A DNA stretch of 64,000 nt from the NCBI GenBank assembly GCA_942493245.1, contig OW818685.1, forward strand, positions 3,452,389-3,516,388, written 5' to 3'. The notes below the pieces were generated by a model. That model saw nothing but the letters and a program-made list of their open reading frames with translations. It did not search any database and had not been told where the DNA came from. Below, one piece after another: positions 1 through 64,000 of the stretch (position 1 is its first letter; the number at the start of each line of letters is the position of its first letter). The position numbers were made by a program, and so were the translations under genes. Origin of the DNA: an uncultured Candidatus Sumerlaeota bacterium (GTDB lineage Bacteria; Sumerlaeota; Sumerlaeia; UBA8349).

Positions 1-322
1 GCCTGGCTCGACCAGTGCGCGAAAACCGACAAAGCGCTCGACACAATCACTGATCCGACCCTGCGCGCACAGGTACGCACGTACCTGAAAGAACAACGAA
101 AAATTCAGGCGTTTCTGAATCTCCCCCTGGAATGGGACAACTTGAGGTTCCCCCCGTCCATTGGACAGGGATCGGGTAGGATTAAGGTGTGACGCCTGAC
201 GACCCGATCATGTTTTTTTCTCGCTTATTTGACGGAAGGGGCGGTCGGGGTCGGTTCCCGCGTCCCGTCCCCTTCGCGTCGTTTTGAGGGCATCTTTAAC
301 CTACCATTCGGCGCTGATCGGA

Positions 323-1180
323 TCAATTCATTTGGTCAGCGAAATCTCTGTTTTGCTGCTTCGCAGTCTCAAAGCCGTTCGCCCAGTGAACCTCCTGGGG
401 CGTGCGGTAGCCAAGCGACTGATGCGGCCGCTGCGTGTTGTAGAATCGGAAGTACGCCCCGAGCGCCTTGTCCGCAGCGGGCGGGTCCGCATACTCGCAC
501 AGGTACACCTCCTCGTACTTCACGCTGCGCCACAGGCGTTCCGTGAAGATGTTGTCGAAGCAGCGGCCCCGCCCGTCCATGCTGATCCGGATGCCGCTCT
601 CCTCCAGCCGTTTCGTGAACGCCCCGCTGGTGAACTGCACGCCCTGGTCGGTGTTGAAAATATCGGGACACCCCAGACGCAGCGCCTCGTCGAGAGTCTC
701 GACGCAAAACGAGGTGTCGAGCGAGTTCGAGAGCCGCCACGCCAGCACGTAACGGCTGAACCAGTCGATCACCGCCGTCAGGTAGAGAAAACCGCCCGCC
801 AGGCCGATGTACGTGATGTCGGACGCCCAGACCTGGTTGGGGCGCACGATCGGCAGATCCCGCAGCAAATACGGGTACTTCTTGTGCTGCGGCGCGCTGT
901 GGCTCAGGCCCTTGCGCGGCGCCACGGCCCGCAACCCCATCACCCGCATGAGCCGCTCGACCCGCTTGTGGTTGATCGGCTGGCCGAGGGTGCGCGAGAG
1001 GTGCGCGGTCATCTTGGGCGAACCGTAGAACGGAAAGCAGGTGTAGATCTCGTCGATCCGGCGCATCAGTTCCAACTCCTGAGGGTCGCGTTCCACCGGC
1101 TGGTAGTAGTAGGTCGAGCGCGGCAGACCGAGCAGGGCGCACTGGCGCGAAATGGCCAGTTCCCCGTGCCCCGGCTCCAC
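323..1180 (-). CDS. IS3-family transposase OrfB (DDE integrase core); open frame extends upstream to 1222
   Basis: 285 aa containing the rve/integrase-core region (..WASDITYIGLAGGFLYLTAVIDWFSRYVLAWRLS..., ..NTDQGVQFTS..., ..YNTQRPHQSLGYRTPQE..). The frame is open from the stop at 1223-1225 that overlaps the A-run. Confidence 0.85.
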   Translation of the reverse strand: MEPGHGELAISRQCALLGLPRSTYYYQPVERDPQELELMRRIDEIYTCFPFYGSPKMTAHLSRTLGQPINHKRVERLMRVMGLRAVAPRKGLSHSAPQHKKYPYLLRDLPIVRPNQVWASDITYIGLAGGFLYLTAVIDWFSRYVLAWRLSNSLDTSFCVETLDEALRLGCPDIFNTDQGVQFTSGAFTKRLEESGIRISMDGRGRCFDNIFTERLWRSVKYEEVYLCEYADPPAADKALGAYFRFYNTQRPHQSLGYRTPQEVHWANGFETAKQQNRDFADQMN

Positions 1181-1202
1181 CAGCGCCTGCGCCTGGCCGG
1201 GG

Positions 1203-1493
1203 TCAAGCGCCGCACTTTTTTTTTAGCCAGTCGAGTTCCACCTTGAGCCGTCCGATCTGCTCGTAGAGTTGGCTGGTCTCTTCCGCCTCCTTTCCCGGCC
1301 GCTTGCGCCGGTCGGCGAAAGCCCCGCTCAGGGATTCCACCGCCTGCTTCTTCCACATCACCACCTGGTGGGGATGGATGCCGCGCTCGCTGGCAATCTC
1401 ATTGATCGTCCGCTTGCCGCGAATTGCCTCCAGTGCCACCTCCGCCTTGAAAGACGCACTGAAACGTCGCCTCTTTTCGCTCATTTTCCCCAC
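1203..1493 (-). CDS. IS3-family transposase OrfA (HTH DNA-binding)
   Basis: 96 aa, MGKMSEKRRRFSASFKAEVALEAIRGKRTINEIASERGIHPHQVVMWKKQ..., a classic IS3 OrfA helix-turn-helix with a leucine-zipper-like C-terminus; ends WLKKKCGA* directly after the A9 tract. Confidence 0.85.
   Translation of the reverse strand: MGKMSEKRRRFSASFKAEVALEAIRGKRTINEIASERGIHPHQVVMWKKQAVESLSGAFADRRKRPGKEAEETSQLYEQIGRLKVELDWLKKKCGA
1213..1226 (-). promoter_or_regulatory. A9 homopolymer recoding site at the orfA/orfB junction (transcriptional slippage or +1 frameshift candidate)
   Basis: Minus-strand sequence CTGGCT-A9-GTGCGG (plus-strand T9 at 1216-1224). OrfB lies in the +1 frame relative to OrfA, so canonical -1 ribosomal frameshifting would not join them; an mRNA with one fewer A gives an in-frame OrfAB fusion. 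Confidence 0.55.
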
Positions 1494-1620
1494 TCCTTCC
1501 TGGACACAAGCCTAACAGAATACCACCTTAAAGGCCTGTCCAGTTTTCGGGGGGAACTTCAACTACACGGACCTCAACCTGGGCGAATATACTAAATATT
1601 TAAGGGTCTCAAATTCAATC

Positions 1621-2073
1621 ATGCCGTCTATCAAAATCTCTAAGGACTGGAGAGAATTCCTGAGAACATACCCGGAATTCCGAAGCGCGTACGAGGAGGA
1701 GAAGAACTATTCCCCCGTTCTCCTCGAAAGAATGGGATTTGAATTCTCGGTCCATACCCAGCGCTGGGAAGACGCAGCGTTATCTTGCGTTAGTGGCGAC
1801 ATCAGTTCCAATAAGAGAATGTCGGAGGTAAGTAACTGGGAAGAAGAGGTGTATTGTCTGCGCCAGATGGGCGCACCGGGTCTCGCCTGCCTGGCGGGCC
1901 GCTCGTACCAGCGCGCGCTCGATTCTCAACGGCAGGGCCAATCGCCCACCAATAAATTCCAACGCTACCTGCGATACCCGGGTTATCTGCCCTTATTTGC
2001 TACACGGGAAATCAAGTATCGTTCTGGAATTAAACTTAAAAACGAACAGAATTTACAGGATTTACAGAAATAA
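1621..2073 (+). CDS. hypothetical protein (possible gene remnant in an AT-rich island next to the IS3)
   Basis: 150-aa ORF; the first half is AT-rich and codes a plausible polypeptide, the second half is GC-rich. No recognisable motif. Confidence 0.25.
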   Translation: MPSIKISKDWREFLRTYPEFRSAYEEEKNYSPVLLERMGFEFSVHTQRWEDAALSCVSGDISSNKRMSEVSNWEEEVYCLRQMGAPGLACLAGRSYQRALDSQRQGQSPTNKFQRYLRYPGYLPLFATREIKYRSGIKLKNEQNLQDLQK

Positions 2074-2209
2074 TACGATCCAAAAATCGCAACCCACAAT
2101 CTTGTCAATTTTTTGTATTTTTATCTCTGAATCTGGACGAATGTATTGGGCGGACACGCAGGTCCGCCCCTACATTCTGGAATTTTCAAAAAAACCCTGA
2201 ACAAAAAGA

Positions 2210-3793
2210 TCACCACCCGAACGTCACCAGACTCCGTCCGGGTAAAGTGTATTGAAAAAACTTGTCACCGGTCTGTACCTGGAACACCTTCTCCGCTTCG
2301 TTCCGATTGAACACGGCGAGGGTGGTCTTCCCCTCCGGCGCGGCGAAGGCCACCACATCCAGATCCTTATTCGGACCGTCCCCTTCGACAGAAGCGGCCA
2401 CGCGGCGCGAACCGGGCTGCGCCGCGCGGGACATTTGGGCCATTCCGTAGAACTCGCGCTCGAATTTGACCTCCTGCCAGGTGTCCGACCGGACCGTCAC
2501 CACCCCGATCCCGGCCGAATCGTCGCGCAGGGTCGGACCGTACTTCTGGTCGAGCGCCAGATTCCACTCCTGGATCGCCTGACACCCGTTCTGCGGCCCA
2601 CCCATCCAGCTCATCGCCATGCGCGAGCGCACATTGCCCCACCAGCCGCCGCGTTTCTTTCCCCACGCCGAGATTTCGGTGCAGATGATCATCTTGTCGG
2701 GGAATTTCTGATGGATCGCCTGATAGGCCTTCTTCATCGCCTCGGCGCCGCCGGAGTAACAGTGCCACGCGCTCCCGGCGATATAGCGCCCCGCCTCGGG
2801 GTCCTGGAAAATCTGCGTCACGCTGGCCACCGGGTCCATCTTGGCGTCGCCACCGAGTACCTTGCGGTCGCCGGGGTGCAGTTCCCAGTTGTGGTCGTGG
2901 ACAAAGATTTTCGTCTTGAGCCCCTTGGCCGCGAGTTTCGGCCCGAGCAGTCGGACCAAGCGGATCTGGTCCGCCTCGTCCAGGCGCATGCAGGGGTAGC
3001 GCAACAGGTCCGTCTGCGGTTCGTTCTGGAGCGTGACGGCCCAGATTTCCACCCCGGCGGCCTGGTACTGTTCGATGAACTTCACGAAATAGTCGGCGTA
3101 CACCTCGAAGCACTCGGGCTTGAGTTTGTTGACACCCCCGGCGGCTTTTTCCGCCTCGGTGATCCCCACCAGTTTCCCGTGGGTCTTCATCCAGGCGGGC
3201 GCGCTCCACGGAGACCCCATGATGCGAATGGTCGGGTTCAACTTCAACGCGTCCTTCAACGCCGGAATGATCTGTTTCCGGTCGTGGTCGATCGAGAACT
3301 TGCTCAGATCGGGGGACGGTTCATCGCAATAGGTGTAGTACGCCGGAGCGGCGGTGAAGTCCGACGCTCCCATCGGAATGCGGATGAAGCTGAACCCCGC
3401 GCCCTCGGTGGGAGAGAACAACCGCTTCATCGTGTACTCGTAGAGCGTCGGATTCTTCTCCTTCAGGTTCATGAACAGGTCCGCAGAGGCGTCGGTCATC
3501 GCCGCGCCGTAACCGAACATTTCCTGTTCCGCCGCGTTGCGGTTCACCGAGATTTTCAGAGGAACTCCCGGGTCCGCCGGAAGGAGCGGCGTGGAACCGG
3601 CACGCAACAAGGTGTATTCGTCATCCTGATGGACGTCGTACTTGCCCGCGCCGCCCCCGATCCTGGCCTCCTTCGCGTCGCCATCCGGGAAACGCGTGAG
3701 CAACGTCGCCACCTCCGCGCTCCACGCGGGCACCAGGAACATTCCCACTAAAAGGCACAAAAAACTCATCCGTTGAATCGAACGCATCGCCAC
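2210..3793 (-). CDS. glycoside hydrolase family 30 (glucosylceramidase-like), secreted
   Basis: 527 aa with an N-terminal signal peptide (MSFLCLLVGMFLVPAWSA) and GH30-like stretches including ..IMGSPWSAPAWMK.. and ..VTLQNEP... Confidence 0.8.
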   Translation of the reverse strand: MAMRSIQRMSFLCLLVGMFLVPAWSAEVATLLTRFPDGDAKEARIGGGAGKYDVHQDDEYTLLRAGSTPLLPADPGVPLKISVNRNAAEQEMFGYGAAMTDASADLFMNLKEKNPTLYEYTMKRLFSPTEGAGFSFIRIPMGASDFTAAPAYYTYCDEPSPDLSKFSIDHDRKQIIPALKDALKLNPTIRIMGSPWSAPAWMKTHGKLVGITEAEKAAGGVNKLKPECFEVYADYFVKFIEQYQAAGVEIWAVTLQNEPQTDLLRYPCMRLDEADQIRLVRLLGPKLAAKGLKTKIFVHDHNWELHPGDRKVLGGDAKMDPVASVTQIFQDPEAGRYIAGSAWHCYSGGAEAMKKAYQAIHQKFPDKMIICTEISAWGKKRGGWWGNVRSRMAMSWMGGPQNGCQAIQEWNLALDQKYGPTLRDDSAGIGVVTVRSDTWQEVKFEREFYGMAQMSRAAQPGSRRVAASVEGDGPNKDLDVVAFAAPEGKTTLAVFNRNEAEKVFQVQTGDKFFQYTLPGRSLVTFGW

Positions 3794-3815
3794 ACGCTCC
3801 TTTCCGGTTCATCTT

Positions 3816-5975
3816 CTATTTCCCCGTCTTAAACTCGATCCCCAACTGGCTGAAGATGAAGGCGTACTCGTCCACGGCCATGTCGATCCGCGCCGCGAGC
3901 GGCGAACCCATGCCGTGGCCGGTGTCATTGCTCGTGCGAAGCAGAATGGGCGCTTTCGATGACGTGGCCGCCTGCATCCGGGCCGTCATTTTGCGCGACT
4001 GCATCGGCTGGACGCGCGGGTCGTTGGCCCCGGTCATGAACAACGTCGCCGGATAGGGCGTGCCCTCCTTCACATGGTGGTAGGGCGAATACGCGTACAG
4101 GGCGTCAAACTGAGCCTTGTCCTTCACCGTCCCGTACTCGGGGATGTTGAAACTGCCATTGGGGGACAGTTCCACTCGCAGCATGTCGTAAATCCCCACA
4201 CTCGACACCACCACCCGCATCGCGCCGGGGTGCTGCGTGAGCATCGCGCCCATCAGGAGCCCGCCGTTGCTGCCTCCCTCGATGGCCAACCGGTCAGCTG
4301 AGGTGTAACCTTCTTTCACCAGAAACTGCATCGCGGCGGCAAAATCGTCGAACACGTTCTGCTTGTTCGTCAGGTTTCCCTGTTTGTGCCACTCCTCGCC
4401 ATACTCGCCGCCGCCGCGTATGTTGGCCTGCGCGAAAATAATCCCCTGGTCCAACAGAACCCGCCGCATGGAGGAAAACTTCGGCTCCATGCTCGTTCCG
4501 AACCCACCGTAACCCGTCAGGAAACAGGGATTCTTTCCGTCCAACCGGGCGCCCTTCGGCAGCACGATATTGACCGGGATTTTCGTCCCATCCTTGGACA
4601 CCGCAAACTCGCGCCGCACTTCGGCGTCGCTCAAGTCCACCGGCGTCGTGCTCCCCAGGGCGGTCTTCACGGTCTTATTGGTCTTGCCATCGAATCGGTA
4701 GAACGTGTTGGGCGTCGTGTAGGAGACGGCGGAGAACGCCACCTCGTCGCCTCCGAGGGGAGCCAGCCCCCCCAGCGAGGCCACGGCCGGTTGCTCCGGC
4801 GCCTGGAGCGGCTTACCATCGAGGTCGAACACGCGAATCTGCGAGGGTCCACCCAACTGATAAACCACAAAGAGGCGCGACGCAGTCACGACCAGCGTCG
4901 GCGGATCGTTGTAGAAACTCGTCAGAATAGTGTCCTGAGATTCGGGGACAATCGTCTTCGCCTCGCTGAGTTTCCCGTCGCGTACCGGCATTCGAAGAAT
5001 CTTGCCCCTGGGGGCGCCCTGCACGGAAATCAGGAACAATGTCCCCTCGGGACCAAACGTCGCCTGGACTGCCTTGTCCTCGAATCGGCTGATCTGCCGC
5101 CACTCGCCCTCGGGCGACCGAAGGTAGAACGCGAACTCGCCGCCGTCGCCATTCTGAACCGTCGCCAGCAGGTAGCCGGTCTGGGGGTTCATCTCGACTT
5201 CGATCTCGCCAATGCGCGGCAGGTCGCGCCCCATCTCATAGCGATCCTGCTCGGCGGGCGTGCCGAACTTATGAAAATACAACTGCATGTAGAAATCCAT
5301 ATCCTCGGGCTTGCGCTCGGTTCCCCGGGGGTACCGGGTGAAGAACAGCCCCTGTCCATCCGCCGCGAAGGCCACATCGCCCCCGGCGGTCCCGCCATTC
5401 ACGCGCGGGATCACCTCATGGACCTGCGTCCCCGTGGCGGTGTCGAAAATCCAGATGTCCCCGCTTTCCGTCCCCTTTTTAGAAAGGGAGACCGCCACCA
5501 ACTTCCCGTCGTGCGACGGGACGTACCAGTCGATCGTCGTGGAACCCGAGGGATCGAGGACGTTGGGGTCCACCAGCGCGCGCTCGGCGCCCGAGGCGTC
5601 CAGAGCCGTCCGGGCCACGAGGAAGGCCTGTTGTTTCGGCGGCTCGCTCTTGACGGCCAGAAACACCCCGCCCCGGTGCGACACGTCGCCGTATCCCACC
5701 GTTTTGGCCGACATGATCTCCGTGATGCGCTTGCGGATGGCCTCGACGTTCGGCAGATTGTCGAGCGCCGACCGGGCGTGGGCGTTCTGCGCCTCGCTCC
5801 AGGCGCGCACCTCGGTATTTTCCCAATCCTCCAGCCAACGGTAATCGTCCGCCACCGCCACGCCGTGATACGTGTCCGTCACCGGTTTTTTCGCGGTTTC
5901 GGGCGCCGCGGCGCTCCCCCACCCCGCCACGGCCAGCCACCCCATCGTCAAAAACACTCCCATCTTCCGTCCCAT
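3816..5975 (-). CDS. prolyl oligopeptidase (peptidase S9A family), secreted
   Basis: 719 aa with signal peptide, N-terminal beta-propeller region and a C-terminal alpha/beta hydrolase domain carrying the serine-nucleophile motif GGSNGGLL. The stop lies 22 bp upstream of the GH30 start, so the two are probably co-transcribed. Confidence 0.85.
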   Translation of the reverse strand: MGRKMGVFLTMGWLAVAGWGSAAAPETAKKPVTDTYHGVAVADDYRWLEDWENTEVRAWSEAQNAHARSALDNLPNVEAIRKRITEIMSAKTVGYGDVSHRGGVFLAVKSEPPKQQAFLVARTALDASGAERALVDPNVLDPSGSTTIDWYVPSHDGKLVAVSLSKKGTESGDIWIFDTATGTQVHEVIPRVNGGTAGGDVAFAADGQGLFFTRYPRGTERKPEDMDFYMQLYFHKFGTPAEQDRYEMGRDLPRIGEIEVEMNPQTGYLLATVQNGDGGEFAFYLRSPEGEWRQISRFEDKAVQATFGPEGTLFLISVQGAPRGKILRMPVRDGKLSEAKTIVPESQDTILTSFYNDPPTLVVTASRLFVVYQLGGPSQIRVFDLDGKPLQAPEQPAVASLGGLAPLGGDEVAFSAVSYTTPNTFYRFDGKTNKTVKTALGSTTPVDLSDAEVRREFAVSKDGTKIPVNIVLPKGARLDGKNPCFLTGYGGFGTSMEPKFSSMRRVLLDQGIIFAQANIRGGGEYGEEWHKQGNLTNKQNVFDDFAAAMQFLVKEGYTSADRLAIEGGSNGGLLMGAMLTQHPGAMRVVVSSVGIYDMLRVELSPNGSFNIPEYGTVKDKAQFDALYAYSPYHHVKEGTPYPATLFMTGANDPRVQPMQSRKMTARMQAATSSKAPILLRTSNDTGHGMGSPLAARIDMAVDEYAFIFSQLGIEFKTGK

Positions 5976-6243
5976 CGTGCCGCCCTCCTTCTATTGCCTG
6001 GACTTGCAGCCCTTCCAATTGCTTTCGGACCCGAATTGTACCGGTCCCGGAGGGTTTCAGACAAGTCAATAATCCGATATTGTGCGCCGGTATCCCCTCG
6101 CCACCCAATGGTTCTTAATCCTGTTGTTTCTTTGCTTGACATATCGAGTCCCCTATCTCAATATACCAGAATAGTATAGGTCGTTCCTATTGCCTCCGAA
6201 ATTTTTTCCAACCATCCGAAACAACGAGAAACGAATCATAACA

Positions 6244-9200
6244 ATGGACTCCCAACAAGACGGCATGGCGATAGCGCACGAACTGATCCGCGAAGCGAAA
6301 AAAACCCACGCCCTCTTTCTGGACCTGGGAAACCTCGGATTGACAGAACTCCCCCGTGAACTGGAAGAACTCGTCTGGCTGGAAGGGCTGAATCTGTCTG
6401 TGCTCTTTCGTGACATCGTTCATATGAAATTGGTGGTATCCATAAACGAGTATAGTCCAAATCGGATCAAGTGTCTACCATCATGGATCAGAAAACTCCA
6501 ATGCCTGCGTCACCTATTCCTAACAGATTTAGAGAAACTCAATAATATGGAGGAACTTCAAAGTCTTGAGGTGCTCAGTTTAACTGATTGCAATGATTTG
6601 ACCAATGTTGACAATCTGCAAGATCTAATCCGCCTTCAAGCACTGGACTTAAGCCGCTGTTCGTGTCTAACTAATGTAGACGGACTACAAAAACTAAATG
6701 GACTCAAAGTATTGGACCTATCTGTTTGTTCAAAATTAAAAAGTATCAATTGCTTGCAAAAAATGAACAAACTTCAAGTCCTAAACTTGGATGGTTGTTG
6801 GAGTTTGGAAAATATCTCTTGTCAGCCACAACCATCCCAACTTCGGTTACTAAATGCAAGAGGATGCTGCAACCTGCCCCATATTAACATTCTGCAGGGA
6901 TTGAACCACCTTCAGACGCTGGACTTAAGTGGGTGCGGGAACCTAGCCCAAGTCAATGTGCAGGGGCTGAGGGAACTTCAGTCACTATATTTAAGCGGGT
7001 GTGAGAATCTGACACAGATCAGAGGCCTGCAGGGGTTGAACCACCTTCAGACGCTGGACTTAGGTGGGTGCGAAAACATAGCCCGAGTCAACGTGCAAGG
7101 GCTTAGACAACTTCAGTCGCTGAGATTAAGAAGGTGTCTAAGCCTGAGCCTGGTCAATATACAAGGACTGAACAAACTCCGATCACTGGACCTATGTGCC
7201 TGTACTAGTTTGACCTCTCTCCCAGATTCTGTACTATATATGCCCCAATTAGAGGAACTTTTTCTTTGTGAAAGTAGTATCTATGACATTCCCCGCCCCT
7301 TGCTTGGTCGCGATTACTATGAAAATTGTCTACCGGGTATTCGGGCGCATTTCCACGATCTGGAACAGGGGGAAGAGCTGGACCGGGAGGTCAAACTGAT
7401 CCTGCTGGGGAATGGGTGGGTGGGGAAGACGTCGGTGTGCCGCCGGTTGATCGAGAACCGGTTTGACAAACATGAAAAATCCACCCACGGCGTGCGGTTC
7501 TGGCCGTGGCGTCTGAAGGAAAAGGAGGGCGAGGAACGCGCCATCACGGTCAATGTGTGGGATTTCGGCGGGCAGGACATTTATTACGGGACGCACGCGT
7601 TGTTTCACCAGGGCCGCGCCGTCTTTGTGATTGTGTGGGACGCGGAAACGGAAGGAACCGACTTCACACAAGATGAAGAGACCCAACTGACCCACCGGAA
7701 CTACCCGGTCCAGTACTGGCTCGACTACGTCCAGTCGGTCTCTCCCGGCAGCCCGGTCGTGATCGTTCAGAACAAATGCGCCTCGGATTTCGACTACCGC
7801 GCCGTCTCACTCACGATCAAAAATTCGAGTCAACACCCTCTGCAATGCCGGTTTTGCGCTGAGGAAGCGGACGATGCCCGAAACAACCGCCAACTCCTCG
7901 TGCATTACCTGGAAGAGGCGGTCGAGAAAGTCCTGGGGCACAAAGGCACCCAACGGATTGGTGTGGGTCGCTGGGGGGTGAAACAGGAACTGCGCCGGTT
8001 GTTGAACGAGGAAAAGACGCAAACCCTTTCGATCGAACGGTATCGTAAAATCTGCAGGGACCACCACCTCGACAAGGCGGGCGCCGACGCGCTGCTCGAG
8101 TTTCTGCACCACAGCGGAACCGTTTATCACCAGGCAAACCTGTTTGACAACGCGATCATCCTCGACCTGCGCTGGGTGTGCGACGCCATTTACACCCTGC
8201 TGGACCGGCACAAAGGGTGTTATCACGATATTCGGGAAAGAAACGGTCAATTCACCGGAAACCTCCTGAACCGGCTGGTCTGGCGCGAGGCGGGTTACCA
8301 ACTGTCCGAACAGGATCTGTTTATCGAAATGATGCAGTCGTGTAAAATCTGTTTCAAGTTAGGTGAAAATGATCGCAAGGAAGCCGTCTATCTGGCGCCG
8401 GATCTGACGCCCAACTACACAGACGTCGCGGGGGGATGTTATTGGGAGGAAAAAGGCGAAACATTCTACTGGCGCTATGATCACGGCTTTCTGGGTCCGA
8501 ACGTCCTCCGGCAGGCAATGATCGAAATCGGCAAAACGTATCGGCAATCGGCCTGTTACTGGCAGAACGGCTTTTACCTGCCGCTCAATGCCCTCCAGAG
8601 CCGCGCCCGCGTCACTGCGGAATACGGCCAGAACGGCAACCCGTCCCCCGGGCACATCACCCTGGCCATTCAGGGCGCAGGCAATCCCCAGAACAAGATG
8701 GAAATGCTGGGCATCCTGCGGAACGCCTTTGAAGAAGACCGTCGGTATCGGTGGCGCGAAAGTAATCGCAAAGATTGGGGGTTGGAACAAAAAAAGACCG
8801 GCATCCGGTATCAGGTTTCCCTGGATGGGGAGCACTGGGTGGATCTGGAAGCGTTGAAAACCATGCGCGACCTCGGGAACCCCCATGTGGCCTCTTTCGG
8901 GGACAACGACGCCCCACCCGTTCAACAGGAAGTCGCCGATTACCTCCATTACCTCGACCATCTGGACACCCCGTCCCGGTTCGACGGGGAGACACCCCGT
9001 CCACTCCCCCTCGCAAAAAACCAAGACACCTTGACTCCCATTACAGACGAAAAGGAAACGAAACCCATGAGCCCAGCCAATCCCCCGAAGGTTTTTATCA
9101 GTTACAGTCATGAAACCGCAGAACACGATGAACGTATCCGCAAATTGGCGGATCAGTTGTGTGAAAAGGATGGGATTGAGGTAGAACTCGACCAGTACCA

Positions 9201-9594
9201 TCAACGACCGTCCCAGGGATGGCCACGCTGGTGTGAGGAACAACTGGAACCGGAGAATTCAGACTTTGTCCTGGTCATCTGTACGCAAACCTACCTCGAT
9301 CGAATAAAAGGTAAAGTTCGAGCCGACGAAGGACACGGGGTCTATTGGGAAGGGTCTCTTCTCTACGATTACATCTATGATTCGAAAAGCAATACTCGTT
9401 TCATTCCGGTTCTGTTGAAAGGGGGAAAAGAAGACCATATTCCGCGCCCGATAAAAAGTTCCGGATGGTACAAGATTGAAAAGTTCGATCTTTCGGATCC
9501 GGGTTATAACGCGCTTTATGGGGTCCTGACCAATCAACCGGAGGTCAAAAAACCTCCCAGAGGCACGATTAAACGTCTTCCCGCGAAACCATGA
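6244..9594 (+). CDS. ROCO-family multidomain protein: cysteine-containing LRR - Roc GTPase - COR - C-terminal SEFIR/TIR-like domain
   Basis: ATG at 6244 (the ORF track opens at a TTG at 6190, in frame). About 14 LRRs of the LxxLxLSGCxNL type (nt about 6300-7250). Roc GTPase with G1 GNGWVGKTS (nt 7390 onward), G3 DFGGQ and G4 NKCASD. A COR-like region of about 350 aa follows. The C-terminal domain (nt 9085-9510) begins PKVFISYSHETAEHDERIRKLADQL and contains NTRFIPVLLKGGKEDHIP, which closely resembles SEFIR domains (compare Act1 RKVFITYSMD ... FRFIPVLFPNAKKEHVP). Confidence 0.85.
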   Translation: MDSQQDGMAIAHELIREAKKTHALFLDLGNLGLTELPRELEELVWLEGLNLSVLFRDIVHMKLVVSINEYSPNRIKCLPSWIRKLQCLRHLFLTDLEKLNNMEELQSLEVLSLTDCNDLTNVDNLQDLIRLQALDLSRCSCLTNVDGLQKLNGLKVLDLSVCSKLKSINCLQKMNKLQVLNLDGCWSLENISCQPQPSQLRLLNARGCCNLPHINILQGLNHLQTLDLSGCGNLAQVNVQGLRELQSLYLSGCENLTQIRGLQGLNHLQTLDLGGCENIARVNVQGLRQLQSLRLRRCLSLSLVNIQGLNKLRSLDLCACTSLTSLPDSVLYMPQLEELFLCESSIYDIPRPLLGRDYYENCLPGIRAHFHDLEQGEELDREVKLILLGNGWVGKTSVCRRLIENRFDKHEKSTHGVRFWPWRLKEKEGEERAITVNVWDFGGQDIYYGTHALFHQGRAVFVIVWDAETEGTDFTQDEETQLTHRNYPVQYWLDYVQSVSPGSPVVIVQNKCASDFDYRAVSLTIKNSSQHPLQCRFCAEEADDARNNRQLLVHYLEEAVEKVLGHKGTQRIGVGRWGVKQELRRLLNEEKTQTLSIERYRKICRDHHLDKAGADALLEFLHHSGTVYHQANLFDNAIILDLRWVCDAIYTLLDRHKGCYHDIRERNGQFTGNLLNRLVWREAGYQLSEQDLFIEMMQSCKICFKLGENDRKEAVYLAPDLTPNYTDVAGGCYWEEKGETFYWRYDHGFLGPNVLRQAMIEIGKTYRQSACYWQNGFYLPLNALQSRARVTAEYGQNGNPSPGHITLAIQGAGNPQNKMEMLGILRNAFEEDRRYRWRESNRKDWGLEQKKTGIRYQVSLDGEHWVDLEALKTMRDLGNPHVASFGDNDAPPVQQEVADYLHYLDHLDTPSRFDGETPRPLPLAKNQDTLTPITDEKETKPMSPANPPKVFISYSHETAEHDERIRKLADQLCEKDGIEVELDQYHQRPSQGWPRWCEEQLEPENSDFVLVICTQTYLDRIKGKVRADEGHGVYWEGSLLYDYIYDSKSNTRFIPVLLKGGKEDHIPRPIKSSGWYKIEKFDLSDPGYNALYGVLTNQPEVKKPPRGTIKRLPAKP
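6897..7130 (+). repeat. intragenic tandem duplication of a two-LRR unit (about 135 bp, two copies)
   Basis: GGATTGAACCACCTTCAGACGCTGGACTTAAGTGGGTGCGGGAACCTAGCCCAAGTCAATGTGCAGGGGCTGAGGGAACTTCAG... from about 6899 recurs at about 7034 with roughly 85% identity by eye. Confidence 0.6.
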
Positions 9595-9610
9595 CTTCTG
9601 CCCTGGAACT

Positions 9611-9650
9611 CAGCGGTTCGGGGGCTTCCGTTCCCCCCGAGCCGCTGTAT
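9611..9650 (+). terminator. putative GC-rich hairpin terminator downstream of the ROCO gene
   Basis: Inverted repeat CAGCGGTTCGGGGG / CCCCCGAGCCGCTG with a 9-nt loop, 17 bp after the stop; the following T-tract is weak. Confidence 0.35.
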
Positions 9651-9798
9651 GCACCTACACTTTTTCCCGGCCTCCCCTCCTTCCCCCATTGCATTCCCTT
9701 TCCAGCTTTGATAAGGTAAAGTGTGATCTTGGGAAGAAGGGGAATGCGAGCATTCCCATCCCCAGATTCGGGATTCGGTATCAGGAGAATGTACCAGC

Positions 9799-10158
9799 AT
9801 GCGGAATATGTTAAACGGCAAGATCCACCGTGCCACCGTCACGGGCGCCGACCTCGCGTATGAGGGAAGCATCACGATCGATCCGGAAACACTCGAAGCA
9901 GTCAACATGCTCGAATACGAGCAAGTTCATGTCCTCAATATCAACAACGGCAACCGGTTCGTGACCTACATCATCAAAGGCGTTCCCGGGGCAAACGAAA
10001 TTCGGATCAATGGCGCGGCCGCCCGCCTGTGCGAGGTGGGCGACAAGGTCATCATCTGTTCGTATGCGGAACTCGAGGAAGAAGTCGCCCGGAAGCATCA
10101 ACCCACGGTCGTGTGGGTGGATGAGGGCAACCGGATCGTGCGCCGCTCGCCTTCGTGA
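9799..10158 (+). CDS. panD: aspartate 1-decarboxylase
   Basis: 119 aa, MLNGKIHRATVTGADLAYEGSITIDPE...NGAAARL, matching the PanD pyruvoyl-enzyme family over its whole length. Confidence 0.9.
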   Translation: MRNMLNGKIHRATVTGADLAYEGSITIDPETLEAVNMLEYEQVHVLNINNGNRFVTYIIKGVPGANEIRINGAAARLCEVGDKVIICSYAELEEEVARKHQPTVVWVDEGNRIVRRSPS

Positions 10159-10185
10159 GTCTGACCTGAAGCGGGACACAGCGCG

Positions 10186-11232
10186 ATGCGTCTCCCGGCA
10201 GGCCACCCGGTCTGCCCGTCCGTGACCCTTCTTTCCGGTTCGCACAAAGGAGCGCTCACCGTGACAGAAAAACCGCAGCCCTATCGCTATCTTTTCGGGC
10301 CGGTGCCTTCGCGCCGGATGGGATTGTCGCTTGGCGTGGACCTGATTCCCCCGAAAACGTGCAGTTACGATTGCCTCTATTGCCAACTGGGCCGCACAAC
10401 CCACCACACGATCGAACGGCGCGAGTGGGTGCCTCTGAAAGATGTCCTCGCGGAACTCGAGCGCTGGTATGCGTCGGGCGCCAAGGCCGACATCCTGACC
10501 CTGGCGGGATCGGGCGAACCCACGCTCCACACCGGGTTTGGCGAAGTTCTGCGCGCCATCAAACGCCTCGGTTCCATTCCGTGCGCGCTGCTGACCAATG
10601 GGTCGCTCCTGCACCTGCCCGAAGTGCGCCGGGACGCCTGCGAAGCGTCCATTGTCAAAGTCACCCTCAGCGTGTCGAACGAAACCGACTGGCGCCGCAT
10701 CCACCGTCCCGCGTCCGGCCTGCAATTCCGTGACACGCTCGGGGGCCTGCGCGACCTGCGTCAGGAATACAAGGGCGAACTCTGGATCGAGGTCATGCTG
10801 ATGGGCGGGACGGGAACCGGCGTGGACATCCGCGAGTTGGCGGAATTCATCGTGCCCCTGCGCGCCGAGCGCGTTCAGATCAACACGCCCGTGCGTCCAC
10901 CCGCCGATTCGGGGGTCTGCTGCCTGTCCGGCCAGGATCTGGAAAATATCGCCCGCCTGTTCGGTTCGCGCGCCGAGGTCATCGGACACTTCAAGGGAAA
11001 AGCGTCCTCGACGACTCCCCTGAGCGACGAGGTCATTCTGGCGCTGGTTCTGCGCCACCCCTGCACTTCGTCCGATGTGGCCACCGCCCTGGGGCTTGAA
11101 ACGTCCGATGCGGCGCGCCGGCTCGAACTGCTCACGCAAAGCGGGCAAGTCCGCGCGACCCTCTCGGCGGGTTCCTGCTATTACGGCTCGCCCGAGCCGT
11201 TCTCGCACCACACCCCGGGAAAAACCCTGTAA
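10186..11232 (+). CDS. radical SAM domain protein
   Basis: 348 aa with the CxxxCxxC cluster motif (CSYDCLYC) following the N-terminal FGPVPSRRMGLSLGVDL; a later GSGEP motif. Start codon uncertain. Confidence 0.75.
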   Translation: MRLPAGHPVCPSVTLLSGSHKGALTVTEKPQPYRYLFGPVPSRRMGLSLGVDLIPPKTCSYDCLYCQLGRTTHHTIERREWVPLKDVLAELERWYASGAKADILTLAGSGEPTLHTGFGEVLRAIKRLGSIPCALLTNGSLLHLPEVRRDACEASIVKVTLSVSNETDWRRIHRPASGLQFRDTLGGLRDLRQEYKGELWIEVMLMGGTGTGVDIRELAEFIVPLRAERVQINTPVRPPADSGVCCLSGQDLENIARLFGSRAEVIGHFKGKASSTTPLSDEVILALVLRHPCTSSDVATALGLETSDAARRLELLTQSGQVRATLSAGSCYYGSPEPFSHHTPGKTL

Positions 11233-11606
11233 AGCCGGGGGTAACAGCGCCTATTTTCATGAATTCGGGGGAAGGATGCGACCCGGCGGCGGGCGTGATC
11301 CTTCAGGTTTCTGTCGCCCCTCCGGGGCTTGATCTTATTTTTTCGTTCTGTTCCGGGGGTTCCCTTCGGTCACCCCCGGCTGGCTTACAAGCCTGCGAAG
11401 CACCTGACCTTCGCCCCCTCCGGGGGCTGAAAACCTGATAATTTGATCTCTTCCAATCCTTCAAACGTGAAGATGAAGAATCAAGGGCGGCGCGCTTGGG
11501 GTCAATAAAGCCTTGGCTTGCGGGGCGAAGGTGACTACAATGCCCCCTTGTGCGCTTGGAAAAGCCGCATGGGTTCAGTCCTCTTCACGTTGCAGACAGC
11601 AGCCTC

Positions 11607-12239
11607 ATGCCCCCCATGCTTTCCTCCGTTGATCTCACCCTTCTGATTCCCGGTATCCTGCTTTGCCTGATGGGCTGGACGCTCTACTGGATCAGCCTGA
11701 ACCTGACCGGCGGCCTCACAGGCTGCGTGGCTGGCGTGGCTGCCGTTTATCTGGCGGCGGGACTCCTGAAAGTAGATCCCAACACCATGGTCTGGCTGGT
11801 TCCCCTGGGCGGCGTGTGTGGCTTAGCCCTGGGGATTTTCTTCATGCGGGGCCTCCACCGTTTTCTCTTCTTCTTTGCCGGTTCCGCCCTGGGGCTGGCC
11901 GTCGGGGACCAAGCCTTCGGGTGGGCCACGCTCCATATCGAATCCGCCCAACTCAACCCCCTCCTCTGGCGGGCGGGGTGCGCAATTCTCTGTTCGCTGG
12001 CGGGCGGGATCATCCTCCTGTGGGGGTCGCGCTGGCTGGTCACGCTGGCCACTGCCGTTGCGGGTTCGCTTCTGATCGTCCTGTCCGTGAACGATCCGTT
12101 GTTTCTACTCGCGCTCGCTCCCCTGATTCCCACCTCTTTCCTTTTTCAGATGGGGGTGCTCCGCCGCCTCCTGCCCGACCCGGCGCGGCGAACCGAAATT
12201 GAAGAAGAATACGAAGAATATCCCGAAAACCGCCGTTGA
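11607..12239 (+). CDS. hypothetical integral membrane protein
   Basis: Multiple hydrophobic helices and an acidic C-terminal tail. Start chosen at the first in-frame ATG (11607); the ORF is open from a GTG at 11550. Confidence 0.5.
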   Translation: MPPMLSSVDLTLLIPGILLCLMGWTLYWISLNLTGGLTGCVAGVAAVYLAAGLLKVDPNTMVWLVPLGGVCGLALGIFFMRGLHRFLFFFAGSALGLAVGDQAFGWATLHIESAQLNPLLWRAGCAILCSLAGGIILLWGSRWLVTLATAVAGSLLIVLSVNDPLFLLALAPLIPTSFLFQMGVLRRLLPDPARRTEIEEEYEEYPENRR

Positions 12240-12449
12240 GCGCCAACGGCGCGATCTTTACCAGCCTGGGGCATCACCCAACGAAAACCGACTTGTTTAT
12301 TTCAGTAAGGGCTGAGAGCCACGTTCTGTTCAGCCGTTTAGCCCCTTTTCATAGTTCGGGCCTTCAGCCCTTATAAAGAAGGGACATCTAACCTGGGGCG
12401 ACGCTGCGCTTGCCCCAGGCTGGTATCAATCCGCGCCGTTGGCGCTCAA
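12236..12449. repeat. MITE-like element or long structured hairpin bounded by about 37-bp near-perfect inverted repeats
   Basis: TTGAGCGCCAACGGCGCGATCTTTACCAGCCTGGGGC at 12236-12272 and its reverse complement GCCCCAGGCTGGTATCAATCCGCGCCGTTGGCGCTCAA at 12412-12449 (about 35 of 37 matching), with further nested palindromes inside. The left arm overlaps the stop codon of the upstream gene. Confidence 0.5.
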
Positions 12450-12480
12450 CTGCGGTTTTTATAGACCGTGTTCTTCCGGA

Positions 12481-12530
12481 TCAAAAAGAGAGGACGGGGC
12501 CTCACAATCGAGACCCCGTCCCCGTTTTTT
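12481..12530. terminator. bidirectional rho-independent terminator between convergent genes
   Basis: TCAAAAAGAGAG-GACGGGGC...GACCCCGTC-CCCGTTTTTT: a GC stem flanked by an A-run upstream and a T-run downstream, so it reads as a terminator on both strands (membrane protein on + and glnA on -). Confidence 0.55.
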
Positions 12531-12579
12531 CCCCAGTGAGACTTCCGGAGGGGTGTCCCCCCACCGCTTGTCCGTCCGA

Positions 12580-14781
12580 TCAATAGATCCAGAGCAGTTC
12601 GCGGTACTTCGGCATCGGCCACAACGCATCGTCCACGTACTGTTCGAGTTCGTCGGCGGCGCTACGGCACTCGGACATCAACGGCAGAACCGAGTTGCGG
12701 TACATTTTGGCCTTTTCGAGCGGCGTGCCTTTCGATTCGTCGGCGCGCGTGCGGATATCGTCGAGAGCCTTGAGGTTGCGCTTGAGGGCCGAGACGTTGC
12801 GCGTCAACACGTCCAGAAGCGACTTCTGCGCCGAGACATCCACGTCTTCGCCCATCGCCGCGCGCAACGAAAGAACCGAGTCGGCCACCTGTTTCTGGTA
12901 GTCGAGCGCAACGGGCAGGATCAGCGTACGGCCGATGCTCGCGGTCAACTGCGCTTCGATGGAAATCGTCGTCGAATAGCTTTCGAGCAGGATTTCCTGA
13001 CGCGAGTACACCTCGCGCTCGCTCAACACCTTGTTGCGCGTGAAGATCTCGACGATCTCCTTGTCGGTAAAACGCTCAAGGGCATCCACGGCGTTGCGCA
13101 GGTTGGGCAGACCGCGCTTGCCCGCTTCGATCGTCCACTCGGCGCTGTAGTTGTCGCCATTGAAGATGATCGGCTTGTGCTCGGTGAAATACTTCGCGAG
13201 CAGTTTCTGGATCACGCTGTTCAGATCGCTGCCCTTCTTGTCGAGTTCCTTCTCGAAGTCGGTGGCGATCTCATCGAGCGCCGCCGCTACTGCCGTATTG
13301 ATGGCGATATTGGCCGGCGCAACCGTCTGGCTGGAACCCACCGCGCGGAACTCGAACCGGTTGCCCGTGAACGCGAACGGCGACGTGCGGTTGCGGTCCG
13401 AGGCATCCTTGGGCAGCGGGGGCAACGTCGTCACGCCCACCTTCAGAACGCCACCCTTCACGCCCTTGAATTTCTTTCCCGAAACGATGGACTCGACCAC
13501 TTCGGCCAGCAGATCGCCCAGATAGACCGACAGAATGGCGGGCGGCGCTTCGTGCGCGCCCAGACGGTGATCGTTGGCCGCCGAAGCCACCGAAATCCGG
13601 ATAGCCGTGCCGTATTTGTGAACCGCGCGCAACACGGCGGCCAGGAAGACCAGGAACTGGGCGTTGTCCTGCGGGGTTTCACCCGGATCGAGCAGGTTGT
13701 TGCCTTCCGAGTCGCACATGGACCAGTTGTTGTGTTTGCCACTGCCATTCACACCCTTGAAGGGTTTTTCGTGCAGGAGGCAGACCAGCCCGTGCTCTTC
13801 GGCCGTGGCACGCAGGGTTTCCATGACCAGCATGTTGTGGTCGCACCCCACGTTGGCCGCTTCGAAAACCGGCGCGATTTCAAACTGCGCGGGCGCCACT
13901 TCGTTGTGACGCGTCTTGACCGGAATGCCCAGTTGGAACAGTTTATACTCGGCGTCGGCCATGAAAGCCAGCACACGGCTGCGGATCGCGCCGAAATAGT
14001 GGTCGCTCATCTCCTGGCCCTTGGGAGGCTTGGAACCATAAAGCGTGCGGCCGGCATTGATCAGGTCGGGACGCTGCAAGAAGAGGCGTTTGTCCACGAG
14101 AAAGTATTCCTGCTCGGGACCCACCGTGGTGTTGACGAAGGCCGAGTTCCTGTTGAAAAGCCGCAGGATGCGCATGGCCTGAGTGGACAGCGCCTCGATG
14201 GAACGCAGAAGCGGCGTCTTGCGGTCGAGCGCTTCGCCCGTGTAGGAACAGAAAGCCGTCGGGATGCAAAGCGTGCGGCCATTGGGGCTTTCCAGAATGA
14301 ACGCGGGCGACGTGGGATCCCACGCCGTATAACCGCGCGCCTCGAACGTGGCGCGAATGCCGCCCGAGGGGAAGGACGAGGCGTCCGGTTCACCCTGGAT
14401 CAGCATCTTGCCCGAAAATTCCGTGATGATGTGGCCATCGGAAGTCGGCGTAATGAAAGAGTCGTGTTTCTCGGCCGTCAGGCCAGTCATGGGCTGGAAC
14501 CAGTGCGTGTAGTGCGTGGCGCCCAGTTCGAGCGCCCAGTCTTTCATGGCGTTGGCGATCGCGTCGGCCATGGTCAGATCCAACGGTTTACGCTCGCGGA
14601 TGGACTGCAGGAACGCTCTGTAGATGGGCTTCGGAAGCCTTTCGCGCAGGGCGCGTTCCCCAAAAACAAACCGCCCGTAGATTTCCGAGAGCGGTTTCTT
14701 CATGTAATCAATATCCACCTTGACCGGCTGGGTGTTGGCAATCTGATCAATCGCCTCTTTCCTGTAATTGACCTTACTCAT
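12580..14781 (-). CDS. glnA: glutamine synthetase, type III
   Basis: About 733 aa from the ATG at 14781, which is preceded by a GGAGGAG ribosome-binding site. The length and N-terminal region (MSKVNYRKEAIDQIANT...) are characteristic of GSIII. Confidence 0.85.
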   Translation of the reverse strand: MSKVNYRKEAIDQIANTQPVKVDIDYMKKPLSEIYGRFVFGERALRERLPKPIYRAFLQSIRERKPLDLTMADAIANAMKDWALELGATHYTHWFQPMTGLTAEKHDSFITPTSDGHIITEFSGKMLIQGEPDASSFPSGGIRATFEARGYTAWDPTSPAFILESPNGRTLCIPTAFCSYTGEALDRKTPLLRSIEALSTQAMRILRLFNRNSAFVNTTVGPEQEYFLVDKRLFLQRPDLINAGRTLYGSKPPKGQEMSDHYFGAIRSRVLAFMADAEYKLFQLGIPVKTRHNEVAPAQFEIAPVFEAANVGCDHNMLVMETLRATAEEHGLVCLLHEKPFKGVNGSGKHNNWSMCDSEGNNLLDPGETPQDNAQFLVFLAAVLRAVHKYGTAIRISVASAANDHRLGAHEAPPAILSVYLGDLLAEVVESIVSGKKFKGVKGGVLKVGVTTLPPLPKDASDRNRTSPFAFTGNRFEFRAVGSSQTVAPANIAINTAVAAALDEIATDFEKELDKKGSDLNSVIQKLLAKYFTEHKPIIFNGDNYSAEWTIEAGKRGLPNLRNAVDALERFTDKEIVEIFTRNKVLSEREVYSRQEILLESYSTTISIEAQLTASIGRTLILPVALDYQKQVADSVLSLRAAMGEDVDVSAQKSLLDVLTRNVSALKRNLKALDDIRTRADESKGTPLEKAKMYRNSVLPLMSECRSAADELEQYVDDALWPMPKYRELLWIY

Positions 14782-15631
14782 CTGGTTTTCTCCTCCCTGA
14801 TTTCTCTTGAGCCTTGCCCGATGAAAGCTCGAAGACCTTGATGGCGAACCTCTCACCATTCTTTCGACCGACAGGAACCGGGAAACCCTTCACAAAGTTC
14901 CAGACGGTTTGACACGACCGATTGCTTTCTTGTTACTTGAACTTACTCCCCGCCCACCCAACACTCAATTAAAATACAACAACGCACCCTTTCCTCCGCG
15001 ATTCCCGTTCAAAGGCGTTTGGGTTCACCCCCACCAAACTACCCAGCGCTTCGTGCCCCCACACTTGCGGGGGGGAAATCGTGTGGAGACACGAAGCGTG
15101 GCGTCATGGCCTGGTCCCAGTTCCAGTCCATGAGAGATCCGCAGAAGACCGTCCTTCCTCAACCCGTTCTATTGATCCATCCAAGGCTGCATCCGATCAC
15201 AGCCAGACCTTCCATCTTCAACACCCATTTCCCTAGCAATTGAGATGCCAGAGAGAGTATCTGGAAGCGAATGACTGATATTCAATGTCTTACAATCGAA
15301 TCTAAGCGATATGGACAAAACCAGAACCTACACGCCGGTAGGAGTCTGGCAAAACGCCCTACAAAAATGTAGGAGTAGAGGTGAAACTTTTACCACCCAA
15401 CAGCCCAACGAAGAAGGGGATTTCGAATGGGTCCCATTTTTGAGTCCCTGCCGGAACGCAAACCGAAAGGCGTTTCCGCCCCGGATCATAAAGATTCTTT
15501 GGGATAACGGCTATAGGGCTTATGGACAAATCCCTCTCGGGCCAAAAGAAAAACGCGGCGACACGCGCCTCTGCGCCTGCCACCGCGTTGGGATCCTTTG
15601 GGCCAGAATCCCCGGCCACAGCCTCTTTTGC

Positions 15632-17308
<1,677 letters not shown>

Positions 17309-17490
17309 CTACTATATTCGACTCGGGGGGGGAGATGCCAGAAGATTTTCAGGTTGTTTTCAATGACAGTCTTTCTTGCCAAGGGGGTTTTCCTGCTTGC
17401 GCCCGCCAAGTGGCTTGCATACAATAATCGGGCAGGCCGTGCGGGCTGTTTTTTCTCAAGAGTCAGGGGCCTTTCGCCCCCGAGGTTTTA

Positions 17491-18303
17491 ATGGCCAGAA
17501 ACACGGCGGCGACAGAACGAGCGGAAATTCTCAGACGTTTCGACGAGACGCGCTTGCGCGAGGCTGGGGCGCAGGTACTGGCGGGAGTGGATGAAGCGGG
17601 CCGAGGCGCGCTGGCCGGTCCCGTGGTGGTCGGGGTCGTTGCGCTTGACGCCAAGATTCTCTTTGAGGGTCTCGACGATTCCAAACAACTGAGCGAAGCG
17701 CGGCGTGAGGCGCTCTTCCCGATCATCTGTGAACAGGCCCAGGGGGTCGCCATCGGCTGGGCCACGGCGGAGGAAGTGGATCGGCTCAATGTGCTCGCGG
17801 CCACCCTGCTCGCGGCCCGGCGCGCCCTGGACGTTCTGCCCGTGCGCCCTCAACTGGTCTTGACCGACTACCTGAAGATCCAGGGATTGGATCAGCCGGT
17901 CGAGCCGCTGGTCAAAGGCGACTCGCGTTCACAGGCCATCGCGGCGGCCTCGGTCGTGGCCAAAGTCACACGCGACCGCTGGATGCGCCAGTACGACGCC
18001 GAGTATCCCGAATACGGATTTGCCGGGCATAAAGGGTACGGCGCTCAAACGCACCTGGAAGTCCTCGAACGCGAAGGGTCTTCGACCTTGCACCGGCATT
18101 CCTTTCGTGGCGTGGATTGGTTCGACCGTGAGTACCGAATTTCCCGGTCGCTCGGCCATCTGCTCGAAACCCTTCCGGCGGAAGGGATGGACGAGACGGA
18201 AAGCCGGGACCGATGGCTGAGCGTGGGTTACGCTTTGCCGGAATATGAAGAGCGTCTTTTTCAGCAGGCGCTCCGGCAGCAAATCGCCAGACAAGATCCG
18301 TGA
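17491..18303 (+). CDS. rnhB: ribonuclease HII with a C-terminal extension
   Basis: AGVDEAGRGALAGPVVVGVV metal-binding motif and a DSK motif; about 70 additional C-terminal residues beyond the usual RNase HII length. Confidence 0.8.
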   Translation: MARNTAATERAEILRRFDETRLREAGAQVLAGVDEAGRGALAGPVVVGVVALDAKILFEGLDDSKQLSEARREALFPIICEQAQGVAIGWATAEEVDRLNVLAATLLAARRALDVLPVRPQLVLTDYLKIQGLDQPVEPLVKGDSRSQAIAAASVVAKVTRDRWMRQYDAEYPEYGFAGHKGYGAQTHLEVLEREGSSTLHRHSFRGVDWFDREYRISRSLGHLLETLPAEGMDETESRDRWLSVGYALPEYEERLFQQALRQQIARQDP

Positions 18304-18360
18304 CAAGGTACTTGAACAATCGTACCCCCATTCTTCACCCGAGGAGGCGCCACTTCAATC

Positions 18361-19467
18361 ATGCTGGAACAAAGCCCATCCAATCTTTCCGAATCAAGAC
18401 CCGCAGACGAAATGCCCTACAAAATGTCCGTGCTGTTGCGGACCATGCTGGAACAAGGCGCCTCGGACCTGCACCTGGCCGCCGGCCGTCCGCCCGTGTA
18501 CCGTCTGCACGGCAAGTTGCAGGATGTCGAGGGGCCGAATCTCTCCCCCTCTTTTACGCAGCGGCTTGTTTATTCCGTCCTGAGCGATGTACAGAAGCGG
18601 ATCTTCGAAGAGCATCACGATCTGGACTTTGCTCTGGGTATCTCGGGGCTGGGCCGTTTCCGCGTCAACGTCCACATGCAACGCGGCACGGTGGCCGCCG
18701 CCTTCCGAGCCATTCCGCAACACATCAAGACCTTCGAGGAACTCCACCTGCCCAAAGAAGTCCTTTCGACGCTCTGTGGCCGCCCAGTGGGGTTCATCCT
18801 GGTTACGGGCCCAACCGGATCGGGCAAGTCCACCACGCTGGCCTCGATGATCAGTTATATCAACCTGAATGTGGACAAACACATCATCACCGTGGAAGAC
18901 CCGATCGAGTACCTGCACCCGCACCAGAAGAGCCTGGTGGAACAGCGCGAGGTACACGAGGACACAGAGAGTTTCTCGGAGGCGCTCAAGTACGCGTTGC
19001 GCCAGGACCCGGACATCCTGATGATCGGTGAAATGCGCGATATGGAGACGATTCAGGCGGCCCTGACTGCCGCCGAAACGGGCCACCTGGTTTTCTCGAC
19101 CCTGCACACTCCCGATGTCGTGCAAACCTGCGACCGTATCATTGACGTTTTTCCGCCTCATCAACAGGAGCAGGTCCGAGTCCAGCTGGCGGGCGTACTC
19201 GAGGGTATTCTGGCGCAGAAACTGGTGCCTTCGCTCTACGGCGGCCGCGAGTGCGCGCTGGAAATCCTGCTGGCCACCGACGCCGTGCGCAACCAGCTTC
19301 GTGAAAACATGACGCCGCAGCTCTACTCGACCATTCAGGCGAACCTGAAACTCGGCATGATGACCATGGACCGTTCGCTGCTGAACCTCTACCAGGCGGG
19401 CCGGATCAGCAAACAGGTGATGCTGTCGAACGCCAAGAAACCCGATGATATTCTGACACGGGCGTGA
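18361..19467 (+). CDS. pilT: type IV pilus retraction ATPase PilT (twitching motility protein)
   Basis: GASDLHL, Walker A GPTGSGKST, and the PilT-type core region through ..VFSTLHT... The start may instead be at internal Met 18412 or 18424. Confidence 0.85.
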   Translation: MLEQSPSNLSESRPADEMPYKMSVLLRTMLEQGASDLHLAAGRPPVYRLHGKLQDVEGPNLSPSFTQRLVYSVLSDVQKRIFEEHHDLDFALGISGLGRFRVNVHMQRGTVAAAFRAIPQHIKTFEELHLPKEVLSTLCGRPVGFILVTGPTGSGKSTTLASMISYINLNVDKHIITVEDPIEYLHPHQKSLVEQREVHEDTESFSEALKYALRQDPDILMIGEMRDMETIQAALTAAETGHLVFSTLHTPDVVQTCDRIIDVFPPHQQEQVRVQLAGVLEGILAQKLVPSLYGGRECALEILLATDAVRNQLRENMTPQLYSTIQANLKLGMMTMDRSLLNLYQAGRISKQVMLSNAKKPDDILTRA

Positions 19468-19517
19468 TAGGATATATCCCAGTAGGGTACCCCGTCCGGA
19501 CGGGAGGAGACTGACCG

Positions 19518-20003
19518 ATGATACTGGTGGAAATGGAACTGCGCGAGATTCTGCGAGGCCCCCTGTCGGCCACGATCGTACTGGGCGAGTTGGAGGGAGG
19601 GGATCGCGAGTTTCCGGTGGATATTGATCTCCATGCCGCCACAGCGCTCGAGATGGCAGTAAACGGTGAGCAAACGCCCCGCCCTCTGACACACGATCTC
19701 ATCCTGAACGTCATTCAGGGTCTCAGCGCTTCGCTCAAACGCGTGATCGTGGACGAACTGCGGCTCGACGAATTCGGGCGCGGAACCTTCCACGGCAAAC
19801 TCGATCTCGAAAAGAGCGATCTTTCCACCGTCTGGATAGACAGCCGCCCCAGCGACTCGCTGGTTCTGGCAACCAAACTGGGCGTCCCGATTTTCGTCAA
19901 CGAGGAAGTACTGAATCAAGTGTCCGTCTATCGTATGCCCGAGGATGAAACATCCGCGGGCGAGGACTCCGATCCGCCCTCCGAATCGGAAGATCCCGAA
20001 TAA
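19518..20003 (+). CDS. bifunctional nuclease (BFN/DUF151) family protein
   Basis: 161 aa with a BFN-like core (..REFPVDIDLHAATALEMAVNGEQTPRPLTHDLILNVIQGL..) and an acidic tail. Confidence 0.6.
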   Translation: MILVEMELREILRGPLSATIVLGELEGGDREFPVDIDLHAATALEMAVNGEQTPRPLTHDLILNVIQGLSASLKRVIVDELRLDEFGRGTFHGKLDLEKSDLSTVWIDSRPSDSLVLATKLGVPIFVNEEVLNQVSVYRMPEDETSAGEDSDPPSESEDPE

Positions 20004-20047
20004 ATGCCCGAAGTCGAAACAGCGTCATTGAGGGAGAGGTGTGATCC

Positions 20048-22081
20048 TTGCGGAAATCGAGGTTGGGTTCTCAGGATGCGGGGCAAAAACCGCAGAATCG
20101 TTTCATCGCGAAACTTATTTGTGGACTCTTCGTCTGTCGGGGAAAAAGCCTCCGAACGCTGGCGGGAGGGCTTTTTTTCTGCTTGATCTGCCTGACGGGC
20201 CGAGGGGCCGAATCCCCCACCCCTGCGGGAGAACAAGCGATTCTCGACGCGGCCCGCCCCATGCGGGCCGTCTGGGTGGAAGCCGCGGGGGCAGAATTGC
20301 GTTCCGCTGAAAGCTGCAAGGCGCTTGTGGAACGCCTGCGCAAAGCCAACGTGACGCATATCTTCGTGGAATGCTGCAAGTTCGGACGAGCGCTCTACCC
20401 CTCGAAAATCCTACCGACCCTGAATCCAGAAAACACCACGTTCGACCCGTTAAGCGCCCTGCTGCAGGAAGCCACACGCAAAGACCAGCCACCCCTGCGC
20501 GTGGTCGCCGTGGTGGATCTGCTCACCCTCCACAACACCAAAACGCTCCCCGCCCAGGATGCAAACCACCCCCTGACACAACACTCCGACTGGGTCACCC
20601 GCAGCCGTTCCGGTGAAACACAGGACGCCACGGGCGCGGTGTATTACGATCCGGGCGTTCCCCAACTGACCGAGTATCTGGAATCCATTGTGCGGGAAAT
20701 CGCGAGTCAGTACCCGGTGAACGGGGTCCACTTTGCCGGGTGGCGTTACCCGGAAGCGAACAAAAACTGGGGTTACAACCCGCTGGCCCTGAGCGACTAC
20801 CGCAGGCAGATGCAGTTGAACGATGGGAGCGTGCCCGAGCCGTCCGAACCCCAGTGGATCAGCTGGCGCCAGGAGCGTTTGACCTACCTGCTGGCGCGGC
20901 TCTCAAAAGCGGTTCTGGACACGCGCCCCAACGCTCGCGTGTCGGTTTCCGTCGTCGCCTCGGGCGATCCGCCGGGAGAAAAAACCCCGGGCGAACCGGA
21001 TTTCATGGGGGCTTTGCAGCAGTGGCCCGTCTGGTGCCACCAGGGAGTGGTGCATGCCATTCTGCTGGAAGACTATTACGACCATAAGAGCAACGTCGAG
21101 CGTTTCATCCGCTGGATTGATTTTGCGCAGGGCCGCACCGGCGCGGCCCAACTGATTGTGGGCGTTTCCGGACGCCTGAACCCGGAGTCGGATGTCGTGA
21201 TGCAATTGCGTCTGGCGCTCGGGTTGAAAGCCGTCCACACGCTCCTTTACTCCTACCAGCAACCCGTTCAGGCGCAGGCGGAAGGCTCGGACATCTTTGC
21301 CTTTCTGGGCCGGACGGTCTTCTCTTCTTCGTACGATCCTCCGCCCTACGTCCAGGAAACCATCGAAACCGTCCTTTACCCCAACGGGCAGGTTCTACCG
21401 CCTCCCCCGTCGAAAACCGACATGCAGCCGGTGAGCGTGGCGAGCTCCGTCAATCCAACGGATGTCATCCAGGCGCTTTCCGGATTTCCAGAACCCCTCG
21501 AAGCGCCGTCGGATCGCATGGAGGAAGACCCCGACGCAACAGACACACTGCCGGATCTTCCCTCCTTTTCGTCTGAAGCCCCATCCGAACGGATGGATGC
21601 GGACGATCTCGATGTCAACATCCCCCGGTTAAGAGGTTCGACGCGCCCTGGGACGCCGCGTCCCTCCGCCCGAAAAGGCTCCACGACTCCGCCCGCTTCG
21701 CGCAGCGCGTCCGACGCGTATCTGAAAAGCCGGACCCACGTGGACGCAGCGTGGGCCTTATTGGGAAAACCCCCCACTTCTTCCCGTCCGCCGTTGCGAA
21801 GTGGCAGCCGCGGGGGAAGCGGTGAAACCGTCTCTTCTGAGAAATCCCTGGTGCGCACCCCCACTCCCAAACCGGCGCCGACTCCCCGTGAGACCCGCGT
21901 GATCCTGGACAAAAGCAAACTGGTGGAAATCGTGACCAAACAAGGGGCGCGGTTTCAGGCCGAACTGATCGTTCAGAACTCCCAGTTCACCGTTGTGCGG
22001 CCCTTGATCCGTTCCGGCAGCGCCCGCATCAAGATTCCCAACGCCGAAGTTGTCTCGATCCGCCGGATCAACGCGGAATAA
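20048..22081 (+). CDS. glycoside hydrolase-like family 10 (GHL10/DUF187) domain protein with a long Ser/Pro/Arg-rich C-terminal region
   Basis: 677 aa: an N-terminal hydrophobic segment, then a TIM-barrel-like GHL10 region (..AVWVEAAG.., ..VNGVHFAGWRYPE..), then a low-complexity tail and a small C-terminal domain. The start is a TTG in the ORF track and is uncertain. Confidence 0.6.
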   Translation: MRKSRLGSQDAGQKPQNRFIAKLICGLFVCRGKSLRTLAGGLFFCLICLTGRGAESPTPAGEQAILDAARPMRAVWVEAAGAELRSAESCKALVERLRKANVTHIFVECCKFGRALYPSKILPTLNPENTTFDPLSALLQEATRKDQPPLRVVAVVDLLTLHNTKTLPAQDANHPLTQHSDWVTRSRSGETQDATGAVYYDPGVPQLTEYLESIVREIASQYPVNGVHFAGWRYPEANKNWGYNPLALSDYRRQMQLNDGSVPEPSEPQWISWRQERLTYLLARLSKAVLDTRPNARVSVSVVASGDPPGEKTPGEPDFMGALQQWPVWCHQGVVHAILLEDYYDHKSNVERFIRWIDFAQGRTGAAQLIVGVSGRLNPESDVVMQLRLALGLKAVHTLLYSYQQPVQAQAEGSDIFAFLGRTVFSSSYDPPPYVQETIETVLYPNGQVLPPPPSKTDMQPVSVASSVNPTDVIQALSGFPEPLEAPSDRMEEDPDATDTLPDLPSFSSEAPSERMDADDLDVNIPRLRGSTRPGTPRPSARKGSTTPPASRSASDAYLKSRTHVDAAWALLGKPPTSSRPPLRSGSRGGSGETVSSEKSLVRTPTPKPAPTPRETRVILDKSKLVEIVTKQGARFQAELIVQNSQFTVVRPLIRSGSARIKIPNAEVVSIRRINAE

Positions 22082-22219
22082 CCCCCTCGCGGTGTCATAT
22101 CTCGGAGAGAAAAAATAGTCTCTGGCAGAACCTCTTGCCGGACGTACCAAAGACGCTGGCGGTGGCGCGATTCCTCCGCGCCACCGCCAGTCAGGTGTTG
22201 GAAATATCTTCCAGAGACG

Positions 22220-23521
22220 TCACGTCAGTTTGGTGATGCCGGGCATGGCGACCGGCTCGACGGGCAACGGACCCAGTTCGTACTTCGCCGGCGCGAGGTT
22301 GAGTTTCGAGGCCTTCATGGCCCAGTCCCACTTGACCATGCTTCCCGTGTAGGCGCTCATGCGACCCAGAACGGCCACCATCGTGCTTTCGGCAACCTGC
22401 TCGCCTTCGTTCATCGGCTGGTTTTTGCGGATGCTCTCGATGAGATCCGTGTGCTCCTGCACGTAGGGATTCACGTTCTTACCCTCGTACTTGTAGGGAT
22501 TGGCGCCTTCGATGTAGCCGGAACTCCCGTCCAGATAGAGTACGCCCTTGGTTCCGACCACTCGTTCGGAAACGCGCGAGGCGGGACAATTTTTCATCTG
22601 GCGGCAGAAACTGGTGACCCGCACGTTGTTGGGATACTCGTACTGAATGCTGAAATGGTCGAAGATGTGGCCGCAGTTTTCGGCAACCCGCTGATGGCGT
22701 CCGCCCATGCCGAGGCACTGGACCGGATGCGCGCCGGTGGCCCAGTTCATGATGTCGAGGTTGTGGACATGCTGCTCGACGATGTGGTCGCCCGACAGCC
22801 AGGTGTAGTAGTTCCAGTTGCGGCACTGGTACTCCATGTCGGACCACTCGGGTTTCTTGTCGAGCGGGGTGTAGTAGTCATAGTCGCCCACCCAGTAGGC
22901 TTCGGCGCCCAGAACGGTCCCGATGGCGCCATCCTGCACCCGCTTCATGAACTCGATGTAGTGGTTCTGGTGGCGGCGCTGGGTTCCCGCTACGATGGAG
23001 AGATTCTTCTCCTTGGCCATACGGGCGCTCTCGATCACCGACTTGACGCCCGCCGGGTCCACGGCCACGGGTTTTTCCATGAAGACATGCTTGCCGGCCT
23101 CGACCGCCGCCTTCAGGTGCAGGGCGCGGAATCCGGGAGGCGCGGTCAAAATGACGATATCCACCCCACTGGCGATGACCTTCTGATACGCGTCGAACCC
23201 GACGAACGAGGTCTCGGGTGTGATCTTGTACTTTTCTTTCGCCTTGTCCTTCCACTCGTTCAGGGCGCCATCGAGTTGATCTTTGAACAGATCGCCCGCA
23301 GCCACCACTTCCAGACCCGGCGCCGCGCCCAGGCAATCCATCAGGGCGCCCCGACCGCGCTTGCCGGTTCCGATGATCCCCACCTTCAGGGTGTCCGACC
23401 CGGCGGCAAACACGCTGGCCACCCCCGGCAGGATGCTCGCCATTGAGGCAACCGCCGAGACCTTGACAAAGTTGCGGCGTGTGAGCGAGAGAATACGTTT
23501 CGACGAACGGTTGTGAATCAT
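22220..23521 (-). CDS. Gfo/Idh/MocA family oxidoreductase with Tat signal peptide
   Basis: Twin-arginine motif (LTRRNFVKVSAVAS) and a Rossmann GIIGTGKRG NAD-binding motif. Confidence 0.85.
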   Translation of the reverse strand: MIHNRSSKRILSLTRRNFVKVSAVASMASILPGVASVFAAGSDTLKVGIIGTGKRGRGALMDCLGAAPGLEVVAAGDLFKDQLDGALNEWKDKAKEKYKITPETSFVGFDAYQKVIASGVDIVILTAPPGFRALHLKAAVEAGKHVFMEKPVAVDPAGVKSVIESARMAKEKNLSIVAGTQRRHQNHYIEFMKRVQDGAIGTVLGAEAYWVGDYDYYTPLDKKPEWSDMEYQCRNWNYYTWLSGDHIVEQHVHNLDIMNWATGAHPVQCLGMGGRHQRVAENCGHIFDHFSIQYEYPNNVRVTSFCRQMKNCPASRVSERVVGTKGVLYLDGSSGYIEGANPYKYEGKNVNPYVQEHTDLIESIRKNQPMNEGEQVAESTMVAVLGRMSAYTGSMVKWDWAMKASKLNLAPAKYELGPLPVEPVAMPGITKLT

Positions 23522-23856
23522 GGGTTCTACTTTCCTTTCGTAGTGAACGATAACTAAACGGCTCTACGCCCACTCATTCGGGCGGTCTGCCGGGAACAAC
23601 CTTCTGGAAGAACCTGACACTTGAACCCCGCTCCTGCGCCCTCAACCGGACGGTCCCGGAGTTCTCACGTGATAAGTCTTCGATCCTCAAAATCCGCTTC
23701 ACTTGAAAACACACACTTCTTTAACCAGACAACGCCTCTTAAAGTGCGGCAACCCTTGCACGCAAGTCAAGCAAAAACACCACGGGTTCACGCTCTTCTT
23801 TCTGTCTTTCACCCATTTTTCCGCGTTTTCCCGAAACCACCCACTCTCGGAAAATC

Positions 23857-25863
23857 TCACCGGGATTTCAGAAAACCGGCATCCCTCAAAACCTCGAGCG
23901 CGTCGGGAAGCCCATCCGGCGCACGCGAAACACCCAGTTCATAGACCGGCGCGTGGTCGGCCAGCAGACAACTTTCACGGAAAGCCCGCGCCAATCCACC
24001 CAGCGCCTCGCGCAATGGCTCATAGAGTTGGCCATACCAGCGCGGGGACAGTTCCGCAAGCGCGGCAGTGGGTTTCAACAGCCTGAGAGTCGCCGGACCT
24101 TCCTGAGGTTTTACGACGAAGACCGCCGTGAGCGGAATGCCGACAGGCGCATCCGGTGAAACAGGGGTCTGGAAAAGAGCCTTGTTCCACCTCGAGGCCT
24201 CGAGCGGAACCCGCTCGCCCGCACACATGCTGAAACTGCCCGGATCGAATTGCGTCTTGATGACCGGAAAACCCCGCGAGGCGAGAAACGGCGCGCGCTT
24301 CGAGTCGAAAACCAGGATGTCGTCATCCAGTACGGTCGCTCCCCGGGAGTGCAGCGCGCACGCCAGCGCCGTTTTGCCGGCTCGCGGAGGTCCCAGAAAC
24401 GCAAACGCGTCCTCGTTTCCCATGGCCACACACACCGCGTGGAAAATTGAAAGTCCGCGTTGATACAGCAGGACGGGTAACACCATCTCCGATAACATGA
24501 TGGAGAAATCCATGTTTCCTTCCGGGAGCGGGGTGTCGTACAAAATCTCGCGCCCCGCCCGCACGACGAACAACCCCCGCCCCGGAAACGCCAGATGCGT
24601 CTCATCCTCCGAGACAACCCGGACAAACGTTTTCGTCTCGTGGGGAAATGCGTATTTCAAATCTGCTCGCCGGATTTCCACATCCACACCCGATATTGCG
24701 CACGTGGGTACCCCCGGAAAACACCACTCGCTGTGAATCTGCAATCCATAGCAGAAGTAGGAATACCCGGCCTCCGTTTCCCTGTCCCCAACAGCCCCTT
24801 CCGCCCCGCAACCATCCGGAGTTGCCGTGTCCCCAATGGCAAGGATTTCGGCCTCCTGTTTTTGTATCAACTCCCGGACGCGATCCCGAAAGACAGCCAG
24901 CCCCCCCATGTCCTCCGGCAATCCCTGAAAAAACGCCTCGACAGCCGATGCCCGGCCAGAGAAAAGCTGCGAAGTCACAAAGGACACAAACGCCGTGAGG
25001 AGACGAGGGAACTCCACCGGTTCCAGAAATGCCGGCGCATGCGCCACGGCTTCGCGCAGAAAACGCTGGCCCAGGTTGGCCGCCTCGCCGGCATAGGCGC
25101 GGAACGCGCCATTCAGGGTACACTGCGCATAGGCCAACCCGCGCGCCCGCACGGCTTCTTCGGGCACATCGGACCGCCCGTAGTAGGCGTCCAGCACGCG
25201 TTTGCAGTTCATCATGTACCCGATGTGCAGGGCCGCCGAGCGCTCTTCATACATCCGGTACACGATGAGAACGTCGCGCACCCACGCCATGCGCCGGTTC
25301 GCGTGCGCCAGCCGAATCCAGAAATCGAAATCTTCGGCCAGACGCAATTCCGGATCGAACCACGGCTCGATGCCCTCCAGGGCGGAGCGGCGCAGCATGA
25401 CCCCCGACGGCAGGAAGGAACACCCCATCAGGCAGTTGGTCAACGTCAGTTCGCGCCCGTTCTCCCACGGTCGTATCGTGGCAAACACCTCGCCGGACTC
25501 TCCGGCGAGGTGTCCCCCGCAACCCACCATATCCACATCCGGATGGCTTTCGAGAAACGCCACCTGCTTCGCCAATCGCAGAGGCAACGCCAGGTCGTCG
25601 TCATCGAGCAGGGCGAGATACTTCCCTCTCGCTTCCCTCATGCCGGTATTGCGCGCCTGGCTCCGCTCGCCATGCTCCAGATGCAACACCCGCACCCGCC
25701 GGTCCCGCAAACCGTCCAGGAGCGCCCGCGTCTCGTCCCCAGACCCATCGTTCGCCACGATCAGTTCGAAGTCCTCGAATGTCTGCAGGAGGATACTGCG
25801 GACCGCCTCGGCCAGAAGGCTCGAACGATTGAACGTGGGAATCACGACGCTGACAAGAGGCAT
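23857..25863 (-). CDS. family 2 glycosyltransferase fused to a C-terminal HPr-kinase-like P-loop domain
   Basis: N-terminus VSVVIPTFNRSSLLAEAVRSILLQTFEDFELIVANDGSGDET with an acidic DDDD motif (GT2). C-terminal region has FHAVCVAMGNEDAFAFLGPPRAGKTALACALHSRGATVLDDDILVFD, resembling the HprK C-terminal kinase fold. Confidence 0.7.
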   Translation of the reverse strand: MPLVSVVIPTFNRSSLLAEAVRSILLQTFEDFELIVANDGSGDETRALLDGLRDRRVRVLHLEHGERSQARNTGMREARGKYLALLDDDDLALPLRLAKQVAFLESHPDVDMVGCGGHLAGESGEVFATIRPWENGRELTLTNCLMGCSFLPSGVMLRRSALEGIEPWFDPELRLAEDFDFWIRLAHANRRMAWVRDVLIVYRMYEERSAALHIGYMMNCKRVLDAYYGRSDVPEEAVRARGLAYAQCTLNGAFRAYAGEAANLGQRFLREAVAHAPAFLEPVEFPRLLTAFVSFVTSQLFSGRASAVEAFFQGLPEDMGGLAVFRDRVRELIQKQEAEILAIGDTATPDGCGAEGAVGDRETEAGYSYFCYGLQIHSEWCFPGVPTCAISGVDVEIRRADLKYAFPHETKTFVRVVSEDETHLAFPGRGLFVVRAGREILYDTPLPEGNMDFSIMLSEMVLPVLLYQRGLSIFHAVCVAMGNEDAFAFLGPPRAGKTALACALHSRGATVLDDDILVFDSKRAPFLASRGFPVIKTQFDPGSFSMCAGERVPLEASRWNKALFQTPVSPDAPVGIPLTAVFVVKPQEGPATLRLLKPTAALAELSPRWYGQLYEPLREALGGLARAFRESCLLADHAPVYELGVSRAPDGLPDALEVLRDAGFLKSR

Positions 25864-25986
25864 GGCTTTTTCTCCGGAAAGTCCTGTCTGAGAAGTCGCT
25901 GACGCGGTAAGACCTCAGTTTGTATCAGACGGATACGTCCTATTCGACAGAGGGCAAAAGGCTAACGGAAAATCTTTTTCATCCCC

Positions 25987-27288
25987 TCAGGAAACATCCG
26001 ATTCCAGCGACCAGGCCGAATCCATGTGGATGTGGCCGGGAGAGAAGCGCGACTTTTCCGAAGCCGAGACGGGGACCACGGTGAACCGGATGCCTTCGAT
26101 ACGGTCCACCACCTTCCCCTGGTAATCGAACGGAACCACATCGAGCATGTAACTTCCCGCCAGAAAGGGGTTCCGGGTCTCGATCCGGATGCAGTAATCC
26201 CGCCCCGGCACTCCATCGAAGTAGGAAGTCTCCGTGTGTGTACTGAGCATCGTGGACAACCGCACTCCGTCGGAATTGCGCAAAATGACCACCAGACCAA
26301 ACCGCCGGTCGGCGTTGGAAACCCGGTAGGAAAGGCGCAACGAGAACGGCTCGTCCACCAGGAGCGTATCAGTCCGCACGCCCTGCCGGTTGAGAATTTC
26401 GATGCGGAACACCTCGAACTCGGCCGGGTAAGTCTGGTGCATCGCAGGGGCGATCTCGACGTTGGGCGCCTGGTTGGGCAGCGTGGTCAAGTATTCATCC
26501 ACCACGTCCGCCGCCTCGCCCGCCCGCACCAGCTGTCCCCCTTTCAGGAGCAACGCCTTGCTGCACAACCGGCGGATGGCCTGCATGTTGTGCGAGATGA
26601 ACAGGACTGTCCGGCCATGCCCCACCACGTCCTGGATTTTCCCGAGGCACTTGGCCTGAAACTGGGCATCCCCCACAGCCAGAACCTCGTCCACCATCAA
26701 AATTTCGGACTCCAGGTGCGCCGCCACGGCAAAGGCCAGCCGCACATACATCCCGCTCGAGAACCGCTTGACCGGGGTGTCCAGAAAACGCTCGACCTCT
26801 GAGAACGCGACAATCTCGTCGAATTTCCGGGCGATCTCCGACTTGCGCATCCCCAGAATCGCCCCATTGAGGTAGATGTTCTCACGTCCGGTCAACTCGG
26901 GGTGGAATCCCGTCCCCACTTCGAGCAAAGACCGGACCCGTCCCCGGATCACGGCGCGCCCCTCGGTGGGCCAGGTCACCCGCGACAGAACCTTCATCAG
27001 CGTGGATTTCCCCGCGCCGTTCTGCCCGATGATCCCGAGCACTTCCCCCTTGCGGACCTCGAAACTTACGTCCCGCAATGCCCACAGAATCTCATCGTCA
27101 CCCGTCTTTTTCTCCGAAGCCACGCCCGGCTCTCCAACGGCCGGTGGCCGCACCCACTCCTTGAGACGGCGGCCCGCCTGACGCGGAAGATCCATCACCA
27201 TTTCGCGAAACGAACGCGTCAAATCCACATGGTGGCCCAGGTGGTATTGCTTGCTCAGGTGTTCGGCGGTGATGGCCAGGTCGCTCAT
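25987..27288 (-). CDS. polysaccharide export ABC transporter ATP-binding protein (Wzt/TagH-like) with a C-terminal extra domain
   Basis: Walker A GQNGAGKST, signature FSSGMYVRLAFA, Walker B ILMVDEVLAVGD; about 170 additional C-terminal residues, as in Wzt proteins with a glycan-binding domain. Confidence 0.85.
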   Translation of the reverse strand: MSDLAITAEHLSKQYHLGHHVDLTRSFREMVMDLPRQAGRRLKEWVRPPAVGEPGVASEKKTGDDEILWALRDVSFEVRKGEVLGIIGQNGAGKSTLMKVLSRVTWPTEGRAVIRGRVRSLLEVGTGFHPELTGRENIYLNGAILGMRKSEIARKFDEIVAFSEVERFLDTPVKRFSSGMYVRLAFAVAAHLESEILMVDEVLAVGDAQFQAKCLGKIQDVVGHGRTVLFISHNMQAIRRLCSKALLLKGGQLVRAGEAADVVDEYLTTLPNQAPNVEIAPAMHQTYPAEFEVFRIEILNRQGVRTDTLLVDEPFSLRLSYRVSNADRRFGLVVILRNSDGVRLSTMLSTHTETSYFDGVPGRDYCIRIETRNPFLAGSYMLDVVPFDYQGKVVDRIEGIRFTVVPVSASEKSRFSPGHIHMDSAWSLESDVS

Positions 27289-27306
27289 GTGTCAGGGGTT
27301 TTCCGG

Positions 27307-28179
27307 TCAGATAATATCGGCAAACGTGCGTTCCATTTTCTTGAAATAAAAAAGGCCGGTCACCAGAATCGCCACCGCAACGGGAGTTCCGACGGCCAGA
27401 AGAAACCAGGGCGGGTCGGCCGTGTGTCCCGCCGCGCGAATCGTCTCCGAGAACAGACACCAGCGGAATCCCTCCACCACCCCCGCCATCGGGTTGAGCG
27501 CGTACACGTAGCGAAGCCAGCCATACTCGCGCAACGCGCTGAACGGGAAAATCACCGTGCAGTACATCCAGATCTGCATGATGAAGGGAAGCAGATACCG
27601 GATGTCCCGGTAGCGCACCTGCAGGGCGGAAAAGAGGAACCCCGTTCCCAGCGCCACGATAAAAGCGACGGCCATCAGGACCGGCAGAAACAACGCCATG
27701 ACCCCCACGGGCGTTCCAAAATACCCGAGCAGCGGCCCCAGCAGGACGAACGCGATCGCGAAGTCGAGCAGGCTCGCCAGGCAGGGCACCGTCGGAATAA
27801 TCACGCGCGGGAAATACACTTTGGTCAAAAAAGAGGTATTCGAGAGCAGACTGCCGCTGGACATGGAGAGCGAGTTGGCAAAATACGTCCACGGCAACAG
27901 GTTGACGTAATAAAAAACAGGACCGGGCAGTCCCGACGTGGAGAGGTTGGCCACCTTCTTGAACACAAAGGAAAACACCACCATCTGCAGGAAAGGAACC
28001 AGCACCGCCCACGCCACCCCCAGCAGCGTCTGGCGGTACTTCACCTTCAGGTCGCGCCACGTCAGGAAGAAAAGCAACTCGCCGTACTGCCACAGTTCTT
28101 TCCAGTCCACGCTCAACAGCCCACGCGGCGGCTCGACAATCAGGACCGGTTCTTCGATTTCCCGCGGCAACGATGGCAC
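27307..28179 (-). CDS. ABC-2 type polysaccharide export permease (Wzm/TagG-like)
   Basis: Six predicted transmembrane segments, an ABC-2 permease pattern; 18-bp gap to the downstream ATPase gene. Confidence 0.8.
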   Translation of the reverse strand: MPSLPREIEEPVLIVEPPRGLLSVDWKELWQYGELLFFLTWRDLKVKYRQTLLGVAWAVLVPFLQMVVFSFVFKKVANLSTSGLPGPVFYYVNLLPWTYFANSLSMSSGSLLSNTSFLTKVYFPRVIIPTVPCLASLLDFAIAFVLLGPLLGYFGTPVGVMALFLPVLMAVAFIVALGTGFLFSALQVRYRDIRYLLPFIMQIWMYCTVIFPFSALREYGWLRYVYALNPMAGVVEGFRWCLFSETIRAAGHTADPPWFLLAVGTPVAVAILVTGLFYFKKMERTFADII

Positions 28180-28387
28180 TCGGACGCTCTCACCCTCTGC
28201 AATTTTTGTTGGCTGGAATCGGTTTCACGGTGCCACCGGTATCCTTGACAGCGCGGTTGTTCCTTTTCTCTTCCACCGACTCGATTAGACTCCTCATCCC
28301 CGGCAACACCGTTCTGAGAGTACCTTTCCCCCCTGTCCCTGTCCAGACAATTCCATGTCGGGCAAAACCGAGAAAAGACGGTGTTAC

Positions 28388-30387
28388 CTGGTGGCGCAGC
28401 GAAGCCGCAACCCATAAAACCGCGAAAGGCGCGAAAAACGCGAAATTCGGCTTTCCCGTTTTTCCGTACTACATCTCGCAGAACCAACGCAAACCACGAT
28501 GATCTCATGAACAGAAAGAATGGAATGTGTAAACCCCTTAACGCAAAGACGCCAAGACGCAAGGACGCAGAGGGTTCCGGATGGCGAGGACGGCGCGATT
28601 CAAAACTCGAACCGAAAATAGGGATGGAATGTGCGGACGACAAAAACTGAAAATCCATGAACCTAAAAACCGCAGTTGACTCTTGCTCTCGTTCTGCAAG
28701 TGTAGCAAACTGAGTGCATGAACGAGAAAAATCTCTTCCCAACCCCTCACCCATTGGGTGACTCCAATGCGCCCGAGATCGAATCTCTGGTGGTGGACAC
28801 TTTTGGCGGCCGGGTCCACGTGGAGTGGGCGCCCCAGGCGGCCGTGACGCCTCTGGGGCAATTGCCGTTCTTCATCGAGTTCCTCAAGACGGCCCATCTT
28901 TTTGATGCCTGGGTTCAGGATTGCCCGCTGGAGTACCACAGCCCCAATGCCCCGGCCAAGCGCGACATTCTGGGGACGACTCTGCTGTGTCTGCTGGCGG
29001 GTCACACGCGCTACGCTCACATCGCGGCGATTCGGGCCGATGGGGTGAATCCGGAATTGCTCGGCATGTCGAAGGTGGCCAGCGAGGACTCGGTGCGCCG
29101 GGCGTTTCAGGCCGTGGATGGGGAGGAGTGCGCGCTCTGGCAAACCCATCACTTGCGGCGCTGTTACGAGGCTTTGTTGTGCGAGCCGTGGATTCTGGAT
29201 CTCGACACGACCGTCAAGCCGCTCTACGGCCGTCAGGAAGGGGCCGTGAAGGGCTACAACCCGCAGAAACCGGGCCGTCCCTCGCACACGTACCACACCT
29301 ACTTTCTGGCCAACCTGCGCCTGGTGCTCGACGTCGAGGTGCAGTCGGGCAACCGGACGGCGGCGAAGTACACGAGCCCCTCGTTCTTCTCCTTTCTCGA
29401 CACCCTGTCCCCCGAACAGCGGCCGGTCTTCGTGCGCGGCGACTGTGCCTTCGGCAACGACGCGGTCATGCGCGAGTGCGAGAAACGGGGACAGCCTTAC
29501 TTGTTCAAGTTGCGCCAGACTCAGAAAGTACGGGGGCTGATCGAGAAACTCTTTGCCCGCGAGGTGTGGGAGGACGCGGGCCAGGGCTGGGAGGGCGTGG
29601 AGTCGAAGTTACGCCTGAGCGGCTGGGAGCGCGAGCGCAAGGCCGTCGTCCTGCGTCGGCGCCTGAAAGGCGATCTGCTTTTGGCCAACCGCCCACAACC
29701 AGGACAGTTGGAACTGGCTTTTGTCGAGACACTCGAGACGGTGGGCCCGTACGAGTACGCCGTACTGGTGACGGACCTCGCGGGCGAAATCCTCACGTTG
29801 GCGCAGCACTACCGGGACCGGGCGGACTGCGAGAACGTCTTCGATGAGTTGAAGAACCAGTGGGGCTGGGGCGGGTTCACGAGTCGGGACCAGAAACGCT
29901 GCCAGATCATGGCGCGCCACACGGCTCTGGTCTACAACTGGTGGTCGCTGTTCGCGCGCCTGGCCCTGCCCGACAAACACCACGAGGCGCAGACCAGCCG
30001 CCCGCTTCTTCTGCACGCCGTGGGCAAGCAGACGCAACACGCCGGTCAGACCACGCTGACCCTGACGAGCCTGCATGCCGAGTCGGCCTCCATCCGCAAA
30101 GTTTTGCGCGGTTTGACGGGCTTTTTCCAGCACCTTCGCAAGGCTGCGGAGCAGTTGGATTGGACTGAGCGCTGGCGGCTGATTCTGAGTCGCGCCTTCG
30201 TCGTCTTTCTGAAAGGAAGACTCCTCGGCGTACCGGGAAAACCCGCCCTCGGATGCACTTGAGCGACAAACACCGGCGCCCAAGGCCCTTGGGCAGGGTT
30301 CAACTGCTGTTTTTAGGATGAATCTTTGCATCTCTGCACCTTTGCGACTTTGCGTTAAAATTGGTTGCGGCTTTGCTGCGCCAGGAA
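28388..30387 (+). mobile_element. insertion sequence, IS1380/IS4-like, with long imperfect terminal inverted repeats
   Basis: Single DDE transposase ORF flanked by CCTGGTGGCGCAGCGAAGCCGCAACC... (28388 onward) and its reverse complement ...GGTTGCGGCTTTGCTGCGCCAGG (ending about 30387). A second IR-like copy TTAACGCAAAGACGC sits at about 28538, and the inner segment CCTAAAAACCGCAGTTGAC (28662) matches the reverse complement of 30300-30320. The left end is about 200 bp longer than the right. Confidence 0.75.
28718..30262 (+). CDS. DDE transposase (IS1380/IS4-like)
   Basis: 514 aa; ..KGYNPQKPGRPSHTYHTYF.., ..VFVRGDCAFGNDAVM.., and C-terminal ..YRDRADCENVFDELKNQWGWGGF.. (Y-R-E-K signature region). 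Confidence 0.8.
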   Translation: MNEKNLFPTPHPLGDSNAPEIESLVVDTFGGRVHVEWAPQAAVTPLGQLPFFIEFLKTAHLFDAWVQDCPLEYHSPNAPAKRDILGTTLLCLLAGHTRYAHIAAIRADGVNPELLGMSKVASEDSVRRAFQAVDGEECALWQTHHLRRCYEALLCEPWILDLDTTVKPLYGRQEGAVKGYNPQKPGRPSHTYHTYFLANLRLVLDVEVQSGNRTAAKYTSPSFFSFLDTLSPEQRPVFVRGDCAFGNDAVMRECEKRGQPYLFKLRQTQKVRGLIEKLFAREVWEDAGQGWEGVESKLRLSGWERERKAVVLRRRLKGDLLLANRPQPGQLELAFVETLETVGPYEYAVLVTDLAGEILTLAQHYRDRADCENVFDELKNQWGWGGFTSRDQKRCQIMARHTALVYNWWSLFARLALPDKHHEAQTSRPLLLHAVGKQTQHAGQTTLTLTSLHAESASIRKVLRGLTGFFQHLRKAAEQLDWTERWRLILSRAFVVFLKGRLLGVPGKPALGCT

Positions 30388-30640
30388 GAAAGTGTTCTCC
30401 CTGGGACCGCTTTCTCCCCATAAATAGGGCCTTTCTGGGAGGCCGGGCGTCTCGCCCGCCTGAAAGAAAACCGGACACAGGCGTTCAACTGTGGTCCAAA
30501 ATCTACGCAAGCGACAGTGATTCTGCGAGAGAGTCGTACAAACGATCACCCTCCCCCGAAACCATTCGGAAGAGGGTGATTTAGAACTTCGAAAAATTAC
30601 GTTCCCGACCTTCGAAAACCGCGCCGGGCGCGGTTCCCTG

Positions 30641-31429
30641 TCAGTTCGAGACCGACGCTTTTCTACTCGCTCCGGACTTCGACCCGGAATCGGCCGCTTT
30701 TTCCGCCTTTGCGGCGGCCTTCGGCTCAGCTGGCGCCGCGAGGGCGCCCTTCGCGTCATCGTCCGCGGATTTGGGAGCGCTGTCGGCCTTGGCGGCTTTT
30801 TCGGCCGCCGGTTTAGCCTCGTCGGCAACCGGTTTCTTTTCACCCTTGTCCACCGCCGGGGTCTCTCCAATTCCGGCAAAAGGATCACTCTTATTGCCCG
30901 AGGTCGTAGAATTCATCTTAGGCCCACGCACCTTGACTTTATTGCCCCCCTTCTCCGTCTGGGTCATGGTAATCTCTTCCCCGGCCATGGTCATCCCCTT
31001 CTGCAACACGACAGGACTTCCCGTAAGAACCGTTCTTTTCTCCTCCACATAGGAACGCAATTCCAGACAAGTGGCCTTGACGTCCTTGCTGCGAACCTTC
31101 ACACGATGCCCCGAGACCGTTGATTTGGCGATCAGACACTTTTTGGCCGCGTCAAAGATCAACAGGTCGCACTGCAAGTCCAGATCCTGCGAGACCAGAA
31201 TCACATTATCCGTCATTTGAAATTGCGAGACTTCACCCTTTTCATCGGTCTCGATGTTCAATTCCCCATCCGCCTTCAAATCCTTCAAACCGGGCAACAG
31301 TTTTTCCGGACTGAAAGACGCCGCGCCCCCTTCTTCATCCTGCGCCCAAACTGTCACAGGAGCCAATCCAGCCGAAAACAGACAACCGGCAATCAACACT
31401 CCCCCACAGAACTCCGCGAATCGTTTCAT
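30641..31429 (-). CDS. LptA/OstA-like periplasmic LPS transport protein with an Ala/Lys-rich C-terminal tail
   Basis: Signal peptide, OstA-like beta-jellyroll region, low-complexity C-terminus; sits downstream of the lptC-like gene. Confidence 0.55.
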   Translation of the reverse strand: MKRFAEFCGGVLIAGCLFSAGLAPVTVWAQDEEGGAASFSPEKLLPGLKDLKADGELNIETDEKGEVSQFQMTDNVILVSQDLDLQCDLLIFDAAKKCLIAKSTVSGHRVKVRSKDVKATCLELRSYVEEKRTVLTGSPVVLQKGMTMAGEEITMTQTEKGGNKVKVRGPKMNSTTSGNKSDPFAGIGETPAVDKGEKKPVADEAKPAAEKAAKADSAPKSADDDAKGALAAPAEPKAAAKAEKAADSGSKSGASRKASVSN

Positions 31430-31505
31430 CCGTATCTCTCACTTTCCTCCCTCAACAGGGACTCGAAGTTTTTGCCCGATCGGCCCAGCGGACACCGGGC
31501 GGCGA

Positions 31506-32318
31506 TTATTTCCTGACTTTGGATTTGGCCTTCGACGCGGGTTTCTTGACCCCCACACTGTCGGCTTTCGTTTCGGCGGCGGGAGCCGCCTTTGGACTTT
31601 CCACTGCGGCTGGCTCTCCAGTCGGAACCGTATTTTCCGTGTTTGTCGTCGAATTTTCTATTATAAAGTTGATCGGACCGGTGCAATGGATTTTTCGGAG
31701 GGATTGGTTCGTCTTGAACCCCTTGGCTTCGATTACGACCTTCCCCCCCCCGTCGGCGGGCATGCTCAACTCGACATCGCCGCCCGCGCTCACAATTGAA
31801 ACCGTTGTCTCCTCGTCCGCTCCCACCTGAGCGACGCCCGTGGGAACATTGAGGTAAAACAGACTGGGCGCCTTGATGGTTTTTCCATTGGCGTTGATGT
31901 CCACTCCCCCCTCGAGGTAAACGTCGCCACTGCGGGGACGCGCTCCCGTCATGTACTCCGGCACCACCTGCTTTTTCGTGGGACTCTTGGTGTAAAAAAC
32001 GCCAGAACCACTGCGAAACAACATCTCCTGTGTTCCGGAGGTAAAGTGCATCCCCACTTGATTGAGTGTCGCCAAGTTCTGGGCCAAGTCCATCGTGGCC
32101 GACGTGGCCTGCAGCACATTGGTGGTTTTCAGTCCGGTGAACGTCCGAACCTCTAACCCTTTGATCTCAAACGCGCCCATTTGTTCCCGTTCATCTTTTT
32201 TTTCCTGCATCGCCGGCTCTTCCTGGGTCCGGCACGCCCCCAGAGAAAACGCCAGAGCGCCCGCCATCAGGCAGGCCCAGCCGTATTTCCAGAAACTCAG
32301 TTGTCTCATGTTACACAT
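31506..32318 (-). CDS. LptC-like/OstA-like lipoprotein
   Basis: Lipobox-like N-terminus (LAFSLGAC), OstA-like fold region, Lys/Ala-rich C-terminal tail; position between the acyltransferase and lptA-like genes. Confidence 0.45.
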   Translation of the reverse strand: MCNMRQLSFWKYGWACLMAGALAFSLGACRTQEEPAMQEKKDEREQMGAFEIKGLEVRTFTGLKTTNVLQATSATMDLAQNLATLNQVGMHFTSGTQEMLFRSGSGVFYTKSPTKKQVVPEYMTGARPRSGDVYLEGGVDINANGKTIKAPSLFYLNVPTGVAQVGADEETTVSIVSAGGDVELSMPADGGGKVVIEAKGFKTNQSLRKIHCTGPINFIIENSTTNTENTVPTGEPAAVESPKAAPAAETKADSVGVKKPASKAKSKVRK

Positions 32319-32489
32319 CGTTTTCCTCGCTTGTGCTCTTCAGAGCCCGTATGGAAAGCCTGGCATCGAACGGGACTGTTCCTCTGAGGAGTCCGCTCTT
32401 TCTTTTTTTCTTTTCTCGCGCCAATCGGGAGATTGGCGTTCCCGGGAGAACCGCATTTTCCCGGGATCCCGGCTCCCGGACCTATCGCT

Positions 32490-33449
32490 TCAGGCGTCCA
32501 CCCGTATCGGGGGCGGCCCGTCCTCGGGGCGGTGCCGCCAGCGCCGGTGCATCCACATCCACTGTTCCGGATGGCGACGCACCACGTCTTCGATTCGATC
32601 GGTAAAGGACTGCGTGATTTCGGCAATCCATTCCGATTCGTCCTTCGCCTCCGGTTCGGGCAACGGTTTTATTTCCAGGACAGAGCGATTCGGATCCTCC
32701 GGGTCAAACGAGGCAAACGCGGTAAAAACCCGGGCGCGCCCCATGCGGGCCAGACGGCCGATGCCGGTCTGGGTCCAGGCGGGGCGGCCAAAGAAGTTGA
32801 CGAAAATCCCCTCGCCTCGCGTCGTGTCCATGTCGCCCACCACGCCCAGCATGTTGCCCGAGCGCAGAAACCGGACATAATCGCGCCCGGTTTTACCCCG
32901 CAGAAAAACCTTCTCACCACACAGACTGCGCTGCTCCAGAAGGAGGCGTTCGAGGTGGGGGTTGCTCAATTCCCGCGCCACCACGCCCACCTCACAGGGC
33001 AGACTGCGCACAAAAGGGACCACGCCCAGTTCCCAGTTGCCGAAATGCGCCGTGACCATCACAATCCCGCGCCCCTGGGCGATGACCTCACGCACCTGCT
33101 CCATCCCCTCGACCCGCATGCCCTGCAGAATCTCGTCCACGCGCCCGGACGACACATAGGCCGCCTCGACCACCCCCAGGCCCGCCGTGCGGAACACCCC
33201 GCGGGCGATTTCCAGACGCTGCGCTTCCGAAAGTTCGTTCCCGTAGGCCAGTTGCAGATTTTCGAGGATTCGCTGGCGGTCGAGATGCGCCAGGTAATAC
33301 ACCATCGAACCTAAGAAAGCCCCTATCCGGCGCGCAACGGATAAGGGCAAACGCACCATCACGATCCGAACCGCGATGGTCAGATAATACACCATTTTGT
33401 GGCGAACCTTGCGAGTCCGCTGTTTCAACTTTTTACGAAACGCGCTCAA
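32490..33449 (-). CDS. lipid A biosynthesis (Kdo2-lipid IVA) acyltransferase, LpxL/HtrB family
   Basis: 319 aa with an N-terminal membrane anchor and a lysophospholipid-acyltransferase-like core (..VTAHFGNWE..); overlaps the kdsC stop by 4 nt, suggesting translational coupling. Confidence 0.7.
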   Translation of the reverse strand: MSAFRKKLKQRTRKVRHKMVYYLTIAVRIVMVRLPLSVARRIGAFLGSMVYYLAHLDRQRILENLQLAYGNELSEAQRLEIARGVFRTAGLGVVEAAYVSSGRVDEILQGMRVEGMEQVREVIAQGRGIVMVTAHFGNWELGVVPFVRSLPCEVGVVARELSNPHLERLLLEQRSLCGEKVFLRGKTGRDYVRFLRSGNMLGVVGDMDTTRGEGIFVNFFGRPAWTQTGIGRLARMGRARVFTAFASFDPEDPNRSVLEIKPLPEPEAKDESEWIAEITQSFTDRIEDVVRRHPEQWMWMHRRWRHRPEDGPPPIRVDA

Positions 33450-34009
33450 CAGCCCGGTGACTCGCTTTCCTGAATCTCAATCCGGAGGTAGTTGGCCACC
33501 AGTTCGGCCCACTGCCCCTGTGCCCGCAACAGCGCTTCGGCCACCTCGCGCACGGCGCCCTGCCCGCCACTGCTGCGCGTCACTCCGTGTACCCGTTCGA
33601 GCACTTCGGGCTGCGCCTCGGGAACGGAGAGCGCCAGACCGGCCCGCAGGAGGACCGGCAAGTCTATCAGATCGTCCCCCATGTACGCCATCTCATCCGG
33701 AGCCACCCCCAGCCGCACCAGCATCGCCTCGACCACCGGCCATTTGCGCAGCGCGCGCTGATGCACCTCTTCCACGCCCAGATCAGCCGCCAATTGCGTC
33801 ACAGCCAGCGACTCATGGCCGGAGACGAAAGCGACCCGAATGCCCGCGCGCAACAGGTACTTGATGCCGGCCCGGTCGCGCACATTGAAACACTTGAGCG
33901 GAACCTCGCCCCCCAGGTAAACCCCACCGTCGGTCAGGACGCCATCTACGTCCAACACCAATAACCGAACGCGCCGCAATCTGTCCTGGAGAAGAGTTTC
34001 GTCAAGCAT
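33446..34009 (-). CDS. kdsC: 3-deoxy-D-manno-octulosonate 8-phosphate phosphatase (HAD family)
   Basis: 187 aa, LLVLDVDGVLTDGGVYL...MGDDLIDLPVL; KdsC-like length and motifs. Confidence 0.8.
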   Translation of the reverse strand: MLDETLLQDRLRRVRLLVLDVDGVLTDGGVYLGGEVPLKCFNVRDRAGIKYLLRAGIRVAFVSGHESLAVTQLAADLGVEEVHQRALRKWPVVEAMLVRLGVAPDEMAYMGDDLIDLPVLLRAGLALSVPEAQPEVLERVHGVTRSSGGQGAVREVAEALLRAQGQWAELVANYLRIEIQESESPGC

Positions 34010-34043
34010 CGAGGTTCCGGCGCTGGGACGCAGGTCACAGGCT

Positions 34044-35675
34044 CTATTTCTTTCGGGTTTTTTTCAGGTCTTCCAACTGTTGGGCCAAGTCGGGACGCAT
34101 GACCTGACTCGACGAGACAAAACCGAACGAGGACATAAGACTTTCGGAAGAGGACCGTCCGAGCGGTTGATCCACCAGACGCGCCACCGTTTCTTCCGTC
34201 CCGGACTCCGGTTCATCCGGCGCGCCGGGCTGCCAGGCCTTCTGCGTCATGATCCCGACTCGCTTTTTCCGTTTGGCTCCCACTTCCTGAGCCTCGGGCG
34301 GGGCCTGCCCCGCAGGCGCTTCAAAAATCTCACGCTCCGCAAACAACCACCCCACCCGCATCCACCGTTCGTATTCGCGGGGCGTGGCCAGAGTGACCCG
34401 GGGCGTCTGGACCACATTCGAGCGGCAAATGCAGAGAAATTCGCCTTCCGAACTCAACACCCCCAATTCGGCGCACCAGTAGCGACCGGGGTCGGGCAGA
34501 TGCTGGTACCACGAGGAAGTCTGGTCGTCAATCGCCGTTTCAATCACCCGCTGAGCGTTCTGGCCATCGAAGTCGGGCACGTCGGTTACATCGTGCCAGC
34601 GCAGCATGAGCCGTCCCTGATGCGCCCCACGCGGAATCCAGAAACGGTCGCGGGTCTTCGCGTCAATCTCCCAGTACACGAACACCCACTCCGGGTCGCG
34701 CACCAAAAGCCGGACATAGGTCTCGTCGTAGAAATCCGGAAGTCCATATCCCGCCGGAGGCGTCGGATAGAGGATCTCGCAATCGCGACTCACATCGAAC
34801 TTTTTCGATTCGACCTCGACCTGCGGATTGTCCACCGACACGGGCGGTTTTTCGACGTCCAGAACTTCGACAGGCCCCCCCGTTTTCCGCGACGTCGCCT
34901 TTTTCAGCGCGGCTTTGGGGACCGCGGCCTTTCGGGCCGTAGTCGTTTTCGGGAGCACCTTCTCTACGGCAGGAGCAGAGGCGCTCAGAATCAGTTCTTC
35001 GGGCTTTTTCGAGACAGAAACGGTTTTCTTGACGGCGCTTTTGGGGGCCACCGTCTTTTTGACGGCAGGTTTCACAGAAGCGGTCTTGGCGGGATCGGTT
35101 TTCAGCGCCGCGGATTTCTGGACGGCCACCTTCTTGACCACCGCCTTGGAGGCGCCCGTTTTTTTAACAGCCGTCTTTTTTCCCACGGTCTTTTTCGCCA
35201 CTGTTTTCTTAACGGCTACTTTCTTTTCCACAGCCTTGGGGGCCACCGATTTTGCGACCGCTTTCTTTTTTTCGGTCGTTTTTTTCGGAGCGGTTTCTAC
35301 GGATTTTTCCGTCACGGTTTTCTTCGTGACGGCTTTTTTTGCCACAACCTTTTTGACTGCGGGTTTTGCGGCAGACGTTTTCTTAGCGGTCGTATTTTTC
35401 GGAATAGGCTCTTCGGACTTTTTCGAAGCGGTGGTCTTTGTGGCGGGCGTCCCGGTCGAAAGCGCAGCTTTTTTCACCGTTTTGGAAACAGAGGACTTAG
35501 CCGCCTCCGTCTTCTTTGCCTCAACGGGTTCCTTGGCCACTTTCAGGGCCGTTTTTTTGACTGTCCTGGGGGTGAGCGATTTCACTACCGCCGTCTTTTT
35601 GACCGAGGTTTTCACGCTCTCCGTTTTTTTAGAAACGGCTGCTTTTGCGGTGGTTTTCTTTGTACTGATAACCAT
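34044..35675 (-). CDS. histone H1-like Lys/Ala-repeat protein with a C-terminal DUF4912 domain
   Basis: About 300 aa of KKAVAKK/KKTVAKK-type repeats followed by a globular C-terminal domain (..LLVRDPEWVFVYWEIDAKTRD...GRLMLRWHDVTD..). ATG at 35675 is preceded by a GGAGGGG ribosome-binding site. Confidence 0.7.
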   Translation of the reverse strand: MVISTKKTTAKAAVSKKTESVKTSVKKTAVVKSLTPRTVKKTALKVAKEPVEAKKTEAAKSSVSKTVKKAALSTGTPATKTTASKKSEEPIPKNTTAKKTSAAKPAVKKVVAKKAVTKKTVTEKSVETAPKKTTEKKKAVAKSVAPKAVEKKVAVKKTVAKKTVGKKTAVKKTGASKAVVKKVAVQKSAALKTDPAKTASVKPAVKKTVAPKSAVKKTVSVSKKPEELILSASAPAVEKVLPKTTTARKAAVPKAALKKATSRKTGGPVEVLDVEKPPVSVDNPQVEVESKKFDVSRDCEILYPTPPAGYGLPDFYDETYVRLLVRDPEWVFVYWEIDAKTRDRFWIPRGAHQGRLMLRWHDVTDVPDFDGQNAQRVIETAIDDQTSSWYQHLPDPGRYWCAELGVLSSEGEFLCICRSNVVQTPRVTLATPREYERWMRVGWLFAEREIFEAPAGQAPPEAQEVGAKRKKRVGIMTQKAWQPGAPDEPESGTEETVARLVDQPLGRSSSESLMSSFGFVSSSQVMRPDLAQQLEDLKKTRKK

Positions 35676-35680
35676 CCCCT
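34830..35680. repeat. coding low-complexity tandem repeats (Lys/Ala/Thr/Val-rich)
   Basis: Repetitive DNA encoding KKTVAKK-like units; the antisense translation is equally repetitive. Confidence 0.5.
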
Positions 35681-35754
35681 CCGCCCTTCCCGGCTCTGGA
35701 GAAGCCGCCCGCCCGTTCCAAGCCTTCAACCTGCGCCTCAACCGGTGCGGACTA

Positions 35755-36633
35755 TTACGCCTCTTCTTCTCCGATCGGATCGTGCTTCTGGTTCGTCAAA
35801 ATAGCCAAAAGACTCGCCAGTGTCGCTTTCATCTGCCCCCGATGCACAATAAGATCAATAAATCCGTGGTCCTGCACAAATTCAGCGCGTTGGAATCCCC
35901 GCGGCAGAACCTGGCGGATTGTCTGCTCGATCACACGCGGACCGGCAAAATAGACCATCGCGCCCGGCTCGGCGATAATCAGATCGCCCAGCGAAGAGAA
36001 CGAAGCGGCCACTCCCGCGCCCGTCGGATCGGTCAACACCGGCACATAGGGAATTCGCGCCTGACGCATTTTGGCAACCATGCCGCTCGTCTTGGCCATC
36101 TGCATGAGGGAAAGAATCCCTTCCTGCATGCGGGCGCCCCCGGCGGCACAGAAGATAACGGCCGGTTTGCGGGTTTCCAGACTGTGCTCGAACACGCGCG
36201 AGACCTTCTCGCCCACCACAGACCCCATACTGGCGGCGATGAACTGGGCGTCCATGAACCCCAGCGAGGCCTCGATCCCATAGATCTTGCCATAGCCGGT
36301 CAAGATCGCTTCGGTCAGTCCCGTGCGCTTCTGATATCGGGCAATCTGATCGGGATAGGAACGGATATCGTGGAAATTCAAGGGATCGGCTGTCTTGAGA
36401 TTTTCGTGAGTCTCGACAAAAGTGCCCTCATCCACCACGCTCGAAATCCGATCCACCGCCGTCATCTTCAAGTGGTAGTCGCACTTCAGGCAGACCAGCA
36501 GATTGCGCTCGAGATCGCGCGTGAGCATGATAATGCCGCATTTCGGGCATTTCGTACAAAGCCCCACGGGCACACGATCCTGCGGGATGGGCGCTTTGAT
36601 GGTTGAGTATTTCTGTCGCGCGAACCAGGACAT
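35755..36633 (-). CDS. accD: acetyl-CoA carboxylase carboxyltransferase subunit beta
   Basis: N-terminal zinc ribbon CTKCPKCGII...CLKCDYH and a carboxyltransferase domain. Confidence 0.9.
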   Translation of the reverse strand: MSWFARQKYSTIKAPIPQDRVPVGLCTKCPKCGIIMLTRDLERNLLVCLKCDYHLKMTAVDRISSVVDEGTFVETHENLKTADPLNFHDIRSYPDQIARYQKRTGLTEAILTGYGKIYGIEASLGFMDAQFIAASMGSVVGEKVSRVFEHSLETRKPAVIFCAAGGARMQEGILSLMQMAKTSGMVAKMRQARIPYVPVLTDPTGAGVAASFSSLGDLIIAEPGAMVYFAGPRVIEQTIRQVLPRGFQRAEFVQDHGFIDLIVHRGQMKATLASLLAILTNQKHDPIGEEEA

Positions 36634-36811
36634 ATCAGATTCTATCCCCTATTAAATGGCTGTCTGAGACTCTGTTTTCCCCCCGCGTCCGCAAACGTCG
36701 GACCGGGAGCGAAATCTTGAATCCATACCCATAACGGAACCGGAAGACCGTGTCAACGCCAAAAGCCCCTCCCCGGGCAGAACCTTCCCCGGGGGAAACC
36801 GGTCGGAATCC

Positions 36812-37024
36812 CTATTTCGCGAGAACCGTCTTCACCGTCCGTTCCCATTCTTCTTCCGTCAGAACGTCCGACTCATCCACCAGCATCACCGGAATCCCAT
36901 CCCGCACCTGATAACGGCGACGACACTCCCCATTGCCGCAGCAAAGCGTTTCACCCAGTTCCACCACCCGCGTTTTGCACAACGGGCACGCCAGAATTTC
37001 CAACAAGGTCGCATCAATCGGCAT
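36812..37024 (-). CDS. Trm112 family protein
   Basis: 70 aa, LLEILACPLCKTRV...RDGIPVMLVDES, the Trm112/UPF0434 pattern. Confidence 0.75.
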   Translation of the reverse strand: MPIDATLLEILACPLCKTRVVELGETLCCGNGECRRRYQVRDGIPVMLVDESDVLTEEEWERTVKTVLAK

Positions 37025-37162
37025 TCTGCGTTCTTGCCTCCCTCACGTGAAATTTTGATAAAATCAAACTCCCAGAACACACGATTCCCATTCTCCATCC
37101 CGCATCCGGTTTCCCGATACCTCAGCATAACCGCCCCACCGGAATCTGACAATGAAAAACCA

Positions 37163-38050
37163 TCATCCAGCGTCGCTAATTCGACGCGAGCCGGAAACAG
37201 CCTCCGGCAGCCGAAAAAGCCGGACCGTGTTGGCCCAGAGCGCTTCCATCAGGCTTTCTTCTGGAATGGCCCGTTCCGCCGCCAGCCGCGCCGCCGCGTA
37301 AGGCATCCAGGCCGGCTCATTGCGCGCCCCCCGTTTGGGAACCGGCGCCAGGTAGGGCGCATCGGTCTCGAGCAGGAGAGATTCCAGAGGAACTCCCCGC
37401 GCCGCCTCACGCCCCAAGTCGTTTGTTTTGAACGTAAGCGTCCCCCCGAACCCGAGAGAAAGCCCCAGATCCACGATCTCCCAAGCCTGCTCAGGGGTTC
37501 CACTGAAACAATGGACCACCCCTCCCACAGCCCCCACATCCTGTTCCCGTAGCAAATCCATGAACAGATCGTAGGCGTCGCGGCAATGCAGGACGAGCGG
37601 CAAGCCCACTTCGCGCGCCACCTCGACCTGCGCCTGAAAAGCGCGAACCTGCGCCTCGCGAGGCGCAAAATCGTAATAGAAATCCAGCCCGGCCTCTCCC
37701 ACCGCGACAAAGCCGGAGTTCCCGGAAGAAGTCACCGGTCCTGTTCGCAACAAATCCCGCAACTCGCGCGCGTGCGCGTCCGTCCATTCGGACGCATGGT
37801 GCGGGTGCATGCCCGCCGTGGCATACAATCCCTCACGCGAACGGGCCAGTTCGAGGGCCTCACGGCTTGCGGCCAAACAGTCACCCACCACCACGATCCG
37901 TTCGACCCCGGCCTGCCGGGCACGCTCAATTACCGCGTCTCGGTCCTCTTCAAAGCGGCGATCGGTCAAGTGGCAATGGGAATCTATCCAGCGCAACGGA
38001 GAAAGAGAAGGGGAAGGACTGCAAGCGGACATCGTGAAAGACAATCTCAT
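37163..38050 (-). CDS. TatD family metal-dependent hydrolase (DNase)
   Basis: WIDSHCHLTD near the N-terminus, later ..GEAGLDFYY.., ..HCFSG.., ..LLLETDAPYL... Start set at internal ATG 38050 (alternative 38032); the ORF is open from a GTG at 38221. Confidence 0.75.
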   Translation of the reverse strand: MRLSFTMSACSPSPSLSPLRWIDSHCHLTDRRFEEDRDAVIERARQAGVERIVVVGDCLAASREALELARSREGLYATAGMHPHHASEWTDAHARELRDLLRTGPVTSSGNSGFVAVGEAGLDFYYDFAPREAQVRAFQAQVEVAREVGLPLVLHCRDAYDLFMDLLREQDVGAVGGVVHCFSGTPEQAWEIVDLGLSLGFGGTLTFKTNDLGREAARGVPLESLLLETDAPYLAPVPKRGARNEPAWMPYAAARLAAERAIPEESLMEALWANTVRLFRLPEAVSGSRRISDAG

Positions 38051-38326
38051 CGGTTCTTCGAAGAATGACTCTTTTCCCCCATCGGGAGGGAATCGAGTGG
38101 GTTCTTTTGTACCACACCCGGGGCGGGAAAGAAACCCCGGAATCGGGCCTCTTTCGCGCAGCCTCATGGAAAAAGATCGTCTCCCGGATTCTTCTTGCCA
38201 AGTGTCCCCACCCTTTGACACAATATCGAGTAGAATCCTGTCGTATTTTTACTCGGCCATTTTGGGTGATTTTCGGCGGCGGGTTTCTCGGAATCGTCAC
38301 CATCTCTATTAGGAAGCAGACGAAAA

Positions 38327-39376
38327 ATGCCCACCCTCCCTTCAAACACCCCCCCGTGGAGAATTCTCTGTATTGACGACGATCCCGATGTTCGGGCTAT
38401 CCTGCGGCTCATCCTGAGCGCCAAGTTCGAGGTGGTTGAAGCGTGCGATGGGCTGGAAGGGTTGGCCATGCTCGACCTGAGCGAACCGGATTTCGTCATC
38501 TGCGACGTCCGTATGCCCAATCTGGATGGTTTCCAGACCGTCGCGGCTATCCGCCGCCATCCGAAGTATTACGATGTTCCCGTTTTCTTCCTGACAGCGG
38601 AAAACGATATTCAAAGCGCGAAAAAGGCGTTCACCTCGGGGGGGAATCTCTTTCTGACAAAACCCTTCGAACCCATGCGCGTACTTCAGAACATTGATTA
38701 CTTCCTGAAAGAACACGGCAATCAACCGGGGCCCAAGCGCCTGACCCTCGATCAGGTGACGCGCGAATCCAAACAGATCCCCGCCTCTCCGGGTGACGCG
38801 CCCCAACCAACCTCTCCGGCGTCTCCCAATGCGCCCGTCTCCGACAAAGAGGTCCGTGTCCTGATCATCTGTGAGATCGAGAGCCAGCGCGCCCACATAA
38901 CCGCGGCCTTGGCCCCCTTCTATGAGTGTATCACCTGCGCCGATCCTCTCGCCTCACTCCAGCAGTTGTTCCGTTACGATCCCGACGTCCTGATCATCAA
39001 TCCCACCATTCCGAAGATTTCGGGAATGGGACTCATTCAAATGATTCACCGCAACAACCGCCTGGCGGATTTGCCGATCCTGATCCTGCAGGACAATGTG
39101 CAGGTTCTGGATCGCCGCATCGTGCAGTCCATCACCGACTACCCCCCCTTGCCGCCGAATGTGTCGGACGAAGACGCGGTGCGCGCGGTGCGCCACATTA
39201 CGCAAACCCGCGATTTTCGGAAACATACCAAGCGCTTCAGCATCGAACAACTGCGCACGGAGGAAAATGCCGTGCTCCAGCAGATCGAAACGGAAAAGGA
39301 ACGCGTCCAACGCCAGCAGGAACGCCTGCGCAACCGTTACAGCCGAATTCAGAGTTTCATTGACAACAACCAGTAA
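38327..39376 (+). CDS. response regulator with receiver domain, a degenerate second receiver-like domain and a C-terminal coiled coil
   Basis: First REC domain with RILCIDDDPDVR...CDVRMPNLDG...LTKPF. Second REC-like region (VRVLIICEIES...INPTIPKISG) lacks the phospho-acceptor Asp. Confidence 0.8.
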   Translation: MPTLPSNTPPWRILCIDDDPDVRAILRLILSAKFEVVEACDGLEGLAMLDLSEPDFVICDVRMPNLDGFQTVAAIRRHPKYYDVPVFFLTAENDIQSAKKAFTSGGNLFLTKPFEPMRVLQNIDYFLKEHGNQPGPKRLTLDQVTRESKQIPASPGDAPQPTSPASPNAPVSDKEVRVLIICEIESQRAHITAALAPFYECITCADPLASLQQLFRYDPDVLIINPTIPKISGMGLIQMIHRNNRLADLPILILQDNVQVLDRRIVQSITDYPPLPPNVSDEDAVRAVRHITQTRDFRKHTKRFSIEQLRTEENAVLQQIETEKERVQRQQERLRNRYSRIQSFIDNNQ

Positions 39377-39466
39377 CGGAGGCGTGGAAACGCGACAACG
39401 GATGGGGCAACATTTGCCTCCGTAAAAAACCCCCGAGACAATCCCCGTGGCCGCATCCCCCCGGAA

Positions 39467-41335
39467 TTATCCTTTTCCCATCAACTGTTTGTAGAGGAAA
39501 TAACCCGCGGCCAGAATAATCAGAACCACAATGGCGAGTTTGCCGGCCTTACCCGGATCGGCGCTCTCTTTTACCTCCGCTTTCGTGGAACCTTTCTCCG
39601 CGGTCTTCGAGGCTGTTCTGGCGCCTCCCAACCGGGCACGGTTCTCTCCCGCAGGGTCGAATTTGGCGCGCAGTTCCTCCAACACATGCGCCACGGGGGG
39701 ATCGAGTGAGACTTCGTGCGCTTTCTGCTCAAATGACTCGTAGGCCTTCCGAGTGTTCATAATTTGAAGCGCTTTGGCCGCAGCCACACGCACGTTCTTA
39801 TCCGGATCATGCTCGACGGTCTTTAACAGGAGGGGGATGAGAGGCTCAGCCGCCTCCCCACTGCGCCCGATGCCATGCAGCGCCACACTGCGCACCACGG
39901 TGTCTCCCACTTCCACGCATTTCTGCAATTTGGGCAAGGCCGACCGCAATCCCAGTTCACTCAGGATCACAACCGCCACCTGCAACAAGGGGCGGGGACA
40001 GGTTTCCACCTCGATCTGTTTGCACACTTTCCCGCGATCCAGTTTGAGCAACTCGCGCATCATGTACCGGAACATTTCTTCGTCCGTCTCGATGGAACCG
40101 ACCGAAAGGAGCGGATTCACCCCCAGCATGTCCACATGCTTCACCATCCAGTCGATCGCCAGGCGTTTCACACGGCTGTCCACCTGCGCTTCATAGAGAC
40201 TCAGGATTCCGGGGACATCGCTTTGAGCAAAAAGCGACTTGAAAGCGGCCGTCGCCTGAGAGGGATTCGAGAACGATTGGCGCCGCATCGGGGACACATC
40301 CGCCGTGGAGTGCGGCGCTTCGATCACCACTCCAGACTCTTGAATCTCCGATCCTTCCACAGGAGAACTCTCGTCCGAAACGATTTCCAAGCCCGGAATC
40401 AGATCCTCCATCCCCGGTTCGAGAATGAAAACGGGCTCATCGGCCGGGACAGGGGCAGACTTCGGAGTGTCCGGCGGTCTCTCCTGACGGACATCAGACA
40501 TGGCCACCGGACTGTCTCCCATCGAGAAAACCCGCGCCTCGGGCAACTCGACCCCATCCAGTCCGGAAAAGTCGAGGGTGGAAACAGGCGCCTCCAGTTT
40601 GACTGGCGTCAGTGGAGCGGACACCGGAACCGGTTCCGGTTGAGGCAATTCCAGATCGTCGAACGACATTTCGGGAATCGGAACACTTTCGACACTCAAT
40701 GCTTCCGGTTCCACGGGTTTTTCAGCACCCGCAGCTGGACCGGACCGAGGCTTTTCATCCAGGCGCACGTCGAGCAACTCGATTCCATCGAACTGAGACA
40801 AATCGGACTGCCGTTCTGGCACTTTCGGTTCAGGCGCCGACTTTACGCCGGAGACAGAACGAGCGGGCAGGGTCACCAGATCATCGAGAGAAAGTTCGGG
40901 AATTGGCACGCTGTCTGCCGGGTTAAAACTCGGCGATTCCTCGGGTGTGGCAACAGCAGGAACAAGGACTTCTCCTGAGAATCCGGGCGTTTCACCCGAT
41001 TCAGACAATTGCATTTCGGGCAAATCGAGACCATCGAGCATGTCGAGCCGGACCTCGGACGCGCTCGGTTTCACGTCCTCAGGGGTCGGTTCCGGCTGAG
41101 GCGCCCGCGTCTCACCCAGATCCTTGAGGAGTTCCTCGAACGAAAATTCGGAAAATGAAATATCGGTGAATTCTTCCTCCGCCACGGTCTTCGGTTCTTC
41201 GGCTGCAGGCTTGTCGGATGAAGGCGACAGATCATCCAGTGACATTTCGGGAATCGGAATTCCCTCCAGATCAAACGGCTGCCCCGGCTTCGAATCCGGA
41301 TTCTGTTGAGAAGGAGTCTTTTCCGGCTGTTTCAT
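39467..41335 (-). CDS. HEAT-repeat protein with an acidic repeat-rich N-terminus and a C-terminal membrane anchor
   Basis: Repeated (I/V)PIPE(M/L)S(L/F)DDL motifs, HEAT/PBS-lyase-like repeats (..NVRVAAAKALQ..) and a terminal hydrophobic helix (LAIVVLIILAAGYFLY). Confidence 0.6.
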   Translation of the reverse strand: MKQPEKTPSQQNPDSKPGQPFDLEGIPIPEMSLDDLSPSSDKPAAEEPKTVAEEEFTDISFSEFSFEELLKDLGETRAPQPEPTPEDVKPSASEVRLDMLDGLDLPEMQLSESGETPGFSGEVLVPAVATPEESPSFNPADSVPIPELSLDDLVTLPARSVSGVKSAPEPKVPERQSDLSQFDGIELLDVRLDEKPRSGPAAGAEKPVEPEALSVESVPIPEMSFDDLELPQPEPVPVSAPLTPVKLEAPVSTLDFSGLDGVELPEARVFSMGDSPVAMSDVRQERPPDTPKSAPVPADEPVFILEPGMEDLIPGLEIVSDESSPVEGSEIQESGVVIEAPHSTADVSPMRRQSFSNPSQATAAFKSLFAQSDVPGILSLYEAQVDSRVKRLAIDWMVKHVDMLGVNPLLSVGSIETDEEMFRYMMRELLKLDRGKVCKQIEVETCPRPLLQVAVVILSELGLRSALPKLQKCVEVGDTVVRSVALHGIGRSGEAAEPLIPLLLKTVEHDPDKNVRVAAAKALQIMNTRKAYESFEQKAHEVSLDPPVAHVLEELRAKFDPAGENRARLGGARTASKTAEKGSTKAEVKESADPGKAGKLAIVVLIILAAGYFLYKQLMGKG

Positions 41336-41508
41336 CGTCTATTCCACGCCCATTCTGTTTGAAATTTCGGTTCCTGCGGATATTCCGCAATCGTTCCCCG
41401 ACAAAGATACAGCTACGGGAAAAACCCCGTGGAGTAAAGCGCTATTTCTGTTCTTCCGCGGTTCTTGAGACCCCCTTGATTCACCACCCAATTCTCGCTG
41501 TTTTTCGG

Positions 41509-44496
41509 TCACGGCTTGTAACGCCCTTTCAGGAACCGTCCGGTGTGCGACTCGGGGATCTCCATGATGCGGGCCGGGGGGCCCTCGGCGACAATCCGCC
41601 CTCCCGCGTCCCCCCCTTCCGGTCCCAGGTCCACCACCCAGTCGGCGTGGGCGATGAGATCCAGGTTGTGCTCGACGACCAGAATCGAGACACCCCCGTC
41701 CACCAGCGCATGGAACAATTGGACCAGCCGGTCGAGGTCCGACGGGTGCAGACCCGTCGTCGGCTCGTCGAAGATCATCAGGTACTCGCCCCCGTTGACC
41801 TCTTCGCGCGGCGCGCGGTCGGAGCGTCCCGTGGCGGCATGGTAGGAAACGCGGCGCAGAATCGAACGATTCGCCGCGAGAAATCCCGCCAGTTTCAACC
41901 GTTGCGCCTCCCCGCCCGACAGGGTGGCCGTACTCTGTCCCAATCGCAAATACCCCAACCCCACCAGTTCCAAGGGTTCCAGTTCGCGGACGATTTTCGG
42001 TTCCGAGGCGAAAAACTCGCGGGCCTCCTGAACCGTCAAGTCGAGAACCGCGTCTATGTTCTTTCTTTGCCACTCGATCGCCAACACCCGGCGCTGGAAA
42101 CGCTTCCCATCGCAATCGTCGCAGGTCACCTCGACATCCGCGAGGAAGTGCATGTCCAGCGTCACCACCCCGGCGCCCTGACAGGTTTCGCACCGTCCCC
42201 CTTCCACGTTGAAGGAGAAATCGCCCGGTTTGATCCCCGCGTGGCGCGCCTCGCGCGTCGAGGCAAACAGCGTGCGGATCGAGTCGTAGGCCTTGATATA
42301 GGTAATCGGATTGCTGCGCGCCGACCGCCCGATCGGCTTCTGGTCCACCATGAGGATATCTTCGAGCGCTTCAATCCCCTCGAGGCGGTCGTAAGCGCCC
42401 ACATCCACCGCCGCATTGTCGCGCAGGCGGCGGAACCCGGAGAACAACGTGGACGTGACCAACGTGGACTTTCCGGAACCCGAGACGCCCGTCACGCAAC
42501 ACAACACGCCGCGCGGAATCCGGACGTCGAGGTTTTTCAGGTTGTGTTCGCGCGCGCCCCGCACCGTGATCCACCCCGTGGGTTTGCGTCCCCGCGAGGG
42601 AAGCGATTGCCCCACGCAAGACGCCAGATAACGGGCCGTGACCGACCCCGGACATTGGGCCAGCCCTTCGAGCGAACCGGCATAGAGAAGATTTCCCCCA
42701 TACTCCCCCGCCGCCGGACCGATATCGAGAATATCGTCCGCGCCCAGAATCACATCCGGGTCGTGCTCGACCACCACAACCGTGTTTCCACTCTCGCGCA
42801 GGGCCTGCAGGATCTGAAGCAGGCGGAACGTGTCGCGGCTGTGCAGGCCCACGGTGGGTTCGTCGAGCACATAGAGCGTCTCGGTGAGGCTGGACCCGAG
42901 GGCGGTGGCCAGGTTGATGCGCTGGGACTCCCCTCCGGAAAGCGTGCGGGTCTGCCGCGCAAGCGTCAAGTATCCCAACCCGACGGAGTCCAGGTAGTGC
43001 AACCGCGCGCGAATTTCCTGGAGGAGCCGGTCGGCGGCTTTTTCCTCGTAGGGCGGCAGGCGCAAGAGATCGAAGTATTCGTGCAGTTCGGCGATGGAAC
43101 ACGCGCTGACCTCGGCAATGTTGCGCTTGTCCACGCGCACATCGAGCGCATCGGACACCAGACGGGCGCCGTGGCAGTCGAGACAGGTCTCGTAAGCGCG
43201 GTATCGGGCCAGAAGAACACGGGCCTGGATCTTGTAACGACGCCCCTCGAGCCACTCGAAAAACCCCAGAACCCCGCACCATTCCCCCCGAATGGGGCGT
43301 TCCTCGCGGTTGCCGTTGAGGAAAATGCGGCGCTCGCGCTCGGTGAACTTCGCGAGGGGTTTGTCCAGCGGCAGTTCCGGCGCGGTCTGGCGCAGGTAGT
43401 CGTACATCTCGTGGTTGACCGGGGAGTTCCAGACCACCACCGGCTCTTCCCGCAGGGTGAGGTTCCAGTTGGGAATCGCCTTGTCGAGATCAATCCCGGT
43501 TGTGCGCCCGAACCCCTGACAGGTGGGACAGGCGCCCAATGGGCTGGAAAAGGAGAAAAGCGCGGGTTCAGGCTTGCGGAACAGGCGCCCGCAATGATCG
43601 CATCGCAGGTCGGACGAAAAAATCCAATCGGCCCCGCTGTCGGCGTCGCGCACACGGGCGCGCCCGCCTCCCGCACGGAAAGCCAGTTCCAGCGCCTCGG
43701 CCAGGCGTCCCCGCGTCTCCGGCTTCAACACCACGCGGTCCACCACCAGGAGAATCAGAGCGGCGGACGGCGGTTCAGCGGGACGGCGTTTGGAGCGTTT
43801 CCCGGATGGCGCCTCGGGTTCCGAAATCTGATTCGGAGCCGCGTCGGGCGCCAGACAGGAGGTATCGAAAACATCGAGGTCCACGACCTCGCCCCGGTCG
43901 GTCAGAGCGCGCGTGAACCCCTGACGACGCATGTCCTCGAGGATGGCGTTCAGCGCCTCTTTTTCCCCGGGATTGGTCACCCGCACCGGCGCGACAATCA
44001 ACAGCCGCTTGCCGTCGGGGAGTTTTTCGAGCGTGGCGGCGGCGCTCTGCGGCGTGTCGGACCGGACCTCGCAGTCGCAGTCGCGGCAGTGGACGTGTCC
44101 CACCCGCGCAAAGAGGAGACGCAGGTAGTCGTTGATCTCGGTGGCGGTACCGATGGTCGAGCGGGCGTTGGTAACGGAGTTCTTCTGCTCGAGCGCAATG
44201 GCAGGCGGGATGTTGTGGATGGAATCCACGTCGGGGCGCTGGATTTTTTCGAGAAACTGCCGCGCATAGGTGGACATGGAAGCGATATAGCGGCGCTGCC
44301 CCTCGGCATAGAGGGTATCGAAGGCAAACGAAGACTTGCCGGAACCGGAAACCCCGGTCACGACAGTGAGCTTGCCCAGGCGCACCTGACAGGAAATCCC
44401 CTTGAGGTTATGGGTCCGGGCGCCGACCACTTCGATGCTTTTCGCAACTTCGGGTCTTTCTGAAATTGTCCCTGACTCTTCTCGCTTTCTGGCCAT
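41509..44496 (-). CDS. uvrA: excinuclease ABC subunit A (UvrA family)
   Basis: Two ABC modules, GARTHNLKGI...VVTGVSGSGKSS...YAEGQRRY and a second GAREHNLKNL...VTGVSGSGKST, with zinc-finger insertions and LSGGE signatures. Start at internal ATG 44496. Confidence 0.85.
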   Translation of the reverse strand: MARKREESGTISERPEVAKSIEVVGARTHNLKGISCQVRLGKLTVVTGVSGSGKSSFAFDTLYAEGQRRYIASMSTYARQFLEKIQRPDVDSIHNIPPAIALEQKNSVTNARSTIGTATEINDYLRLLFARVGHVHCRDCDCEVRSDTPQSAAATLEKLPDGKRLLIVAPVRVTNPGEKEALNAILEDMRRQGFTRALTDRGEVVDLDVFDTSCLAPDAAPNQISEPEAPSGKRSKRRPAEPPSAALILLVVDRVVLKPETRGRLAEALELAFRAGGGRARVRDADSGADWIFSSDLRCDHCGRLFRKPEPALFSFSSPLGACPTCQGFGRTTGIDLDKAIPNWNLTLREEPVVVWNSPVNHEMYDYLRQTAPELPLDKPLAKFTERERRIFLNGNREERPIRGEWCGVLGFFEWLEGRRYKIQARVLLARYRAYETCLDCHGARLVSDALDVRVDKRNIAEVSACSIAELHEYFDLLRLPPYEEKAADRLLQEIRARLHYLDSVGLGYLTLARQTRTLSGGESQRINLATALGSSLTETLYVLDEPTVGLHSRDTFRLLQILQALRESGNTVVVVEHDPDVILGADDILDIGPAAGEYGGNLLYAGSLEGLAQCPGSVTARYLASCVGQSLPSRGRKPTGWITVRGAREHNLKNLDVRIPRGVLCCVTGVSGSGKSTLVTSTLFSGFRRLRDNAAVDVGAYDRLEGIEALEDILMVDQKPIGRSARSNPITYIKAYDSIRTLFASTREARHAGIKPGDFSFNVEGGRCETCQGAGVVTLDMHFLADVEVTCDDCDGKRFQRRVLAIEWQRKNIDAVLDLTVQEAREFFASEPKIVRELEPLELVGLGYLRLGQSTATLSGGEAQRLKLAGFLAANRSILRRVSYHAATGRSDRAPREEVNGGEYLMIFDEPTTGLHPSDLDRLVQLFHALVDGGVSILVVEHNLDLIAHADWVVDLGPEGGDAGGRIVAEGPPARIMEIPESHTGRFLKGRYKP

Positions 44497-44761
44497 CTCT
44501 TCCAATCTCGAATTCAGGTCTCTGTACTCTCCCACACTTGAGGGAATTCTACCGTACTTCCCGGAAATGGGCTATTCCAATTCACGCGGCATTCGGCGAT
44601 TTCTCTGGCAACACGGCGGGTTCTGAACTATGACATATAGAGAGACGGGGGAAAACCGGGGGACACGGATGTAACGTGTGGGGGGCCACAGTTCCCGCGG
44701 TCAGAACATTCGTTTCGCGGTGGGGACACCGGCGTTACACAAAAGAAGGGTGGTAAAAAGC

Positions 44762-46708
44762 ATGGACAGGCCTGACGGGTTTGACAAGGTTCTGGGACAC
44801 GAACGGGGAAGCCTGGTGCTGCTGCATCCGACTTCTTTACCCGATCCACCGGGACGCGCCTACGGCGTGGGGGAACTCGGCTCGCAGGCCTTCCGGTTCA
44901 TCGAGTTTCTGACCGAAACCGGCACTCTGGCGTGGCAAACGCTCCCGCTTGGCCACACGGGGTTCAAGGACTCTCCCTACCAGACCTTTTCGCGTTTCGC
45001 GGGATCGCCGCTGATGATCAGCGTCGAACGCCTTTTCGAGGCGGGCGATCTGAGTCCCGAACAACACGACGCGTATTGTGATCGCGCCCGGGCGCTGCCC
45101 GCGGACCGCGTGGACTATGGCTGGCTCTTCGAACAGAAACTCGGAAGCGGCCCCGAGGCGGGACACGCCGTCCTGCGCCAGGCGTTCGACAACTTCTCGC
45201 GACGCTCACCTGAAGACGCCCGGGTTCAGGCATTCGAAGTGTTTCGCCACGCCCAAACCCATCGGGCGGGCGGGTGGCTCGAAGACTATGCGGAATTCAT
45301 GGCGCTGAAGGAACGCCACGGGCAGCGCTGCTGGAGCGAGTGGCCCGCGCCCTGGCACAACGCGCGCGAATGGCGCCCCGATCGCGAGGCCCTGCTGGCG
45401 CAGAACCCCGATCTGGCCACGGGCATTCGGTTCTTTGCCTACCTGCAATTCGTGTTCTTCGAGCAGTGGAACGCCGTGCAAGATTTCGCCCGGCAGAAGG
45501 GGCGCATTCTGGTCGGCGATGCCCCCTGGTATGTTGGCTACGACAGCGCGGACGTGTGGGCGCGGCGCCAGGCGGTGTTCGACCTGGACTGCACCGGTCG
45601 CCCCCTGCGCGTGGCGGGCGTCCCCCCGGACGCCTTCAGCGAAACCGGGCAACTCTGGGGCAATCCGCTCTACAACTGGCACAGCCCCGAAGCGGAGCTG
45701 TGGTGGGTCGAGGCGGTGGATTTCATGCTCGACATGGTGGACGTGCTGCGCCTGGACCACTTCCGCGCGCTCGACACCTACTGGGTCGTGTCGCGCCGCT
45801 GGGTCGAAAGAAAAGGAACAGCCGAGAAAGGGTACTGGCAAAAAGGCCCGGGGGGCCGTGTGCTTCAGGCCATTCAGCGGCGACTCGAAGAGAAGGGCCG
45901 CATCGCCCCCGGGGGGAACCTGCCCCTGGTGGCCGAAGATCTGGGTTGTTTCGACTCGGTCTTCCCGTTCATCGGGGATTACCCGGAACACACCGCGCGC
46001 CATCAGCGCTACTCGATCTCGCGCGAGTTCCGGCGGATGCTGCGCGAGGGCCACACCGACGTCCTGCCGGTACTGGATCGCGAAACCGGGCGCTACTGCA
46101 CGCGCAAAGGCACCGACGTCCACCTCGAGGACTTCCGCCTGCCCCGCATGATCGTTCTGCAGTTCGAGTTTGATGGATGCCGGTTCCTCTGGCCCGAAAA
46201 TGTCGCCAGAAGCGCCATCACTTACACCGGAACCCACGACAACGACACATCGGTGGGGTGGTTCCGCAGTCTCACGGAACGCGAAATCGGATGGGCCGGC
46301 GAAAAGAAACGGCACGAAAGCCCCCCCCTCCTGGCCGAACGCATCCGCCTGGCCCTGCTCCCGCAGGAAGAGCGGGACGCGGCGCTGGCCGCCCTGCGCC
46401 CGACGGAGGGCCACCAGCCGGAAGGCGGGGGGGAAAATGCGGAAATAGAAGCAATCCCGTCCCCCACCTTCGAAGACGCGGTGGAAGCGGTTCTCAATCT
46501 CCTGCGGGTGGCATGGAAAACTCCCTCCTGCCTCGCGGGCGCGCAGATGCAGGACCTCCTGTTGCTCGACACCTCGGCGCGCATGAACCTGCCCGGCGAC
46601 GCCCACGGCCAGTGGTGGGCCTGGCGCATGACATCCGAACAAGCCTCCCATCCGGAAGTCGCCGACCGCCTGCGGCGGCTCAACGAAGAGTTCGACCGGT
46701 GGGAATGA
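44762..46708 (+). CDS. malQ: 4-alpha-glucanotransferase (amylomaltase, GH77)
   Basis: LLHPTSLP N-terminal motif and amylomaltase-like core. Start at ATG 44762. Confidence 0.85.
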   Translation: MDRPDGFDKVLGHERGSLVLLHPTSLPDPPGRAYGVGELGSQAFRFIEFLTETGTLAWQTLPLGHTGFKDSPYQTFSRFAGSPLMISVERLFEAGDLSPEQHDAYCDRARALPADRVDYGWLFEQKLGSGPEAGHAVLRQAFDNFSRRSPEDARVQAFEVFRHAQTHRAGGWLEDYAEFMALKERHGQRCWSEWPAPWHNAREWRPDREALLAQNPDLATGIRFFAYLQFVFFEQWNAVQDFARQKGRILVGDAPWYVGYDSADVWARRQAVFDLDCTGRPLRVAGVPPDAFSETGQLWGNPLYNWHSPEAELWWVEAVDFMLDMVDVLRLDHFRALDTYWVVSRRWVERKGTAEKGYWQKGPGGRVLQAIQRRLEEKGRIAPGGNLPLVAEDLGCFDSVFPFIGDYPEHTARHQRYSISREFRRMLREGHTDVLPVLDRETGRYCTRKGTDVHLEDFRLPRMIVLQFEFDGCRFLWPENVARSAITYTGTHDNDTSVGWFRSLTEREIGWAGEKKRHESPPLLAERIRLALLPQEERDAALAALRPTEGHQPEGGGENAEIEAIPSPTFEDAVEAVLNLLRVAWKTPSCLAGAQMQDLLLLDTSARMNLPGDAHGQWWAWRMTSEQASHPEVADRLRRLNEEFDRWE

Positions 46709-47061
46709 GAAATCTTCGAGTCTGGTTTTGACTTAATTCAGTCGGGCCAGTGCCAGAATGAACTTCCGTACTGCTCGATGTATTCCTCTCTTTCGTCATC
46801 CCCACAAAGAGGAGATGACGAAAATTGCTTCCTGTTCCTTTCAAGAAAAACATCCAGAGACAGATGGAAACCGCAGGCTCTGAACATTCGAGAGGTTCCG
46901 GGTCTTCAATCCACTCACATAAAATATAACGCCCTCTCATATCTTCTTGACAAACCCTCCCCCGTTCCATATACGATATTGCATATCAGGTAACGCCCGA
47001 TCGTTTTTCGTCAAATTTACTTCGTTCGGGGTCAATCTACAGAAAAGGCAGGGAATCCCAG

Positions 47062-47772
47062 ATGGTAGCAGCCATGCCCGTTTCATACAAAAAGAAAAAA
47101 GACATCGTCTATAATCTGATCCGCAGCGAGATCATGAACGGCCTGCTGGCGATGGGCGAGCATCTCGTGATCAGCAACCTGGCGGCCCGGCTCGAGGTCA
47201 GCACCATTCCGGTGCGCGAAGCCCTGCAGCGGCTGGAAGCGGAAGGTCTGGTGACCATCACCGCACACGTGGGCGCCAAAGTGACCGTGGTGCGTCTGGA
47301 ACAGGTCGCCGAAGTTCTAACGCTTCTCGAATCGCTGCAACTGATCGTGTGGCGTAACGCCTGCGCCCAGGCGACCCCCAAGGACGTGGCGGCGCTCGAA
47401 AAGCGGCTGCGCGAGATGGACGGCCAAACTGCGTCGCCCGCCATCTGGTCTTTCTCCAGCGAACAGTTCCACGAGTTCCTCTGTGAAGCGTGCGGGTTGA
47501 CCGTGACGCTGCACCTGCTGCGCCTGGCCCACGACCAGTGGCGCCGCCTCCACCGTCAATTGCTGGCGGATGTCTTCGCCAAGCGCCTCAACGCTTCCCA
47601 GAAAGACAACTGGAAGTTGTATCATGCGCTGGCCGCCAAGAAACCGGACGATGTGGAAACCATCCTCCGGGCGCATTTCGAAACCTCCCACCAGGTTTAC
47701 CAGAAACACATCGAGGCAATCGAGAAAGCAGCCAAGAAGAAAGCGAAAACCGATCCGGACGAGTGGGACTGA
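47062..47772 (+). CDS. GntR-family transcriptional regulator (FadR/FCD type)
   Basis: N-terminal winged HTH (..LAARLEVSTIPVREALQRLEAEGLV..) and a helical C-terminal effector domain. Confidence 0.75.
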   Translation: MVAAMPVSYKKKKDIVYNLIRSEIMNGLLAMGEHLVISNLAARLEVSTIPVREALQRLEAEGLVTITAHVGAKVTVVRLEQVAEVLTLLESLQLIVWRNACAQATPKDVAALEKRLREMDGQTASPAIWSFSSEQFHEFLCEACGLTVTLHLLRLAHDQWRRLHRQLLADVFAKRLNASQKDNWKLYHALAAKKPDDVETILRAHFETSHQVYQKHIEAIEKAAKKKAKTDPDEWD

Positions 47773-47953
47773 AAGCCGCGATTGAGGTCCCTTCACCTTA
47801 AACATCGTAATGCCTATTTTTTCAACCCTGAGCCACACGAAAAAGCGATTTCGTGTGGCTCTTTTTCAAAAGTATGGAATAAACGGCGACAAAGTCGGGT
47901 TGATCGTTTTGAATGTTTTCTTACATTCGGGTCTAAACGCAATTCCACTTTTC

Positions 47954-48073
47954 GTCATTCCCGCGAAAGCGGGAACCCAGATCCGGAACGTTCTGGTTGA
48001 TTGCGTTTCTCCTGAGTTTCCCCCCTGTTTTCCCGTTCGCGCCCCTCTGGGTCCCCGCGTTCGCGGGGATGAC
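47954..48073. repeat. REP-like palindromic repeat pair in inverted orientation
   Basis: GTCATTCCCGCGAAAGCGGGAACCCAG (47954-47980) and CTGGGTCCCCGCGTTCGCGGGGATGAC (48047-48073); each is itself a hairpin and the two are near reverse complements of one another, about 65 bp apart. Confidence 0.5.
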
Positions 48074-48203
48074 AAAAGGGAGACGAATGCCGGGAGGTTT
48101 GAGTCGCAAAATCGGAGAAAGATACACCATCAATGCTCACCAGAAAAAGAGCCATTCAACGACTTTTGCAAAAGGCTCGTGTGGCTCTTTTTTTGGAGGC
48201 CTT

Positions 48204-49259
48204 TCAAGGCGTCTTCTTCAGAAATTCCTCGAACTCGGGAGTAGTTTTCTCCAGGAAATTTCCGTTCCCTTCTCGAACCAGAAAAAGGGCGGCGAGGTTG
48301 TGGGTGGCCGCAAAGGTGAATCCCTCTTCCGGCCCCAGAACCATGAGAGCGGTGGCCCAGGCGTCCGCTTCGGCACAGGTGGACGCGATCACGCTGACCG
48401 AAGCCAGCGCATGTTCGATGGTACGACCCGTGCGCGGATCAATGGTGTGGGAAATACGTTTGCCATCCTCGATATAGAAAATTCGATAATCGCCCGAGGT
48501 GGCCATGGATCTGTCCGACAGGCTGACCGAGTCGGACAGATCGCGAGTGGCATTGTCGAGCGGTTTCAAAATCCCGACACGCCAGGGCCGCTCCGCATCG
48601 TTCCGTCCGCGCGCACGAATTTCTCCACCGATCTCGATCACATAATGCTCGATATCGAGTCCATCGAGCACTTTGGCCACCTGATCCACCCCATACCCCT
48701 TGGCAATCGCCGCCAGATCGCAATAGACTCGCGGGTCTTTCTTGTACAATGTCGAGGCCCCGGAATCGAGTTCCAGAAGTTGGTACCCCACATACTCGCG
48801 CAACGGAACAAGCGACTCGGCGGTCAACGGCTCGGCACTGCGTTTCTGCGGGCCGAATCCATAGGCGTTGACAATCGGCCCGACGGTGATATCGAACGCA
48901 CCGCCAGACAATTCACTCACCTTGAGCGACAGCGCAATCACCTCGATAGTCTCGGGAGAGAGGGACAGGGACGATTGCGCTGCGTTAAACCTGGAAATCT
49001 CGGAATCCGGGCGGTAGTTGGACATGAGGCCGTTGACCTCGTCGAGCCGTTTTTCGATTTTGGAGGCGATGTTTTGGTTTTCCTGGTCGGCCAGCGCGGC
49101 CGTCCGGGACGTCCGGTATTGCACCGTGTAGGTCGTGCCCATCGTCCCCCCCTGAATTTCCTGCAGGAGCAGCGAAGGCCGACCCAATTCGCGCAACAGA
49201 AACACCGCCACAACCAGCAGCAACACCGCAATGACGTGGAGCGAATACTGCGCCCACAT
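48204..49259 (-). CDS. apbE: FAD:protein FMN transferase (ApbE family)
   Basis: N-terminal membrane anchor/signal (MWAQYSLHVIAVLLLVVAVFLL) then an ApbE-like domain (..RISHTIDPRTG..). Start set at ATG 49259; the ORF is open to 49550 and 49436 is an alternative start. Confidence 0.75.
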   Translation of the reverse strand: MWAQYSLHVIAVLLLVVAVFLLRELGRPSLLLQEIQGGTMGTTYTVQYRTSRTAALADQENQNIASKIEKRLDEVNGLMSNYRPDSEISRFNAAQSSLSLSPETIEVIALSLKVSELSGGAFDITVGPIVNAYGFGPQKRSAEPLTAESLVPLREYVGYQLLELDSGASTLYKKDPRVYCDLAAIAKGYGVDQVAKVLDGLDIEHYVIEIGGEIRARGRNDAERPWRVGILKPLDNATRDLSDSVSLSDRSMATSGDYRIFYIEDGKRISHTIDPRTGRTIEHALASVSVIASTCAEADAWATALMVLGPEEGFTFAATHNLAALFLVREGNGNFLEKTTPEFEEFLKKTP

Positions 49260-49443
49260 TTCGGCCAGAAAACGCCGGTACCCCGGACTTAACCACAGAC
49301 TTTTGAGAAACGTCAAAAATTGGCGTCCGTAGTCCGGTCCCTTCTCGGACCAGGGCCGACCATCTCGAAAAACCCGACACACAGCCCGCCCCCATACCGT
49401 GGCGCGGCGACAGAGACGGACGGCTTTCACGACCATCGGGCGC

Positions 49444-50508
49444 TTAGGCATGGAGTTCCGGCGCATGTTCGCGCGTCCATTCCTCGATATCGGGCGCGCA
49501 GTACTGAACCCGCACTTTTTTGAACTCGCGCCGGGAGTGCAACAGGGCATAGTCGTCCAGACCGGTCGCGGCCCGAATGGCCTCGACCGCCTGGAGCGTT
49601 TCGCGGTCGTCGCGCCCGTGGATCATGGCATAGTGCGAATAGGGCCAGTCCGGAGGATACGTGGGACGCTGGTAACAGTGGGAAACCTGAGACACGGCGG
49701 CCATGCTCTTGCCAGCCGTTTCCGCTTGCTCGGGCGGCACATTCCACGCGCTCATGATGTTGGCCGTATATCCCGCCTGACGATGGCGCAGAATCGCGGC
49801 GAAGCGGCGCATGGCGCCTCGATCGAGGAACTGCCGCGCGAGGGTCAGCAACTGCTCGCAAGTCAAGCCGTGGGCTTGAGCCAGCACGGAGAACGGCTCG
49901 ATCTCCAGCGGCAGATCGGTCTGAAGCGCGCGAACGGCAGCCTGCTCGATGGCGCTCAGAGGGGGGACCTCCCGGGAAGGCAAATGGGGAAGAGAACCGG
50001 AATCCCCCTCCGATTCCAACCGTCCCGTTTCGAGGGAATCGGCTTCAGGCTCCCCCATCGAGAACCGCACACCGATCTTGAAGAGCCGCACCGCCGGGAG
50101 AAACAGCCAGTTGCGCGCGTCGGCCAGCCGGGCGAGCGCCCGGGCGTGGGAACGCAGGTCGGCCTCAGGCGGAACGGTGAGCGTGCTCCAGAGATTGAAA
50201 CGGTGCTCGCGTTCGTAGTTGTGGCTCACACCGGGATGGCTGTTGATGCGCAGGGCAGCCGACTCCAGCGCCTCGGGCAACAACTCGAACGCCAGAAGGG
50301 TACTTTGATACCCCAAAGCCGCTGAATCGAAAATCGCGCTGAGCTGGCGGATAAGACCCGATTCCTTTAATGCGCGAAGGCGCGTCAGGAGGGTCTCTTC
50401 CGGTAACTGCAACCGCTCTCCCAGAACGCGGAAGGGACGCTCGTTCAACGGGAAGGCCGTTTGAACGGCATCCAGAATGCGGCGGTCGAGATCGTCGAGG
50501 GACAGCAT
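49444..50508 (-). CDS. siroheme decarboxylase-like protein (fused AhbA/AhbB or NirD/NirL type, tandem Lrp/AsnC-like modules)
   Basis: Two tandem AsnC-like winged-helix plus ligand-domain modules (MLSLDDLDRRILDAVQTAF... and ..LSAIEQAAVRALQTDLP..), adjacent to hemL and a heme-type radical SAM gene. Confidence 0.65.
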   Translation of the reverse strand: MLSLDDLDRRILDAVQTAFPLNERPFRVLGERLQLPEETLLTRLRALKESGLIRQLSAIFDSAALGYQSTLLAFELLPEALESAALRINSHPGVSHNYEREHRFNLWSTLTVPPEADLRSHARALARLADARNWLFLPAVRLFKIGVRFSMGEPEADSLETGRLESEGDSGSLPHLPSREVPPLSAIEQAAVRALQTDLPLEIEPFSVLAQAHGLTCEQLLTLARQFLDRGAMRRFAAILRHRQAGYTANIMSAWNVPPEQAETAGKSMAAVSQVSHCYQRPTYPPDWPYSHYAMIHGRDDRETLQAVEAIRAATGLDDYALLHSRREFKKVRVQYCAPDIEEWTREHAPELHA

Positions 50509-50532
50509 GAACAGCCTCTTCCTGATTTCCTC

Positions 50533-51822
50533 TTACAGAACGGCCTTCGCCGCCAGCAAGGCCTCGCGCTGCGCGGCCAGCGTCGCGTCCACATCGGCGT
50601 CCGTGTGAGCCGCCGAAACAAAGGCCGCCTCGAACTGCGCCGGAGCCAGATAGATCCCCCGATCCAGCATCGCGTGGAAGTACGCCGCATAGGCCTTTGT
50701 ATTGCATCCGGCGGCCGTTTTCCACGAGGTGACACGCTCCCGGGTGAAAAAGAGACACGACATGGACCCCACCCGCGTGGTGAAAAGGTCCAGTCCCAGT
50801 TCTTTCAGATTCCGATCCGTCCCGGCGGCCAAGCGCGCCGAACGGACTTCAAGGGCGTCGTAGAACCCCGGCTCGCGCAACAACTCAAGGGTTTCAATCC
50901 CGGCGGTCATGGCCAGCGGGTTGCCCGACAGGGTGCCCGCCTGATAGACCGGTCCCTCGGGCGCCACTTTCGCCATAATGTCCGCCCGCCCGCCATACGC
51001 CCCCACCGGCAAGCCGCCGCCGATGATCTTGCCCAGGGTGGTCAGATCGGGCATGACGCCATAGCGCTCCTGTGCGCCCCCCAGCGCCACCCGGAACCCG
51101 GTCATCACCTCATCGAAAATCACAATAATCCCCTCGCGGGTACAGATTGCGCGCAAACCTTCGAGAAAACCCGGCTCGGGCGGCACCACGCCCATGTTGC
51201 CCGCAACCGGTTCGACAATAACCGCCGCGATCTCACCCGAGTTGGACCGGGTAAGCGCCTCGACCGATTCGAGGTCGTTGTACGACGCCAGGAGCGTGTC
51301 GGCGGCAGCGCCGGGTGTCACGCCGGGACTGTTGGGCACCCCAAGCGTCGCCGCGCCGGAACCGGCGGCGATCAGGAAACTGTCCGAGTGGCCGTGATAA
51401 CACCCCTCGAACTTGACAATCTTGTTGCGTCCCGTAAACCCACGCGCCACGCGCACGGCGCTAAGAGTCGCCTCGGTACCGGAATTGACCATGCGGACTT
51501 TTTCGATGGAAGGCACGATTTCGATAATCAGGCGCGCCAGTTGGTTCTCGAGCACCGTGGGCGCGCCAAAACTGGCGCCACGCGCACACGCCTTCTGAAG
51601 CGCTTCGACCACGCGCGGATGGGTATGACCGACGATCATGGGACCCCACGACCCGACGTAGTCAATGTATTCCCGCCCTTCGACATCGCGGATGCGGGCG
51701 CCCGACGCGCTTTCCATGACTACGGGCGTCCCGCCCACCGCGGCAAACGCGCGCACAGGCGAATTGACCCCACCGGGGATCAGCGTGCGGGCTTCTTCCA
51801 TGATTTGTTGACTGGTTGGCAT
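50533..51822 (-). CDS. hemL: glutamate-1-semialdehyde 2,1-aminomutase
   Basis: [10 protein letters not shown], a PLP-dependent class III aminotransferase pattern, full length (429 aa). Confidence 0.9.
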
Positions 51823-51828
51823 ATCGAA

Positions 51829-52977
51829 TCACAACTCCTTTGAATGGCCCGATTGGGCCTTCGGTTCATAGACACAGAAGGGTTCTTCGGCCAGATAATC
51901 TCCCGTGGCCGCATACGCGCGGGCGCGGCATCCTCCGCACACGCGCCGGTATTCGCAGTACCCGCAACGACCGTGGTAGCCGTCGAGGTTGCGCATGGCC
52001 AGAAAAACGTCGGACGTCTCCCAGATCCGCTTGAAATCGTAGTTCGCCACCCGCAGATCCCCGCATTCCTCCTCCAGAAAACCGCAAATCTGAAGTTTCC
52101 CGACGTGCGAAATGAACGCAAAGGACTGCCCCCCCATGCACCCCTTCGACATCGCGTCGAGGCCATGCGTCTGCGGCGTGACTGAACGCCCCTTCTCGCG
52201 CTCGCGCTGACGCAGAATGCGGTAGTAGTGCGGGGCACAGGTGGGTTTGAAGAGAATCGACAGCGACTCGCGTTTCTCGTAGATCCAGTTGAGCGTCCGC
52301 TCGTACTCTTCGGGCGTCAGGCTCTGTTCAGCCATCTCCCGTCCCCGGCCCGTGGGCACCAGCAGGAACGGGTGGTAGGCCACCGCGCCGATCTCGATGG
52401 CCAGATCCAGAATCTTTTCGAGTTCGTGGAGGTTGTGCTTCGTGACGGTCGTATTGATCTGAAATTCGAGACCCGCCTCGCGGGCATTGCGGGCCGCGAG
52501 CATCACACTGTCGAACGCCCCCTCGACACGTCGGAACTGATCGTGGCTCTCAGCCGTGGCTCCGTCGAGACTCAGGCTGATACGCTGAATACCGCAGGCC
52601 TTCATCCGCTCGGCGGCCTCGACCGTCACCAACTGTCCGCACGGCGCCATCACCATGCGAAGCCCGAGGTCCGAACCGTGGCGCGCGATGTTCCAGATGT
52701 CCGCGCGCAACATCGGCTCCCCACCGGTGAGGATGATAATCGGTTTGCAGAACGACGCGATGTTGTCGAGCGTCGCGCAGATTTCTTCTTCGTTCAACTC
52801 ATTGCAGTAAGGCCCAAACTGCGCCGCCGCCCGGCAATGCACGCAGTTCAGGTTGCACGAGCGCGTCACCTCCCACGCGATGAGACGCGGCAGATACACG
52901 GGAGAACCGGGAGAGTGCGGAGACGGCATGGGAGAAGGTTCGGATGGATGTGGCATGGAAAGGTGACTGTACTCCAT
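51829..52977 (-). CDS. radical SAM/SPASM protein of the heme biosynthesis type (AhbC/AhbD/NirJ-like)
   Basis: CNLNCVHC radical SAM cluster motif and a Cys-rich C-terminal SPASM-like region (..CGYCEYRRVCGGCRARA..). Confidence 0.7.
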   Translation of the reverse strand: MEYSHLSMPHPSEPSPMPSPHSPGSPVYLPRLIAWEVTRSCNLNCVHCRAAAQFGPYCNELNEEEICATLDNIASFCKPIIILTGGEPMLRADIWNIARHGSDLGLRMVMAPCGQLVTVEAAERMKACGIQRISLSLDGATAESHDQFRRVEGAFDSVMLAARNAREAGLEFQINTTVTKHNLHELEKILDLAIEIGAVAYHPFLLVPTGRGREMAEQSLTPEEYERTLNWIYEKRESLSILFKPTCAPHYYRILRQREREKGRSVTPQTHGLDAMSKGCMGGQSFAFISHVGKLQICGFLEEECGDLRVANYDFKRIWETSDVFLAMRNLDGYHGRCGYCEYRRVCGGCRARAYAATGDYLAEEPFCVYEPKAQSGHSKEL

Positions 52978-53068
52978 TCAGGCTTCAAAATCGGTCTCGT
53001 AAAATATGGCGATTCCCCGCTTATCCGAACGAGAGAATACCTCCAACCGGATCAGAATTTCCAAGTCC

Positions 53069-54061
53069 TCACGCCAACCACCGCGCCACATCCTTGGCCG
53101 AGTAGGTCAGGATGATATCCGCGCCCGCGCGCCGGAAACCGGTCAGCGTTTCGAGCACGATGCGCTTTTCGTCAATCCATCCCCGAGCGGCCGCCGCCTT
53201 CACCATCGCATATTCACCGCTGACGTTGTAGGCCGCCACGGGCCGTCCGAACCGCTCGCGCACGCGCCAGATAATGTCCATGTAGGCCAAGGCGGGCTTC
53301 ACCATCACAATGTCGGCGCCCTCCTCGACATCGAGCCGCACTTCCTCGAGCGCCTCGAGCGCGTTGGCCGGGTCCATCTGATACGACCGGCGGTCGCCAA
53401 ACTGTGGCGCGGATCCCGCCGCCTCGCGGAAGGGGCCATAATACCCCGACGCGTACTTGGCCGCATACGCCATGATCGGCACGTTTTCGAAACCAGCCTC
53501 GTCCAGCCCTTCCCGAATGGCCGCCACGCGCCCGTCCATCATGTCGCTCGGCGCGACCATTGTGGCGCCCGACCGCGCGTGGCTCACCGCCGCCTGGGTC
53601 AACAATTCGAGCGCCTCGTCGTTCTGCACCACCCCCTGGCAGATCGGACCGCAATGGCCGTGGTCGGTGTACTCGCACAGGCACACATCGGTGATGATCT
53701 CGAGGCGGCTGTCCACCGCGCCCGTATTGACCTGGCTCGCCAGCGCCGCACAGGCCCGCTGCACAATCCCGTTTTCGGCATAGGCGCCCGAACCCACAGC
53801 GTCCTTGCTTTCCGGAATACCGAAAAGCAACACGCCCGGAATCCCCAGATCGCGCACCTCTTTACATTCCTCGACCAGCTGATCCACCGACAAATGGTAA
53901 CACCCCGGCAGCGAGGAGATTTCCTGACGGACATTCGTCCCCGGCACCACAAAGAGCGGATAGATCAAGTCATCCACGGAAAGCCGGGTCTCACGCACCA
54001 TGCGGCGCAGACTCTCGGTAGCGCGCAAGCGCCGCATACGCAGTTTCGGGAAAATGGACAT
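53069..54061 (-). CDS. hemB: porphobilinogen synthase (delta-aminolevulinic acid dehydratase)
   Basis: [13 protein letters not shown]..., active-site region ..[14 protein letters not shown].. and ..[14 protein letters not shown]... Confidence 0.9.
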
Positions 54062-54312
54062 CGAGTTTTCGCCTCTCTTTCTCTCTGAACCCAGACTTTT
54101 CTCTGGAACATTTTCTTCAGCAGTCCCACCGGCGTCCAGAGAATTCTCGCTTCTCGTGCCGCCCGCAGTCTCATCCCCCCGGCGTCCCCACCGGCTTTCG
54201 CGGTTCTGTACCGCCGGCGTCCCCGCCGGCGAAGGAGCTCCAGAACGAACCGGCTCGAACCCGGGTGGACAAAATAATCGGGACATTCCCCCCGAGGTTC
54301 AGAAAATTCCCC

Positions 54313-55731
54313 TCAGATCTTTTCCAACTCGCAGCTTTCCCCCAGATCCGGAATCACAACCTGGAGATTCAATTCTTTCTCGAGCCGCTCGCGCAACGCC
54401 TGCAACCCCACATCTTCCCCATGCACCAGGAAGACCTTTCGCAGCCGCGGGCTGGTATCGCGAACCTTGCGGGCGTATTCGACCAGATCGTTCTGGTCGG
54501 CGTGACCGCTCATGGTGTTGAGCGTCGCCACCTCGGCGCGCAGTTTGTGCATCTGTCCCAGCAGGCGCACAGGATTCTGCCGCTCGACAATCCGCCGCCC
54601 GAGGGTGCCTTCCGCCTGGTACCCGACAAACATGATGCAGTTGCGCGGGTCCTCGATCGTGTTGTGCAGATGATGCACCACGCGCCCGCCTTCGCACATC
54701 CCGGAGGCCGAGATAATGATGGCCGCGTCAGGATCGGTGTTCAAACGCTTGCTCTCCTCCAGGCCCTGAATATACGTCACTTTCGGGAACTTCAGGATGT
54801 CGTGATTTTCCGAGAGCAACTCCAGCATCTCGGCGTCGAAACATTCCGAATGCCGCCGGAAGACCTCCGTGGCCTTGACTGCCAGCGGACTGTCCACAAA
54901 CACCCGGATCGGAGGCAACTTGCCCTCGGTGTTCAGTTCGTTGAGGAAATAGATCACCTCCTGCGTGCGCTCGACCGAGAAACTGGGAATCACAATCTTT
55001 CCGCGCCGATCCCAGACCCGCTGAATCACCTGCCGCATCTCCTCTTTCGCGTCCGAAATTGGATCGTGCAGACGTGAACCATAGGTACTTTCCATCAACA
55101 ACCAGTCCGCCCCGGACGGAATCTCGGGATCGCGCAGGATCGGTAACCCGTTGCGCCCGATATCGCCACTGAACACGATCCGGCGGCTGTTTCCGTTGTT
55201 GCGGACATCCACCCACACGGACGCGGACCCCAGGATGTGGCCCGCCTCGTGGAACGTCGCTTCAACCCCTTCCGCCACCGGTACAGACTCCAGGTAACCG
55301 CGTCCCTGAAACTGTTTCAGACAGCGCTCCGCGTCCCTGGTATCGTAAATAGGCTCGATTACCTCGTTCGAGCCGGCCTTCTGGCGTTTTTTCGTGTGCC
55401 ACTGGGCGTCGCGCTCCTGGAGCGAGGCGCTGTCGAGCAGTAGCGCCTGGCAAAGATCCTCCGTCGCCTGGGTACAATAAATCGGTCCCTTGAAATCCTG
55501 TTTGACCAGATTCGGCAGGTTTCCACTGTGGTCAATGTGCGCGTGCGAGAGCAATACGCAATCCACCGCGCTCGGCTCGAACCCGAAATTCAGATTCCGT
55601 TCGTAAGTCAGATGCCGGGGCCCCTGGTACATCCCGCAGTCCAGAAGCACCCGACAACCGTTGATGCTCAGCAAATGCCGCGACCCCGTGGTGGAGCGCG
55701 CCGCCCCATGAAACGCTATTGAAAGATCCAT
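54313..55731 (-). CDS. MBL-fold metallo-hydrolase with beta-CASP domain (RNA-metabolising type)
   Basis: HxHxDH motif (LSHAHIDHSG), beta-CASP region and a C-terminal RNA-specificity-like region; 472 aa. Confidence 0.8.
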   Translation of the reverse strand: MDLSIAFHGAARSTTGSRHLLSINGCRVLLDCGMYQGPRHLTYERNLNFGFEPSAVDCVLLSHAHIDHSGNLPNLVKQDFKGPIYCTQATEDLCQALLLDSASLQERDAQWHTKKRQKAGSNEVIEPIYDTRDAERCLKQFQGRGYLESVPVAEGVEATFHEAGHILGSASVWVDVRNNGNSRRIVFSGDIGRNGLPILRDPEIPSGADWLLMESTYGSRLHDPISDAKEEMRQVIQRVWDRRGKIVIPSFSVERTQEVIYFLNELNTEGKLPPIRVFVDSPLAVKATEVFRRHSECFDAEMLELLSENHDILKFPKVTYIQGLEESKRLNTDPDAAIIISASGMCEGGRVVHHLHNTIEDPRNCIMFVGYQAEGTLGRRIVERQNPVRLLGQMHKLRAEVATLNTMSGHADQNDLVEYARKVRDTSPRLRKVFLVHGEDVGLQALRERLEKELNLQVVIPDLGESCELEKI

Positions 55732-56262
55732 CGTTCTGTTTTGCTCCTTCTCAAGAGTTCCCTGAGACTAAACGGCCTTGCCTTTTGGAGCAATGAAAAA
55801 GAGAACGCGGACACACACCTATTCGCTTCGCCCCGCTCCCGTGTTCTCATGCCCCCAATCACCCAAAGCGAGTAGAATTCCTCCGGTCAAGCCCAAACCC
55901 TGAAAATCCTGCAAAAAAGAAAACAGCGGTCCTATTATTTGTCGCGCCGCGCAACAAAATATCTATTCCATTTAGAATCAGATGTCGAAATAAAACATCT
56001 CCCCGTATATCCTCTCATTTTCGAGCGGGAAACAGACTCAGAAAGTAGGCAGACCTAAGAAAAAACTGGAATTTCTTGAACATCCACAGTAAAAAGGCGT
56101 CTGTTTGCATCCGCATTCCCGTTCCGCTTCGTGGCCGGAACCTGGGGGAGCGCCAGTACCGGACAATCGGGAGGTCCAGCCTGGCTCAGACAGAAATGTC
56201 CCCAGACACCGACAAAAGTGAACGATACCCGCGGATCGCCATCCATTTGAAAGGAGTCTTGC

Positions 56263-58530
56263 ATGAGACTGAAAACCCCGATCTATTTCCTGGCCCTCGC
56301 GATTCTGACGATCGCGGCCACCCTTTCACAGGCCGAGTGGAAACCTGTGGAAGGCCACATCATGACCCGTTGGGCCAAAGACGTGTCACCCGACAAAGTA
56401 CTTCCCGAGTATCCGCGGCCCCAGATGGTCCGTAAGGAATGGAAGAACCTCAACGGCCTGTGGGACTACGCCATCGTCGAAAAAGACGCGCCCAAACCCG
56501 CCCAGTTCCAGGGCAGCATCCTGGTCCCCTTCCCCGTCGAGTCCGCCCTCTCGGGCGTCAAGAAGGAAGTCGGTGAGAAGAACCGCCTGTGGTACAGCCG
56601 CACATTCACGGTTCCCAAAGAATGGAAAGGCCAGCGCGTCCTGTTGCACTTCGACGCGGTGGACTGGGACGCCAAGGTCTGGGTGAACGACAAGGAAGTC
56701 GCCAGCCACCAGGGCGGATACGATCCCTTCTCGATCGATATCACCGACGCTCTGGGTGACAAAGCCGAACAGACGCTGGTTGTCTCGGTCTGGGACCCAA
56801 GCGACAAAGGCCCGCAGGCCCGCGGCAAACAGGTGCAGAAGCCGGAAGGAATCTGGTACACCCCCGTCACCGGTATCTGGCAGACGGTGTGGCTGGAACC
56901 GGTTCCCGCAGCCAGCATCCAGAGCCTCAAGATCGTTCCGGATATTGACAAGGGCCTCGTGACCATCTCCGCACAGACCACGGGCGCCAAGGACAGCGAC
57001 GAAGTCGCCATCGAAGTGCTGGACGGCGCGAACGCCGTCGTGTCGGGCCAAGCCGCTCCCAACAAAGCCGCCGAGTTGAAGATCGCCAACGCGAAACTCT
57101 GGTCCGTGGACACCCCGTTCCTGTACAACCTGCGCATCACCCTAAAGCAGGACGGCAAGGCCGTGGATTCCGTGGACAGTTACTTCGGCATGCGGAAAAT
57201 CTCGCTCCAGAAGGACGAGAAGGGGGTCCAGCGCCTCGCCCTCAACAACAAGATCCTCTTCCAGTACGGCCCGCTCGATCAGGGCTGGTGGCCCGATGGG
57301 CTTTACACCCCCCCGACGGACGAAGCCCTCAAGTTCGACATCGAGATCACCAAAAAGATGGGCTTCAACATGATCCGCAAGCACGTCAAGGTGGAATCGG
57401 CCCGCTGGTACACCCACTGCGACCAGTTGGGGATGCTCGTGTGGCAGGACATGCCGAGCGGCAACGTGAGCGACGCCCGGAAGAAAAACGAGGAGCAAGG
57501 CAAGAAGGCCGCCGCGCAATTCGAACTCGAACTCAAACGCATGATTGACGCGTTCCACAACTACCCGTCCATCATCATGTGGGTCCCCTTCAACGAAGGC
57601 TGGGGCCAGTACGACACCGAGCGCGTCGTCGAACTGGTGAAGAAGCAAGACCCCACGCGCCTGGTCAACAACGCCAGCGGCTGGACCGACATGCACGTGG
57701 GCGATGTGCGCGACCACCACGACTATCCCGGCGCCGGGCAACCGCAGGTGGAAGCCAACCGCGCCGACGTACAGGGTGAGTTCGGCGGCCTGGGACTGCC
57801 CGTCAAAGACCACGTGTGGAAAGACGACCCGAAAAACTGGGGCTATCGCACGTTCAAGGACATGGAAAGCCTCGCGGCCGACTACGAGCGCCTGATCCGT
57901 CAGGTCCACGTGTTCGCCGGCCAGGGCATGTCCGCCGCCGTGTACACGCAGACCACCGACGTGGAAGTCGAAGTCAACGGCCTCATGACCTACGACCGCG
58001 AAGTCATGAAATTCAAGCCCGAGTGGCTGGCCCAGGTCAACAACCGTCTCTATCAGACGCCGCCCGTGGTAACCCCCCTCGTTCACACCTCGGAGAAATC
58101 CGACGTGACGTGGCGCTACACCACGGCGAAGCCCGCCGACGGGTGGGAAAAGGCCGACTTCAAAGACGCCGACTGGAAAGAAGGCAAGGGCGTGCTGGGT
58201 ACCAAAGACACCCCCGGAGCCGCCGTGCGTACCGTCTGGAACACGCCCGACATCTGGGCGCGCCGCGTCGTCGAATTGCCCGACCTGGCGGGCAAGACGG
58301 TCGAACTCCTGCTCCTGCACGATGAGGACGCTGAAGTCTATATCAACGGCGTTCTGGCGGCGGAAGTCAAAGGGTTCAACAGCGCCTACGATTCCGTGGC
58401 CATCAGCGCCGAGGCCCAGAAGACCCTCAAGGCCGGCAAAAACGTCATCGCTATCCATTGCAACCAGAAAACGGGCGGTCAGAGCATTGACGCCGGTCTG
58501 GCCGCAATCGAGTATCCGAAAGCGAAATAA
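56263..58530 (+). CDS. glycoside hydrolase family 2 protein, secreted
   Basis: Signal peptide, GH2 sugar-binding region and TIM-barrel region (..WSVDTPFLYNL.., ..NMIRKHVKVE.., ..MWVPFNEGWGQ..). Ribosome-binding site AAAGGAG upstream of the ATG. Confidence 0.8.
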   Translation: MRLKTPIYFLALAILTIAATLSQAEWKPVEGHIMTRWAKDVSPDKVLPEYPRPQMVRKEWKNLNGLWDYAIVEKDAPKPAQFQGSILVPFPVESALSGVKKEVGEKNRLWYSRTFTVPKEWKGQRVLLHFDAVDWDAKVWVNDKEVASHQGGYDPFSIDITDALGDKAEQTLVVSVWDPSDKGPQARGKQVQKPEGIWYTPVTGIWQTVWLEPVPAASIQSLKIVPDIDKGLVTISAQTTGAKDSDEVAIEVLDGANAVVSGQAAPNKAAELKIANAKLWSVDTPFLYNLRITLKQDGKAVDSVDSYFGMRKISLQKDEKGVQRLALNNKILFQYGPLDQGWWPDGLYTPPTDEALKFDIEITKKMGFNMIRKHVKVESARWYTHCDQLGMLVWQDMPSGNVSDARKKNEEQGKKAAAQFELELKRMIDAFHNYPSIIMWVPFNEGWGQYDTERVVELVKKQDPTRLVNNASGWTDMHVGDVRDHHDYPGAGQPQVEANRADVQGEFGGLGLPVKDHVWKDDPKNWGYRTFKDMESLAADYERLIRQVHVFAGQGMSAAVYTQTTDVEVEVNGLMTYDREVMKFKPEWLAQVNNRLYQTPPVVTPLVHTSEKSDVTWRYTTAKPADGWEKADFKDADWKEGKGVLGTKDTPGAAVRTVWNTPDIWARRVVELPDLAGKTVELLLLHDEDAEVYINGVLAAEVKGFNSAYDSVAISAEAQKTLKAGKNVIAIHCNQKTGGQSIDAGLAAIEYPKAK

Positions 58531-58581
58531 TTCGGATCGCGGTTGAATCAAGACCGAATCAGAACCCCGTTCTGACAGACG

Positions 58582-58624
58582 AATCGCCCGGAGATCGCAA
58601 GATCCCCGGGCGATTTCGTTTTAT
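58582..58624 (+). terminator. rho-independent terminator after the GH2 gene
   Basis: AATCGCCCGG...CCGGGCGATT stem followed by TCGTTTTAT, about 50 bp after the stop codon. Confidence 0.55.
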
Positions 58625-58800
58625 CCCGTATTTTGAAACCCCACTCTTTTCTCACAGAAAATTCGCCCTTGACTCCCCACCCTGCCGGGGCATAGGTTTG
58701 AGCCAGCAGAACGAGTACTATTATACCGGGGGCCACCAGACGGGACATCCGGGGTTTTGTTGTGTGTTCCGAACCGGCTCGGCTCAGAAGAGAGGACTGT

Positions 58801-60312
58801 ATGAAACGTATGTGTATCGCCAGTTGTTGCGCCATTCTGTTGTTGTTCGTGTGTGGACTTTCCATTCAGGCCGCCGACGAGAAAAAGTACGAGGCCAACT
58901 GGGAATCGCTCGACAAGCGGCCCATGCCCGAGTGGTACCCGGACGCCAAGTTCGGGATTTTCATCCACTGGGGCACTTACTCCGTGCCCAGCTGGGGCGA
59001 GCGTGACCAGTACGCCGAGTGGTACTGGAATTATGCGTTCGAAGCCGACGGCAAGACTTTGAAAAACAACACGTGGGGAAACTTCCACAAGAAGAACTAC
59101 GGCGCGGACTTTCCGTATCAGAACTTTGCGGCGATGTTCAAGGCCGAGCTGTTCAACCCGGAGGAATGGGCCGACATCTTCCAGCGCTCGGGCGCAAAAT
59201 ATATCGCCCTGACCTCGAAACACCACGAAGGTTTCTGCCTCTGGCCCAACGAACAGGCCAGCAAGACCTGGGGCCGTCCCTGGAACAGCGTCGAGACCGG
59301 TCCGCATCGCGACCTCGCGGGCGACCTGACTCAGGCCGTGCGGGCCAAGGGACTCAAGATGGGCTTCTACTACTCCCTCTACGAGTGGTTCAACCCCCTC
59401 TGGCTCACCGACAAGAAGCGCTATGTGGACGAACACATGACGCCTCAGTTCAAAGATCTCGTCACAAAATACAAGCCCTCGATCATCTTCAGCGACGGCG
59501 AGTGGGACCTGCCCTCGTCCGAGTGGAAAAGCCCGGAACTCCTGGCGTGGCTCTTCAACGAATCGCCCTGCCGCGACGAAGTGGTGGTGGACGACCGCTG
59601 GGGCAAGGACACCCGCCACAAACACGGCAGCTACTACACGACCGAGTACGGCGCGGGGCTGCCCGACGCCAAGAATTTCTGGGAGGAAAACCGCGGCATG
59701 GGCTTCTCCTACGGCTTCAACCGCAACGAGCCGCTGAGCAACTACCGCACGGGCCACGAGCTGGTCTGGATGTTCGCCGACCTGGTGAGCCGCGGCGGCA
59801 ACCTCCTGCTCAACATCGGGCCGACCGGCGACGGGCGCATCCCGGTCATCATGCAGGACCGCCTGCTCTACCTGGGCGACTGGCTCAAGGTCAACGGCGA
59901 GGCGATCTACGGCACCCGCACGTGGAAAAAAACCAATCAGTGGACCCCGGGCGAAATGCCCAAACAGGAACACGGCGAGTTCAAGGTGAAGTACTCGATC
60001 CTGGAGACGGCGGGCCTGAAACCGCGCGCGGACAAGGATGGGAAACAATGGGCCGTCAAGAACGTCTTCTTCACCTTCAAGCCAAAGGAAAAAACCCTCT
60101 TCGCGATCACGCCCGGATGGCCGAAGAACGAACTCGCCCTCGAAGGAGTGAAAGCCACCCCGGACAAAACCGTTGTGACGCTGCTCGGGCGCGACGGCGA
60201 GATGAAGTGGGAAACCAGGGACGGCAACCTGGTCATTCAGGTTCCCCCGCTGACCGTGGATGAACTCCCCTGCCGCGACGCCTTCGCGTTCAAGATCACG
60301 AACGTGGAATAA
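58801..60312 (+). CDS. alpha-L-fucosidase (GH29), secreted
   Basis: Signal peptide from the ATG at 58801 (MKRMCIASCCAILLLFVCGLSIQA); GH29 motifs ..FGIFIHWGTYSVP.., ..YIALTSKHHEGFCLWP.. Confidence 0.85.
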   Translation: MKRMCIASCCAILLLFVCGLSIQAADEKKYEANWESLDKRPMPEWYPDAKFGIFIHWGTYSVPSWGERDQYAEWYWNYAFEADGKTLKNNTWGNFHKKNYGADFPYQNFAAMFKAELFNPEEWADIFQRSGAKYIALTSKHHEGFCLWPNEQASKTWGRPWNSVETGPHRDLAGDLTQAVRAKGLKMGFYYSLYEWFNPLWLTDKKRYVDEHMTPQFKDLVTKYKPSIIFSDGEWDLPSSEWKSPELLAWLFNESPCRDEVVVDDRWGKDTRHKHGSYYTTEYGAGLPDAKNFWEENRGMGFSYGFNRNEPLSNYRTGHELVWMFADLVSRGGNLLLNIGPTGDGRIPVIMQDRLLYLGDWLKVNGEAIYGTRTWKKTNQWTPGEMPKQEHGEFKVKYSILETAGLKPRADKDGKQWAVKNVFFTFKPKEKTLFAITPGWPKNELALEGVKATPDKTVVTLLGRDGEMKWETRDGNLVIQVPPLTVDELPCRDAFAFKITNVE

Positions 60313-60344
60313 ACGAAAGAGGCGAACGTCAATACCTTCGGAAC

Positions 60345-60394
60345 AAAAGATCTACGGCCCCACCCGCAATCGCGGATGGGGCCGTAGATCTTTT
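60345..60394. terminator. bidirectional rho-independent terminator between convergent genes
   Basis: AAAAGATCTACGGCCCCA-loop-TGGGGCCGTAGATCTTTT: a perfect 18-bp stem with an A-run on one side and a T-run on the other. Confidence 0.65.
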
Positions 60395-60588
60395 ACCTGG
60401 CTATCGGTCAGACCCAATCAGACCCAGTCGCAATCGCCAAGCCCGCAAAAACGCGGAGCACTACTCTTTTCTGCCGCAAAATGAACAAGGGACATCGCCA
60501 GAATTTTGTAGTGGGTCTCCCGATTTGAACAATCCCCTGATCGGCCCATACGGACAAACCCGGGGATAGAAAACACGGGGACAAACAT

Positions 60589-62295
60589 CTATTTGAGGGT
60601 GGCCTTGCGGGCACCGGATTGAACCAGGGCGCCCTGGTCGTTGAGGACGTGCTTGATACCACCGTCACCGTTGAGATGAATACTGGTGAGGTGGTGCAAG
60701 CGGATGCCATCCCCGGTGGGCGTTTCGATGGCGCAATCGGCCCAGATGGACTGGCGCTGGTTGAAGTAGCAATAGACGCCGAGACCCCAGGCTTCGTGAC
60801 GTTTTACGTTGTCGCCCACCTTGTAGGACGCAAAACCGTTGACCTCGCCATGCTTCCAGGCGTCCTGGCTGGGGACGTCGTAGGGCATTTCGGACTGGTA
60901 GAAATAGACACGGCCGTTTTCGCCGTTCCAGACGGTCTGGTAACCCTGGGTGTGTTCCGCAAAGAGGCCGTAGAGGGTGACATCGCGTCCGTTGACCACG
61001 AGGGCGTGTTCATTCGTGTTTTTATTCCAACCAACGCCCTTGCCATGATCGGCGCGCCAGAGCCAGAGGTTTTCGCCGATGACATTGTTGGAATCAAGGG
61101 TGACCATGCAGTCGGCCTTGCCTTCCCTGGCGCCGCCGATACGAATGAAGATATCGTAGAGGCAGGTGGGATTTTCGGCATGGGAGAGGGTACTGCCCGC
61201 CTTGCCGACCTGGAGAACGGTCCGAGTGTTCTGACTCGTGGCATCGAAGAGAATGCCGCCGATCTTCACCCCATCAACATCGGCGACGTCTATGGCCGGG
61301 GTTCCCCCTTCGGGCATGAGGGTCGCGTACCCGATGCCCAGAACCACGGTGTTGGGTCGGGTGACCAGGAGAGATTCGCTGAGAGAATAGAGGCCGGGGG
61401 TGAGGAGGAGATGCTTGCCGGCCTTGAGGGCGGTGTTGATCGTGGCGGCGGTGTCCCGGTCAGCCCGGGCGACGTAGAACTGGTTCAGGGGGATCGTCTT
61501 CCCTGGAGTCGGACCTTTCTCCCAGGAGACGCCGGAAGTGTCTTTCCGAAGATCGGGCACCAGGACGGCGTACTGGCCATCCTCGAACATCAGGTAGGGC
61601 TTCCCGCTGACAAGGGGGGCCTTGTCCACGACGGTGTAGGGCGGCTCAGGAAAACTGTCGGCGGGAGCGCCTTCGCAACCGACAAAAACCTGGTTCCAGT
61701 TCCATTTGTTCCACTTTTCAAATTTCGAATTGTGGGCGAGCCATTGCTGCTGGGAACCGGAATTGACCTCTCCGTCTATTTTGCAGTCGGAGAAAAAACC
61801 GCCGCTGGACCAGCCGTCCTCGGCGAGGGTGAGGCTGTGGGCGATGTGGAGGCGGCGCATTTCGGTTCCCTGAGACACGGCGAAGAGCATTCCCGTCTCG
61901 TTACGGGCGTAGAAGTTCTCCACGGCGCGCCAGAAGTTACAGGTGGCGTTATAACGCATCCACCGGGCGCTGGCGGTAATCTTGCCGGTGATGACGGTGT
62001 CATCGGGATTTCGGCCAAGGCCGGAGACCTGCATGTAGAATCCGACGTAAACGGGGACATCGTAGGTGCCGGGTTTGAAGAGCACGGCGTAGCGTTCAGA
62101 GCCGAACTGGTTGGCTTCCATTTTGGCAGAAATGGGAGCGAGCTGGGCCTGGATGTCGGCGGCGGAGGCCGTGGCGTCGAAAATAAGGACGTTGGGACCG
62201 AAATCAGGGGTACCGGGTGTCGGGTCAGCCGCCTGAATCAAGGAACCGTTGATGGCCGCAAGAATAAGGAGCAGGGGGAGCGCGAATCGTTTCAT
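60589..62295 (-). CDS. secreted right-handed beta-helix (pectin-lyase-fold) protein, putative glycan-active enzyme
   Basis: Signal peptide; 568 aa rich in Gly/Asn/Trp with repeated beta-strand-like segments. The family assignment is tentative. Confidence 0.5.
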   Translation of the reverse strand: MKRFALPLLLILAAINGSLIQAADPTPGTPDFGPNVLIFDATASAADIQAQLAPISAKMEANQFGSERYAVLFKPGTYDVPVYVGFYMQVSGLGRNPDDTVITGKITASARWMRYNATCNFWRAVENFYARNETGMLFAVSQGTEMRRLHIAHSLTLAEDGWSSGGFFSDCKIDGEVNSGSQQQWLAHNSKFEKWNKWNWNQVFVGCEGAPADSFPEPPYTVVDKAPLVSGKPYLMFEDGQYAVLVPDLRKDTSGVSWEKGPTPGKTIPLNQFYVARADRDTAATINTALKAGKHLLLTPGLYSLSESLLVTRPNTVVLGIGYATLMPEGGTPAIDVADVDGVKIGGILFDATSQNTRTVLQVGKAGSTLSHAENPTCLYDIFIRIGGAREGKADCMVTLDSNNVIGENLWLWRADHGKGVGWNKNTNEHALVVNGRDVTLYGLFAEHTQGYQTVWNGENGRVYFYQSEMPYDVPSQDAWKHGEVNGFASYKVGDNVKRHEAWGLGVYCYFNQRQSIWADCAIETPTGDGIRLHHLTSIHLNGDGGIKHVLNDQGALVQSGARKATLK

Positions 62296-62417
62296 TTATC
62301 CCTCCTTCAAGTTGTTGCCGGATTCCACAACTTCCAGAAACAGTCGAATAGAACCGACCTCCGCACGGAATTGGGGACTTGTCAATAGCTGTCCCTTGAT
62401 TTGCCCCCGACAGAGAC

Positions 62418-62885
62418 CTACTCCAGAATACTCAGCAGTTTGCGGATGAGCACGCCCAACAGGGCTTTGTCCGTGGGCGGCTTTACGACCTTCCAGGCCA
62501 GATTTCCGTCCGCCATGAGCTGAATCTTGAAGTGGGTCTGCAGAGCCAGAAGCAACCCTCCGGCCAGAAGCATACTGCCCGCGAGGCCCGATTCCGCTTT
62601 CGCCGGGGCAGGAGTGTCCAGCAGCGCTTGCAACACTTCGCCGAAATGCTTCTCCTCAGAGAGCACGACCAGCGCAGCGCGCGCGGCCGCGCCATCGCTG
62701 GGTTCAGCCTGACGCCCCTTGACTTCAGGCAGCGACAGCGAGGTCAAAATCTCCCGCAGCAAGGCCGTTTCCGGCGCCAGCGGCTCACCCATCGCTTTGT
62801 AATGTGCGCCAGCCACGCTCAACAACAACCGTATCGCCAGGGCATCGCTGAGCGCCGCAATCCGGTCCTCAATTGAAGGTTCCAT
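62418..62885 (-). CDS. hypothetical protein
   Basis: 155-aa ORF with coding-like composition and no recognisable motif. Confidence 0.4.
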   Translation of the reverse strand: MEPSIEDRIAALSDALAIRLLLSVAGAHYKAMGEPLAPETALLREILTSLSLPEVKGRQAEPSDGAAARAALVVLSEEKHFGEVLQALLDTPAPAKAESGLAGSMLLAGGLLLALQTHFKIQLMADGNLAWKVVKPPTDKALLGVLIRKLLSILE

Positions 62886-63026
62886 CGCTTCACTCCCTGG
62901 ACGTATTATGCTTCATTCCCCTCGGGAAACGGGGCAAGGTTAAAATTTGAAATGGAGTACCGTCACTCTCAATTCGTTCTTGTTTGCGGCTTGCCCTCTG
63001 TTTCCGTCCTCACTTCAGCCAGCCGT

Positions 63027-63641
63027 TCACTCTCCCGTCCCGTTCCCCGCATTCCCTTCTTTCACCCGCAGTTCCCAGCGATGCAGCGCCAGATATTCAG
63101 GGCCTTCCGGCTTTAGATCGCTGCTGTAAAGCGTCACATGATCCACCAGCCCCAACCCGACCGACGCATCGCGGTGGCTTTCCACCACATCCATCAGCGC
63201 CGACGCGCCCCGCAACGCTTTGATGCGCGCCAGCGTCAGATGCGGGTGGAACTCCCGCATCTCCGGCTCGAATCCCGCCCGCACCAACGCATCGTCCAGA
63301 CGCGCAGCCAGCTGCACGATCTGACGCTTCCCCTGGTTCGCCCCCACCCACAACACCTTCGGCTCGCGCGGATTCGGAAACACGCCAAGCCGTTCCACGC
63401 TCAGGTCAAACGCTGGAAAACTCCCGATGCCCGCCTCGACACACCGGATAATCTCCGGCACGCGCCCCGCGTCCACCGCGCCCAGAAACTTCATCGTGAT
63501 GTGCAACTGGGACGCATCCACCCACTTCGGGAAACTCTGGGTGAAAAGCGTCCCCTTCTGCAAACGTCCGATCAGATCGAGCGCCCGCCTCTGTTGCTCT
63601 TCCACCAGATCCACCGCCAGAAACAATCGCAGTATCCCCAT
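63027..63641 (-). CDS. thpR: RNA 2',3'-cyclic phosphodiesterase (2H phosphoesterase, LigT/ThpR family)
   Basis: Two H-x-T/S-x motifs, HITMKFLG and HPHLTLAR, at the characteristic spacing. Confidence 0.8.
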   Translation of the reverse strand: MGILRLFLAVDLVEEQQRRALDLIGRLQKGTLFTQSFPKWVDASQLHITMKFLGAVDAGRVPEIIRCVEAGIGSFPAFDLSVERLGVFPNPREPKVLWVGANQGKRQIVQLAARLDDALVRAGFEPEMREFHPHLTLARIKALRGASALMDVVESHRDASVGLGLVDHVTLYSSDLKPEGPEYLALHRWELRVKEGNAGNGTGE

Positions 63642-63820
63642 CGTCCCTCCCCCTTCGCGATTCCGCTGAACCGCATGAAACCGCTATTGACCACCGAAAA
63701 ACAGGAAAGACACGAAAACCGCTCATTTTGCGTCATTCCGTGTCTTCCGGTGGTCCTATTTCTTCTTTTTTCGTGTGTTTCGTGTCTTTCGTGGTTCTAC
63801 GTTGTTTCTTTCCACCTCTT

Positions 63821-64000
63821 TTAATACGCCCGCGCAAACAGCACGCGGTACTTCGCCGGCTGACCCGACACCAGATCCTTGAGCCCCTCGGTCGGCTCGC
63901 TTCCTTCGAGGGGAATATTGCGGATCGTCGCCTTCGTCGCTTCCTTGACCTTTTCCTCGGTCTCGGGCGAACCATCCCAGCCGGCCCACACAAAGCCCCG
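63821..64000 (-). CDS. proS: prolyl-tRNA synthetase, C-terminal fragment (gene continues beyond the window end)
   Basis: Minus-strand translation ...WAGWDGSPETEEKVKEATKATIRNIPLEGSEPTEGLKDLVSGQPAKYRVLFARAY*, the conserved C-terminus of ProRS. Confidence 0.7.
   Translation of the reverse strand, partial: RGFVWAGWDGSPETEEKVKEATKATIRNIPLEGSEPTEGLKDLVSGQPAKYRVLFARAY

Follow-up and report, generated by a model that had tools for sequence, protein, structure and literature searches.

In the window, by which we mean the whole 64-kb stretch of DNA that was analysed, a Wzm/Wzt-type ABC exporter is encoded in one operon with an enzyme that runs from a GT2 domain through a helical domain and a linker to an HprK/PEPCK-fold kinase-like domain; the domain folds are recognizable, the motifs are intact and the operon layout is clear (Table 1). 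The best explanation that we can offer, and one that we put forward tentatively, is that this fusion enzyme makes a phosphorylated glycan end, which is read by the C-terminal domain of Wzt prior to export.

Table 1. Features of the cassette and their positions in the window
Feature	Position	Strand	Description
wzm	27307..28179	-	ABC-2 type permease, 290 aa; first gene of the operon; uninterrupted ORF
wzt	25987..27288	-	ABC ATPase with C-terminal extension, 433 aa; uninterrupted ORF
Wzt_C domain	26050..26415	-	Putative ligand-reading module; Wzt residues 292-413; PF14524; translation checked
Fusion gene	23857..25863	-	668 aa; stop codon included; uninterrupted ORF
GT2 (GT-A fold) catalytic domain	25249..25863	-	Fusion residues 1 to about 205
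All-helical domain	24832..25236	-	Fusion residues about 210-344; from secondary structure and pLDDT of the full-length model
HprK/PEPCK-fold P-loop kinase-like domain	23860..24771	-	Fusion residues 365-668; Kb clade
Walker A / P-loop GPPRAGKT	24370..24393	-	Fusion residues 491-498; translation checked

An earlier, sequence-only reading had called the same three genes, all of which proved to be real, intact and co-directional. It had placed the fusion gene directly upstream of wzt, whereas transcription proceeds from wzm through wzt to the fusion gene, with gaps of 18 bp (wzm-wzt) and 123 bp (wzt-fusion). The gene next after the trio has its own conserved promoter-like element. An IS1380 element lies ~210 bp upstream of wzm.

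The same trio stands alone in at least four Sumerlaeota-type contigs, with 76-82% identity and differing upstream neighbours. Full-length relatives of the fusion in Sumerlaeota-type contigs are 76-77% identical, and conservation is equal in the two parts of the enzyme, GT2 (80%) and kinase (78%). In three such contigs, the cassette is preceded by genes for a KdsC-like hydrolase (a weak match) and a lipid A acyltransferase and by two unannotated genes, which read as lptC/lptA-like by position only; in L001, a fucosidase gene lies upstream, and in L005, the fusion gene is split in two.

The GT2 domain, as previously proposed, is matched by Pfam Glycos_transf_2 at residues 5-129 (E 8.5e-31), and GT2-like models extend to about residue 204. 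Foldseek matched it to AvpGT, WrtF, SpsA, TarP/TarS and K4CP (E about 1e-14 to 1e-15). The window protein has its GT-A fold and the motifs LLDDDD (residues 85-90), our candidate for the DxD site, and AEDFDF (residues 176-181) in common with the soluble polymer-decorating GT-A family-2 enzymes SpsA, TarP/TarS and WrtF; unlike these enzymes, it carries a C-terminal kinase-fold domain via a flexible linker. In the AlphaFold model of the full-length fusion (pLDDT 90.7, pTM 0.64), disordered residues 346-363 form this connection between the helical domain and the kinase. No membrane segment was found in the protein. P0005 (390 aa, no kinase), a GT2-only relative of the N-terminal part, is 41% identical across the N-terminal 49% of the fusion and comes from an ordinary multi-GT2 polysaccharide cluster.

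The C-terminal domain had been described as HPr-kinase-like from about residue 380; the P-loop is present, but the kinase-like unit begins at about residue 365. Searched directly, the domain matched no Pfam profile and reached only TIGR04352, at an E of 0.002-0.006 that is far under the cut-off, and it falls below the threshold of every curated HprK model. Despite these weak profile scores, the kinase-like assignment is solid, because an exhaustive phmmer search recovered 5910 representative proteins at E<=1e-3, mostly of ~300 aa and aligned end to end, and because, in a family alignment of 41 members (the window domain and 40 of the best phmmer hits), HprK_rel_A is matched by 41/41 and Pfam Hpr_kinase_C by 37/41. 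A kinase fold was also seen, in agreement with the sequence-only reading. The family-invariant R, H and GK and the near-invariant DD are all kept, conserved residues outside the P-loop being R469, H475 and D513-D515, whereas the near-invariant Ser that follows the catalytic His is Val. The signatures PPxxGKT, DDD and WYGxLY are those of Kb, and the tree places the domain in the Kb clade with 87% bootstrap. Members of Kb are fused to GT2 in the window, L015 and L016 and adjoin GT2 genes in L019; Ka is a separate clade that shares its side of the tree with the L014-type RiPP kinases, and the lasso/LPP-like kinase of L014 lies outside the Kb grouping. Compared with HprK/P and ATP-dependent PEPCK, the domain is nearest by sequence to the HprK-related RiPP-type family, with no link to HPr or carbon catabolite control. 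We tentatively infer that it is an active kinase and that its substrate is a glycan rather than a peptide.

Wzm matches Pfam ABC2_membrane (E 3.4e-13) and is 49-51% identical to the Wzm of L015 and L016. Wzt matches Pfam ABC_tran (E 5.7e-21), aligns at residues 66-270 with Aquifex aeolicus Wzt in the PDB (6amx/8dku; E 3e-61) and is 52% identical to L016 Wzt over its full length. Its C-terminal extension is indeed an extra domain, assigned to Wzt_C by one Pfam match (E 1.2e-9, 38.7 bits versus a gathering score of 30.4); a sequence search against solved structures, including carbohydrate-binding modules (CBMs), gave no match. Across three lineages and one comparator, the type of Wzt_C tracks the GT2-kinase: the window domain aligns without gaps with its counterparts in L015/L016 at 36-37% identity (alignment score 283-290) but reaches only 24% (score 28) with that of L009, a classical methyltransferase-type O-antigen cluster, whereas the ATPase domains in the same comparison are about equally similar throughout (59-65% identity). 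In 3/3 lineages with visible context, a Wzm/Wzt pair carrying this type of Wzt_C is encoded next to Ga-Kb. This difference in binding-domain identity indirectly supports the idea that Wzt_C reads the product of the fusion enzyme.

The trio has distant orthologues in metagenomic clusters (L015, L016-18 and L019), in which a lasso-type leader peptide, a PqqD RRE, a B2 peptidase, an NTP transferase and, in addition to the fusion, a second GT2 and a second HprK-like kinase (Ka) are encoded; a cyclase was not seen in these clusters. Their conserved small ORFs carry the leader [Y]xKPxL...GxVKNV[T/S]x, with PqqD and Transglut_core3 beside them, and the precursor cores are Pro-rich, 9-10 residues long and furnished with a single Ser. 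The GT2 and HprK-like domains have been fused independently and in both orders within a constant order Ka-Ga-Kb-Gb, as [Ka][Ga-Kb][Gb] in L015/L016 and as [Ka-Ga][Kb][Gb] in L019, and we argue that these domains therefore act in one pathway. Evolutionarily, the trio corresponds to one sub-module, GT2(a)-kinase(b) plus exporter, of these larger RiPP-like clusters. The sequence-only reading overlooked both that the kinase family consists mainly of peptide kinases of lasso/linear RiPP clusters and that the clusters of the nearest full trio relatives are RiPP-like and include a leader peptide, an RRE and a B2 peptidase.

Six L015/L016 genes are missing from the window. Neither its 64 kb nor the Sumerlaeota-type contigs hold a leader-motif ORF or a gene for an RRE, a B2 peptidase, a Ka-type kinase or an NTP transferase. 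An O-antigen or capsule pathway, from which the earlier reading argued, finds no support: the proteins annotated for the window include one GT domain only and no initiating transferase, ligase/WaaL, further polymerase module, sugar-nucleotide or other glycan gene. We propose that the trio may be a self-contained "glycosylate, phosphorylate, export" module. The cytoplasmic, soluble fusion would transfer a sugar from a nucleotide sugar onto an acceptor through its GT-A domain, the tethered HprK/PEPCK-fold Kb domain would phosphorylate the GT product using ATP, and the phosphorylated glycan end would serve as the epitope for the matching Wzt_C, whose recognition would license passage via the Wzm/Wzt channel. 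Because peptide-specific genes are absent for at least 24 kb on both sides of the trio, a lipid-linked glycan, or another glycan of the envelope, produced elsewhere is the likeliest acceptor, and a peptide encoded elsewhere is a less likely one.

According to PMC11231755 and PMC3482155, only glycans whose terminal cap is recognized by the Wzt CBM are exported in known systems, and terminators, kinases included, can be fused to GT2 modules. Such ABC-transporter-dependent O-antigen systems include E. coli O9a and K. pneumoniae O3 (WbdD with Wzt-CBM), K. pneumoniae O12 (WbbB) and O7 (ORF6, a methyltransferase-kinase-GT2 protein). The window resembles them in the Wzt_C on the ATPase of its exporter, in the modifying enzyme encoded beside the transporter, in a binding domain that varies with this enzyme and, as in O7 ORF6, in the physical fusion of a kinase-type module to a GT2 module. 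It differs in the HprK/PEPCK P-loop fold of its kinase, which is not that of the two kinase terminators in PMC11231755, in having a single GT domain and neither a methyltransferase nor initiation or ligation genes nearby, and in the RiPP-like setting of its orthologous trios. The coiled-coil ruler described for terminators of known systems (PMC11231755) is likewise absent from the AlphaFold model of the fusion, in which the longest helix has 28 residues. The earlier "cap and export" logic is supported only in part: the domains were identified correctly and the reading of the enzyme's product by Wzt_C gains indirect support, whereas the pathway genes, the ruler and the gene order do not fit.

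With the RiPP peptide kinases PadeK/ThcoK, PsmK (with PsmN) and LppK of the "linear polyphosphorylated peptides" (LPP), the window kinase shares a homologous 300-aa unit and the same P-loop, His and Asp motifs, and in relatives of its cassette the kinase is accompanied by a [Y]xxPxL leader peptide, a PqqD RRE and an NTP_transf_5 transferase. Unlike these kinases, it belongs to the separate Kb clade, is GT2-fused or GT2-adjoining in every lineage with visible context, is partnered by Wzm/Wzt with Wzt_C instead of an MsbA-like or lasso D-type pump, and is accompanied in the 64 kb by no precursor and by no gene for an RRE, a peptidase or an NTP transferase; the related clusters encode a B2 peptidase and no cyclase, and LPP clusters an SpI peptidase. 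The kinase might nevertheless act on the Ser of a ribosomally made peptide or protein encoded elsewhere, which the GT2 would glycosylate and Wzm/Wzt would export as a phosphoglycopeptide, with Wzt_C reading the glycan. We regard this as somewhat unlikely, although a peptide substrate is the natural default because the sampled wider family (L007, L014 and plasmid hit H4) consists of peptide Ser kinases of lasso/linear RiPP clusters (PMC8498205, PMC13381572). HPr-kinase homologues place phosphate on the Ser of lasso and LPP precursors, and hexoses are attached to the phosphate by an NTP transferase (PMC8498205, PMC13381572), GT2 enzymes glycosylate RiPPs (PMC11912497), and the leaders next to the trio relatives, which precede single-Ser cores and lie beside PqqD and Transglut_core3, fit the motif that lasso RREs recognize, [Y/W]xxPx[L/V/I/F/A] (PMC13381572). 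Against it stand the missing peptide-related genes of the window and the Sumerlaeota-type contigs, the lack of a conserved small ORF in the intergenic regions of the cassette, the placement of the kinase in Kb and not in Ka, which sits on the side of the L014-type RiPP kinases, and a literature search in which none of the papers covered names HPr kinase together with Wzt. To our knowledge, no Wzm/Wzt transporter has been shown to move peptides.

A strict form of the earlier reading, in which the GT2 acts as the polymerase that elongates an O-antigen or capsule chain and the kinase as the terminator that sets its length, like WbdD of E. coli O9a or ORF6 of K. pneumoniae O7, appears improbable. 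The Wzm/Wzt plus Wzt_C architecture, the known GT2-fused kinase terminators (PMC11231755), the methyltransferase genes that hold the same post-wzt place in L009 and the KdsC-like, lipid A acyltransferase and positionally lptC/lptA-like genes ahead of the cassette in three contigs agree with this reading, but this LPS-gene neighbourhood is inconstant, as L001 illustrates, and the lone GT domain, the missing ruler, the absence of initiating transferase, WaaL and sugar-nucleotide genes from the annotated part of the window, the kinase fold and the RiPP-like rather than O-antigen context of the orthologous trios all argue otherwise. HprK/P enzymes are bifunctional kinase/phosphorylases under metabolite regulation, and the P-loop domain could accordingly be a nucleotide-sensing or regulatory module, or a phosphorylase, that gates the GT2 or the transporter instead of phosphorylating a product. 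The flexible linker, the very low direct profile scores against characterised kinases and the Ser-to-Val change would suit such a role, which we consider decidedly improbable: the invariant Arg, His and GK and the near-invariant Asp-Asp are kept, the whole 300-aa unit, including its N-terminal beta subdomain, is conserved as in free-standing members, and the characterised RiPP-cluster relatives are true kinases (PMC8498205, PMC13381572). Very improbable is a decaying remnant of a larger RiPP-like cluster that has no defined product any more; the six missing genes, the nearby IS1380 element and the split fusion of L005 could be viewed in this manner, yet none of the three ORFs is interrupted, several independent metagenome contigs that lack the IS retain the trio at 76-92% protein identity, and both enzyme halves are equally conserved with intact catalytic motifs.

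We therefore retain, tentatively, the phosphorylated glycan end read by Wzt_C as the product of the fusion enzyme. Because the same trio occurs elsewhere inside clusters that modify small ribosomal peptides, the system in the window may be no ordinary O-antigen system.

All three genes singled out by the sequence-only reading, encoding a family 2 glycosyltransferase (GT2) fused to a kinase-like domain, a Wzm permease and a Wzt ATPase with an additional C-terminal domain, are real ORFs. Their co-directional layout, with gaps of 18 bp between wzm and wzt and 123 bp between wzt and the fusion gene, gives the transcription order wzm, wzt, fusion gene; the fusion gene, which had been placed directly upstream of wzt, in fact lies downstream of it. 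Permease and cognate ATPase are encoded together, as is characteristic of Wzm/Wzt export, and the ATPase domain matches the solved Wzt of Aquifex aeolicus (E 3e-61). The C-terminal domain of Wzt had been proposed to be a glycan-binding module, and residues 292-413 match Pfam Wzt_C above its gathering score (E 1.2e-9; 38.7 bits against 30.4), but neither single-sequence nor profile searches of PDB sequences gave a significant match to solved carbohydrate-binding modules (CBMs). With a Wzt_C alignment, a metagenome scan recovered only two Sumerlaeota-type contigs, and nothing scored in a word-indexed search.

Features of the window, domains of the fusion protein and comparison loci
Feature	Position	Strand	Content or match
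wzm	27307-28179	minus	ORF, 290 aa; Pfam ABC2_membrane, E 3.4e-13
wzt	25987-27288	minus	ORF, 433 aa; Pfam ABC_tran, E 5.7e-21
Fusion gene	23857-25863	minus	ORF, 668 aa; Pfam Glycos_transf_2 (PF00535), E 8.5e-31
Fusion, GT-A domain	residues 1 to ~205		full-length model
Fusion, compact all-helical domain	residues ~210-344		full-length model
Fusion, disordered linker	residues 346-363		pLDDT below 50
Fusion, kinase-fold unit	residues 365-668		full-length model
GFO/IDH/MocA oxidoreductase gene	22220-23521	minus	weak NCBIfam similarity to glycoside 3-dehydrogenases, E 4e-8
Intergenic region, fusion gene to GFO/IDH/MocA gene	23522-23856	minus	invariant blocks
IS1380-family element	28392-30383		35-nt imperfect terminal inverted repeats; ~210 bp upstream of wzm
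IS1380-family transposase	28718-30262	plus	NCBIfam, E 1.7e-43
LRR-Roc-COR-A/COR-B protein with C-terminal SEFIR/TIR domain	6190-9594	plus	1134 aa; PADLOC bSEFIR model, E 6e-46
Tetrapyrrole gene run	49444-54286	minus	siroheme-decarboxylase-like NirDL/AsnC-type, class-III aminotransferase (HemL-like), radical SAM, ALAD (HemB)
L005, split copy of the fusion gene	121-2106		249-aa GT2 gene; 295-aa kinase-like gene (P0116, 65% identical)
L009, O-antigen locus (Desulfobacterota)	4706-13781		wzm, wzt with Wzt_C, three methyltransferase genes, two GT2 genes, WaaL-like gene
L015, RiPP-like cluster	431-9088		wzm, wzt with Wzt_C, PqqD, Transglut_core3, small ORF, free-standing HprK-like protein, GT2-HprK fusion, second GT2, NTP_transf_5
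L016, RiPP-like cluster (GCA_003563415.1, contig PWRX01000170.1; also L017, L018)	876-9309		as L015
L019, RiPP-like cluster	276-4598		small ORF, HprK-GT2 fusion, free-standing HprK-like protein, GT2

The full-length AlphaFold model of the fusion (pLDDT 90.7, pTM 0.64) resolves four consecutive parts. The N-terminal part shows all three hallmarks of a family 2 enzyme, namely the GT2 profile match, the GT-A fold and a DxD-type motif (LLDDDD at residues 85-90, with AEDFDF at 176-181), and in Foldseek comparisons it resembles AvpGT, WrtF, SpsA, TarP/TarS and K4CP (E ~1e-14 to 1e-15). The longest helix of the model (317-344) spans only 28 residues before the disordered linker, so the fusion has no coiled-coil ruler, and a search of the protein for a hydrophobic segment found none. 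A homologous protein without the kinase, P0005 (390 aa), is 41% identical to the N-terminal 49% of the fusion and is encoded in an ordinary multi-GT2 polysaccharide cluster.

The assignment of the C-terminal part to the HprK-like kinases is settled by the breadth of its phmmer family together with the profile matches of its homologues. The window domain itself does not reach the curated HprK thresholds (Pfam Hpr_kinase_C, TIGR00679, TIGR04352); TIGR04352, "HprK-related kinase A", matches it at E 0.002-0.006 and 15.8-17.4 bits against a cut-off of 200, a Pfam search gave no match, phmmer against PDB sequences returned only one chance P-loop match, and no more than four relatives came from a word-indexed protein search. 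When residues 365-668 were run exhaustively with phmmer against 1.84 billion representative sequences, 5910 proteins reached E<=1e-3 and 727 reached E<=1e-10; almost all are about 300 aa long and align over their whole length. When the window domain was aligned with 40 of the best of these matches, TIGR04352 matched every one of the 41 members, Pfam Hpr_kinase_C and TIGR04355 matched 37 each, and the HPr(Ser) kinase/phosphatase profile matched 33. The HprK_C similarity anticipated for this region was thus borne out by the family and not by a direct Pfam match, and the link of the window domain to HprK, as judged from these sequence comparisons, runs transitively through its homologues. The domain adopts a PEPCK-like fold, and R469, H475, G496 and K497 in GPPRAGKT (491-498), and D514 and D515 in DDD (513-515), occupy invariant or near-invariant columns of the family. 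The Walker A motif with its Lys, the upstream His and the downstream Asp-Asp pair are all kept; one near-invariant Ser after the His is replaced by Val. With fold and motifs intact and an HprK-related family as its homologues, the proposal of a kinase-like C-terminal fold stands.

In a collection of 5.8 billion sequences the complete fusion was covered by only four proteins, that of the window itself, on a 5.99-Mb NCBI contig, and three others with 76-77% identity, and a genome scan with the full fusion gave one true relative (77%, in a Candidatus Sumerlaeota MAG) besides GT2-only matches. In the Sumerlaeota-type contigs with these relatives the trio of wzm, wzt and fusion gene stands alone. 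Two of these contigs (L002, L004) carry, upstream of the trio, a Hydrolase_3 gene (weak match), a lipid A acyltransferase gene and two genes without a Pfam match; from their position the first may be kdsC-like and the last two lptC/lptA-like. In a third, L001, a fucosidase gene precedes the trio. P0116, considered as a free-standing form of the kinase, was rejected as such, because it comes from a fusion gene that is split in the fragmented contig L005. Neighbouring genes there are broken up as well, so the split more probably reflects an assembly or frameshift artefact or a pseudogene than a natural two-gene form.

On the 3' side of the cassette, wherever the contig reaches that far (L001, L002), lies a GFO/IDH/MocA oxidoreductase gene, whose product, judged by reading its N-terminal sequence, appears to carry a twin-arginine-type signal; its weak similarity to glycoside 3-dehydrogenases hints at a putative periplasmic sugar oxidoreductase. 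In the intergenic region before it, four Sumerlaeota-type contigs share invariant blocks (CTTGACTTG, CACTTT, GGCGTT and TTATCACGTG, which contains a palindrome); an Rfam search of the window, this region included, found no RNA family, and the blocks are probably the promoter and operator of the oxidoreductase gene itself. On the other side, the IS1380-family element sits between wzm and the gene read as lptA-like by position, and is missing at the equivalent site in L002 and L004. Elsewhere in the window, the LRR-Roc-COR protein lies in a low-GC patch (GC 0.50-0.54), and its PADLOC match makes it a ROCO-type candidate anti-phage defence protein, and the tetrapyrrole gene run is suggestive of haem synthesis by the alternative (Ahb) route.

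Three further proteins among the best 150 kinase-domain matches are also fusions of GT2 and HprK-like domains, in the order GT2-kinase in P0147 and P0156 and kinase-GT2 in P0248. They point to larger clusters (L015-L019), which we describe by their first and second kinases (Ka, Kb) and first and second GT2s (Ga, Gb); comparison of L015 and L016-L018 with L019 indicates that the domain order Ka-Ga-Kb-Gb is constant and that the fusion point shifts. Transglut_core3, encoded in L015-L018, is the lasso B2 peptidase family. The small ORFs read MEKSTYTKPVLVSHGKVKNVTL/MPPPVSPIGP in L015, (M)KKPYSKPLLRSQGKVKNVSI/QRVAISPIMP in L016 and MSEKISKKAYAKPQLLAHGPVKNVTL/HRPPPSPHQ in L019, and share the motif Y-x-K-P-x-L-x3-G-x-V-K-N-V-[T/S]-x. 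Their leaders fit both the [Y/W]xxPx[L/V/I/F/A] motif bound by discrete lasso leader-binding proteins (RREs; PMC13381572) and the Thr conserved at the penultimate position of lasso leaders (PMC10368454). The leader/core boundary, marked by the slash, was set by analogy with that Thr, and on this boundary each putative core is Pro-rich, has 9-10 residues and contains exactly one Ser. A precursor leader and a PqqD-type RRE occur in L015, L016-L018 and L019, and no lasso cyclase was seen in the L015-L019 contigs. In lasso precursors a Ser is phosphorylated by HPr-kinase homologues, and the phosphate then receives hexoses from an NTP transferase (PMC8498205). The L015-L019 clusters, which bring together a B2 peptidase, a pair of kinases, a pair of GT2s and a Wzm/Wzt exporter, look like another variant and are a candidate new linear RiPP-like cluster type with a lasso-type leader and no cyclase seen. 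Other relatives of the kinase neighbour a lasso-cyclase-like Asn synthase (L007) or belong to a plasmid-borne lasso cluster (H4) or to the NTP_transf_5-PqqD-kinase-ABC cassette of L014; tblastn against plasmids gave general family contexts only, with one lasso cluster and one uninformative match. Among the papers searched, none mentions both HPr kinase and Wzt.

When all L015/L016 proteins were compared with the window by tblastn, Wzm showed 49-51% identity, Wzt 52% over the aligned length, Wzt_C included, and the fusions 32% over their full length; the second GT2 matched only the GT2 domain of the window fusion, and PqqD, B2, the peptide, the second kinase and NTP_transf_5 had no significant match in the 64 kb. 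In a neighbour-joining tree the window kinase domain groups with Kb (fused in L015/L016, free-standing in L019 and as P0121, P0123 and P0126; 87% bootstrap). Ka has a clade of its own, and the RiPP kinase of the L014 type is placed in yet another part of the tree. Only 6 of 152 proteins scanned carry all three Kb signatures, PPxxGKT, (L/V)DDD(I/L) and W(Y/F)GxLY. By alignment score the window GT2 also resembles Ga (178-207 bits) more than Gb (146-170 bits), and the cassette therefore corresponds to a stand-alone version of the Ga-Kb and exporter section of the larger cluster.

The Wzt proteins were compared across the same loci. The window ATPase domain is 63% identical to that of L016 and 65% to that of L015, and the C-terminal domains align without gaps at 36% (score 283) and 37% (score 290), respectively; against L009, a classical cluster that serves as comparator for methyl-cap-type termination, the ATPase identity is still 59%, whereas the C-terminal domain falls to 24% (score 28). 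In these three lineages and one comparator, the type of binding domain thus goes with the presence of GT2-Kb and not with ATPase phylogeny, a co-variation that would be expected if Wzt_C reads a structure made by the GT2-Kb enzyme.

Known ABC-dependent O-antigen systems export only chains capped at the non-reducing end, the cap being read by the CBM of Wzt, and their terminators, kinases included, can be fused to GT2 modules (PMC11231755; PMC3482155); the terminator proteins contain a coiled-coil molecular ruler (PMC11231755). The window cassette fits this logic in outline, with, as a candidate terminator, a kinase-fold domain of intact motifs fused to a GT2 and a co-varying Wzt_C type, but it has no such ruler and its kinase is of a different fold. 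Among the annotated proteins of the 64 kb we found no initiating transferase, further GT or polymerase GT module, ligase or sugar-nucleotide gene, the rest being housekeeping or unrelated, and the single GT domain contrasts with the two GT2 genes and WaaL-like gene of L009. The cap-and-export reading of the sequence is partly supported, and a strict O-antigen polymerase-terminator model appears improbable. We tentatively favour, at somewhat less than even chances, a modified form in which the fusion enzyme would add a sugar and then phosphorylate the resulting glycan, the Wzt_C domain would recognise the phospho-glycan end, and Wzm/Wzt would export the product; the acceptor in this genome is probably a glycan made elsewhere. 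The cassette would then be a case of cap-gated ABC export in which the kinase, of HprK/PEPCK fold, is joined to a GT2. That the P-loop domain is instead regulatory or a phosphorylase seems quite improbable. A decaying remnant is the least credible account of the trio; the GT2 and kinase halves are equally conserved (80% and 78%).

The main rival to phospho-glycan export, that the kinase phosphorylates the Ser of a peptide encoded elsewhere, as characterised members of the kinase family do, is unlikely yet weightier than these. The kinases of lasso and linear RiPPs (paeninodin, pseudomycoidin, LPP) are homologous HprK-like enzymes, but the window domain belongs to the separate Kb clade. Within the window we found neither a precursor with a leader and a PqqD-type RRE nor a leader peptidase (B2 or SpI) and NTP transferase; a six-frame scan of the 64 kb for the leader motif returned nothing. 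The small intergenic ORFs of the cassette, considered as precursors, were rejected, none being conserved and none fitting the motif. To our knowledge, a Wzm/Wzt exporter with a carbohydrate-binding domain has so far been known only for lipid-linked polysaccharides. We speculate, with considerable doubt, that such an exporter serves a ribosomal-peptide pathway, in which a short, Pro-rich core behind a lasso-type leader, with no cyclase, would be phosphorylated on its one Ser and then built up into a phosphoglycan as kinase and glycosyltransferase steps alternate (Ka, Ga, Kb, Gb and the NTP transferase), the exporter reading the phosphoglycan ahead of transport; the Sumerlaeota trio would be the minimal tailoring-export core of a new RiPP class, its precursor encoded elsewhere or the trio co-opted for an envelope glycan.

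The most interesting aspect of the trio is its evolutionary tie to the RiPP-like clusters that pair lasso-type leaders with Wzm/Wzt. If the enzyme is a glycan kinase, the HprK/PEPCK fold would join the enzyme folds that mark chain ends in ABC-dependent glycan export as a new one, and more signatures would be available for predicting from genomes which glycans are capped. Activity on a peptide would connect two fields so far apart, Wzm/Wzt glycan exporters and lasso/LPP-type RiPP machinery, and would suggest that uncultured phyla export phosphoglycopeptides of a new class. In both cases the rare Kb clade, together with the Wzt_C type matched to it, offers a concrete enzyme-reader pair for testing.

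Follow-up and report, generated by a model that had tools for sequence, protein, structure and literature searches.

An IS1380-family insertion sequence inside DNA bearing the signatures of a widespread repeat family, between wzm and an lptA-like gene of an uncultured Sumerlaeota bacterium

In the 64,000-nucleotide stretch of DNA analysed here (the window), from an uncultured Candidatus Sumerlaeota bacterium, the spacer between wzm (27307-28179, minus strand) and an lptA-like gene (30641-31429, minus strand) holds an insertion sequence (IS) of the IS1380 family. The sequence on either side of this IS is not part of it and bears the signatures that mark the start and end of units in a widespread repeat family. 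Probably, the spacer holds three mobile elements, one nested in another. The original prediction had seen a single IS1380/IS4-like element at 28388-30387. It placed the insertion properly, between the two genes, and rightly recognised an IS1380-like IS with an intact transposase, but the true IS runs from 28662 to 30317, as shown by its relatives, by two near-identical copies (L211 and L210) and by the flanking pentanucleotide ATGAA.

The IS is 1656 bp long (28662-30317, + strand), with limits given by the family end motif and by those of the near-identical copies. Its left terminal inverted repeat, CCTAAAAACCGCAGTTGACTCTTGC (28662-28686, + strand), pairs over 25 nt with the right one at 30293-30317 (minus strand, reverse complement CCTAAAAACAGCAGTTGAACCCTGC), which is also supported by the relatives and the other copies; CCTAAAAACCGCAGTTGA and CCTAAAAACAGCAGTTGA match at 21 of 25 positions (84%), or in short form CCTAAAAACC../..GGTTTTTAGG. 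Immediately outside are two identical copies of ATGAA (28657-28661 and 30318-30322), the target-site duplication. Outside 28388 and 30387, where a duplication might have been sought for the larger element, there is none (the flanks are TGTTA and AAGAA); the perfect one belongs to the innermost repeat pair. Both ends agree with the motif CCTAAA[AT][AC]C[GC]GCAGTTG, defined by the points at which copies within the same genome cease to resemble each other. In nine groups of multi-copy relatives this likeness is confined to 1625-1712 bp, and all 16 relative copies with cleanly readable junctions have CCTAAA..GCAGTTG ends, 13 of them with perfect 5-bp duplications. The targets take the form N-T-[CG]-A-N (TTCAA, TTGAA, ATGAC, GTCAT and ATCAA, for example), which ATGAA fits. 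Two further copies of the IS, 95% and 91% identical at the nucleotide level, cease to resemble the window precisely at 28662 and 30317: the first (L211, aligned over 28658-30322 only) lies in unrelated sequence and has TTGAA at each end, and the contig of the second (L210, aligned over 28662-30321 only) opens with the very first IS base. At least eight distinct variants of the IS, 90% or more identical, are found on one 5,996,854-bp NCBI contig of the source genome.

The transposase gene (28718-30262, + strand) is apparently intact and encodes a DDE enzyme of 514 aa, recognised through Pfam, NCBIfam and its relatives. It matches Pfam DDE_Tnp_1_4 at 2.9e-23 (82.2 bits, cut-off 34.7) and DDE_Tnp_1 at 3e-17, and its best NCBIfam match is the IS1380 equivalog, at 148.8 bits and thus under the cut-off of 180. 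Annotated IS1380 transposases, including plasmid relatives, are only 23-25% identical by tblastn, in alignments that cover more than 80% of the length. Relatives align across residues 1-514, and D161/D163, D242, E372, Y365, R368 and K379 are invariant among 12 sequences that are 52-96% identical. D161/D163, D242 and E372 are the predicted catalytic DDE residues, assigned by motif, and Y365-R368-E372-K379 fits the Y-(2)-R-(3)-E-(6)-K pattern that marks IS4-like enzymes. Members of the IS1380 family have ends that start with CC, a single ORF, a size of about 1.55-2.0 kb and target-site duplications of 4-5 bp; IS4-family elements make duplications of 8-13 bp. Here there is one ORF in 1656 bp, with inverted repeats beginning CC and a 5-bp duplication. 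The label "IS4-like" finds no support: scores with the IS4 models stay well short of the cut-offs (NCBIfam IS4_2, 16.2 bits against 152), and the duplication measures 5 bp. The element is a distant but typical member of the IS1380 family, sharing with ISEcp1, IS1380 and IS1678 the single DDE ORF, the length, the CCT-starting ends and the 5-bp duplication. In itself it is ordinary. Its subgroup is distinct within the family and environmentally widespread, with over 583 loci spread across MAGs from many phyla, and has its own end motif, CCTAAAAACCGCAGTTGA, and a target of the form N-T-[CG]-A-N.

The long imperfect inverted repeats that had been described around the transposase gene are real, and alignment of the two ends supports them: besides the IS ends there is an outer pair (28392-28426 / 30349-30383, 35 nt, 80%) and a middle pair (28538-28572 / 30324-30358, 35 nt, 77%, including TTAACGCAAAGACGC). 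The 20-nt outer repeat occurs in two places only within the 64 kb, against 0.01 matches expected from shuffles. The outer repeats are not IS ends, however, and the left end of the IS is therefore neither some 200 bp longer than the right nor internally duplicated. Likewise, the extra copy noticed at about 28538 is a true inverted repeat but belongs to a hairpin of the host DNA, and the additional material on the left, for which a nested partial duplication or cargo had been suggested, is neither a partly duplicated piece of the IS nor cargo. Nesting was the right idea, but the material is older, unrelated repeat DNA that received the IS.

The sequence around the IS (28387-28661 plus 30318-30545) reads as two nested non-autonomous units of another repeat family. 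The outer one, unit 2, lies on the + strand. Its 5' portion (28387-28465) has the start core CCTGGTGGCGCAGCGAAGCCGCAACC (28387-28412, start-core model E 2.8e-6) followed on its 3' side by a short-period repeat hairpin (arms 28433-28445 / 28452-28464), and its 3' portion (30386-30545) finishes in a degenerate end box, ..GATTCTGCGAGAGAGTCGTAC (30497-30545), reading GTCGTAC instead of GTAGTAC. This box is individually weak (E 0.009, match 30498-30537) and is nonetheless the best match of the end-box model in the 64 kb; beyond it come ACAAACG and the conserved lptA terminator hairpin, which the unit abuts. The inner one, unit 1, lies on the minus strand. Its 5' portion (30323-30385) contains the start core CCTGGCGCAGCAAAGCCGCAACC (30360-30385, E 1.2e-8), its long hairpin is formed by the arms of the middle pair, and its 3' portion (28466-28661), assigned from the architecture, the end-box model and the layout of locus L106, ends in a palindrome plus GATGTAGTAC (28466-28510). 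With the IS taken out, unit 1 measures 259 nt and shows start core, hairpin, palindrome and GTAGTAC in this order. Its end, TTTGCGTTGGTTCTGCGAGATGTAGTAC, is also individually weak (E 0.45, the third-best end-box match in the window) and its 3' flank is ACGGAAAAACGGGAAAG..TTTCGCGTTTTTCGCG. The overall folding of the reconstructed unit is no better than that of shuffled sequence (z = -0.53). Both models were built from copies outside the window and match it at exactly the four expected places, with both end boxes in the expected location and orientation; neither the models nor a search with the 20-nt repeat found further copies in the 64 kb. Since both end boxes are weak, the three-level nesting is less secure than the presence of an IS inside foreign repeat DNA.

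The probable history would start with the insertion of unit 2, a non-autonomous repeat of ~240 nt, in + orientation next to the lptA-like gene's terminator hairpin. Unit 1 would then have entered the hairpin region of unit 2 in minus orientation, about 50 nt past its start, and the IS, by means of its own DDE transposase, would finally have landed in the loop of the long hairpin of unit 1, duplicating the 5 bp ATGAA. Because the two units are oppositely oriented, their 23-nt starts face each other at 28387 and 30385, and these two inverted copies of the unit start produce the apparent long inverted repeats. Together with the hairpin arms of unit 1, they would mimic the long, asymmetric and duplicated ends of an IS. 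Nested repeats in intergenic landing pads can thus imitate asymmetric IS ends, and only copies elsewhere resolve the matter; a rule that takes the outermost repeats would misplace the IS boundaries by 340 bp and invent a non-existent "asymmetric-end" variant.

The host repeat family, for which core-to-GTAGTAC serves as a name here, is the interesting part of the locus. Each unit begins with CCTGGCGCAGCRAAGCCGCAACC (23 conserved nt) and closes with a small palindrome plus GATNGTAGTAC. As the family is defined here, the start reads C[CT]T[GA]GCGC[AG]GC[AG][AT]AGCCGCAACC and the end is a partial palindrome of 20-25 nt followed by GAT[ACG]GTAGTAC, on the same strand and 100-400 nt downstream of the core. 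The 20-nt core was found in at least 120 metagenome contigs, in unrelated contexts and often at contig ends. Among the copies, 22 distinct units of 105-413 nt have the start core, a variable middle, the palindrome and GATAGTAGTAC in the same order, and one metagenome has more than 25 identical 122-nt copies with differing flanks. The hairpin of the start core covaries (GCAGC-GAA-GCCGC, GCGGC-ATA-GCCGC and GCGGCC-TAT-GGCCGC). The units lack terminal inverted repeats and lie within or beside hairpins of short-period (8-11 nt) A/C-rich repeats, with a right flank that begins AC-R-R-A. These patterns of copy number and boundaries suggest that the family is mobile. No gene family consistently adjoins the short units among the 120 metagenome loci listed, none of the 83 loci with relatives of the IS or of wzm contains the core, and a scan of viral contigs gave a single chance match, inside a coding sequence. 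A simple 8-bp target duplication was discarded: copies of the element are identical, yet the 8-mers that flank them mostly show one or more mismatches. Spacing or consensus also ruled out the core being a sigma-54 promoter, an attC site, a dif site or an IS110-type target. A literature search with the core, on both strands, gave no match, and the papers containing the end-box string were all unrelated.

Some family members are much larger. Elements of 1.7 kb were found in four independent versions, with the same start and end around one ORF of ~520 aa; they come from six loci (L173, L101 and L204-L207, of which L205 and L206 duplicate L204). The start core of the window is identical at 22 of 23 positions to the upstream end of these ORF-carrying elements, which derive from unrelated samples. 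Another locus, L212 (nine loci representing one site), has a variant 25-nt core with the longer stem GCGGCC-TAT-GGCCGC and the end box GGATTGTAGTAC. The family of the ~520-aa protein comprises 8198 clusters at 50% identity, with existing annotations only as "hypothetical" or "ArsR regulator." Its residues Y141, Y143, H153, Y240 and D251 are invariant. No relative appeared in Pfam, NCBIfam or the PDB, and Foldseek gave no match with E below 0.03. A plasmid homologue in Paraburkholderia, 30% identical, was found without recognisable start or end motifs.

Other explanations have to be weighed against the nesting of three elements. A single IS of ~2 kb (28388-30387), with long imperfect ends and a left end enlarged by ~200 bp through internal duplication or cargo, would account for the outer and middle repeats, which are real and non-random. 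This is practically untenable: no target duplication lies outside its limits, every multi-copy relative is 1.62-1.71 kb long and ends at the inner motif, the outer repeat motif occurs without this IS in at least 120 unrelated contigs, and the two near-identical IS copies that lack the outer sequence refute it. Only slightly less improbable is a native origin of the outer sequence as immobile spacer DNA, such as terminators or REP-like structural or regulatory hairpins, that merely resembles repeats elsewhere. It is intergenic and adjoins a terminator, and the genomes of certain phyla, Planctomycetes and Verrucomicrobia among them, commonly carry short palindromes tagged with GTAG, which can act as RNA elements (PMC3733652). 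Against this, the near-identity of the start core to the ends of the 1.7-kb elements speaks for mobile DNA, as does the lack of other copies in the 64 kb, a pattern that fits sporadic insertions and not a general signal. Furthermore, the outer sequence is missing from the corresponding spacer of three relatives, L208, L082 and L083. L208 is colinear with the window over 37535-22750, the lptA-wzm spacer excepted; that spacer has diverged and holds another small repeat, so the comparison with sites free of the insertion holds for the absence of the outer sequence but does not provide an exact empty site.

The more serious competitor, although still unlikely, has only two levels, with the IS inside one miniature element of ~340 bp (28387-28661 plus 30323-30385) whose terminal inverted repeats would be the facing 23-nt cores, the likeness of 30497-30545 to an end box being coincidental. 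The layout core(+), hairpin, reversed end box, hairpin, core(-) does recur, in L106 (230 bp) and in L196/L174, and the E value of 0.009 for the outer end box is modest. However, this best match of the 64 kb falls where the nested arrangement predicts it, correctly oriented and with its end at the lptA terminator. L106, nested in the same way as the window, also has a weak end box (E 0.018) at the place predicted for an outer unit, and most family members consist of one core and one end box without any inverted repeat. Three nested elements remain our preferred explanation.

As for how the two units moved, they would have been mobilised by the ~520-aa protein of the full-length members. A tentative reading, for which the balance falls a little short of even, goes further: units 1 and 2 would be non-autonomous members of a very large, unannotated IS-like family, the ~520-aa protein would be a new class of transposase, and the family would insert between adjacent units of the short-period repeat arrays in hairpin arms. 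The protein might nick single strands and combine a TBP/Rep_trans-like fold with a winged helix. Its resemblance to Rep_trans rolling-circle initiators and relaxases (RepD/RepSTK1 type, with a TBP-like fold) falls under any safe threshold, and no sequence similarity to them was found. Its targets or its footprints could be the short-period repeat hairpins that are common in these genomes. The ends and targets of the family suggest a transposition chemistry distinct from those of the DDE, HUH, serine and tyrosine classes known so far. If this is true, a transposase class would be added, and there would be an explanation both for the abundance of short-period repeat hairpins and for the many orphan contigs of 1.7-2 kb in environmental assemblies. 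In any case, the 23-nt motif leads to a widespread and apparently uncatalogued family of mobile elements.

Among known nested cases are the insertion of IS1397 into palindromic units and of IS110-family elements into REPs. Like insertions into REP/BIME or MITE hairpins, the IS described here interrupts the loop of an intergenic hairpin derived from a repeat, and it is the host repeat that supplies the outer inverted repeats. Unlike in those cases, the hairpin insertion may simply reflect the 5-bp target ATGAA. Other copies of the IS show no preference for such repeats. The host family resembles IS200/IS605, their miniature derivatives and REP/RAYT in having no terminal inverted repeats, no clean target duplication and a small hairpin near each end, beside hairpins, and it shares with GTAG-tagged REPs the GTAG next to the end palindrome (PMC3733652). 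It differs from IS200/IS605 in its flanks, which are short-period repeat arrays and not a fixed tetranucleotide. The gene found in the four full-length versions and in L212 encodes the ~520-aa protein, with no match to Y1_Tnp/HUH, TnpB or any other Pfam or NCBIfam model, which sets the family apart from REP/RAYT and also from IS200/IS605, characterised by TnpA (Y1 HUH) and/or TnpB.

Native DNA borders the complex on both sides. A region of ~190 bp upstream of wzm (28180-28368, minus strand) is conserved in L082, with similarity up to 28368, and in L208, up to 28361; that of L083 is lost at about 28352. The promoter and leader of wzm probably sit here. A promoter scan of the region found no sigma-70-like site, and an Rfam search over 28100-30700 gave no match at E <= 1. 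An altered expression of wzm and the envelope polysaccharide genes, as had been proposed, is unlikely because this stretch was left untouched; the complex would be neutral for wzm. On the other side, the element is downstream of the stop codon of the lptA-like gene, not upstream of its 3' region as had been thought. The right border is the native terminator-like hairpin of this gene (30545-30580, minus strand, inverted repeat of 16 nt, 88%), of which L208 has an equivalent, with a T-run, 3' of lptA. Incidentally, we dropped the idea that these elements caused the ~32-kb inversion relative to L082, since L208 shows the same lptA-wzm order as the window, which is therefore a shared arrangement.

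The single long ORF of 28388-30387 codes for a transposase of 514 aa (28718-30262, plus strand). As the original prediction had it, this gene lies between wzm (ABC-2 permease, 27307-28179) and Wzt (25987-27288) on the left and a gene for an LptA-like protein (30641-31429) on the right, all on the minus strand. A repeat finder recovered three collinear inverted-repeat pairs (28392-28426/30349-30383, 28538-28572/30324-30358, and 28662-28686/30293-30317). The three left blocks are ca. 110 and ca. 90 bp apart and the right side is compact (95 bp), which accounts for the asymmetry described before. The outer 20-mer does not occur again in the window (shuffles predict 0.01 matches). The long inverted repeats that had been proposed are thus present, but the two outer pairs are not ends of the insertion sequence (IS). 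No direct repeat, as expected of a target-site duplication, was found immediately outside 28388 and 30387 (TGTTA versus AAGAA). The innermost pair is bordered on both sides by a perfect ATGAA (28657-28661 and 30318-30322).

A genome scan with the transposase detected relatives at more than 583 loci; they lie in MAGs from many phyla and reach ca. 60% identity at best. Nine genomes have several copies, whose within-genome likeness spans only 1,625 to 1,712 bp. In four of these nine, 16 copies with cleanly readable junctions start and end with CCTAAA[AT][AC]C[GC]GCAGTTG, and 13 of the 16 have perfect 5-bp duplications of the form N-T-[CG]-A-N (e.g., TTCAA, TTGAA, GTCAT, ATGAC, ATCAA, or TTGAT). 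The inner pair of the window reads CCTAAAAACCGCAGTTGA and CCTAAAAACAGCAGTTGA, and ATGAA matches the duplication pattern exactly. Within the 90% cluster of the window transposase, two members on other contigs were readable. One (L211) has 95% DNA identity to the window, restricted to 28658-30322, with TTGAA on either side; the other (L210) matches 28662-30321 with 91% identity, on a contig that opens with the initial C of the IS. No trace of 28387-28661 or 30323-30385 was found at either copy, and we therefore place the IS at 28662-30317 (1,656 bp). The apparent asymmetry was an artifact of counting two older nested repeats as part of the IS, which has normal ends that are symmetric and is a new but ordinary member of a known family. 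The original observation was in this way partly confirmed and its interpretation partly supported. Incidentally, two copies of an IS relative in one Nitrospirota MAG (L004 and L005) have their 5-bp flanks swapped: TTCAT stands to the left of L004 and to the right of L005, and ATAAT, on the left of L005, is the reverse complement of the right flank of L004, the signature of an inversion via recombination between both copies.

Against Pfam, the transposase matched DDE_Tnp_1_4 (2.9e-23, above the gathering score) and also DDE_Tnp_1. The best NCBIfam match was the IS1380 model, at 148.8 bits, below the model cut-off of 180. Of the proposed label “IS1380/IS4-like”, the second half was not supported, the IS4-type models scoring far under their cut-offs. 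One ORF, a length of 1,656 bp, CCT ends, a 5-bp duplication, and the invariant residues D161/D163, D242, and Y365-x2-R368-x3-E372-x6-K379 fit the ISfinder description of the IS1380 family. Plasmid genes annotated as IS1380 family are just 23 to 25% identical to the window transposase, which places the IS in a distinct, mostly environmental subgroup. At least eight distinct variants of the 514-aa transposase (≥90% identical) are located on the same 5,996,854-bp NCBI contig; the IS is thus multicopy in its source genome, where it is probably active or was so recently. The 90% cluster of Wzm has members named Candidatus Sumerlaeota, which points to that phylum. An element of ca. 240 bp at 12222-12464, with inverted ends of ca. 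45 nt of which the outermost parts (CCCGAAAACCGCCGTTGAGCGCC and AAAAACCGCAGTTGAGCGCC) resemble the IS ends, is probably a miniature form that arose from this IS group. The window copy lacks a visible clean duplication; a homologue in the close relative L082 (ca. 905-1256) has another context and the flanks TTGAA and CTGAA.

That the IS lies inside foreign repeat DNA is secure, and these outer repeats point to a large, apparently uncatalogued family of mobile elements that is worth following up in itself. The 20-mer GGCGCAGCRAAGCCGCAACC is present in at least 120 metagenome contigs, very often close to contig ends. The extended consensus of the conserved start of the unit (core) is CCTGGCGCAGCGAAGCCGCAACCAAA, and on both sides it is flanked by lineage-specific, short-period A/C-rich repeats, e.g., AACCACAGATGNACACAGAT or CCGCGAAAGACGCGAAAAGCG. 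The core is able to form a small hairpin, with the sole variable position of the 20-mer in the loop, and the stem variants alter both sides together (GCAGC-GAA-GCCGC, GCGGC-ATA-GCCGC, and GCGGCC-TAT-GGCCGC). On the same strand, 100 to 400 nt 3' of the core, there is a second (end) box, a partial palindrome of 20 to 25 nt followed by GAT[ACG]GTAGTAC; the order from core to end box is common to 22 distinct units of 105 to 413 nt. Start and end share no terminal inverted repeat, and no gene was consistently adjacent to the short units at the metagenome loci. One metagenome (Ga0315280) contains an identical 122-nt unit on more than 25 contigs, with sharp borders and differing flanks, which is the behavior of a recently spreading mobile element. 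The adjoining short-period arrays vary in copy number. The same locus in two strains (L100 and L104) differs by one extra 10-nt repeat (ACAGATGAAC) directly before the 122-nt unit, and in another contig (L089) the 33-nt stretch preceding the unit (1-33) recurs 32 nt after it (ca. 190-222).

Profile models built from copies outside the window (111 sequences for the start and 22 for the end) were searched against the whole window. The start model matched 30360-30386 (E = 1.2e-8) and 28392-28417 (E = 2.8e-6). The best match of the end model in the 64 kb was 30498-30537 on the plus strand (weak, E = 0.009), and the third best was 28466-28503 on the minus strand (weak, E = 0.45). Without the IS and one ATGAA, positions 30385 to 28466 of the minus strand give core, long hairpin (arms 30358-30324 and 28572-28538), spacer, and TTTGCGTTGGTTCTGCGAGAT-GTAGTAC, i.e., a complete unit of 259 nt (unit 1) whose hairpin loop holds the IS. 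Next to its end is a hairpin of short-period repeats (28465-28413), and after that another core (28412-28387) in the orientation opposite to that of unit 1. If unit 1 had inserted into another unit begun at 28387, the latter would be expected to end at 30545, and a plus-strand end box (..GATTCTGCGAGAGAGTCGTAC) finishes at 30545. From this position, 28387-28465 and 30386-30545 read as a second unit of ca. 240 nt (unit 2), split by unit 1. A contig from an unrelated sample (L106) has the same arrangement, including an end box, again weak, where its outer unit should end. The IS nested in unit 1 and this in unit 2 is the best reading and seems fairly likely, the end boxes of the window being individually weak.

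Full-length members of the family measure 1.7 kb, have the 23-nt core at one end and the GTAGTAC box at the other, and encode a protein of ca. 520 aa. A 1,727-nt contig (L173) runs exactly from core to box with one ORF of 520 aa (121-1683), and a second one (L101) has a 535-aa homologue between both signals (652-2259, minus strand). In loci fetched via the protein (L204, with its duplicates L205 and L206, and L207) the core precedes the ATG by ca. 100 nt and the end box follows the stop by ca. 40 nt. Nine loci that represent one site (L212) keep this layout, but both signals are variants (a 25-nt core and the end box GGATTGTAGTAC). A word-index search gave at least 4,534 homologues, all of ca. 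512 to 541 aa, named at most “hypothetical protein” and mostly found on contigs of 1.7 to 2.3 kb; an exhaustive profile search gave 8,198 clusters at 50% identity (E ≤ 1e-3). Plasmid homologues (24 to 30% identical) carry the annotation hypothetical or ArsR regulator. Beyond a winged helix matched weakly at the C terminus, neither Pfam nor NCBIfam gave a match, and searching PDB sequences with a profile was negative. Folds of the RNase H-like, HUH, RuvC, serine-recombinase, or tyrosine-recombinase type do not appear. At L207 (4907-6328), an IS with a DDE_Tnp_1 transposase directly follows the 1.7-kb copy, another case of mobile elements clustering together.

The elements have a hairpin at each end, lack inverted repeats and a clean duplication, and are sited atop hairpin arms of 8- to 11-nt repeats. 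The 8-mer preceding CCT resembles the one that begins with the final AC of GTAGTAC (e.g., ACGGATTG / ACGGATTG, ACAGATGG / ACAGATGG, or ACTGATTT / ACAGATTT). Such pairs usually differ at one position even though the element copies are identical, which fits better with insertion between neighboring array units than with a duplication by staggered cuts. The pattern recalls the way in which IS200/IS605 and REP/RAYT, with its GTAG-tagged REPs (PMC3733652), use single strands guided by hairpins, but the protein is unrelated. Hairpin-guided, single-strand-like mobility via such a protein is a proposed reading of these patterns rather than a result.

In a relative whose LptA is 54% identical (L208), the locus is colinear with window 37535-22750, with a common order of lipid A acyltransferase region, lptA, and wzm-wzt-glycosyltransferase-oxidoreductase. 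Similarity is broken only at the lptA-wzm spacer (444 bp versus 2,274 bp in the window). On the wzm side it resumes at 28361 (L208) or 28368 (L082), so that the ca. 190 bp upstream of wzm that relatives conserve are intact in the window. An element of ca. 120 bp at 47953-48075, with inverted ends of ca. 28 nt (GTCATTCCCGCGAAAGCGGGAACCCAGA and TCTGGGTCCCCGCGTTCGCGGGGATGAC) and a small hairpin at each end, has a 76% identical copy in the spacer of L208 (7022-7144), where the window holds the nested complex of different repeats. The spacer is evidently a landing pad for mobile elements. Two close relatives with Wzm 93 to 95% identical (L082 and L083) have different upstream neighbors, a fucosidase gene (L082, 3250-4991) and a LigT-like gene region (L083, 7425-8002), with window counterparts 30 to 35 kb away (58649-60386 and 63064-63641). 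In window coordinates, similarity to L082 stops at 28368 and the last upstream match to L083 at ca. 28352, which is 20 to 35 bp short of the repeat complex. The window order is the one shared with L208, and it is L082 and L083 that are rearranged, not the window. Between the fucosidase gene and wzm, L082 (5000-5300) has hairpin-rich, repeat-like DNA of its own (e.g., GAGACGGGATAACAGGAT..ATCCCGTTATCCCGTCT and GTTGCATTCAA..TTGAATGCAAC), with no relation to the window complex. On the lptA side, the end of unit 2 abuts the conserved terminator hairpin (30545-30580), which is kept with a shortened T-run. The transposase gene points away from wzm, toward the 3' end of the convergent lptA-like gene, and a promoter scan detected no sigma-70-like promoter in the repeat/IS complex. 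From this layout, the insertions would be expected to affect the polysaccharide genes little, if at all.

Follow-up and report, generated by a model that had tools for sequence, protein, structure and literature searches.

Genomic Setting and Coding Status

The gene under study lies on the minus strand of the window (the whole 64,000-nucleotide stretch of Candidatus Sumerlaeota DNA analyzed here) at positions 34,044–35,675, where the open reading frame list and Pfam resolve a polybasic N-terminal tail, a DUF4912 domain and a C-terminal extension, together 543 aa. Its stop codon occupies positions 34,044–34,046 (minus strand). The longest version of the frame (34,044–35,741, minus strand) encodes 565 aa from a TTG start; we favor the ATG at 35,675, which yields the 543-aa length also given in the initial annotation, because inspection of the sequence shows a purine-rich, Shine-Dalgarno-like stretch just 5′ of it (GGAAGGGCGGAGGGG, minus strand, 35,676–35,690) and because the N-termini of the orthologues (MGTT.KKTT) align there. 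The gene is real and protein-coding. An identical protein is present in NCBI (P0001), and the closest named homologues, at 58–71% identity, come from Candidatus Sumerlaeota. Two plus-strand open reading frames (34,080–35,804 and 34,828–36,606) were rejected as artefacts that mirror the AAG/AAA-rich coding strand; the only sequences with which they cluster are the equivalent antisense frames of three related loci (L002–L004). Neither PADLOC nor PHROGs gave a match, which argues against a defense or phage gene, and Rfam and tRNA scans of the whole window found nothing. With neither a transmembrane segment nor a signal peptide predicted, the protein is, judging from its sequence, soluble and cytoplasmic.

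The neighboring genes are encoded on the same strand. Immediately upstream, across a 79-bp gap, is accD (35,755–36,633; TIGR00515, 374 bits, above cutoff). A KdsC-family phosphatase gene (33,446–34,009; TIGR01670, 133 bits, above cutoff) begins 34 bp downstream, and the gene for an LpxL-family lipid A acyltransferase (32,490–33,449; PF03279, E = 5e-54, with NCBIfam scores under the equivalog cutoffs) overlaps the kdsC stop by 4 bp. Family searches were also made for the two open reading frames in the lptC and lptA positions (30,641–32,318, minus strand). The first (31,506–32,318) has no family match and the second (30,641–31,429) is weakly LptA-like (PF03968, E = 5e-5; TIGR03002, 21.8 bits, below cutoff). 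Both are kept in one related locus (L001, at 57 and 61% identity, respectively), and in another (L002) only the LptA-like frame was detected (30%). A consensus scan found no minus-strand terminator-like site between 33,450 and 36,633. The flanks first proposed, accD on one side and kdsC-lpxL-lptC-lptA on the other, are correct for accD, kdsC and lpxL and weakly so for lptA, and the frame called lptC stands in that position without a family match.

This arrangement recurs in part among relatives. accD also lies upstream of the DUF4912 gene in L001–L004, L066 and L067; the order accD-DUF4912-kdsC-lpxL-x-x-wzm-wzt-GT2 is complete in L066 and L067, and the portion from accD to lptA is common to the window and L001, with L002 similar. 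The association with LPS genes is limited to a Sumerlaeota subclade comprising the window, L001, L002, L066 and L067. Other Sumerlaeota have a GH57 or AhpC gene downstream of the DUF4912 gene, and in L005, L008 and L009 it lies directly upstream of genes for Wzt (with Wzt_C) and a methyltransferase.

The Polybasic N-Terminal Tail

Composition, periodicity and AF2 models together delimit a polycationic tail at residues 1–300 (34,776–35,675, minus strand). It is rich in lysine (24.7%), alanine (15.3%), valine (15.3%) and threonine (12.7%), contains 6% proline and carries a net charge of +55. The Lys/Ala-rich repeat region of about 300 residues recognized at the outset is built of degenerate [AV]xKKT pentapeptides, repeated well above chance: lysines recur with a five-residue period (z = 7.4, 6.1 and 5.9 for the autocorrelation at lags of 5, 10 and 15), and KK dipeptides number 23, compared to 14.4 ± 2.4 in shuffled tails. 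Residues 1–280 lack secondary structure in AF2 (pLDDT 43–53), and the tail is predicted to be disordered. Among the genome loci it is the longest such tail except for that of L059 (310 residues).

Pfam assigns residues 77–201 to HC2 (PF07382; 51.4 bits, E = 2e-13, gathering cutoff 40). The native tail alone scores 55 bits and four shuffled tails give no match, so the match depends on residue order. The tail falls well under the cutoffs of the NCBIfam models for Hc2 (NF038052, 41.8 bits against 135) and for Burkholderia H1-like proteins (NF038053, 26.7 bits against 80), and homology to Hc2 is not established by score, since short-period repeats can converge. Shared with these families are Lys/Ala-rich, short-period repeats; on the other hand, the tail is Val/Thr-rich where theirs are rich in Ala, Arg or Pro, a folded domain is attached to it, so that it is not the whole protein, and its DNA binding is a prediction. 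Based on these comparisons, the tail appears to resemble Hc2/H1-like proteins without being a member of those families. The likeness to histone H1-like and AlgP-like proteins originally drawn thus holds as a resemblance backed by the Pfam match, but not as family membership, and the KPAA repeats of AlgP are absent. Against the PDB, searched by sequence and by profile, the tail matched only the K/A-rich N-termini of actinobacterial SigA/HrdB.

The tail DNA is not tandemly repetitive. TRF reports just two arrays of about two 15-bp copies each, and the direct repeats, which lie at irregular distances, do not exceed 28 nt in length or 82% in identity. This makes repeat slippage unlikely. Length variation, which had been anticipated from the repeats, does occur among orthologues even though slippage is not supported as its source: their tails, the least conserved part of the protein (50–56% identity), differ by 45–168 gap columns, reflecting large indels, whereas the DUF4912 domain has none. 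The region is nonetheless coding in homologues, with the reading frame preserved and a dN/dS of 0.26 against L001, as opposed to 0.05 for the DUF4912 domain.

The DUF4912 Domain and C-Terminal Extension

A domain search confirmed the fusion to DUF4912 (PF16258): the match scores 110.4 bits, the cutoff being 29.4, has E = 8e-32 and spans positions 1–112 of the 118 in the profile. With the tail coding in homologues and the domain clearly DUF4912, neither of the results that the initial annotation named as refuting was obtained. The domain occupies residues 316–429 (34,389–34,730, minus strand). AF2 models it with pLDDT above 90, and its best PDB matches in Foldseek are FN3 domains (E ~1e-4), which are generic matches and not CBMs; the confident model indicates an FN3/Ig-like beta-sandwich. 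The PDB, searched by sequence and by profile, yielded no DUF4912 structure. When the DUF4912 alignment was compared as a profile to one CBM48 protein (from L064), the probability was 0.2, which gives no support for a relation to that glycogen-binding module. The window protein has the family motifs RDPEW, YWE, SWY and C/ARSN..PR, the four residues that are invariant across 45–76 homologues (D327, P328, W335 and W438) and all those that are at least 90% conserved (Y316, R326, W330, Y334, R359, W389, Y390, G405, S419 and P425).

The protein does not end in DUF4912, as had been thought, because 114 further residues follow the domain (430–543; 34,047–34,388, minus strand). AF2 models this extension as a short beta-hairpin, a helix (460–472), a low-confidence linker and a terminal helix (528–542) that ends in KKTRKK. 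It is conserved only in the closest orthologues (66–75% identity). Many other relatives have a Glucodextran_B-like Ig domain in its place, unlike the helical extension seen here.

Architectures across the DUF4912 Family

The family is large and uncharacterized, with 3,395 cluster representatives that match DUF4912 at E ≤ 1e-3. The window protein is not unusual within it, and its architecture is common: of the nearest 150 representatives, 123 are full-length and single-domain, and 62 of these carry a basic N-terminal tail (at least 60 aa, net charge at least +15). About a third of the close representatives have N-termini shorter than 60 residues, and the loci of Planctomycetota, Brocadiaceae and Bacillota encode short acidic N-termini.

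In other members the position of the tail is taken by a different module. One representative (P0051) has Rho_N and a K-rich linker along with DUF4912; Rho_N was confirmed in all three other representatives tested, and further ones show the same N-terminal motif. Cyanobacterial Rho_N-DUF4912 proteins have been proposed to be Rho-like, a function that is unverified (PMC13613805); they share with the window protein the DUF4912 core and a module of nucleic-acid-binding type in the same N-terminal position, but the window protein has no Rho_N. Giant cyanobacterial proteins carry a PstS-like phosphate-binding domain, a transmembrane helix and three to six DUF4912 repeats, the latter following the positive-inside side of the helix. 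A pstSCAB-phoU operon adjoins the DUF4912 gene in two of 67 loci (L061, from Brachyspira, and L064). These PstS fusions and pst operons point to phosphate rather than glycogen.

The literature that we searched assigns no function to DUF4912, and the available portion of a large alpha-glucan review does not mention it.

A GH57 Branching Enzyme as the Usual Neighbor

Across the family, the most consistent feature of gene context is a gene for a GH57 glycogen branching enzyme (defined as PF03065 plus PF09210, BE_C). In 40 of 60 related genome loci such a gene starts at most 300 bp downstream on the same strand, and in 29 of these 40 its start lies within 25 bp or the genes overlap. The loci come from Sumerlaeota, Planctomycetota/Brocadiaceae, Acidobacteriota, Bacillota, Eisenbacteria, Ignavibacteriales and others. 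The adjacency holds for 19 of 29 tail-bearing loci, for Rho_N proteins (P0051, and the Rho_N, K-rich, DUF4912 proteins of L062 and L063) and for the proteins with short acidic N-termini. Glycogen synthase or GH15 genes are sometimes nearby, with a GH15 glucoamylase gene divergently upstream in eight loci, and L064 encodes in a row a CBM48 protein, a GT5 glycogen synthase, a DUF4912 protein with an HC2 tail and a GH57 enzyme. Seven loci appeared to encode DUF4912-GH57 fusions (617–717 aa); these were rejected as GH57 reading frames extended out of frame in high-GC DNA, and the genes are adjacent. Adjacency by itself leaves the partner ambiguous (enzyme, polymer or other), which weighs against reading it too narrowly as a glycogen adaptor.

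The window gene has kdsC-lpxL-lptA in place of this neighbor. A tblastn search of the 64-kb window found no GH57 gene (best E = 0.24), and none was found in the orthologous 20-kb loci L066 and L067, which weighs against a glycogen-linked role here. A Sumerlaeota GH57 query had 8,000 scored candidates, all at E ≤ 1e-60; the best 120 listed included none from the contig that carries the identical protein, and the genome may still encode a GH57 enzyme elsewhere. In a neighbor-joining tree (without support values, one locus per genome), the Sumerlaeota DUF4912 domains form one clade in which GH57-adjacent members are both basal and nested, and the window gene therefore looks like a relocated orthologue. 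This topology suggests that the ancestor of the Sumerlaeota had the GH57 adjacency and that the clade of the window lost it. Its place in the accD-kdsC-lpxL-lptA cluster most likely reflects a lineage-specific relocation with co-transcription and not a functional tie to LPS. The LPS-operon setting noted in the initial annotation is correct as to position; however, it is confined to a Sumerlaeota subclade, whereas GH57 is the neighbor across phyla, and the position should not serve to assign an envelope function to this gene.

A Possible Alpha-Glucan Adaptor

We propose, with a probability of roughly 0.4, that the window protein serves as a tether, or adaptor, between glycogen synthesis or glycogen granules on one side and the nucleoid or another polyanion on the other. 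The cationic, disordered tail of about 300 residues would bind the polyanion, whether nucleoid DNA, RNA or polyphosphate. The beta-sandwich would be the constant module and bind the alpha-glucan machinery or the glucan itself, as GH57 is the conserved downstream partner across many phyla. The variable N-terminal module would act as the anchor, in the form of a polybasic tail here, a Rho_N/SAP-like module elsewhere and a PstS-like ectodomain with a transmembrane helix in the cyanobacterial giants.

The proposed arrangement would be comparable to that of known granule-associated proteins. H1-like tails tether PHB and polyphosphate granules to the nucleoid (PMC9239181, PMC13052382), and AlgP, which has KPAA repeats and a net charge of +55, localizes to polyphosphate granules (PMC9239181). 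The window protein would tie glycogen synthesis or granules to a polyanion in the way that PhaF and PhaM do for PHB and AlgP does for polyphosphate. The window protein follows the same design (a polylysine tail that is disordered, with a separate cargo-side domain, and the charge of AlgP), but there is no sequence homology between it and them: the tail is N-terminal here and C-terminal in PhaF, PhaM and AlgP, its repeats are of the [AV]xKKT and not of the KPAA/AAKP type, a beta-sandwich stands in place of a phasin or helical domain, and the cargo would be alpha-glucan. A review of organelle positioning (PMC13052382) names no glycogen tether, and the word “glycogen” is absent from its text.

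A broader version of this proposal holds that DUF4912 is the cargo module of widespread adaptors for glycogen granules or branching enzymes, with interchangeable anchors to nucleoid or membrane, and that the window protein is the glycogen counterpart of PhaF, PhaM and AlgP. We consider this generalization doubtful. The gene alone is routine, and its value is as an entry to a family of thousands of clusters without known function. The family pattern, a constant beta-sandwich directly upstream of GH57 preceded by various anchor-like modules, is testable, and if DUF4912 proteins do tether glycogen, this would explain how glycogen synthesis is organized in many uncultured phyla and in cyanobacteria.

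Alternative Explanations

A general nucleoid-associated protein, in which an H1/Hc2-like tail condenses DNA and DUF4912 serves only for oligomerization, would account for the order-dependent HC2 match (51–55 bits against 40), the charge of +55 with its five-residue KK period and the nucleic-acid-binding type of the Rho_N/SAP-like modules found in the same position in relatives. It sits poorly with scores far under the NCBIfam Hc2 and H1-like cutoffs and with the N-termini of relatives, which are shorter than 60 residues in about a third of close representatives and short and acidic in the GH57-linked loci of Planctomycetota, Brocadiaceae and Bacillota. The tail, with its large indels, is also the least conserved part of the protein; the conserved part is the beta-sandwich, which sits in a metabolic context. 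We regard DNA compaction as the principal function as rather unlikely.

An accessory role in LPS or outer-membrane biogenesis alongside kdsC, lpxL, lptC/A and wzm/wzt, for instance as a cytoplasmic glycan or lipid adaptor, is suggested by the shared strand, the gaps of only 79 and 34 bp, the absence of a minus-strand terminator-like site between accD and lpxL and the retention of the gene order in L066 and L067 and partly in L001 and L002, as well as by Wzt downstream in L005, L008 and L009. This context is nevertheless found only within Sumerlaeota subclades, with GH57 as the neighbor in other lineages including Bacillota; the protein has no signal peptide or transmembrane segment; and accD has no place among LPS genes, which makes the cluster a mixed one. 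Such a role is improbable.

We likewise give little credence to a polyphosphate- or phosphate-linked function like that of AlgP, in which the tail would bind polyphosphate granules and DUF4912 would be tied to phosphate homeostasis. The net charge equals the AlgP figure (PMC9239181), and the cyanobacterial PstS-TM-DUF4912 fusions and the pstSCAB-phoU operons of L061 and L064 are in keeping with it, but pst adjacency amounts to 2 of 67 loci against 40 of 60 for GH57, the tail has no KPAA repeats, and a non-systematic look at the annotated neighborhoods revealed no polyphosphate kinase, phosphatase or CHAD gene.

An RNA-binding protein whose disordered basic region affects translation or the termination of transcription is likewise improbable. 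One report describes the corresponding region of Pseudomonas aeruginosa PhaF as binding RNA and activating translation (PMC12818456), and the cyanobacterial Rho_N-DUF4912 proteins were flagged as putatively Rho-like (PMC13613805). The window protein, however, lacks any RNA-binding or ATPase domain; the latter source notes that a protein of the Rho_N-DUF4912 kind could not bring about termination by itself; and the gene context holds no pointers to RNA metabolism.

Returning to the alpha-glucan adaptor, several Sumerlaeota place the DUF4912 gene in one of two LPS/O-antigen gene arrangements, and a lineage-specific role with a glycan other than glycogen is thus possible.

Architecture of the Window Protein

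The minus-strand reading frame at 34044–35741 encodes 565 aa counted from a TTG, or 543 aa when read from the ATG at 35675, where the initial annotation also had the gene begin. Because the purine-rich GGAAGGGCGGAGGGG precedes this ATG and the orthologue N-termini (MGTT.KKTT) begin at the equivalent position, we take the gene to be 34044–35675 (−). An NCBI protein (P0001), encoded on a contig of 5,996,854 bp, is identical to the 543-aa product, and the nearest named homologues are from Candidatus Sumerlaeota. Two antisense ORFs over the gene and accD (34080–35804 and 34828–36606, both +; 574 and 592 aa) were rejected as artifacts of the AAG/AAA-rich coding strand; longest-ORF calling takes such ORFs instead of the real gene, as seen for the window and three related loci (L002–L004).

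The protein had been described as a histone H1-like repeat region ending in DUF4912. Both parts are present, with DUF4912 (PF16258) at residues 316–429 (110.4 bits, E = 8e-32), but the domain is not terminal, as 114 residues follow it. AlphaFold2 (76-sequence alignment) models residues ~315–455 at pLDDT >90 as a seven-stranded beta-sandwich plus hairpin, followed by a helix (460–478), a low-confidence linker and a terminal helix (528–542). Foldseek against the PDB returned FN3 domains (E ~1e-4, TM-score to target 0.5–0.7), and the predicted fold is of a generic Ig/FN3-like type; no solved DUF4912 structure was matched by sequence or profile search. Twenty of the 140 domain residues are aromatic, several of them conserved across the family. 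The window protein lacks the Glucodextran_B-like Ig domain found at the end of many relatives. Neither a transmembrane segment nor a signal peptide was found in the protein (maximum 19-residue hydropathy 0.95), which is cytoplasmic and combines a disordered polycation with a conserved beta-sandwich.

The tail (residues 1–300; K 24.7%, A 15.3%, V 15.3%, T 12.7%) carries a net charge of +55 (78 K+R versus 23 D+E) and a single aromatic residue, and in the full-length AlphaFold2 model residues 1–280 have no secondary structure (pLDDT 43–53). Lysines recur with a period of five (autocorrelation z of 7.4, 6.1, and 5.9 at lags 5, 10, and 15) and KK dipeptides number 23 versus 14.4 ± 2.4 in shuffles; the tail thus consists of degenerate [AV]xKKT pentapeptides. 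Its Pfam HC2 score is 51–55 bits (cutoff 40), and none of four shuffled versions gave an HC2 match, so the match owes to the ordered KK-x3 pattern and not to composition alone. The NCBIfam Hc2 and Burkholderia H1-like models score far below their cutoffs (41.8 bits versus 135 and 26.7 versus 80). Thus, the proposed likeness to H1-like and AlgP-like proteins appears to hold as resemblance, without membership in the Hc2/H1-like families.

Tails of orthologues are 50–56% identical with 45–168 gap columns, versus a gap-free DUF4912 at 88–91%, and against the orthologue in locus L001 the domain has a dN/dS of 0.05, the tail 0.26 and the C-terminus 0.25. The tail is thus a true coding region under relaxed constraint, conserved in composition and periodicity but not in exact sequence. 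The repeat DNA had also been proposed as a site of length variation, a suggestion that is not supported as repeat slippage: the DNA is not tandemly repetitive, with only two arrays of ~2 copies of 15 bp detected by Tandem Repeats Finder, and its direct repeats are irregularly spaced, at most 28 nt long and at most 82% identical. Slipped-strand variation is unlikely, and length differences between orthologues are ordinary indels. Overall, the original observation is confirmed with two corrections, and its interpretation is partly supported.

Family-Wide Genomic Coupling to Glycogen Branching

Among 1.84 billion cluster representatives, phmmer with the domain as query found 3,395 at E ≤ 1e-3 (1,029 at E ≤ 1e-10), and the window protein is a typical member of this large, uncharacterized family. 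Among the best 150 we surveyed 123 full-length single-domain representatives: 62 have a basic N-terminal tail (at least 60 aa, K+R at least 20%, net charge at least +15) and 37 have an N-terminus shorter than 60 residues. Several of the remainder open with a Rho_N-like motif, and Pfam Rho_N was found in all three tested (P0244, P0305, P0339). In this family the H1-like tail is a common accessory.

Scanning one genome per species yielded 60 loci with relatives, one per genome. In 40 of these, a same-strand gene of 530 aa encoding Glyco_hydro_57 and the branching-enzyme C-terminal domain (GH57) starts within 300 bp downstream, and in 29 of the 40 its start overlaps the DUF4912 gene or lies within 25 bp. 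Of the 29 loci with a basic tail, 19 are among these 40. The lineages represented are Sumerlaeota, Planctomycetota/Brocadiaceae, Acidobacteriota, Bacillota, Eisenbacteria, Ignavibacteriales, Solirubrobacterales, and others; a divergent GH15 gene lies upstream in eight loci. Independent look-ups recovered a row of CBM48 protein, GT5 glycogen synthase, HC2-tail DUF4912 protein and GH57 (L064), and Rho_N, K-rich, DUF4912 proteins followed by GH57 (L062, L063). The family is thus genomically coupled to glycogen branching.

Possible Function

We suggest, with a probability of about 0.4, that the protein is an adaptor in which the beta-sandwich would bind branching enzyme or glucan and the tail a polyanion, the two together tethering or organizing glycogen synthesis. 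A profile comparison of DUF4912 with one CBM48 protein was negative and so lends glucan binding no direct support. There are precedents on other granules: H1-like tails occur in PhaF and PhaM on PHB granules and in AlgP on polyphosphate granules, and PhaH has a helix-hairpin-helix DNA-binding domain in place of the tail in the same role (PMC9239181, PMC13052382). The DUF4912 family shows a comparable swap, between tail and Rho_N. The word “glycogen” is absent from the text of the organelle-positioning review PMC13052382. The protein matters mainly because of this family-level hypothesis, for which tests would be inexpensive.

A plain nucleoid protein is a less probable reading. RNA binding would fit an analogy with P. 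aeruginosa PhaF (PMC12818456) and the description of cyanobacterial Rho_N-DUF4912 proteins as “Rho-like” (PMC13613805), but we consider it improbable.

Giant relatives with 3–10 tandem DUF4912 domains, two of them with cyanobacterial names (Gloeocapsa, Limnoraphis), bear on a further alternative. Most of those examined begin with a signal peptide and a PstS-like phosphate-binding domain, and their DUF4912 repeats come after a transmembrane helix that is followed by basic residues; this arrangement puts the repeats in the cytoplasm. Six (P0232, P0234, P0273, P0281 from Gloeocapsa, P0292, P0354) have PF12849, one transmembrane helix and 3–6 repeats, with a signal peptide in all but P0292, which begins within the PstS-like domain; the sequence of the related P0227 (Limnoraphis) starts within one of its 10 repeats and shows no PstS domain. 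No description of this architecture was found in the literature searched. The architecture connects the family with phosphate sensing or with anchoring at the membrane. Two unrelated loci out of 67 (Brachyspira, L061 9017–12918; a JGI metagenome contig, L064 1–3533) have a pstSCAB-phoU operon a few kb or less from the DUF4912 gene, perhaps by coincidence or perhaps as an echo of the PstS fusions. Together, the fusions and these two loci give a polyphosphate or phosphate role a slim chance.

Probable Relocation and Local Neighborhood

No GH57 gene was found within the 64-kb window. In a neighbor-joining tree of the domain, the Sumerlaeota form one clade in which GH57-adjacent members occur at the base (L012, L014) as well as in nested positions (L006, L007, L010, L011), and the derived clades are accD-linked (including the window gene), Wzt-linked (L005, L008, L009) and AhpC-linked. 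Given the family-wide GH57 link and this tree, the window gene is most economically read as a relocated orthologue of the GH57-linked genes.

All genes of the local row are on the minus strand: TatD (37163–38221), a Trm112-like ORF (36812–37024), accD (35755–36633), the DUF4912 gene (34044–35675), a KdsC-family phosphatase (33446–34009), an LpxL-family acyltransferase (32490–33449), an ORF of unassigned family in the lptC position (31506–32318), a weakly matching LptA-like ORF (30641–31429), Wzm (27307–28179), Wzt (25987–27288) and GT2 (23857–25863). A consensus scan placed a promoter-like site upstream of accD and found no minus-strand terminator-like site between accD and lpxL; co-transcription across these genes is plausible from the sequence. 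The LPS-operon setting reported initially is correct as to position but lineage-specific.

In the Wzt-linked sister clade, a Wzt O-antigen ABC ATPase directly follows the DUF4912 gene (L005 8886–12370, L008 7940–11665, L009 2489–3394), a second, distinct juxtaposition with LPS/O-antigen genes. Pfam confirmed Wzt_C in L005 and L008, where a large methyltransferase is the next gene and the neighbors examined include no adjacent Wzm; the L009 contig stops within the Wzt-like ORF, assigned by clustering only. An LPS-related role, favored by the operon position and this adjacency, is unlikely.

A 514-aa DDE transposase (PF13701/PF01609; 28718–30262, +) lies between the LptA-like gene and wzm. The orthologous loci L066 and L067 have the same gene order without it, as does L001 for the part from accD to lptA (L002 is similar), and since no gene is called in this interval in L066 (~510 bp) or L067, it looks like an IS insertion, one that would split the LPS/O-antigen cluster of this genome.

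The 70-aa zinc-ribbon ORF at 36812–37024 (MPIDATLLEILACPLCK...), easily missed under usual length cutoffs, lies between TatD and accD, where L066 and L067 have a Trm112p-family gene of equal length with a Pfam match. The LptA-like and lptC-position proteins have Lys/Ala/Glu/Pro-rich low-complexity C-terminal tails (AEPKAAAKAEKAADSGSKSG, KKPASKAKSKVRK); charged tails may be characteristic of this genome at large rather than peculiar to the DUF4912 protein. Finally, 39467–41335 (−) encodes 622 aa with an acidic, proline-rich N-terminal half containing several copies of [VI]PIPE(M/L)S(L/F)DDL, then HEAT repeats (PF13646) and, at the C-terminus, a hydrophobic segment.

Follow-up and report, generated by a model that had tools for sequence, protein, structure and literature searches.

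A tag-outward pair of Ssn-related hairpin motifs in a MITE-like insertion between gntR and apbE of an uncultured Candidatus Sumerlaeota bacterium

Between the convergent gntR and apbE genes of an uncultured Candidatus Sumerlaeota bacterium (GCA_942493245.1), we found two short hairpin units in opposite orientation that, judged by their sequence, belong to the CGTC-1 REP/dRS3/NTS family of repeats, now known as Ssn-related motifs (SRM). Our preferred reading, which we hold with moderate confidence, is that this heterodimer, with its tags facing outward on either side of a 66-nt spacer, forms the core of a MITE-like insertion of about 326 nt, that its units are putative single-stranded DNA targets of Ssn nucleases, and that the whole is a selfish or neutral passenger. 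The window is the complete stretch of 64,000 nt that we analyzed (OW818685.1:3452389-3516388). Positions are counted from its first letter, and the features are listed in Table 1 together with copies of the element at other loci, which are designated by L numbers.

Table 1. Features of the gntR-apbE region of the window, and copies of the element at other loci
Feature	Position	Strand	Details
GntR/FCD-family regulator gene, left neighbor	47062..47772	+	Pfam PF00392 and PF07729
Terminator-like hairpin and T-run downstream of gntR, upstream of the block	47830..47866	+	13-bp stem, 7 G-C pairs, TTTTT tail
Left 16-nt direct repeat	47851..47866	+	TCGTGTGGCTCTTTTT; coincides with the gntR terminator's T-run and 3' arm
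Left 13-nt inverted repeat at block edge	47861..47873		CTTTTTCAAAAGT; partner 48162-48174; 92% complementary
Inserted non-coding block, about 326 nt	47867..48192		Arms, composite and second direct-repeat copy; absent from the orthologous spacer of four relatives
Composite core, about 132 nt	47945..48076		Unit-spacer-unit heterodimer; lineage-specific repeated element
Left SRM/NTS-type unit	47953..47980	+	CGTC/ATTCCCGC/GAAA/GCGGGAAC/CCAG (tag/stem/4-nt loop/stem/tail); SRM and NTS match
Spacer between units, 66 nt	47981..48046		Conserved among composite copies of the lineage (alignments)
Right SRM-type unit	48047..48074	-	TGTC/ATCCCCGC/GAAC/GCGGGGAC/CCAG (read on the - strand); SRM match
Right 13-nt inverted repeat at block edge	48162..48174		ACTTTTGCAAAAG; partner 47861-47873
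Right 16-nt direct repeat	48177..48192	+	TCGTGTGGCTCTTTTT; duplication-like signature of insertion
ApbE-family gene, right neighbor, convergent with gntR	48204..49550	-	Pfam PF02424, E = 2.9e-86
Composite copies	L122 (2 copies), L124, L126-L128, L130-L132, L136-L138, L140, L142, L146		
Long-form element copies	L122 1312-1527 and 11737-11953; L124 11594-11728; L126-L146		Terminal inverted repeats TATAG(A)GCGTTTGCC.AAAGGAATC

A repeat search of the window picked out two inverted arms of 32 nt (47950-47981 and 48046-48077) that are 88% complementary and have 64 nt between them. Each arm holds a palindrome of its own, CCCGCG-AA-AGCGGG on the left (within ATTCCCGC/GAAA/GCGGGAAC) and CCCCGCG-TT-CGCGGGG on the right, and the CGTC and TGTC tags of the two units face outward. 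Compared with the left unit, the right one carries a compensated stem change from T-A to C-G (ATTCCC...GGGAA versus ATCCCC...GGGGA). When we searched the 64 kb for the 25-mer of the unit, allowing up to 3 mismatches, these two units were the sole matches, and none was expected from 100 shuffles. Predicted folding of the 138-nt region that spans the pair was far more stable than that of its shuffles, at -33.7 kcal/mol for DNA (z = -4.97) and at -63.1 (z = -4.9) and -65.0 kcal/mol (z about -5) for RNA. An earlier note, made from the sequence of the window alone, had described two opposed hairpin units in this intergenic region and had suggested folding it as a check; the repeat search, the palindromes and the folding all agree with that description. 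The 27-bp units about 65 bp apart that it gave are better described as functional units of 28 to 31 nt, with 66 nt between the 28-nt units.

Three ORFs overlap the element (47810-48244 on the + strand, and 47866-48075 and 47955-48155 on the - strand), and none of them had a Pfam match. For annotation, the element should be treated as non-coding repeat DNA and these ORFs as spurious.

Tagged REPs have been divided into a GTAG and a CGTC superfamily (Di Nocera et al. 2013, PMC3733652). Within the latter, CGTC-1, which corresponds to the dRS3 of Neisseria, is defined by a CGTC tag (with TGTC or CCTC allowed), an 8-bp stem that begins with AT and has complementary A/T at its first and second positions, a 4-nt loop, and a CCA tail; its units are found mostly as HH dimers, that is, with the tags outside, separated by spacers of 20 to 100 nt and lying between convergent or unidirectional ORFs (PMC3733652). 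The window pair resembles this family in its tags (CGTC on the left and TGTC on the right), its AT stem start, its 4-nt loops (GAAA and GAAC) and CCA tail, and in forming an HH heterodimer of two stem variants, tags outside, with a 66-nt spacer and between convergent ORFs. The first stem position is an unpaired A.C, leaving a stem of 7 bp (ATTCCCGC/GCGGGAAC). This A.C was also the commonest first pair among distinct units (38 of 50), in a sample selected with a ...GGGAAC query. The pair differs from CGTC-1 in lying 180 and 130 nt from the neighboring ORFs, as against under 20 nt, because it sits within a larger insertion. Measured against the strict dRS3 definition (ATTCCC-N8-GGGAAT, a 20-bp palindrome), the left and right units depart at 1 and 3 positions, respectively, a tolerance at which this short pattern is unspecific (38 matches versus 34 expected). 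Neither GTAG, the tag of REPIN/RAYT systems, nor CTAC was present at either end of either unit.

Dimers of this kind can be found in Neisseria itself. A gonococcal example quoted in PMC7593972, TTCGTCATTCCCGCGAAAGCGGGAATCTAG...(~58 nt)...CTGGATTCCCACTTTCGTGGGAATGACG, has the same unit and the same pair architecture. The window pair can also be compared with larger neisserial repeats built from such units. Neisserial intergenic mosaic elements (NIMEs) consist of repeat units of 50 to 150 nt bounded by inverted dRS3-type palindromes, and the window element shares this architecture of a repeated segment between inverted palindromes. It differs from NIMEs in that its spacer is unrelated in sequence and that it is a single pair, not an array.

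The same motif has been characterized as a nuclease target. The 28-nt NTS, CGTCATTCCCGCGMAVGCGGGAATCYRG, contains dRS3 and is bound and cut by SsnA, a GIY-YIG nuclease with a single domain and a length of 94 aa; the repeats often flank the gene for this enzyme (Chenal et al. 2025, Nat Commun, PMC11893778). SsnA acts on the NTS only as single-stranded DNA and only in a single orientation; in mutagenesis, cleavage depended critically on the GTC 5' of the palindrome and binding on the C immediately 3' of it, and sequence matters besides structure (PMC11893778). In that study, relatives of the NTS are captured by a degenerate pattern, the SRM, and the NTS itself is limited to sequences with at most 1 mismatch (PMC11893778).

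We searched the window with the SRM pattern, HGTCWYN(0-2)YYVSBRHN(0-5)WNVSBRGN(0-2)RNCYNB, and found that both units matched it and that they were the only two matches in 64 kb (shuffle mean, 0.59). The left unit differs from the NTS consensus by a single mismatch (T to C at position 24, 27 of 28 identical; 0 matches expected by chance), and the right unit was not found at up to 3 mismatches and differs by 4 on a hand count, so that one of the two units falls within the one-mismatch limit of the NTS. In both units, the palindrome is preceded by this GTC and followed by this C (GTC-A(T/C)... and ...GGGA/GAC-C). The pair thus shares with the NTS/SRM-Ssn system a directional hairpin with a 5' GTC and a 3' C, and its left unit is a near-copy of the NTS. 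It differs from that system in its host, which belongs to the Sumerlaeota and not to the proteobacteria, in its A.C first stem pair, in the four mismatches of its right unit, and in being embedded in a conserved composite and in a larger MITE-like block. These comparisons re-file the REP-like pair under NTS/SRM-Ssn, away from REP/RAYT, and they extend a motif that is nearly base-for-base identical to a Neisseria sequence into a candidate phylum from anaerobic digesters.

We looked across public genomes to determine how widely the unit is distributed. The exact 27-mer GTCATTCCCGCGAAAGCGGGAACCCAG was present in at least 120 loci of a species-representative genome collection. Among the matches listed, the hosts included Sphingopyxis, Sphingomonas, Luteimonas, Rhodanobacter, Betaproteobacteria, Binatia, Dehalococcoidia and Phycisphaerae, so named, and their classes span Alpha-, Beta- and Gammaproteobacteria, Binatia, Dehalococcoidia and Phycisphaerae. 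These listed loci contain 235 units at up to 5 mismatches. Neighboring units in them were tag-outward, with a + unit followed by a - unit as in the window, in 81 cases and tag-inward in 1, and the modal gaps between neighbors were 16 and 23 nt. The conserved part of the same listed loci spans no more than about 31 nt (tTCGTCATTCCCGCGAAAGCGGGAACCCAGt), outside which their sequences are unrelated. The variant represented by the right unit was the second commonest among the sampled loci. A 23-mer, CGTCATTCCCGCGAAAGCGGGAA, was found in 94 viral or prophage contigs of IMG/VR (loci L152-L245), which may be true phage DNA or host flanks of predicted prophages. The earlier note had likened the pair to a REP doublet and had stated that a unit unique to this locus would speak against that likeness. 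The unit is not unique, although the window has a single pair, because the family is huge and widespread; it is an extragenic palindrome family found mostly as inverted pairs, and the comparison with REP doublets stands.

Among 50 distinct 28-nt variants, pair 7-22 was C-G in 26, U-A in 20 and G-C in 2, and pair 6-23 was U-A in 42 and C-G in 6. The covariation score of the unit hairpin was 0.22, compared with 0.10 in shuffles (0 of 500), and slid registers scored far worse; the variants had been gathered with the SRM pattern, which limits positions to purine or pyrimidine and does not itself force pairing. The predicted unit hairpin is backed by these compensatory stem changes.

Units were also seen in other arrangements. 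Some IMG/VR loci, such as L173, L196 and L203, carried tandem arrays of the unit. In L052, L021 and L109 (Halieaceae and Betaproteobacteria MAGs), arrays of units in the same orientation, with periods of 48 to 77 nt, lay beside one unit on the opposite strand and resembled the clustered arrangement reported for Neisseria and Wolbachia.

We then searched the unit-containing loci for a partner enzyme. A GIY-YIG ORF near a unit in L016 (Pfam PF01541) served as the query, followed by an HMM built from 120 of at least 7,999 homologues. Ssn-type sequences, here meaning single-domain GIY-YIG proteins of about 100 aa assigned by Pfam (PF01541) and putative members of cd10448, were present in 7 of 214 loci. 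Four of these were among the 120 genome loci (intact genes in L016 and L120, and genes fragmented at units in L107 and L061), and three were among the 94 viral or prophage loci (L156, L172 and L215). The Ssn-type gene of L156 has the identical 28-mer CGTCATTCCCGCGAAAGCGGGAACCCAG at either side with the tags outward, and the gene in L172 is bracketed in the same layout, tag outward, by window-type units. Small single-domain GIY-YIG genes are bracketed by the same unit in L156, L172, L215 and L107. A screen of the first 120 loci for ORFs closely enclosed by units gave nothing of note beyond the Ssn fragments of L107. The exact unit is associated with Ssn-type GIY-YIG genes in other genomes. Searches by tblastn and HMM (--max) also covered the window, some 48 kb of orthologous DNA from relatives and 108 kb of composite-bearing metagenome loci, and none of these yielded an Ssn homologue.

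Two of the Ssn-type loci merit description. In L120 (6455-6971, a Sphingopyxis MAG), the intact gene is bracketed by another SRM variant, CGTCACCCCGGACTTGATCCGGGGTCCAT, of a 5-nt-loop type, and window-type units are found at a distance of 2.3 kb, which shows that several SRM families share this genome. In L107 (1207-1720, an Oceanicaulis MAG), the gene is split, its C-terminal part (1326-1430, - strand) being inverted relative to its N-terminal part (1504-1695, + strand), and the breakpoints coincide with SRM units, which suggests an inversion between inverted units.

Comparison with relatives allowed us to examine the history of the gntR-apbE site. The HemL encoded in the window is 93, 74 and 68% identical to proteins named Candidatus Sumerlaeota bacterium, and close relatives come from anaerobic-digester and other metagenomes. 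Four independent ones (L121, L122/L123, L124/L125 and L149) keep the gntR-apbE pair, with flanking genes at 82 to 89% nucleotide identity, and have spacers of 127, 83, 34 and 103 nt, respectively, versus 431 nt in the window; none of these four spacers contains an SRM unit. Excising the block and one repeat copy in silico from the window restores the layout of the relatives, a spacer (here of 105 nt) that has just one terminator hairpin and T-run. In 1000 shuffles of the spacer, no direct repeat exceeded 11 nt, compared with the 16 nt bracketing the block; the boundaries of the block are ambiguous by about 6 nt. These comparisons mark the block, by sequence, as a recent insertion of about 326 nt at this site.

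The block (47868-48184) recurs at 77 to 93% identity, in a different context, in L127, an unrelated, repeat-rich metagenome contig, and L127 alone holds further copies of the whole block. There, two inverted copies lie at 623-805 and 828-1051 (contig of ERZ1645192). The whole center of the second copy (window 47964-48053) is replaced by one tag-to-tag palindrome, CGTCATTCCCGTTTTCGCGAGGATGACA, which reflects either a deletion between the internal CCCGCG repeats of the units or an excision-like footprint. The same non-coding contig has a second, unrelated palindromic repeat family, CCGTCCCTCCGGGACGG, clustered at about 309-326, 349-367 and 414-434.

The core of the element is more widespread than the block. 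Relatives and metagenomes contained 15 further copies of the segment 47945-48076, at 76 to 92% identity, giving 16 in all. The spacer measures 66 to 70 nt in every copy, nearly all have the same stem-variant heterodimer, and a query with the spacer pattern recovered 21 metagenome loci. We counted 4 pairs in about 112 kb (111.9 kb) of DNA of this lineage. L122 and L124 carry the element at the radical-SAM/ALAD junction, a site that is empty in the window and in L121. Such filled and empty sites among close relatives show that gain or loss of SRM-containing composites takes place within short evolutionary times, and this turnover bears on the question, raised by the authors of the Ssn study, of whether the NTS-ssn-NTS unit acts as a mobile element.

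The relatives carry the core inside a shell of about 232 nt that has terminal inverted repeats (TIRs) of about 25 nt and a TA on both sides, and the empty orthologous site of this long form has a single TA. The long form of the relatives is a TA-duplicating MITE with the SRM pair as its core. TA-duplicating TIR MITEs include the neisserial Correia/NEMIS elements and MITEs derived from IS630/Tc1, and we take the TIR ends of the relatives to resemble those of Correia/NEMIS. Like such MITEs, the element is non-coding, intergenic and 230 to 330 nt long, and the long form has TIRs starting with TATAG. The window copy differs in that it is without those TIRs and instead has inverted ends of 13 nt and a direct repeat of 10 to 16 nt. 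The outer arms of the L122 type were not detectable in the window copy (p = 0.1-0.99).

The consensus of the 16 composite copies folds into one long arm-to-arm hairpin whose covariation term is -0.99; in 15 of the 16, T.G and A/C mismatches persist at the heterodimer positions. Because covariation is near-absent and the mismatches are retained, the individual unit hairpins are supported and a perfect long palindrome is not. The long arm-to-arm hairpin as a selected structure was dropped on the strength of the covariation term.

We propose the following explanation for the gntR-apbE element. The insertion would have landed in the terminator region between the two convergent genes, and its units probably act at the level of DNA. 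Whenever the region became single-stranded, as in replication, in repair or in incoming DNA, each unit would fold into its own hairpin of 7 to 8 bp, whose conserved 5' GTC and 3' C would allow an Ssn-type GIY-YIG single-strand nuclease, if one is encoded in the genome, to bind and cut there. The opposed orientation would place one unit per strand in the cleavable orientation, and the gene-less pair may be a miniature counterpart of the unit-ssn-unit arrangement. Cleavage of the window units by an enzyme of the Neisseria type is not assured because of the A.C first pair and the 4 NTS mismatches of the right unit. At this locus, the pair most likely plays no part in the expression of gntR or apbE and is a passenger, whether selfish or neutral.

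The features of the element point to its mover in two directions. The TIRs and TA of the relatives and the inverted ends and direct repeat of the window block point to a conventional transposase, so that mobility may stem from a DDE-type enzyme and not from Ssn. The core shared by two unrelated shells and the bare pairs seen elsewhere point to the SRM core itself. Pressed further, the former observations yield an ordinary TIR-type MITE mobilized by a DDE transposase, in which the SRM pair is a core or cargo relic with no living Ssn partner in the genome. This alternative is possible, if somewhat unlikely: the TIRs TATAG(A)GCGTTTGCC.AAAGGAATC are sharp and bordered by TA, the window block has its own end repeats, and no Ssn was found in the searched DNA of the lineage, although that sampling covers about 2 to 4% of a 6-Mb genome and no matching transposase was found either. 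The two shells (window/L127 arms and L122-type arms) share the core of about 132 nt, which suggests that the core is persistent and not cargo, and units elsewhere are bare pairs without conserved flanks. At the other extreme, tag-outward SRM pairs might be non-autonomous miniatures of unit-ssn-unit elements that are still transposing in Sumerlaeota, with Ssn as the transposase. We regard this bolder idea as doubtful. If it were true, Ssn would act as a transposase guided by ssDNA hairpins and so represent a kind of bacterial transposition enzyme that is not known to have been demonstrated, and the core in two shells, the site polymorphism and the collapsed palindrome of L127 would be footprints of insertion and excision. 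Use of the units as recombination or integration targets, as attachment sites for IS110-family or phage recombinases in the way that dRS3 serves neisserial filamentous prophages, seems very improbable. It would fit the reports that a specific phage recombinase targets dRS3 (PMC11893778) and that REPs are IS targets (PMC3733652), the occurrence of the unit in the 94 IMG/VR contigs, and the Ssn gene of L107 that was seemingly inverted between units; nothing is integrated at the window site, however, no recombinase gene adjoins it, and such opportunistic use explains neither the origin of the repeat nor its pair structure. Least probable of all, in our estimate, is a REPIN or BIME mobilized by a REP-associated tyrosine transposase, which the earlier note had raised in saying that such elements can be targets of REP-associated transposases. 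An inverted REP pair that can form a long hairpin is indeed the REPIN layout, the family is high-copy in many genomes, and the gene-less pair recalls the miniature of a "repeat-gene-repeat" idea of REPIN-RAYT systems (Bertels & Rainey 2011, PMC3116915). The tags are nonetheless CGTC and TGTC, not GTAG, and the associated gene elsewhere encodes a GIY-YIG nuclease and not a Y1/HUH transposase. CGTC-1 is said to lack "a dedicated transposase" because no RAYT gene flanked by CGTC units was found (PMC3733652). A tblastn search with E. coli RayT (b0228), a single query of limited sensitivity, gave a best E value of 1.4 in 1.11 Mb (window and loci) and nothing at E <= 0.01 in a further 835 kb, or about 1.9 Mb around units altogether, compared with seven finds of Ssn-type genes. 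On the tag and these counts, we dropped the link to RAYT; the documented partner of the motif is the Ssn GIY-YIG ssDNA nuclease (PMC11893778), in keeping with the unit-bracketed genes described above.

Roles in RNA have been proposed for many REPs and BIMEs, and the earlier note named transcript stabilizers and terminators among the possible functions of such elements. We consider a function as a terminator, a 3' stabilizer or a processing site for gntR and/or apbE improbable here. The position between convergent genes is the usual one for REPs (PMC3733652), the RNA hairpin is very stable, and its arm-to-arm stem includes G-U pairs. A strong terminator-like hairpin and T-run, however, precede the block on the gntR side, and on the opposite strand a terminator-like stem and T-run separate apbE from the element; little read-through into the element is therefore expected. 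The four relatives keep the gene pair without the element, the long hairpin is followed by no T-run, and there is no promoter-like site. Rfam gave no match at gathering thresholds over the whole window and none at E <= 1 over 47700-48300. Recognition of the SsnA type is, moreover, specific to ssDNA and not RNA (PMC11893778).

Two other regions of the window were examined. The gene at 6190-9594 (+ strand) encodes a protein of 1,134 aa with LRR, Roc, COR-A and COR-B regions and a C-terminal SEFIR/TIR domain, in a low-GC stretch (0.50-0.54 versus about 0.60); this bacterial ROCO/TIR protein is possibly the product of a defense or NLR-like gene on an acquired island. Beside apbE, at 49444-54286, lies a heme-synthesis cluster that is syntenic in all relatives and comprises a siroheme decarboxylase resembling NirD/L (AhbA/B type), glutamate-1-semialdehyde aminomutase, a radical-SAM enzyme and ALAD.
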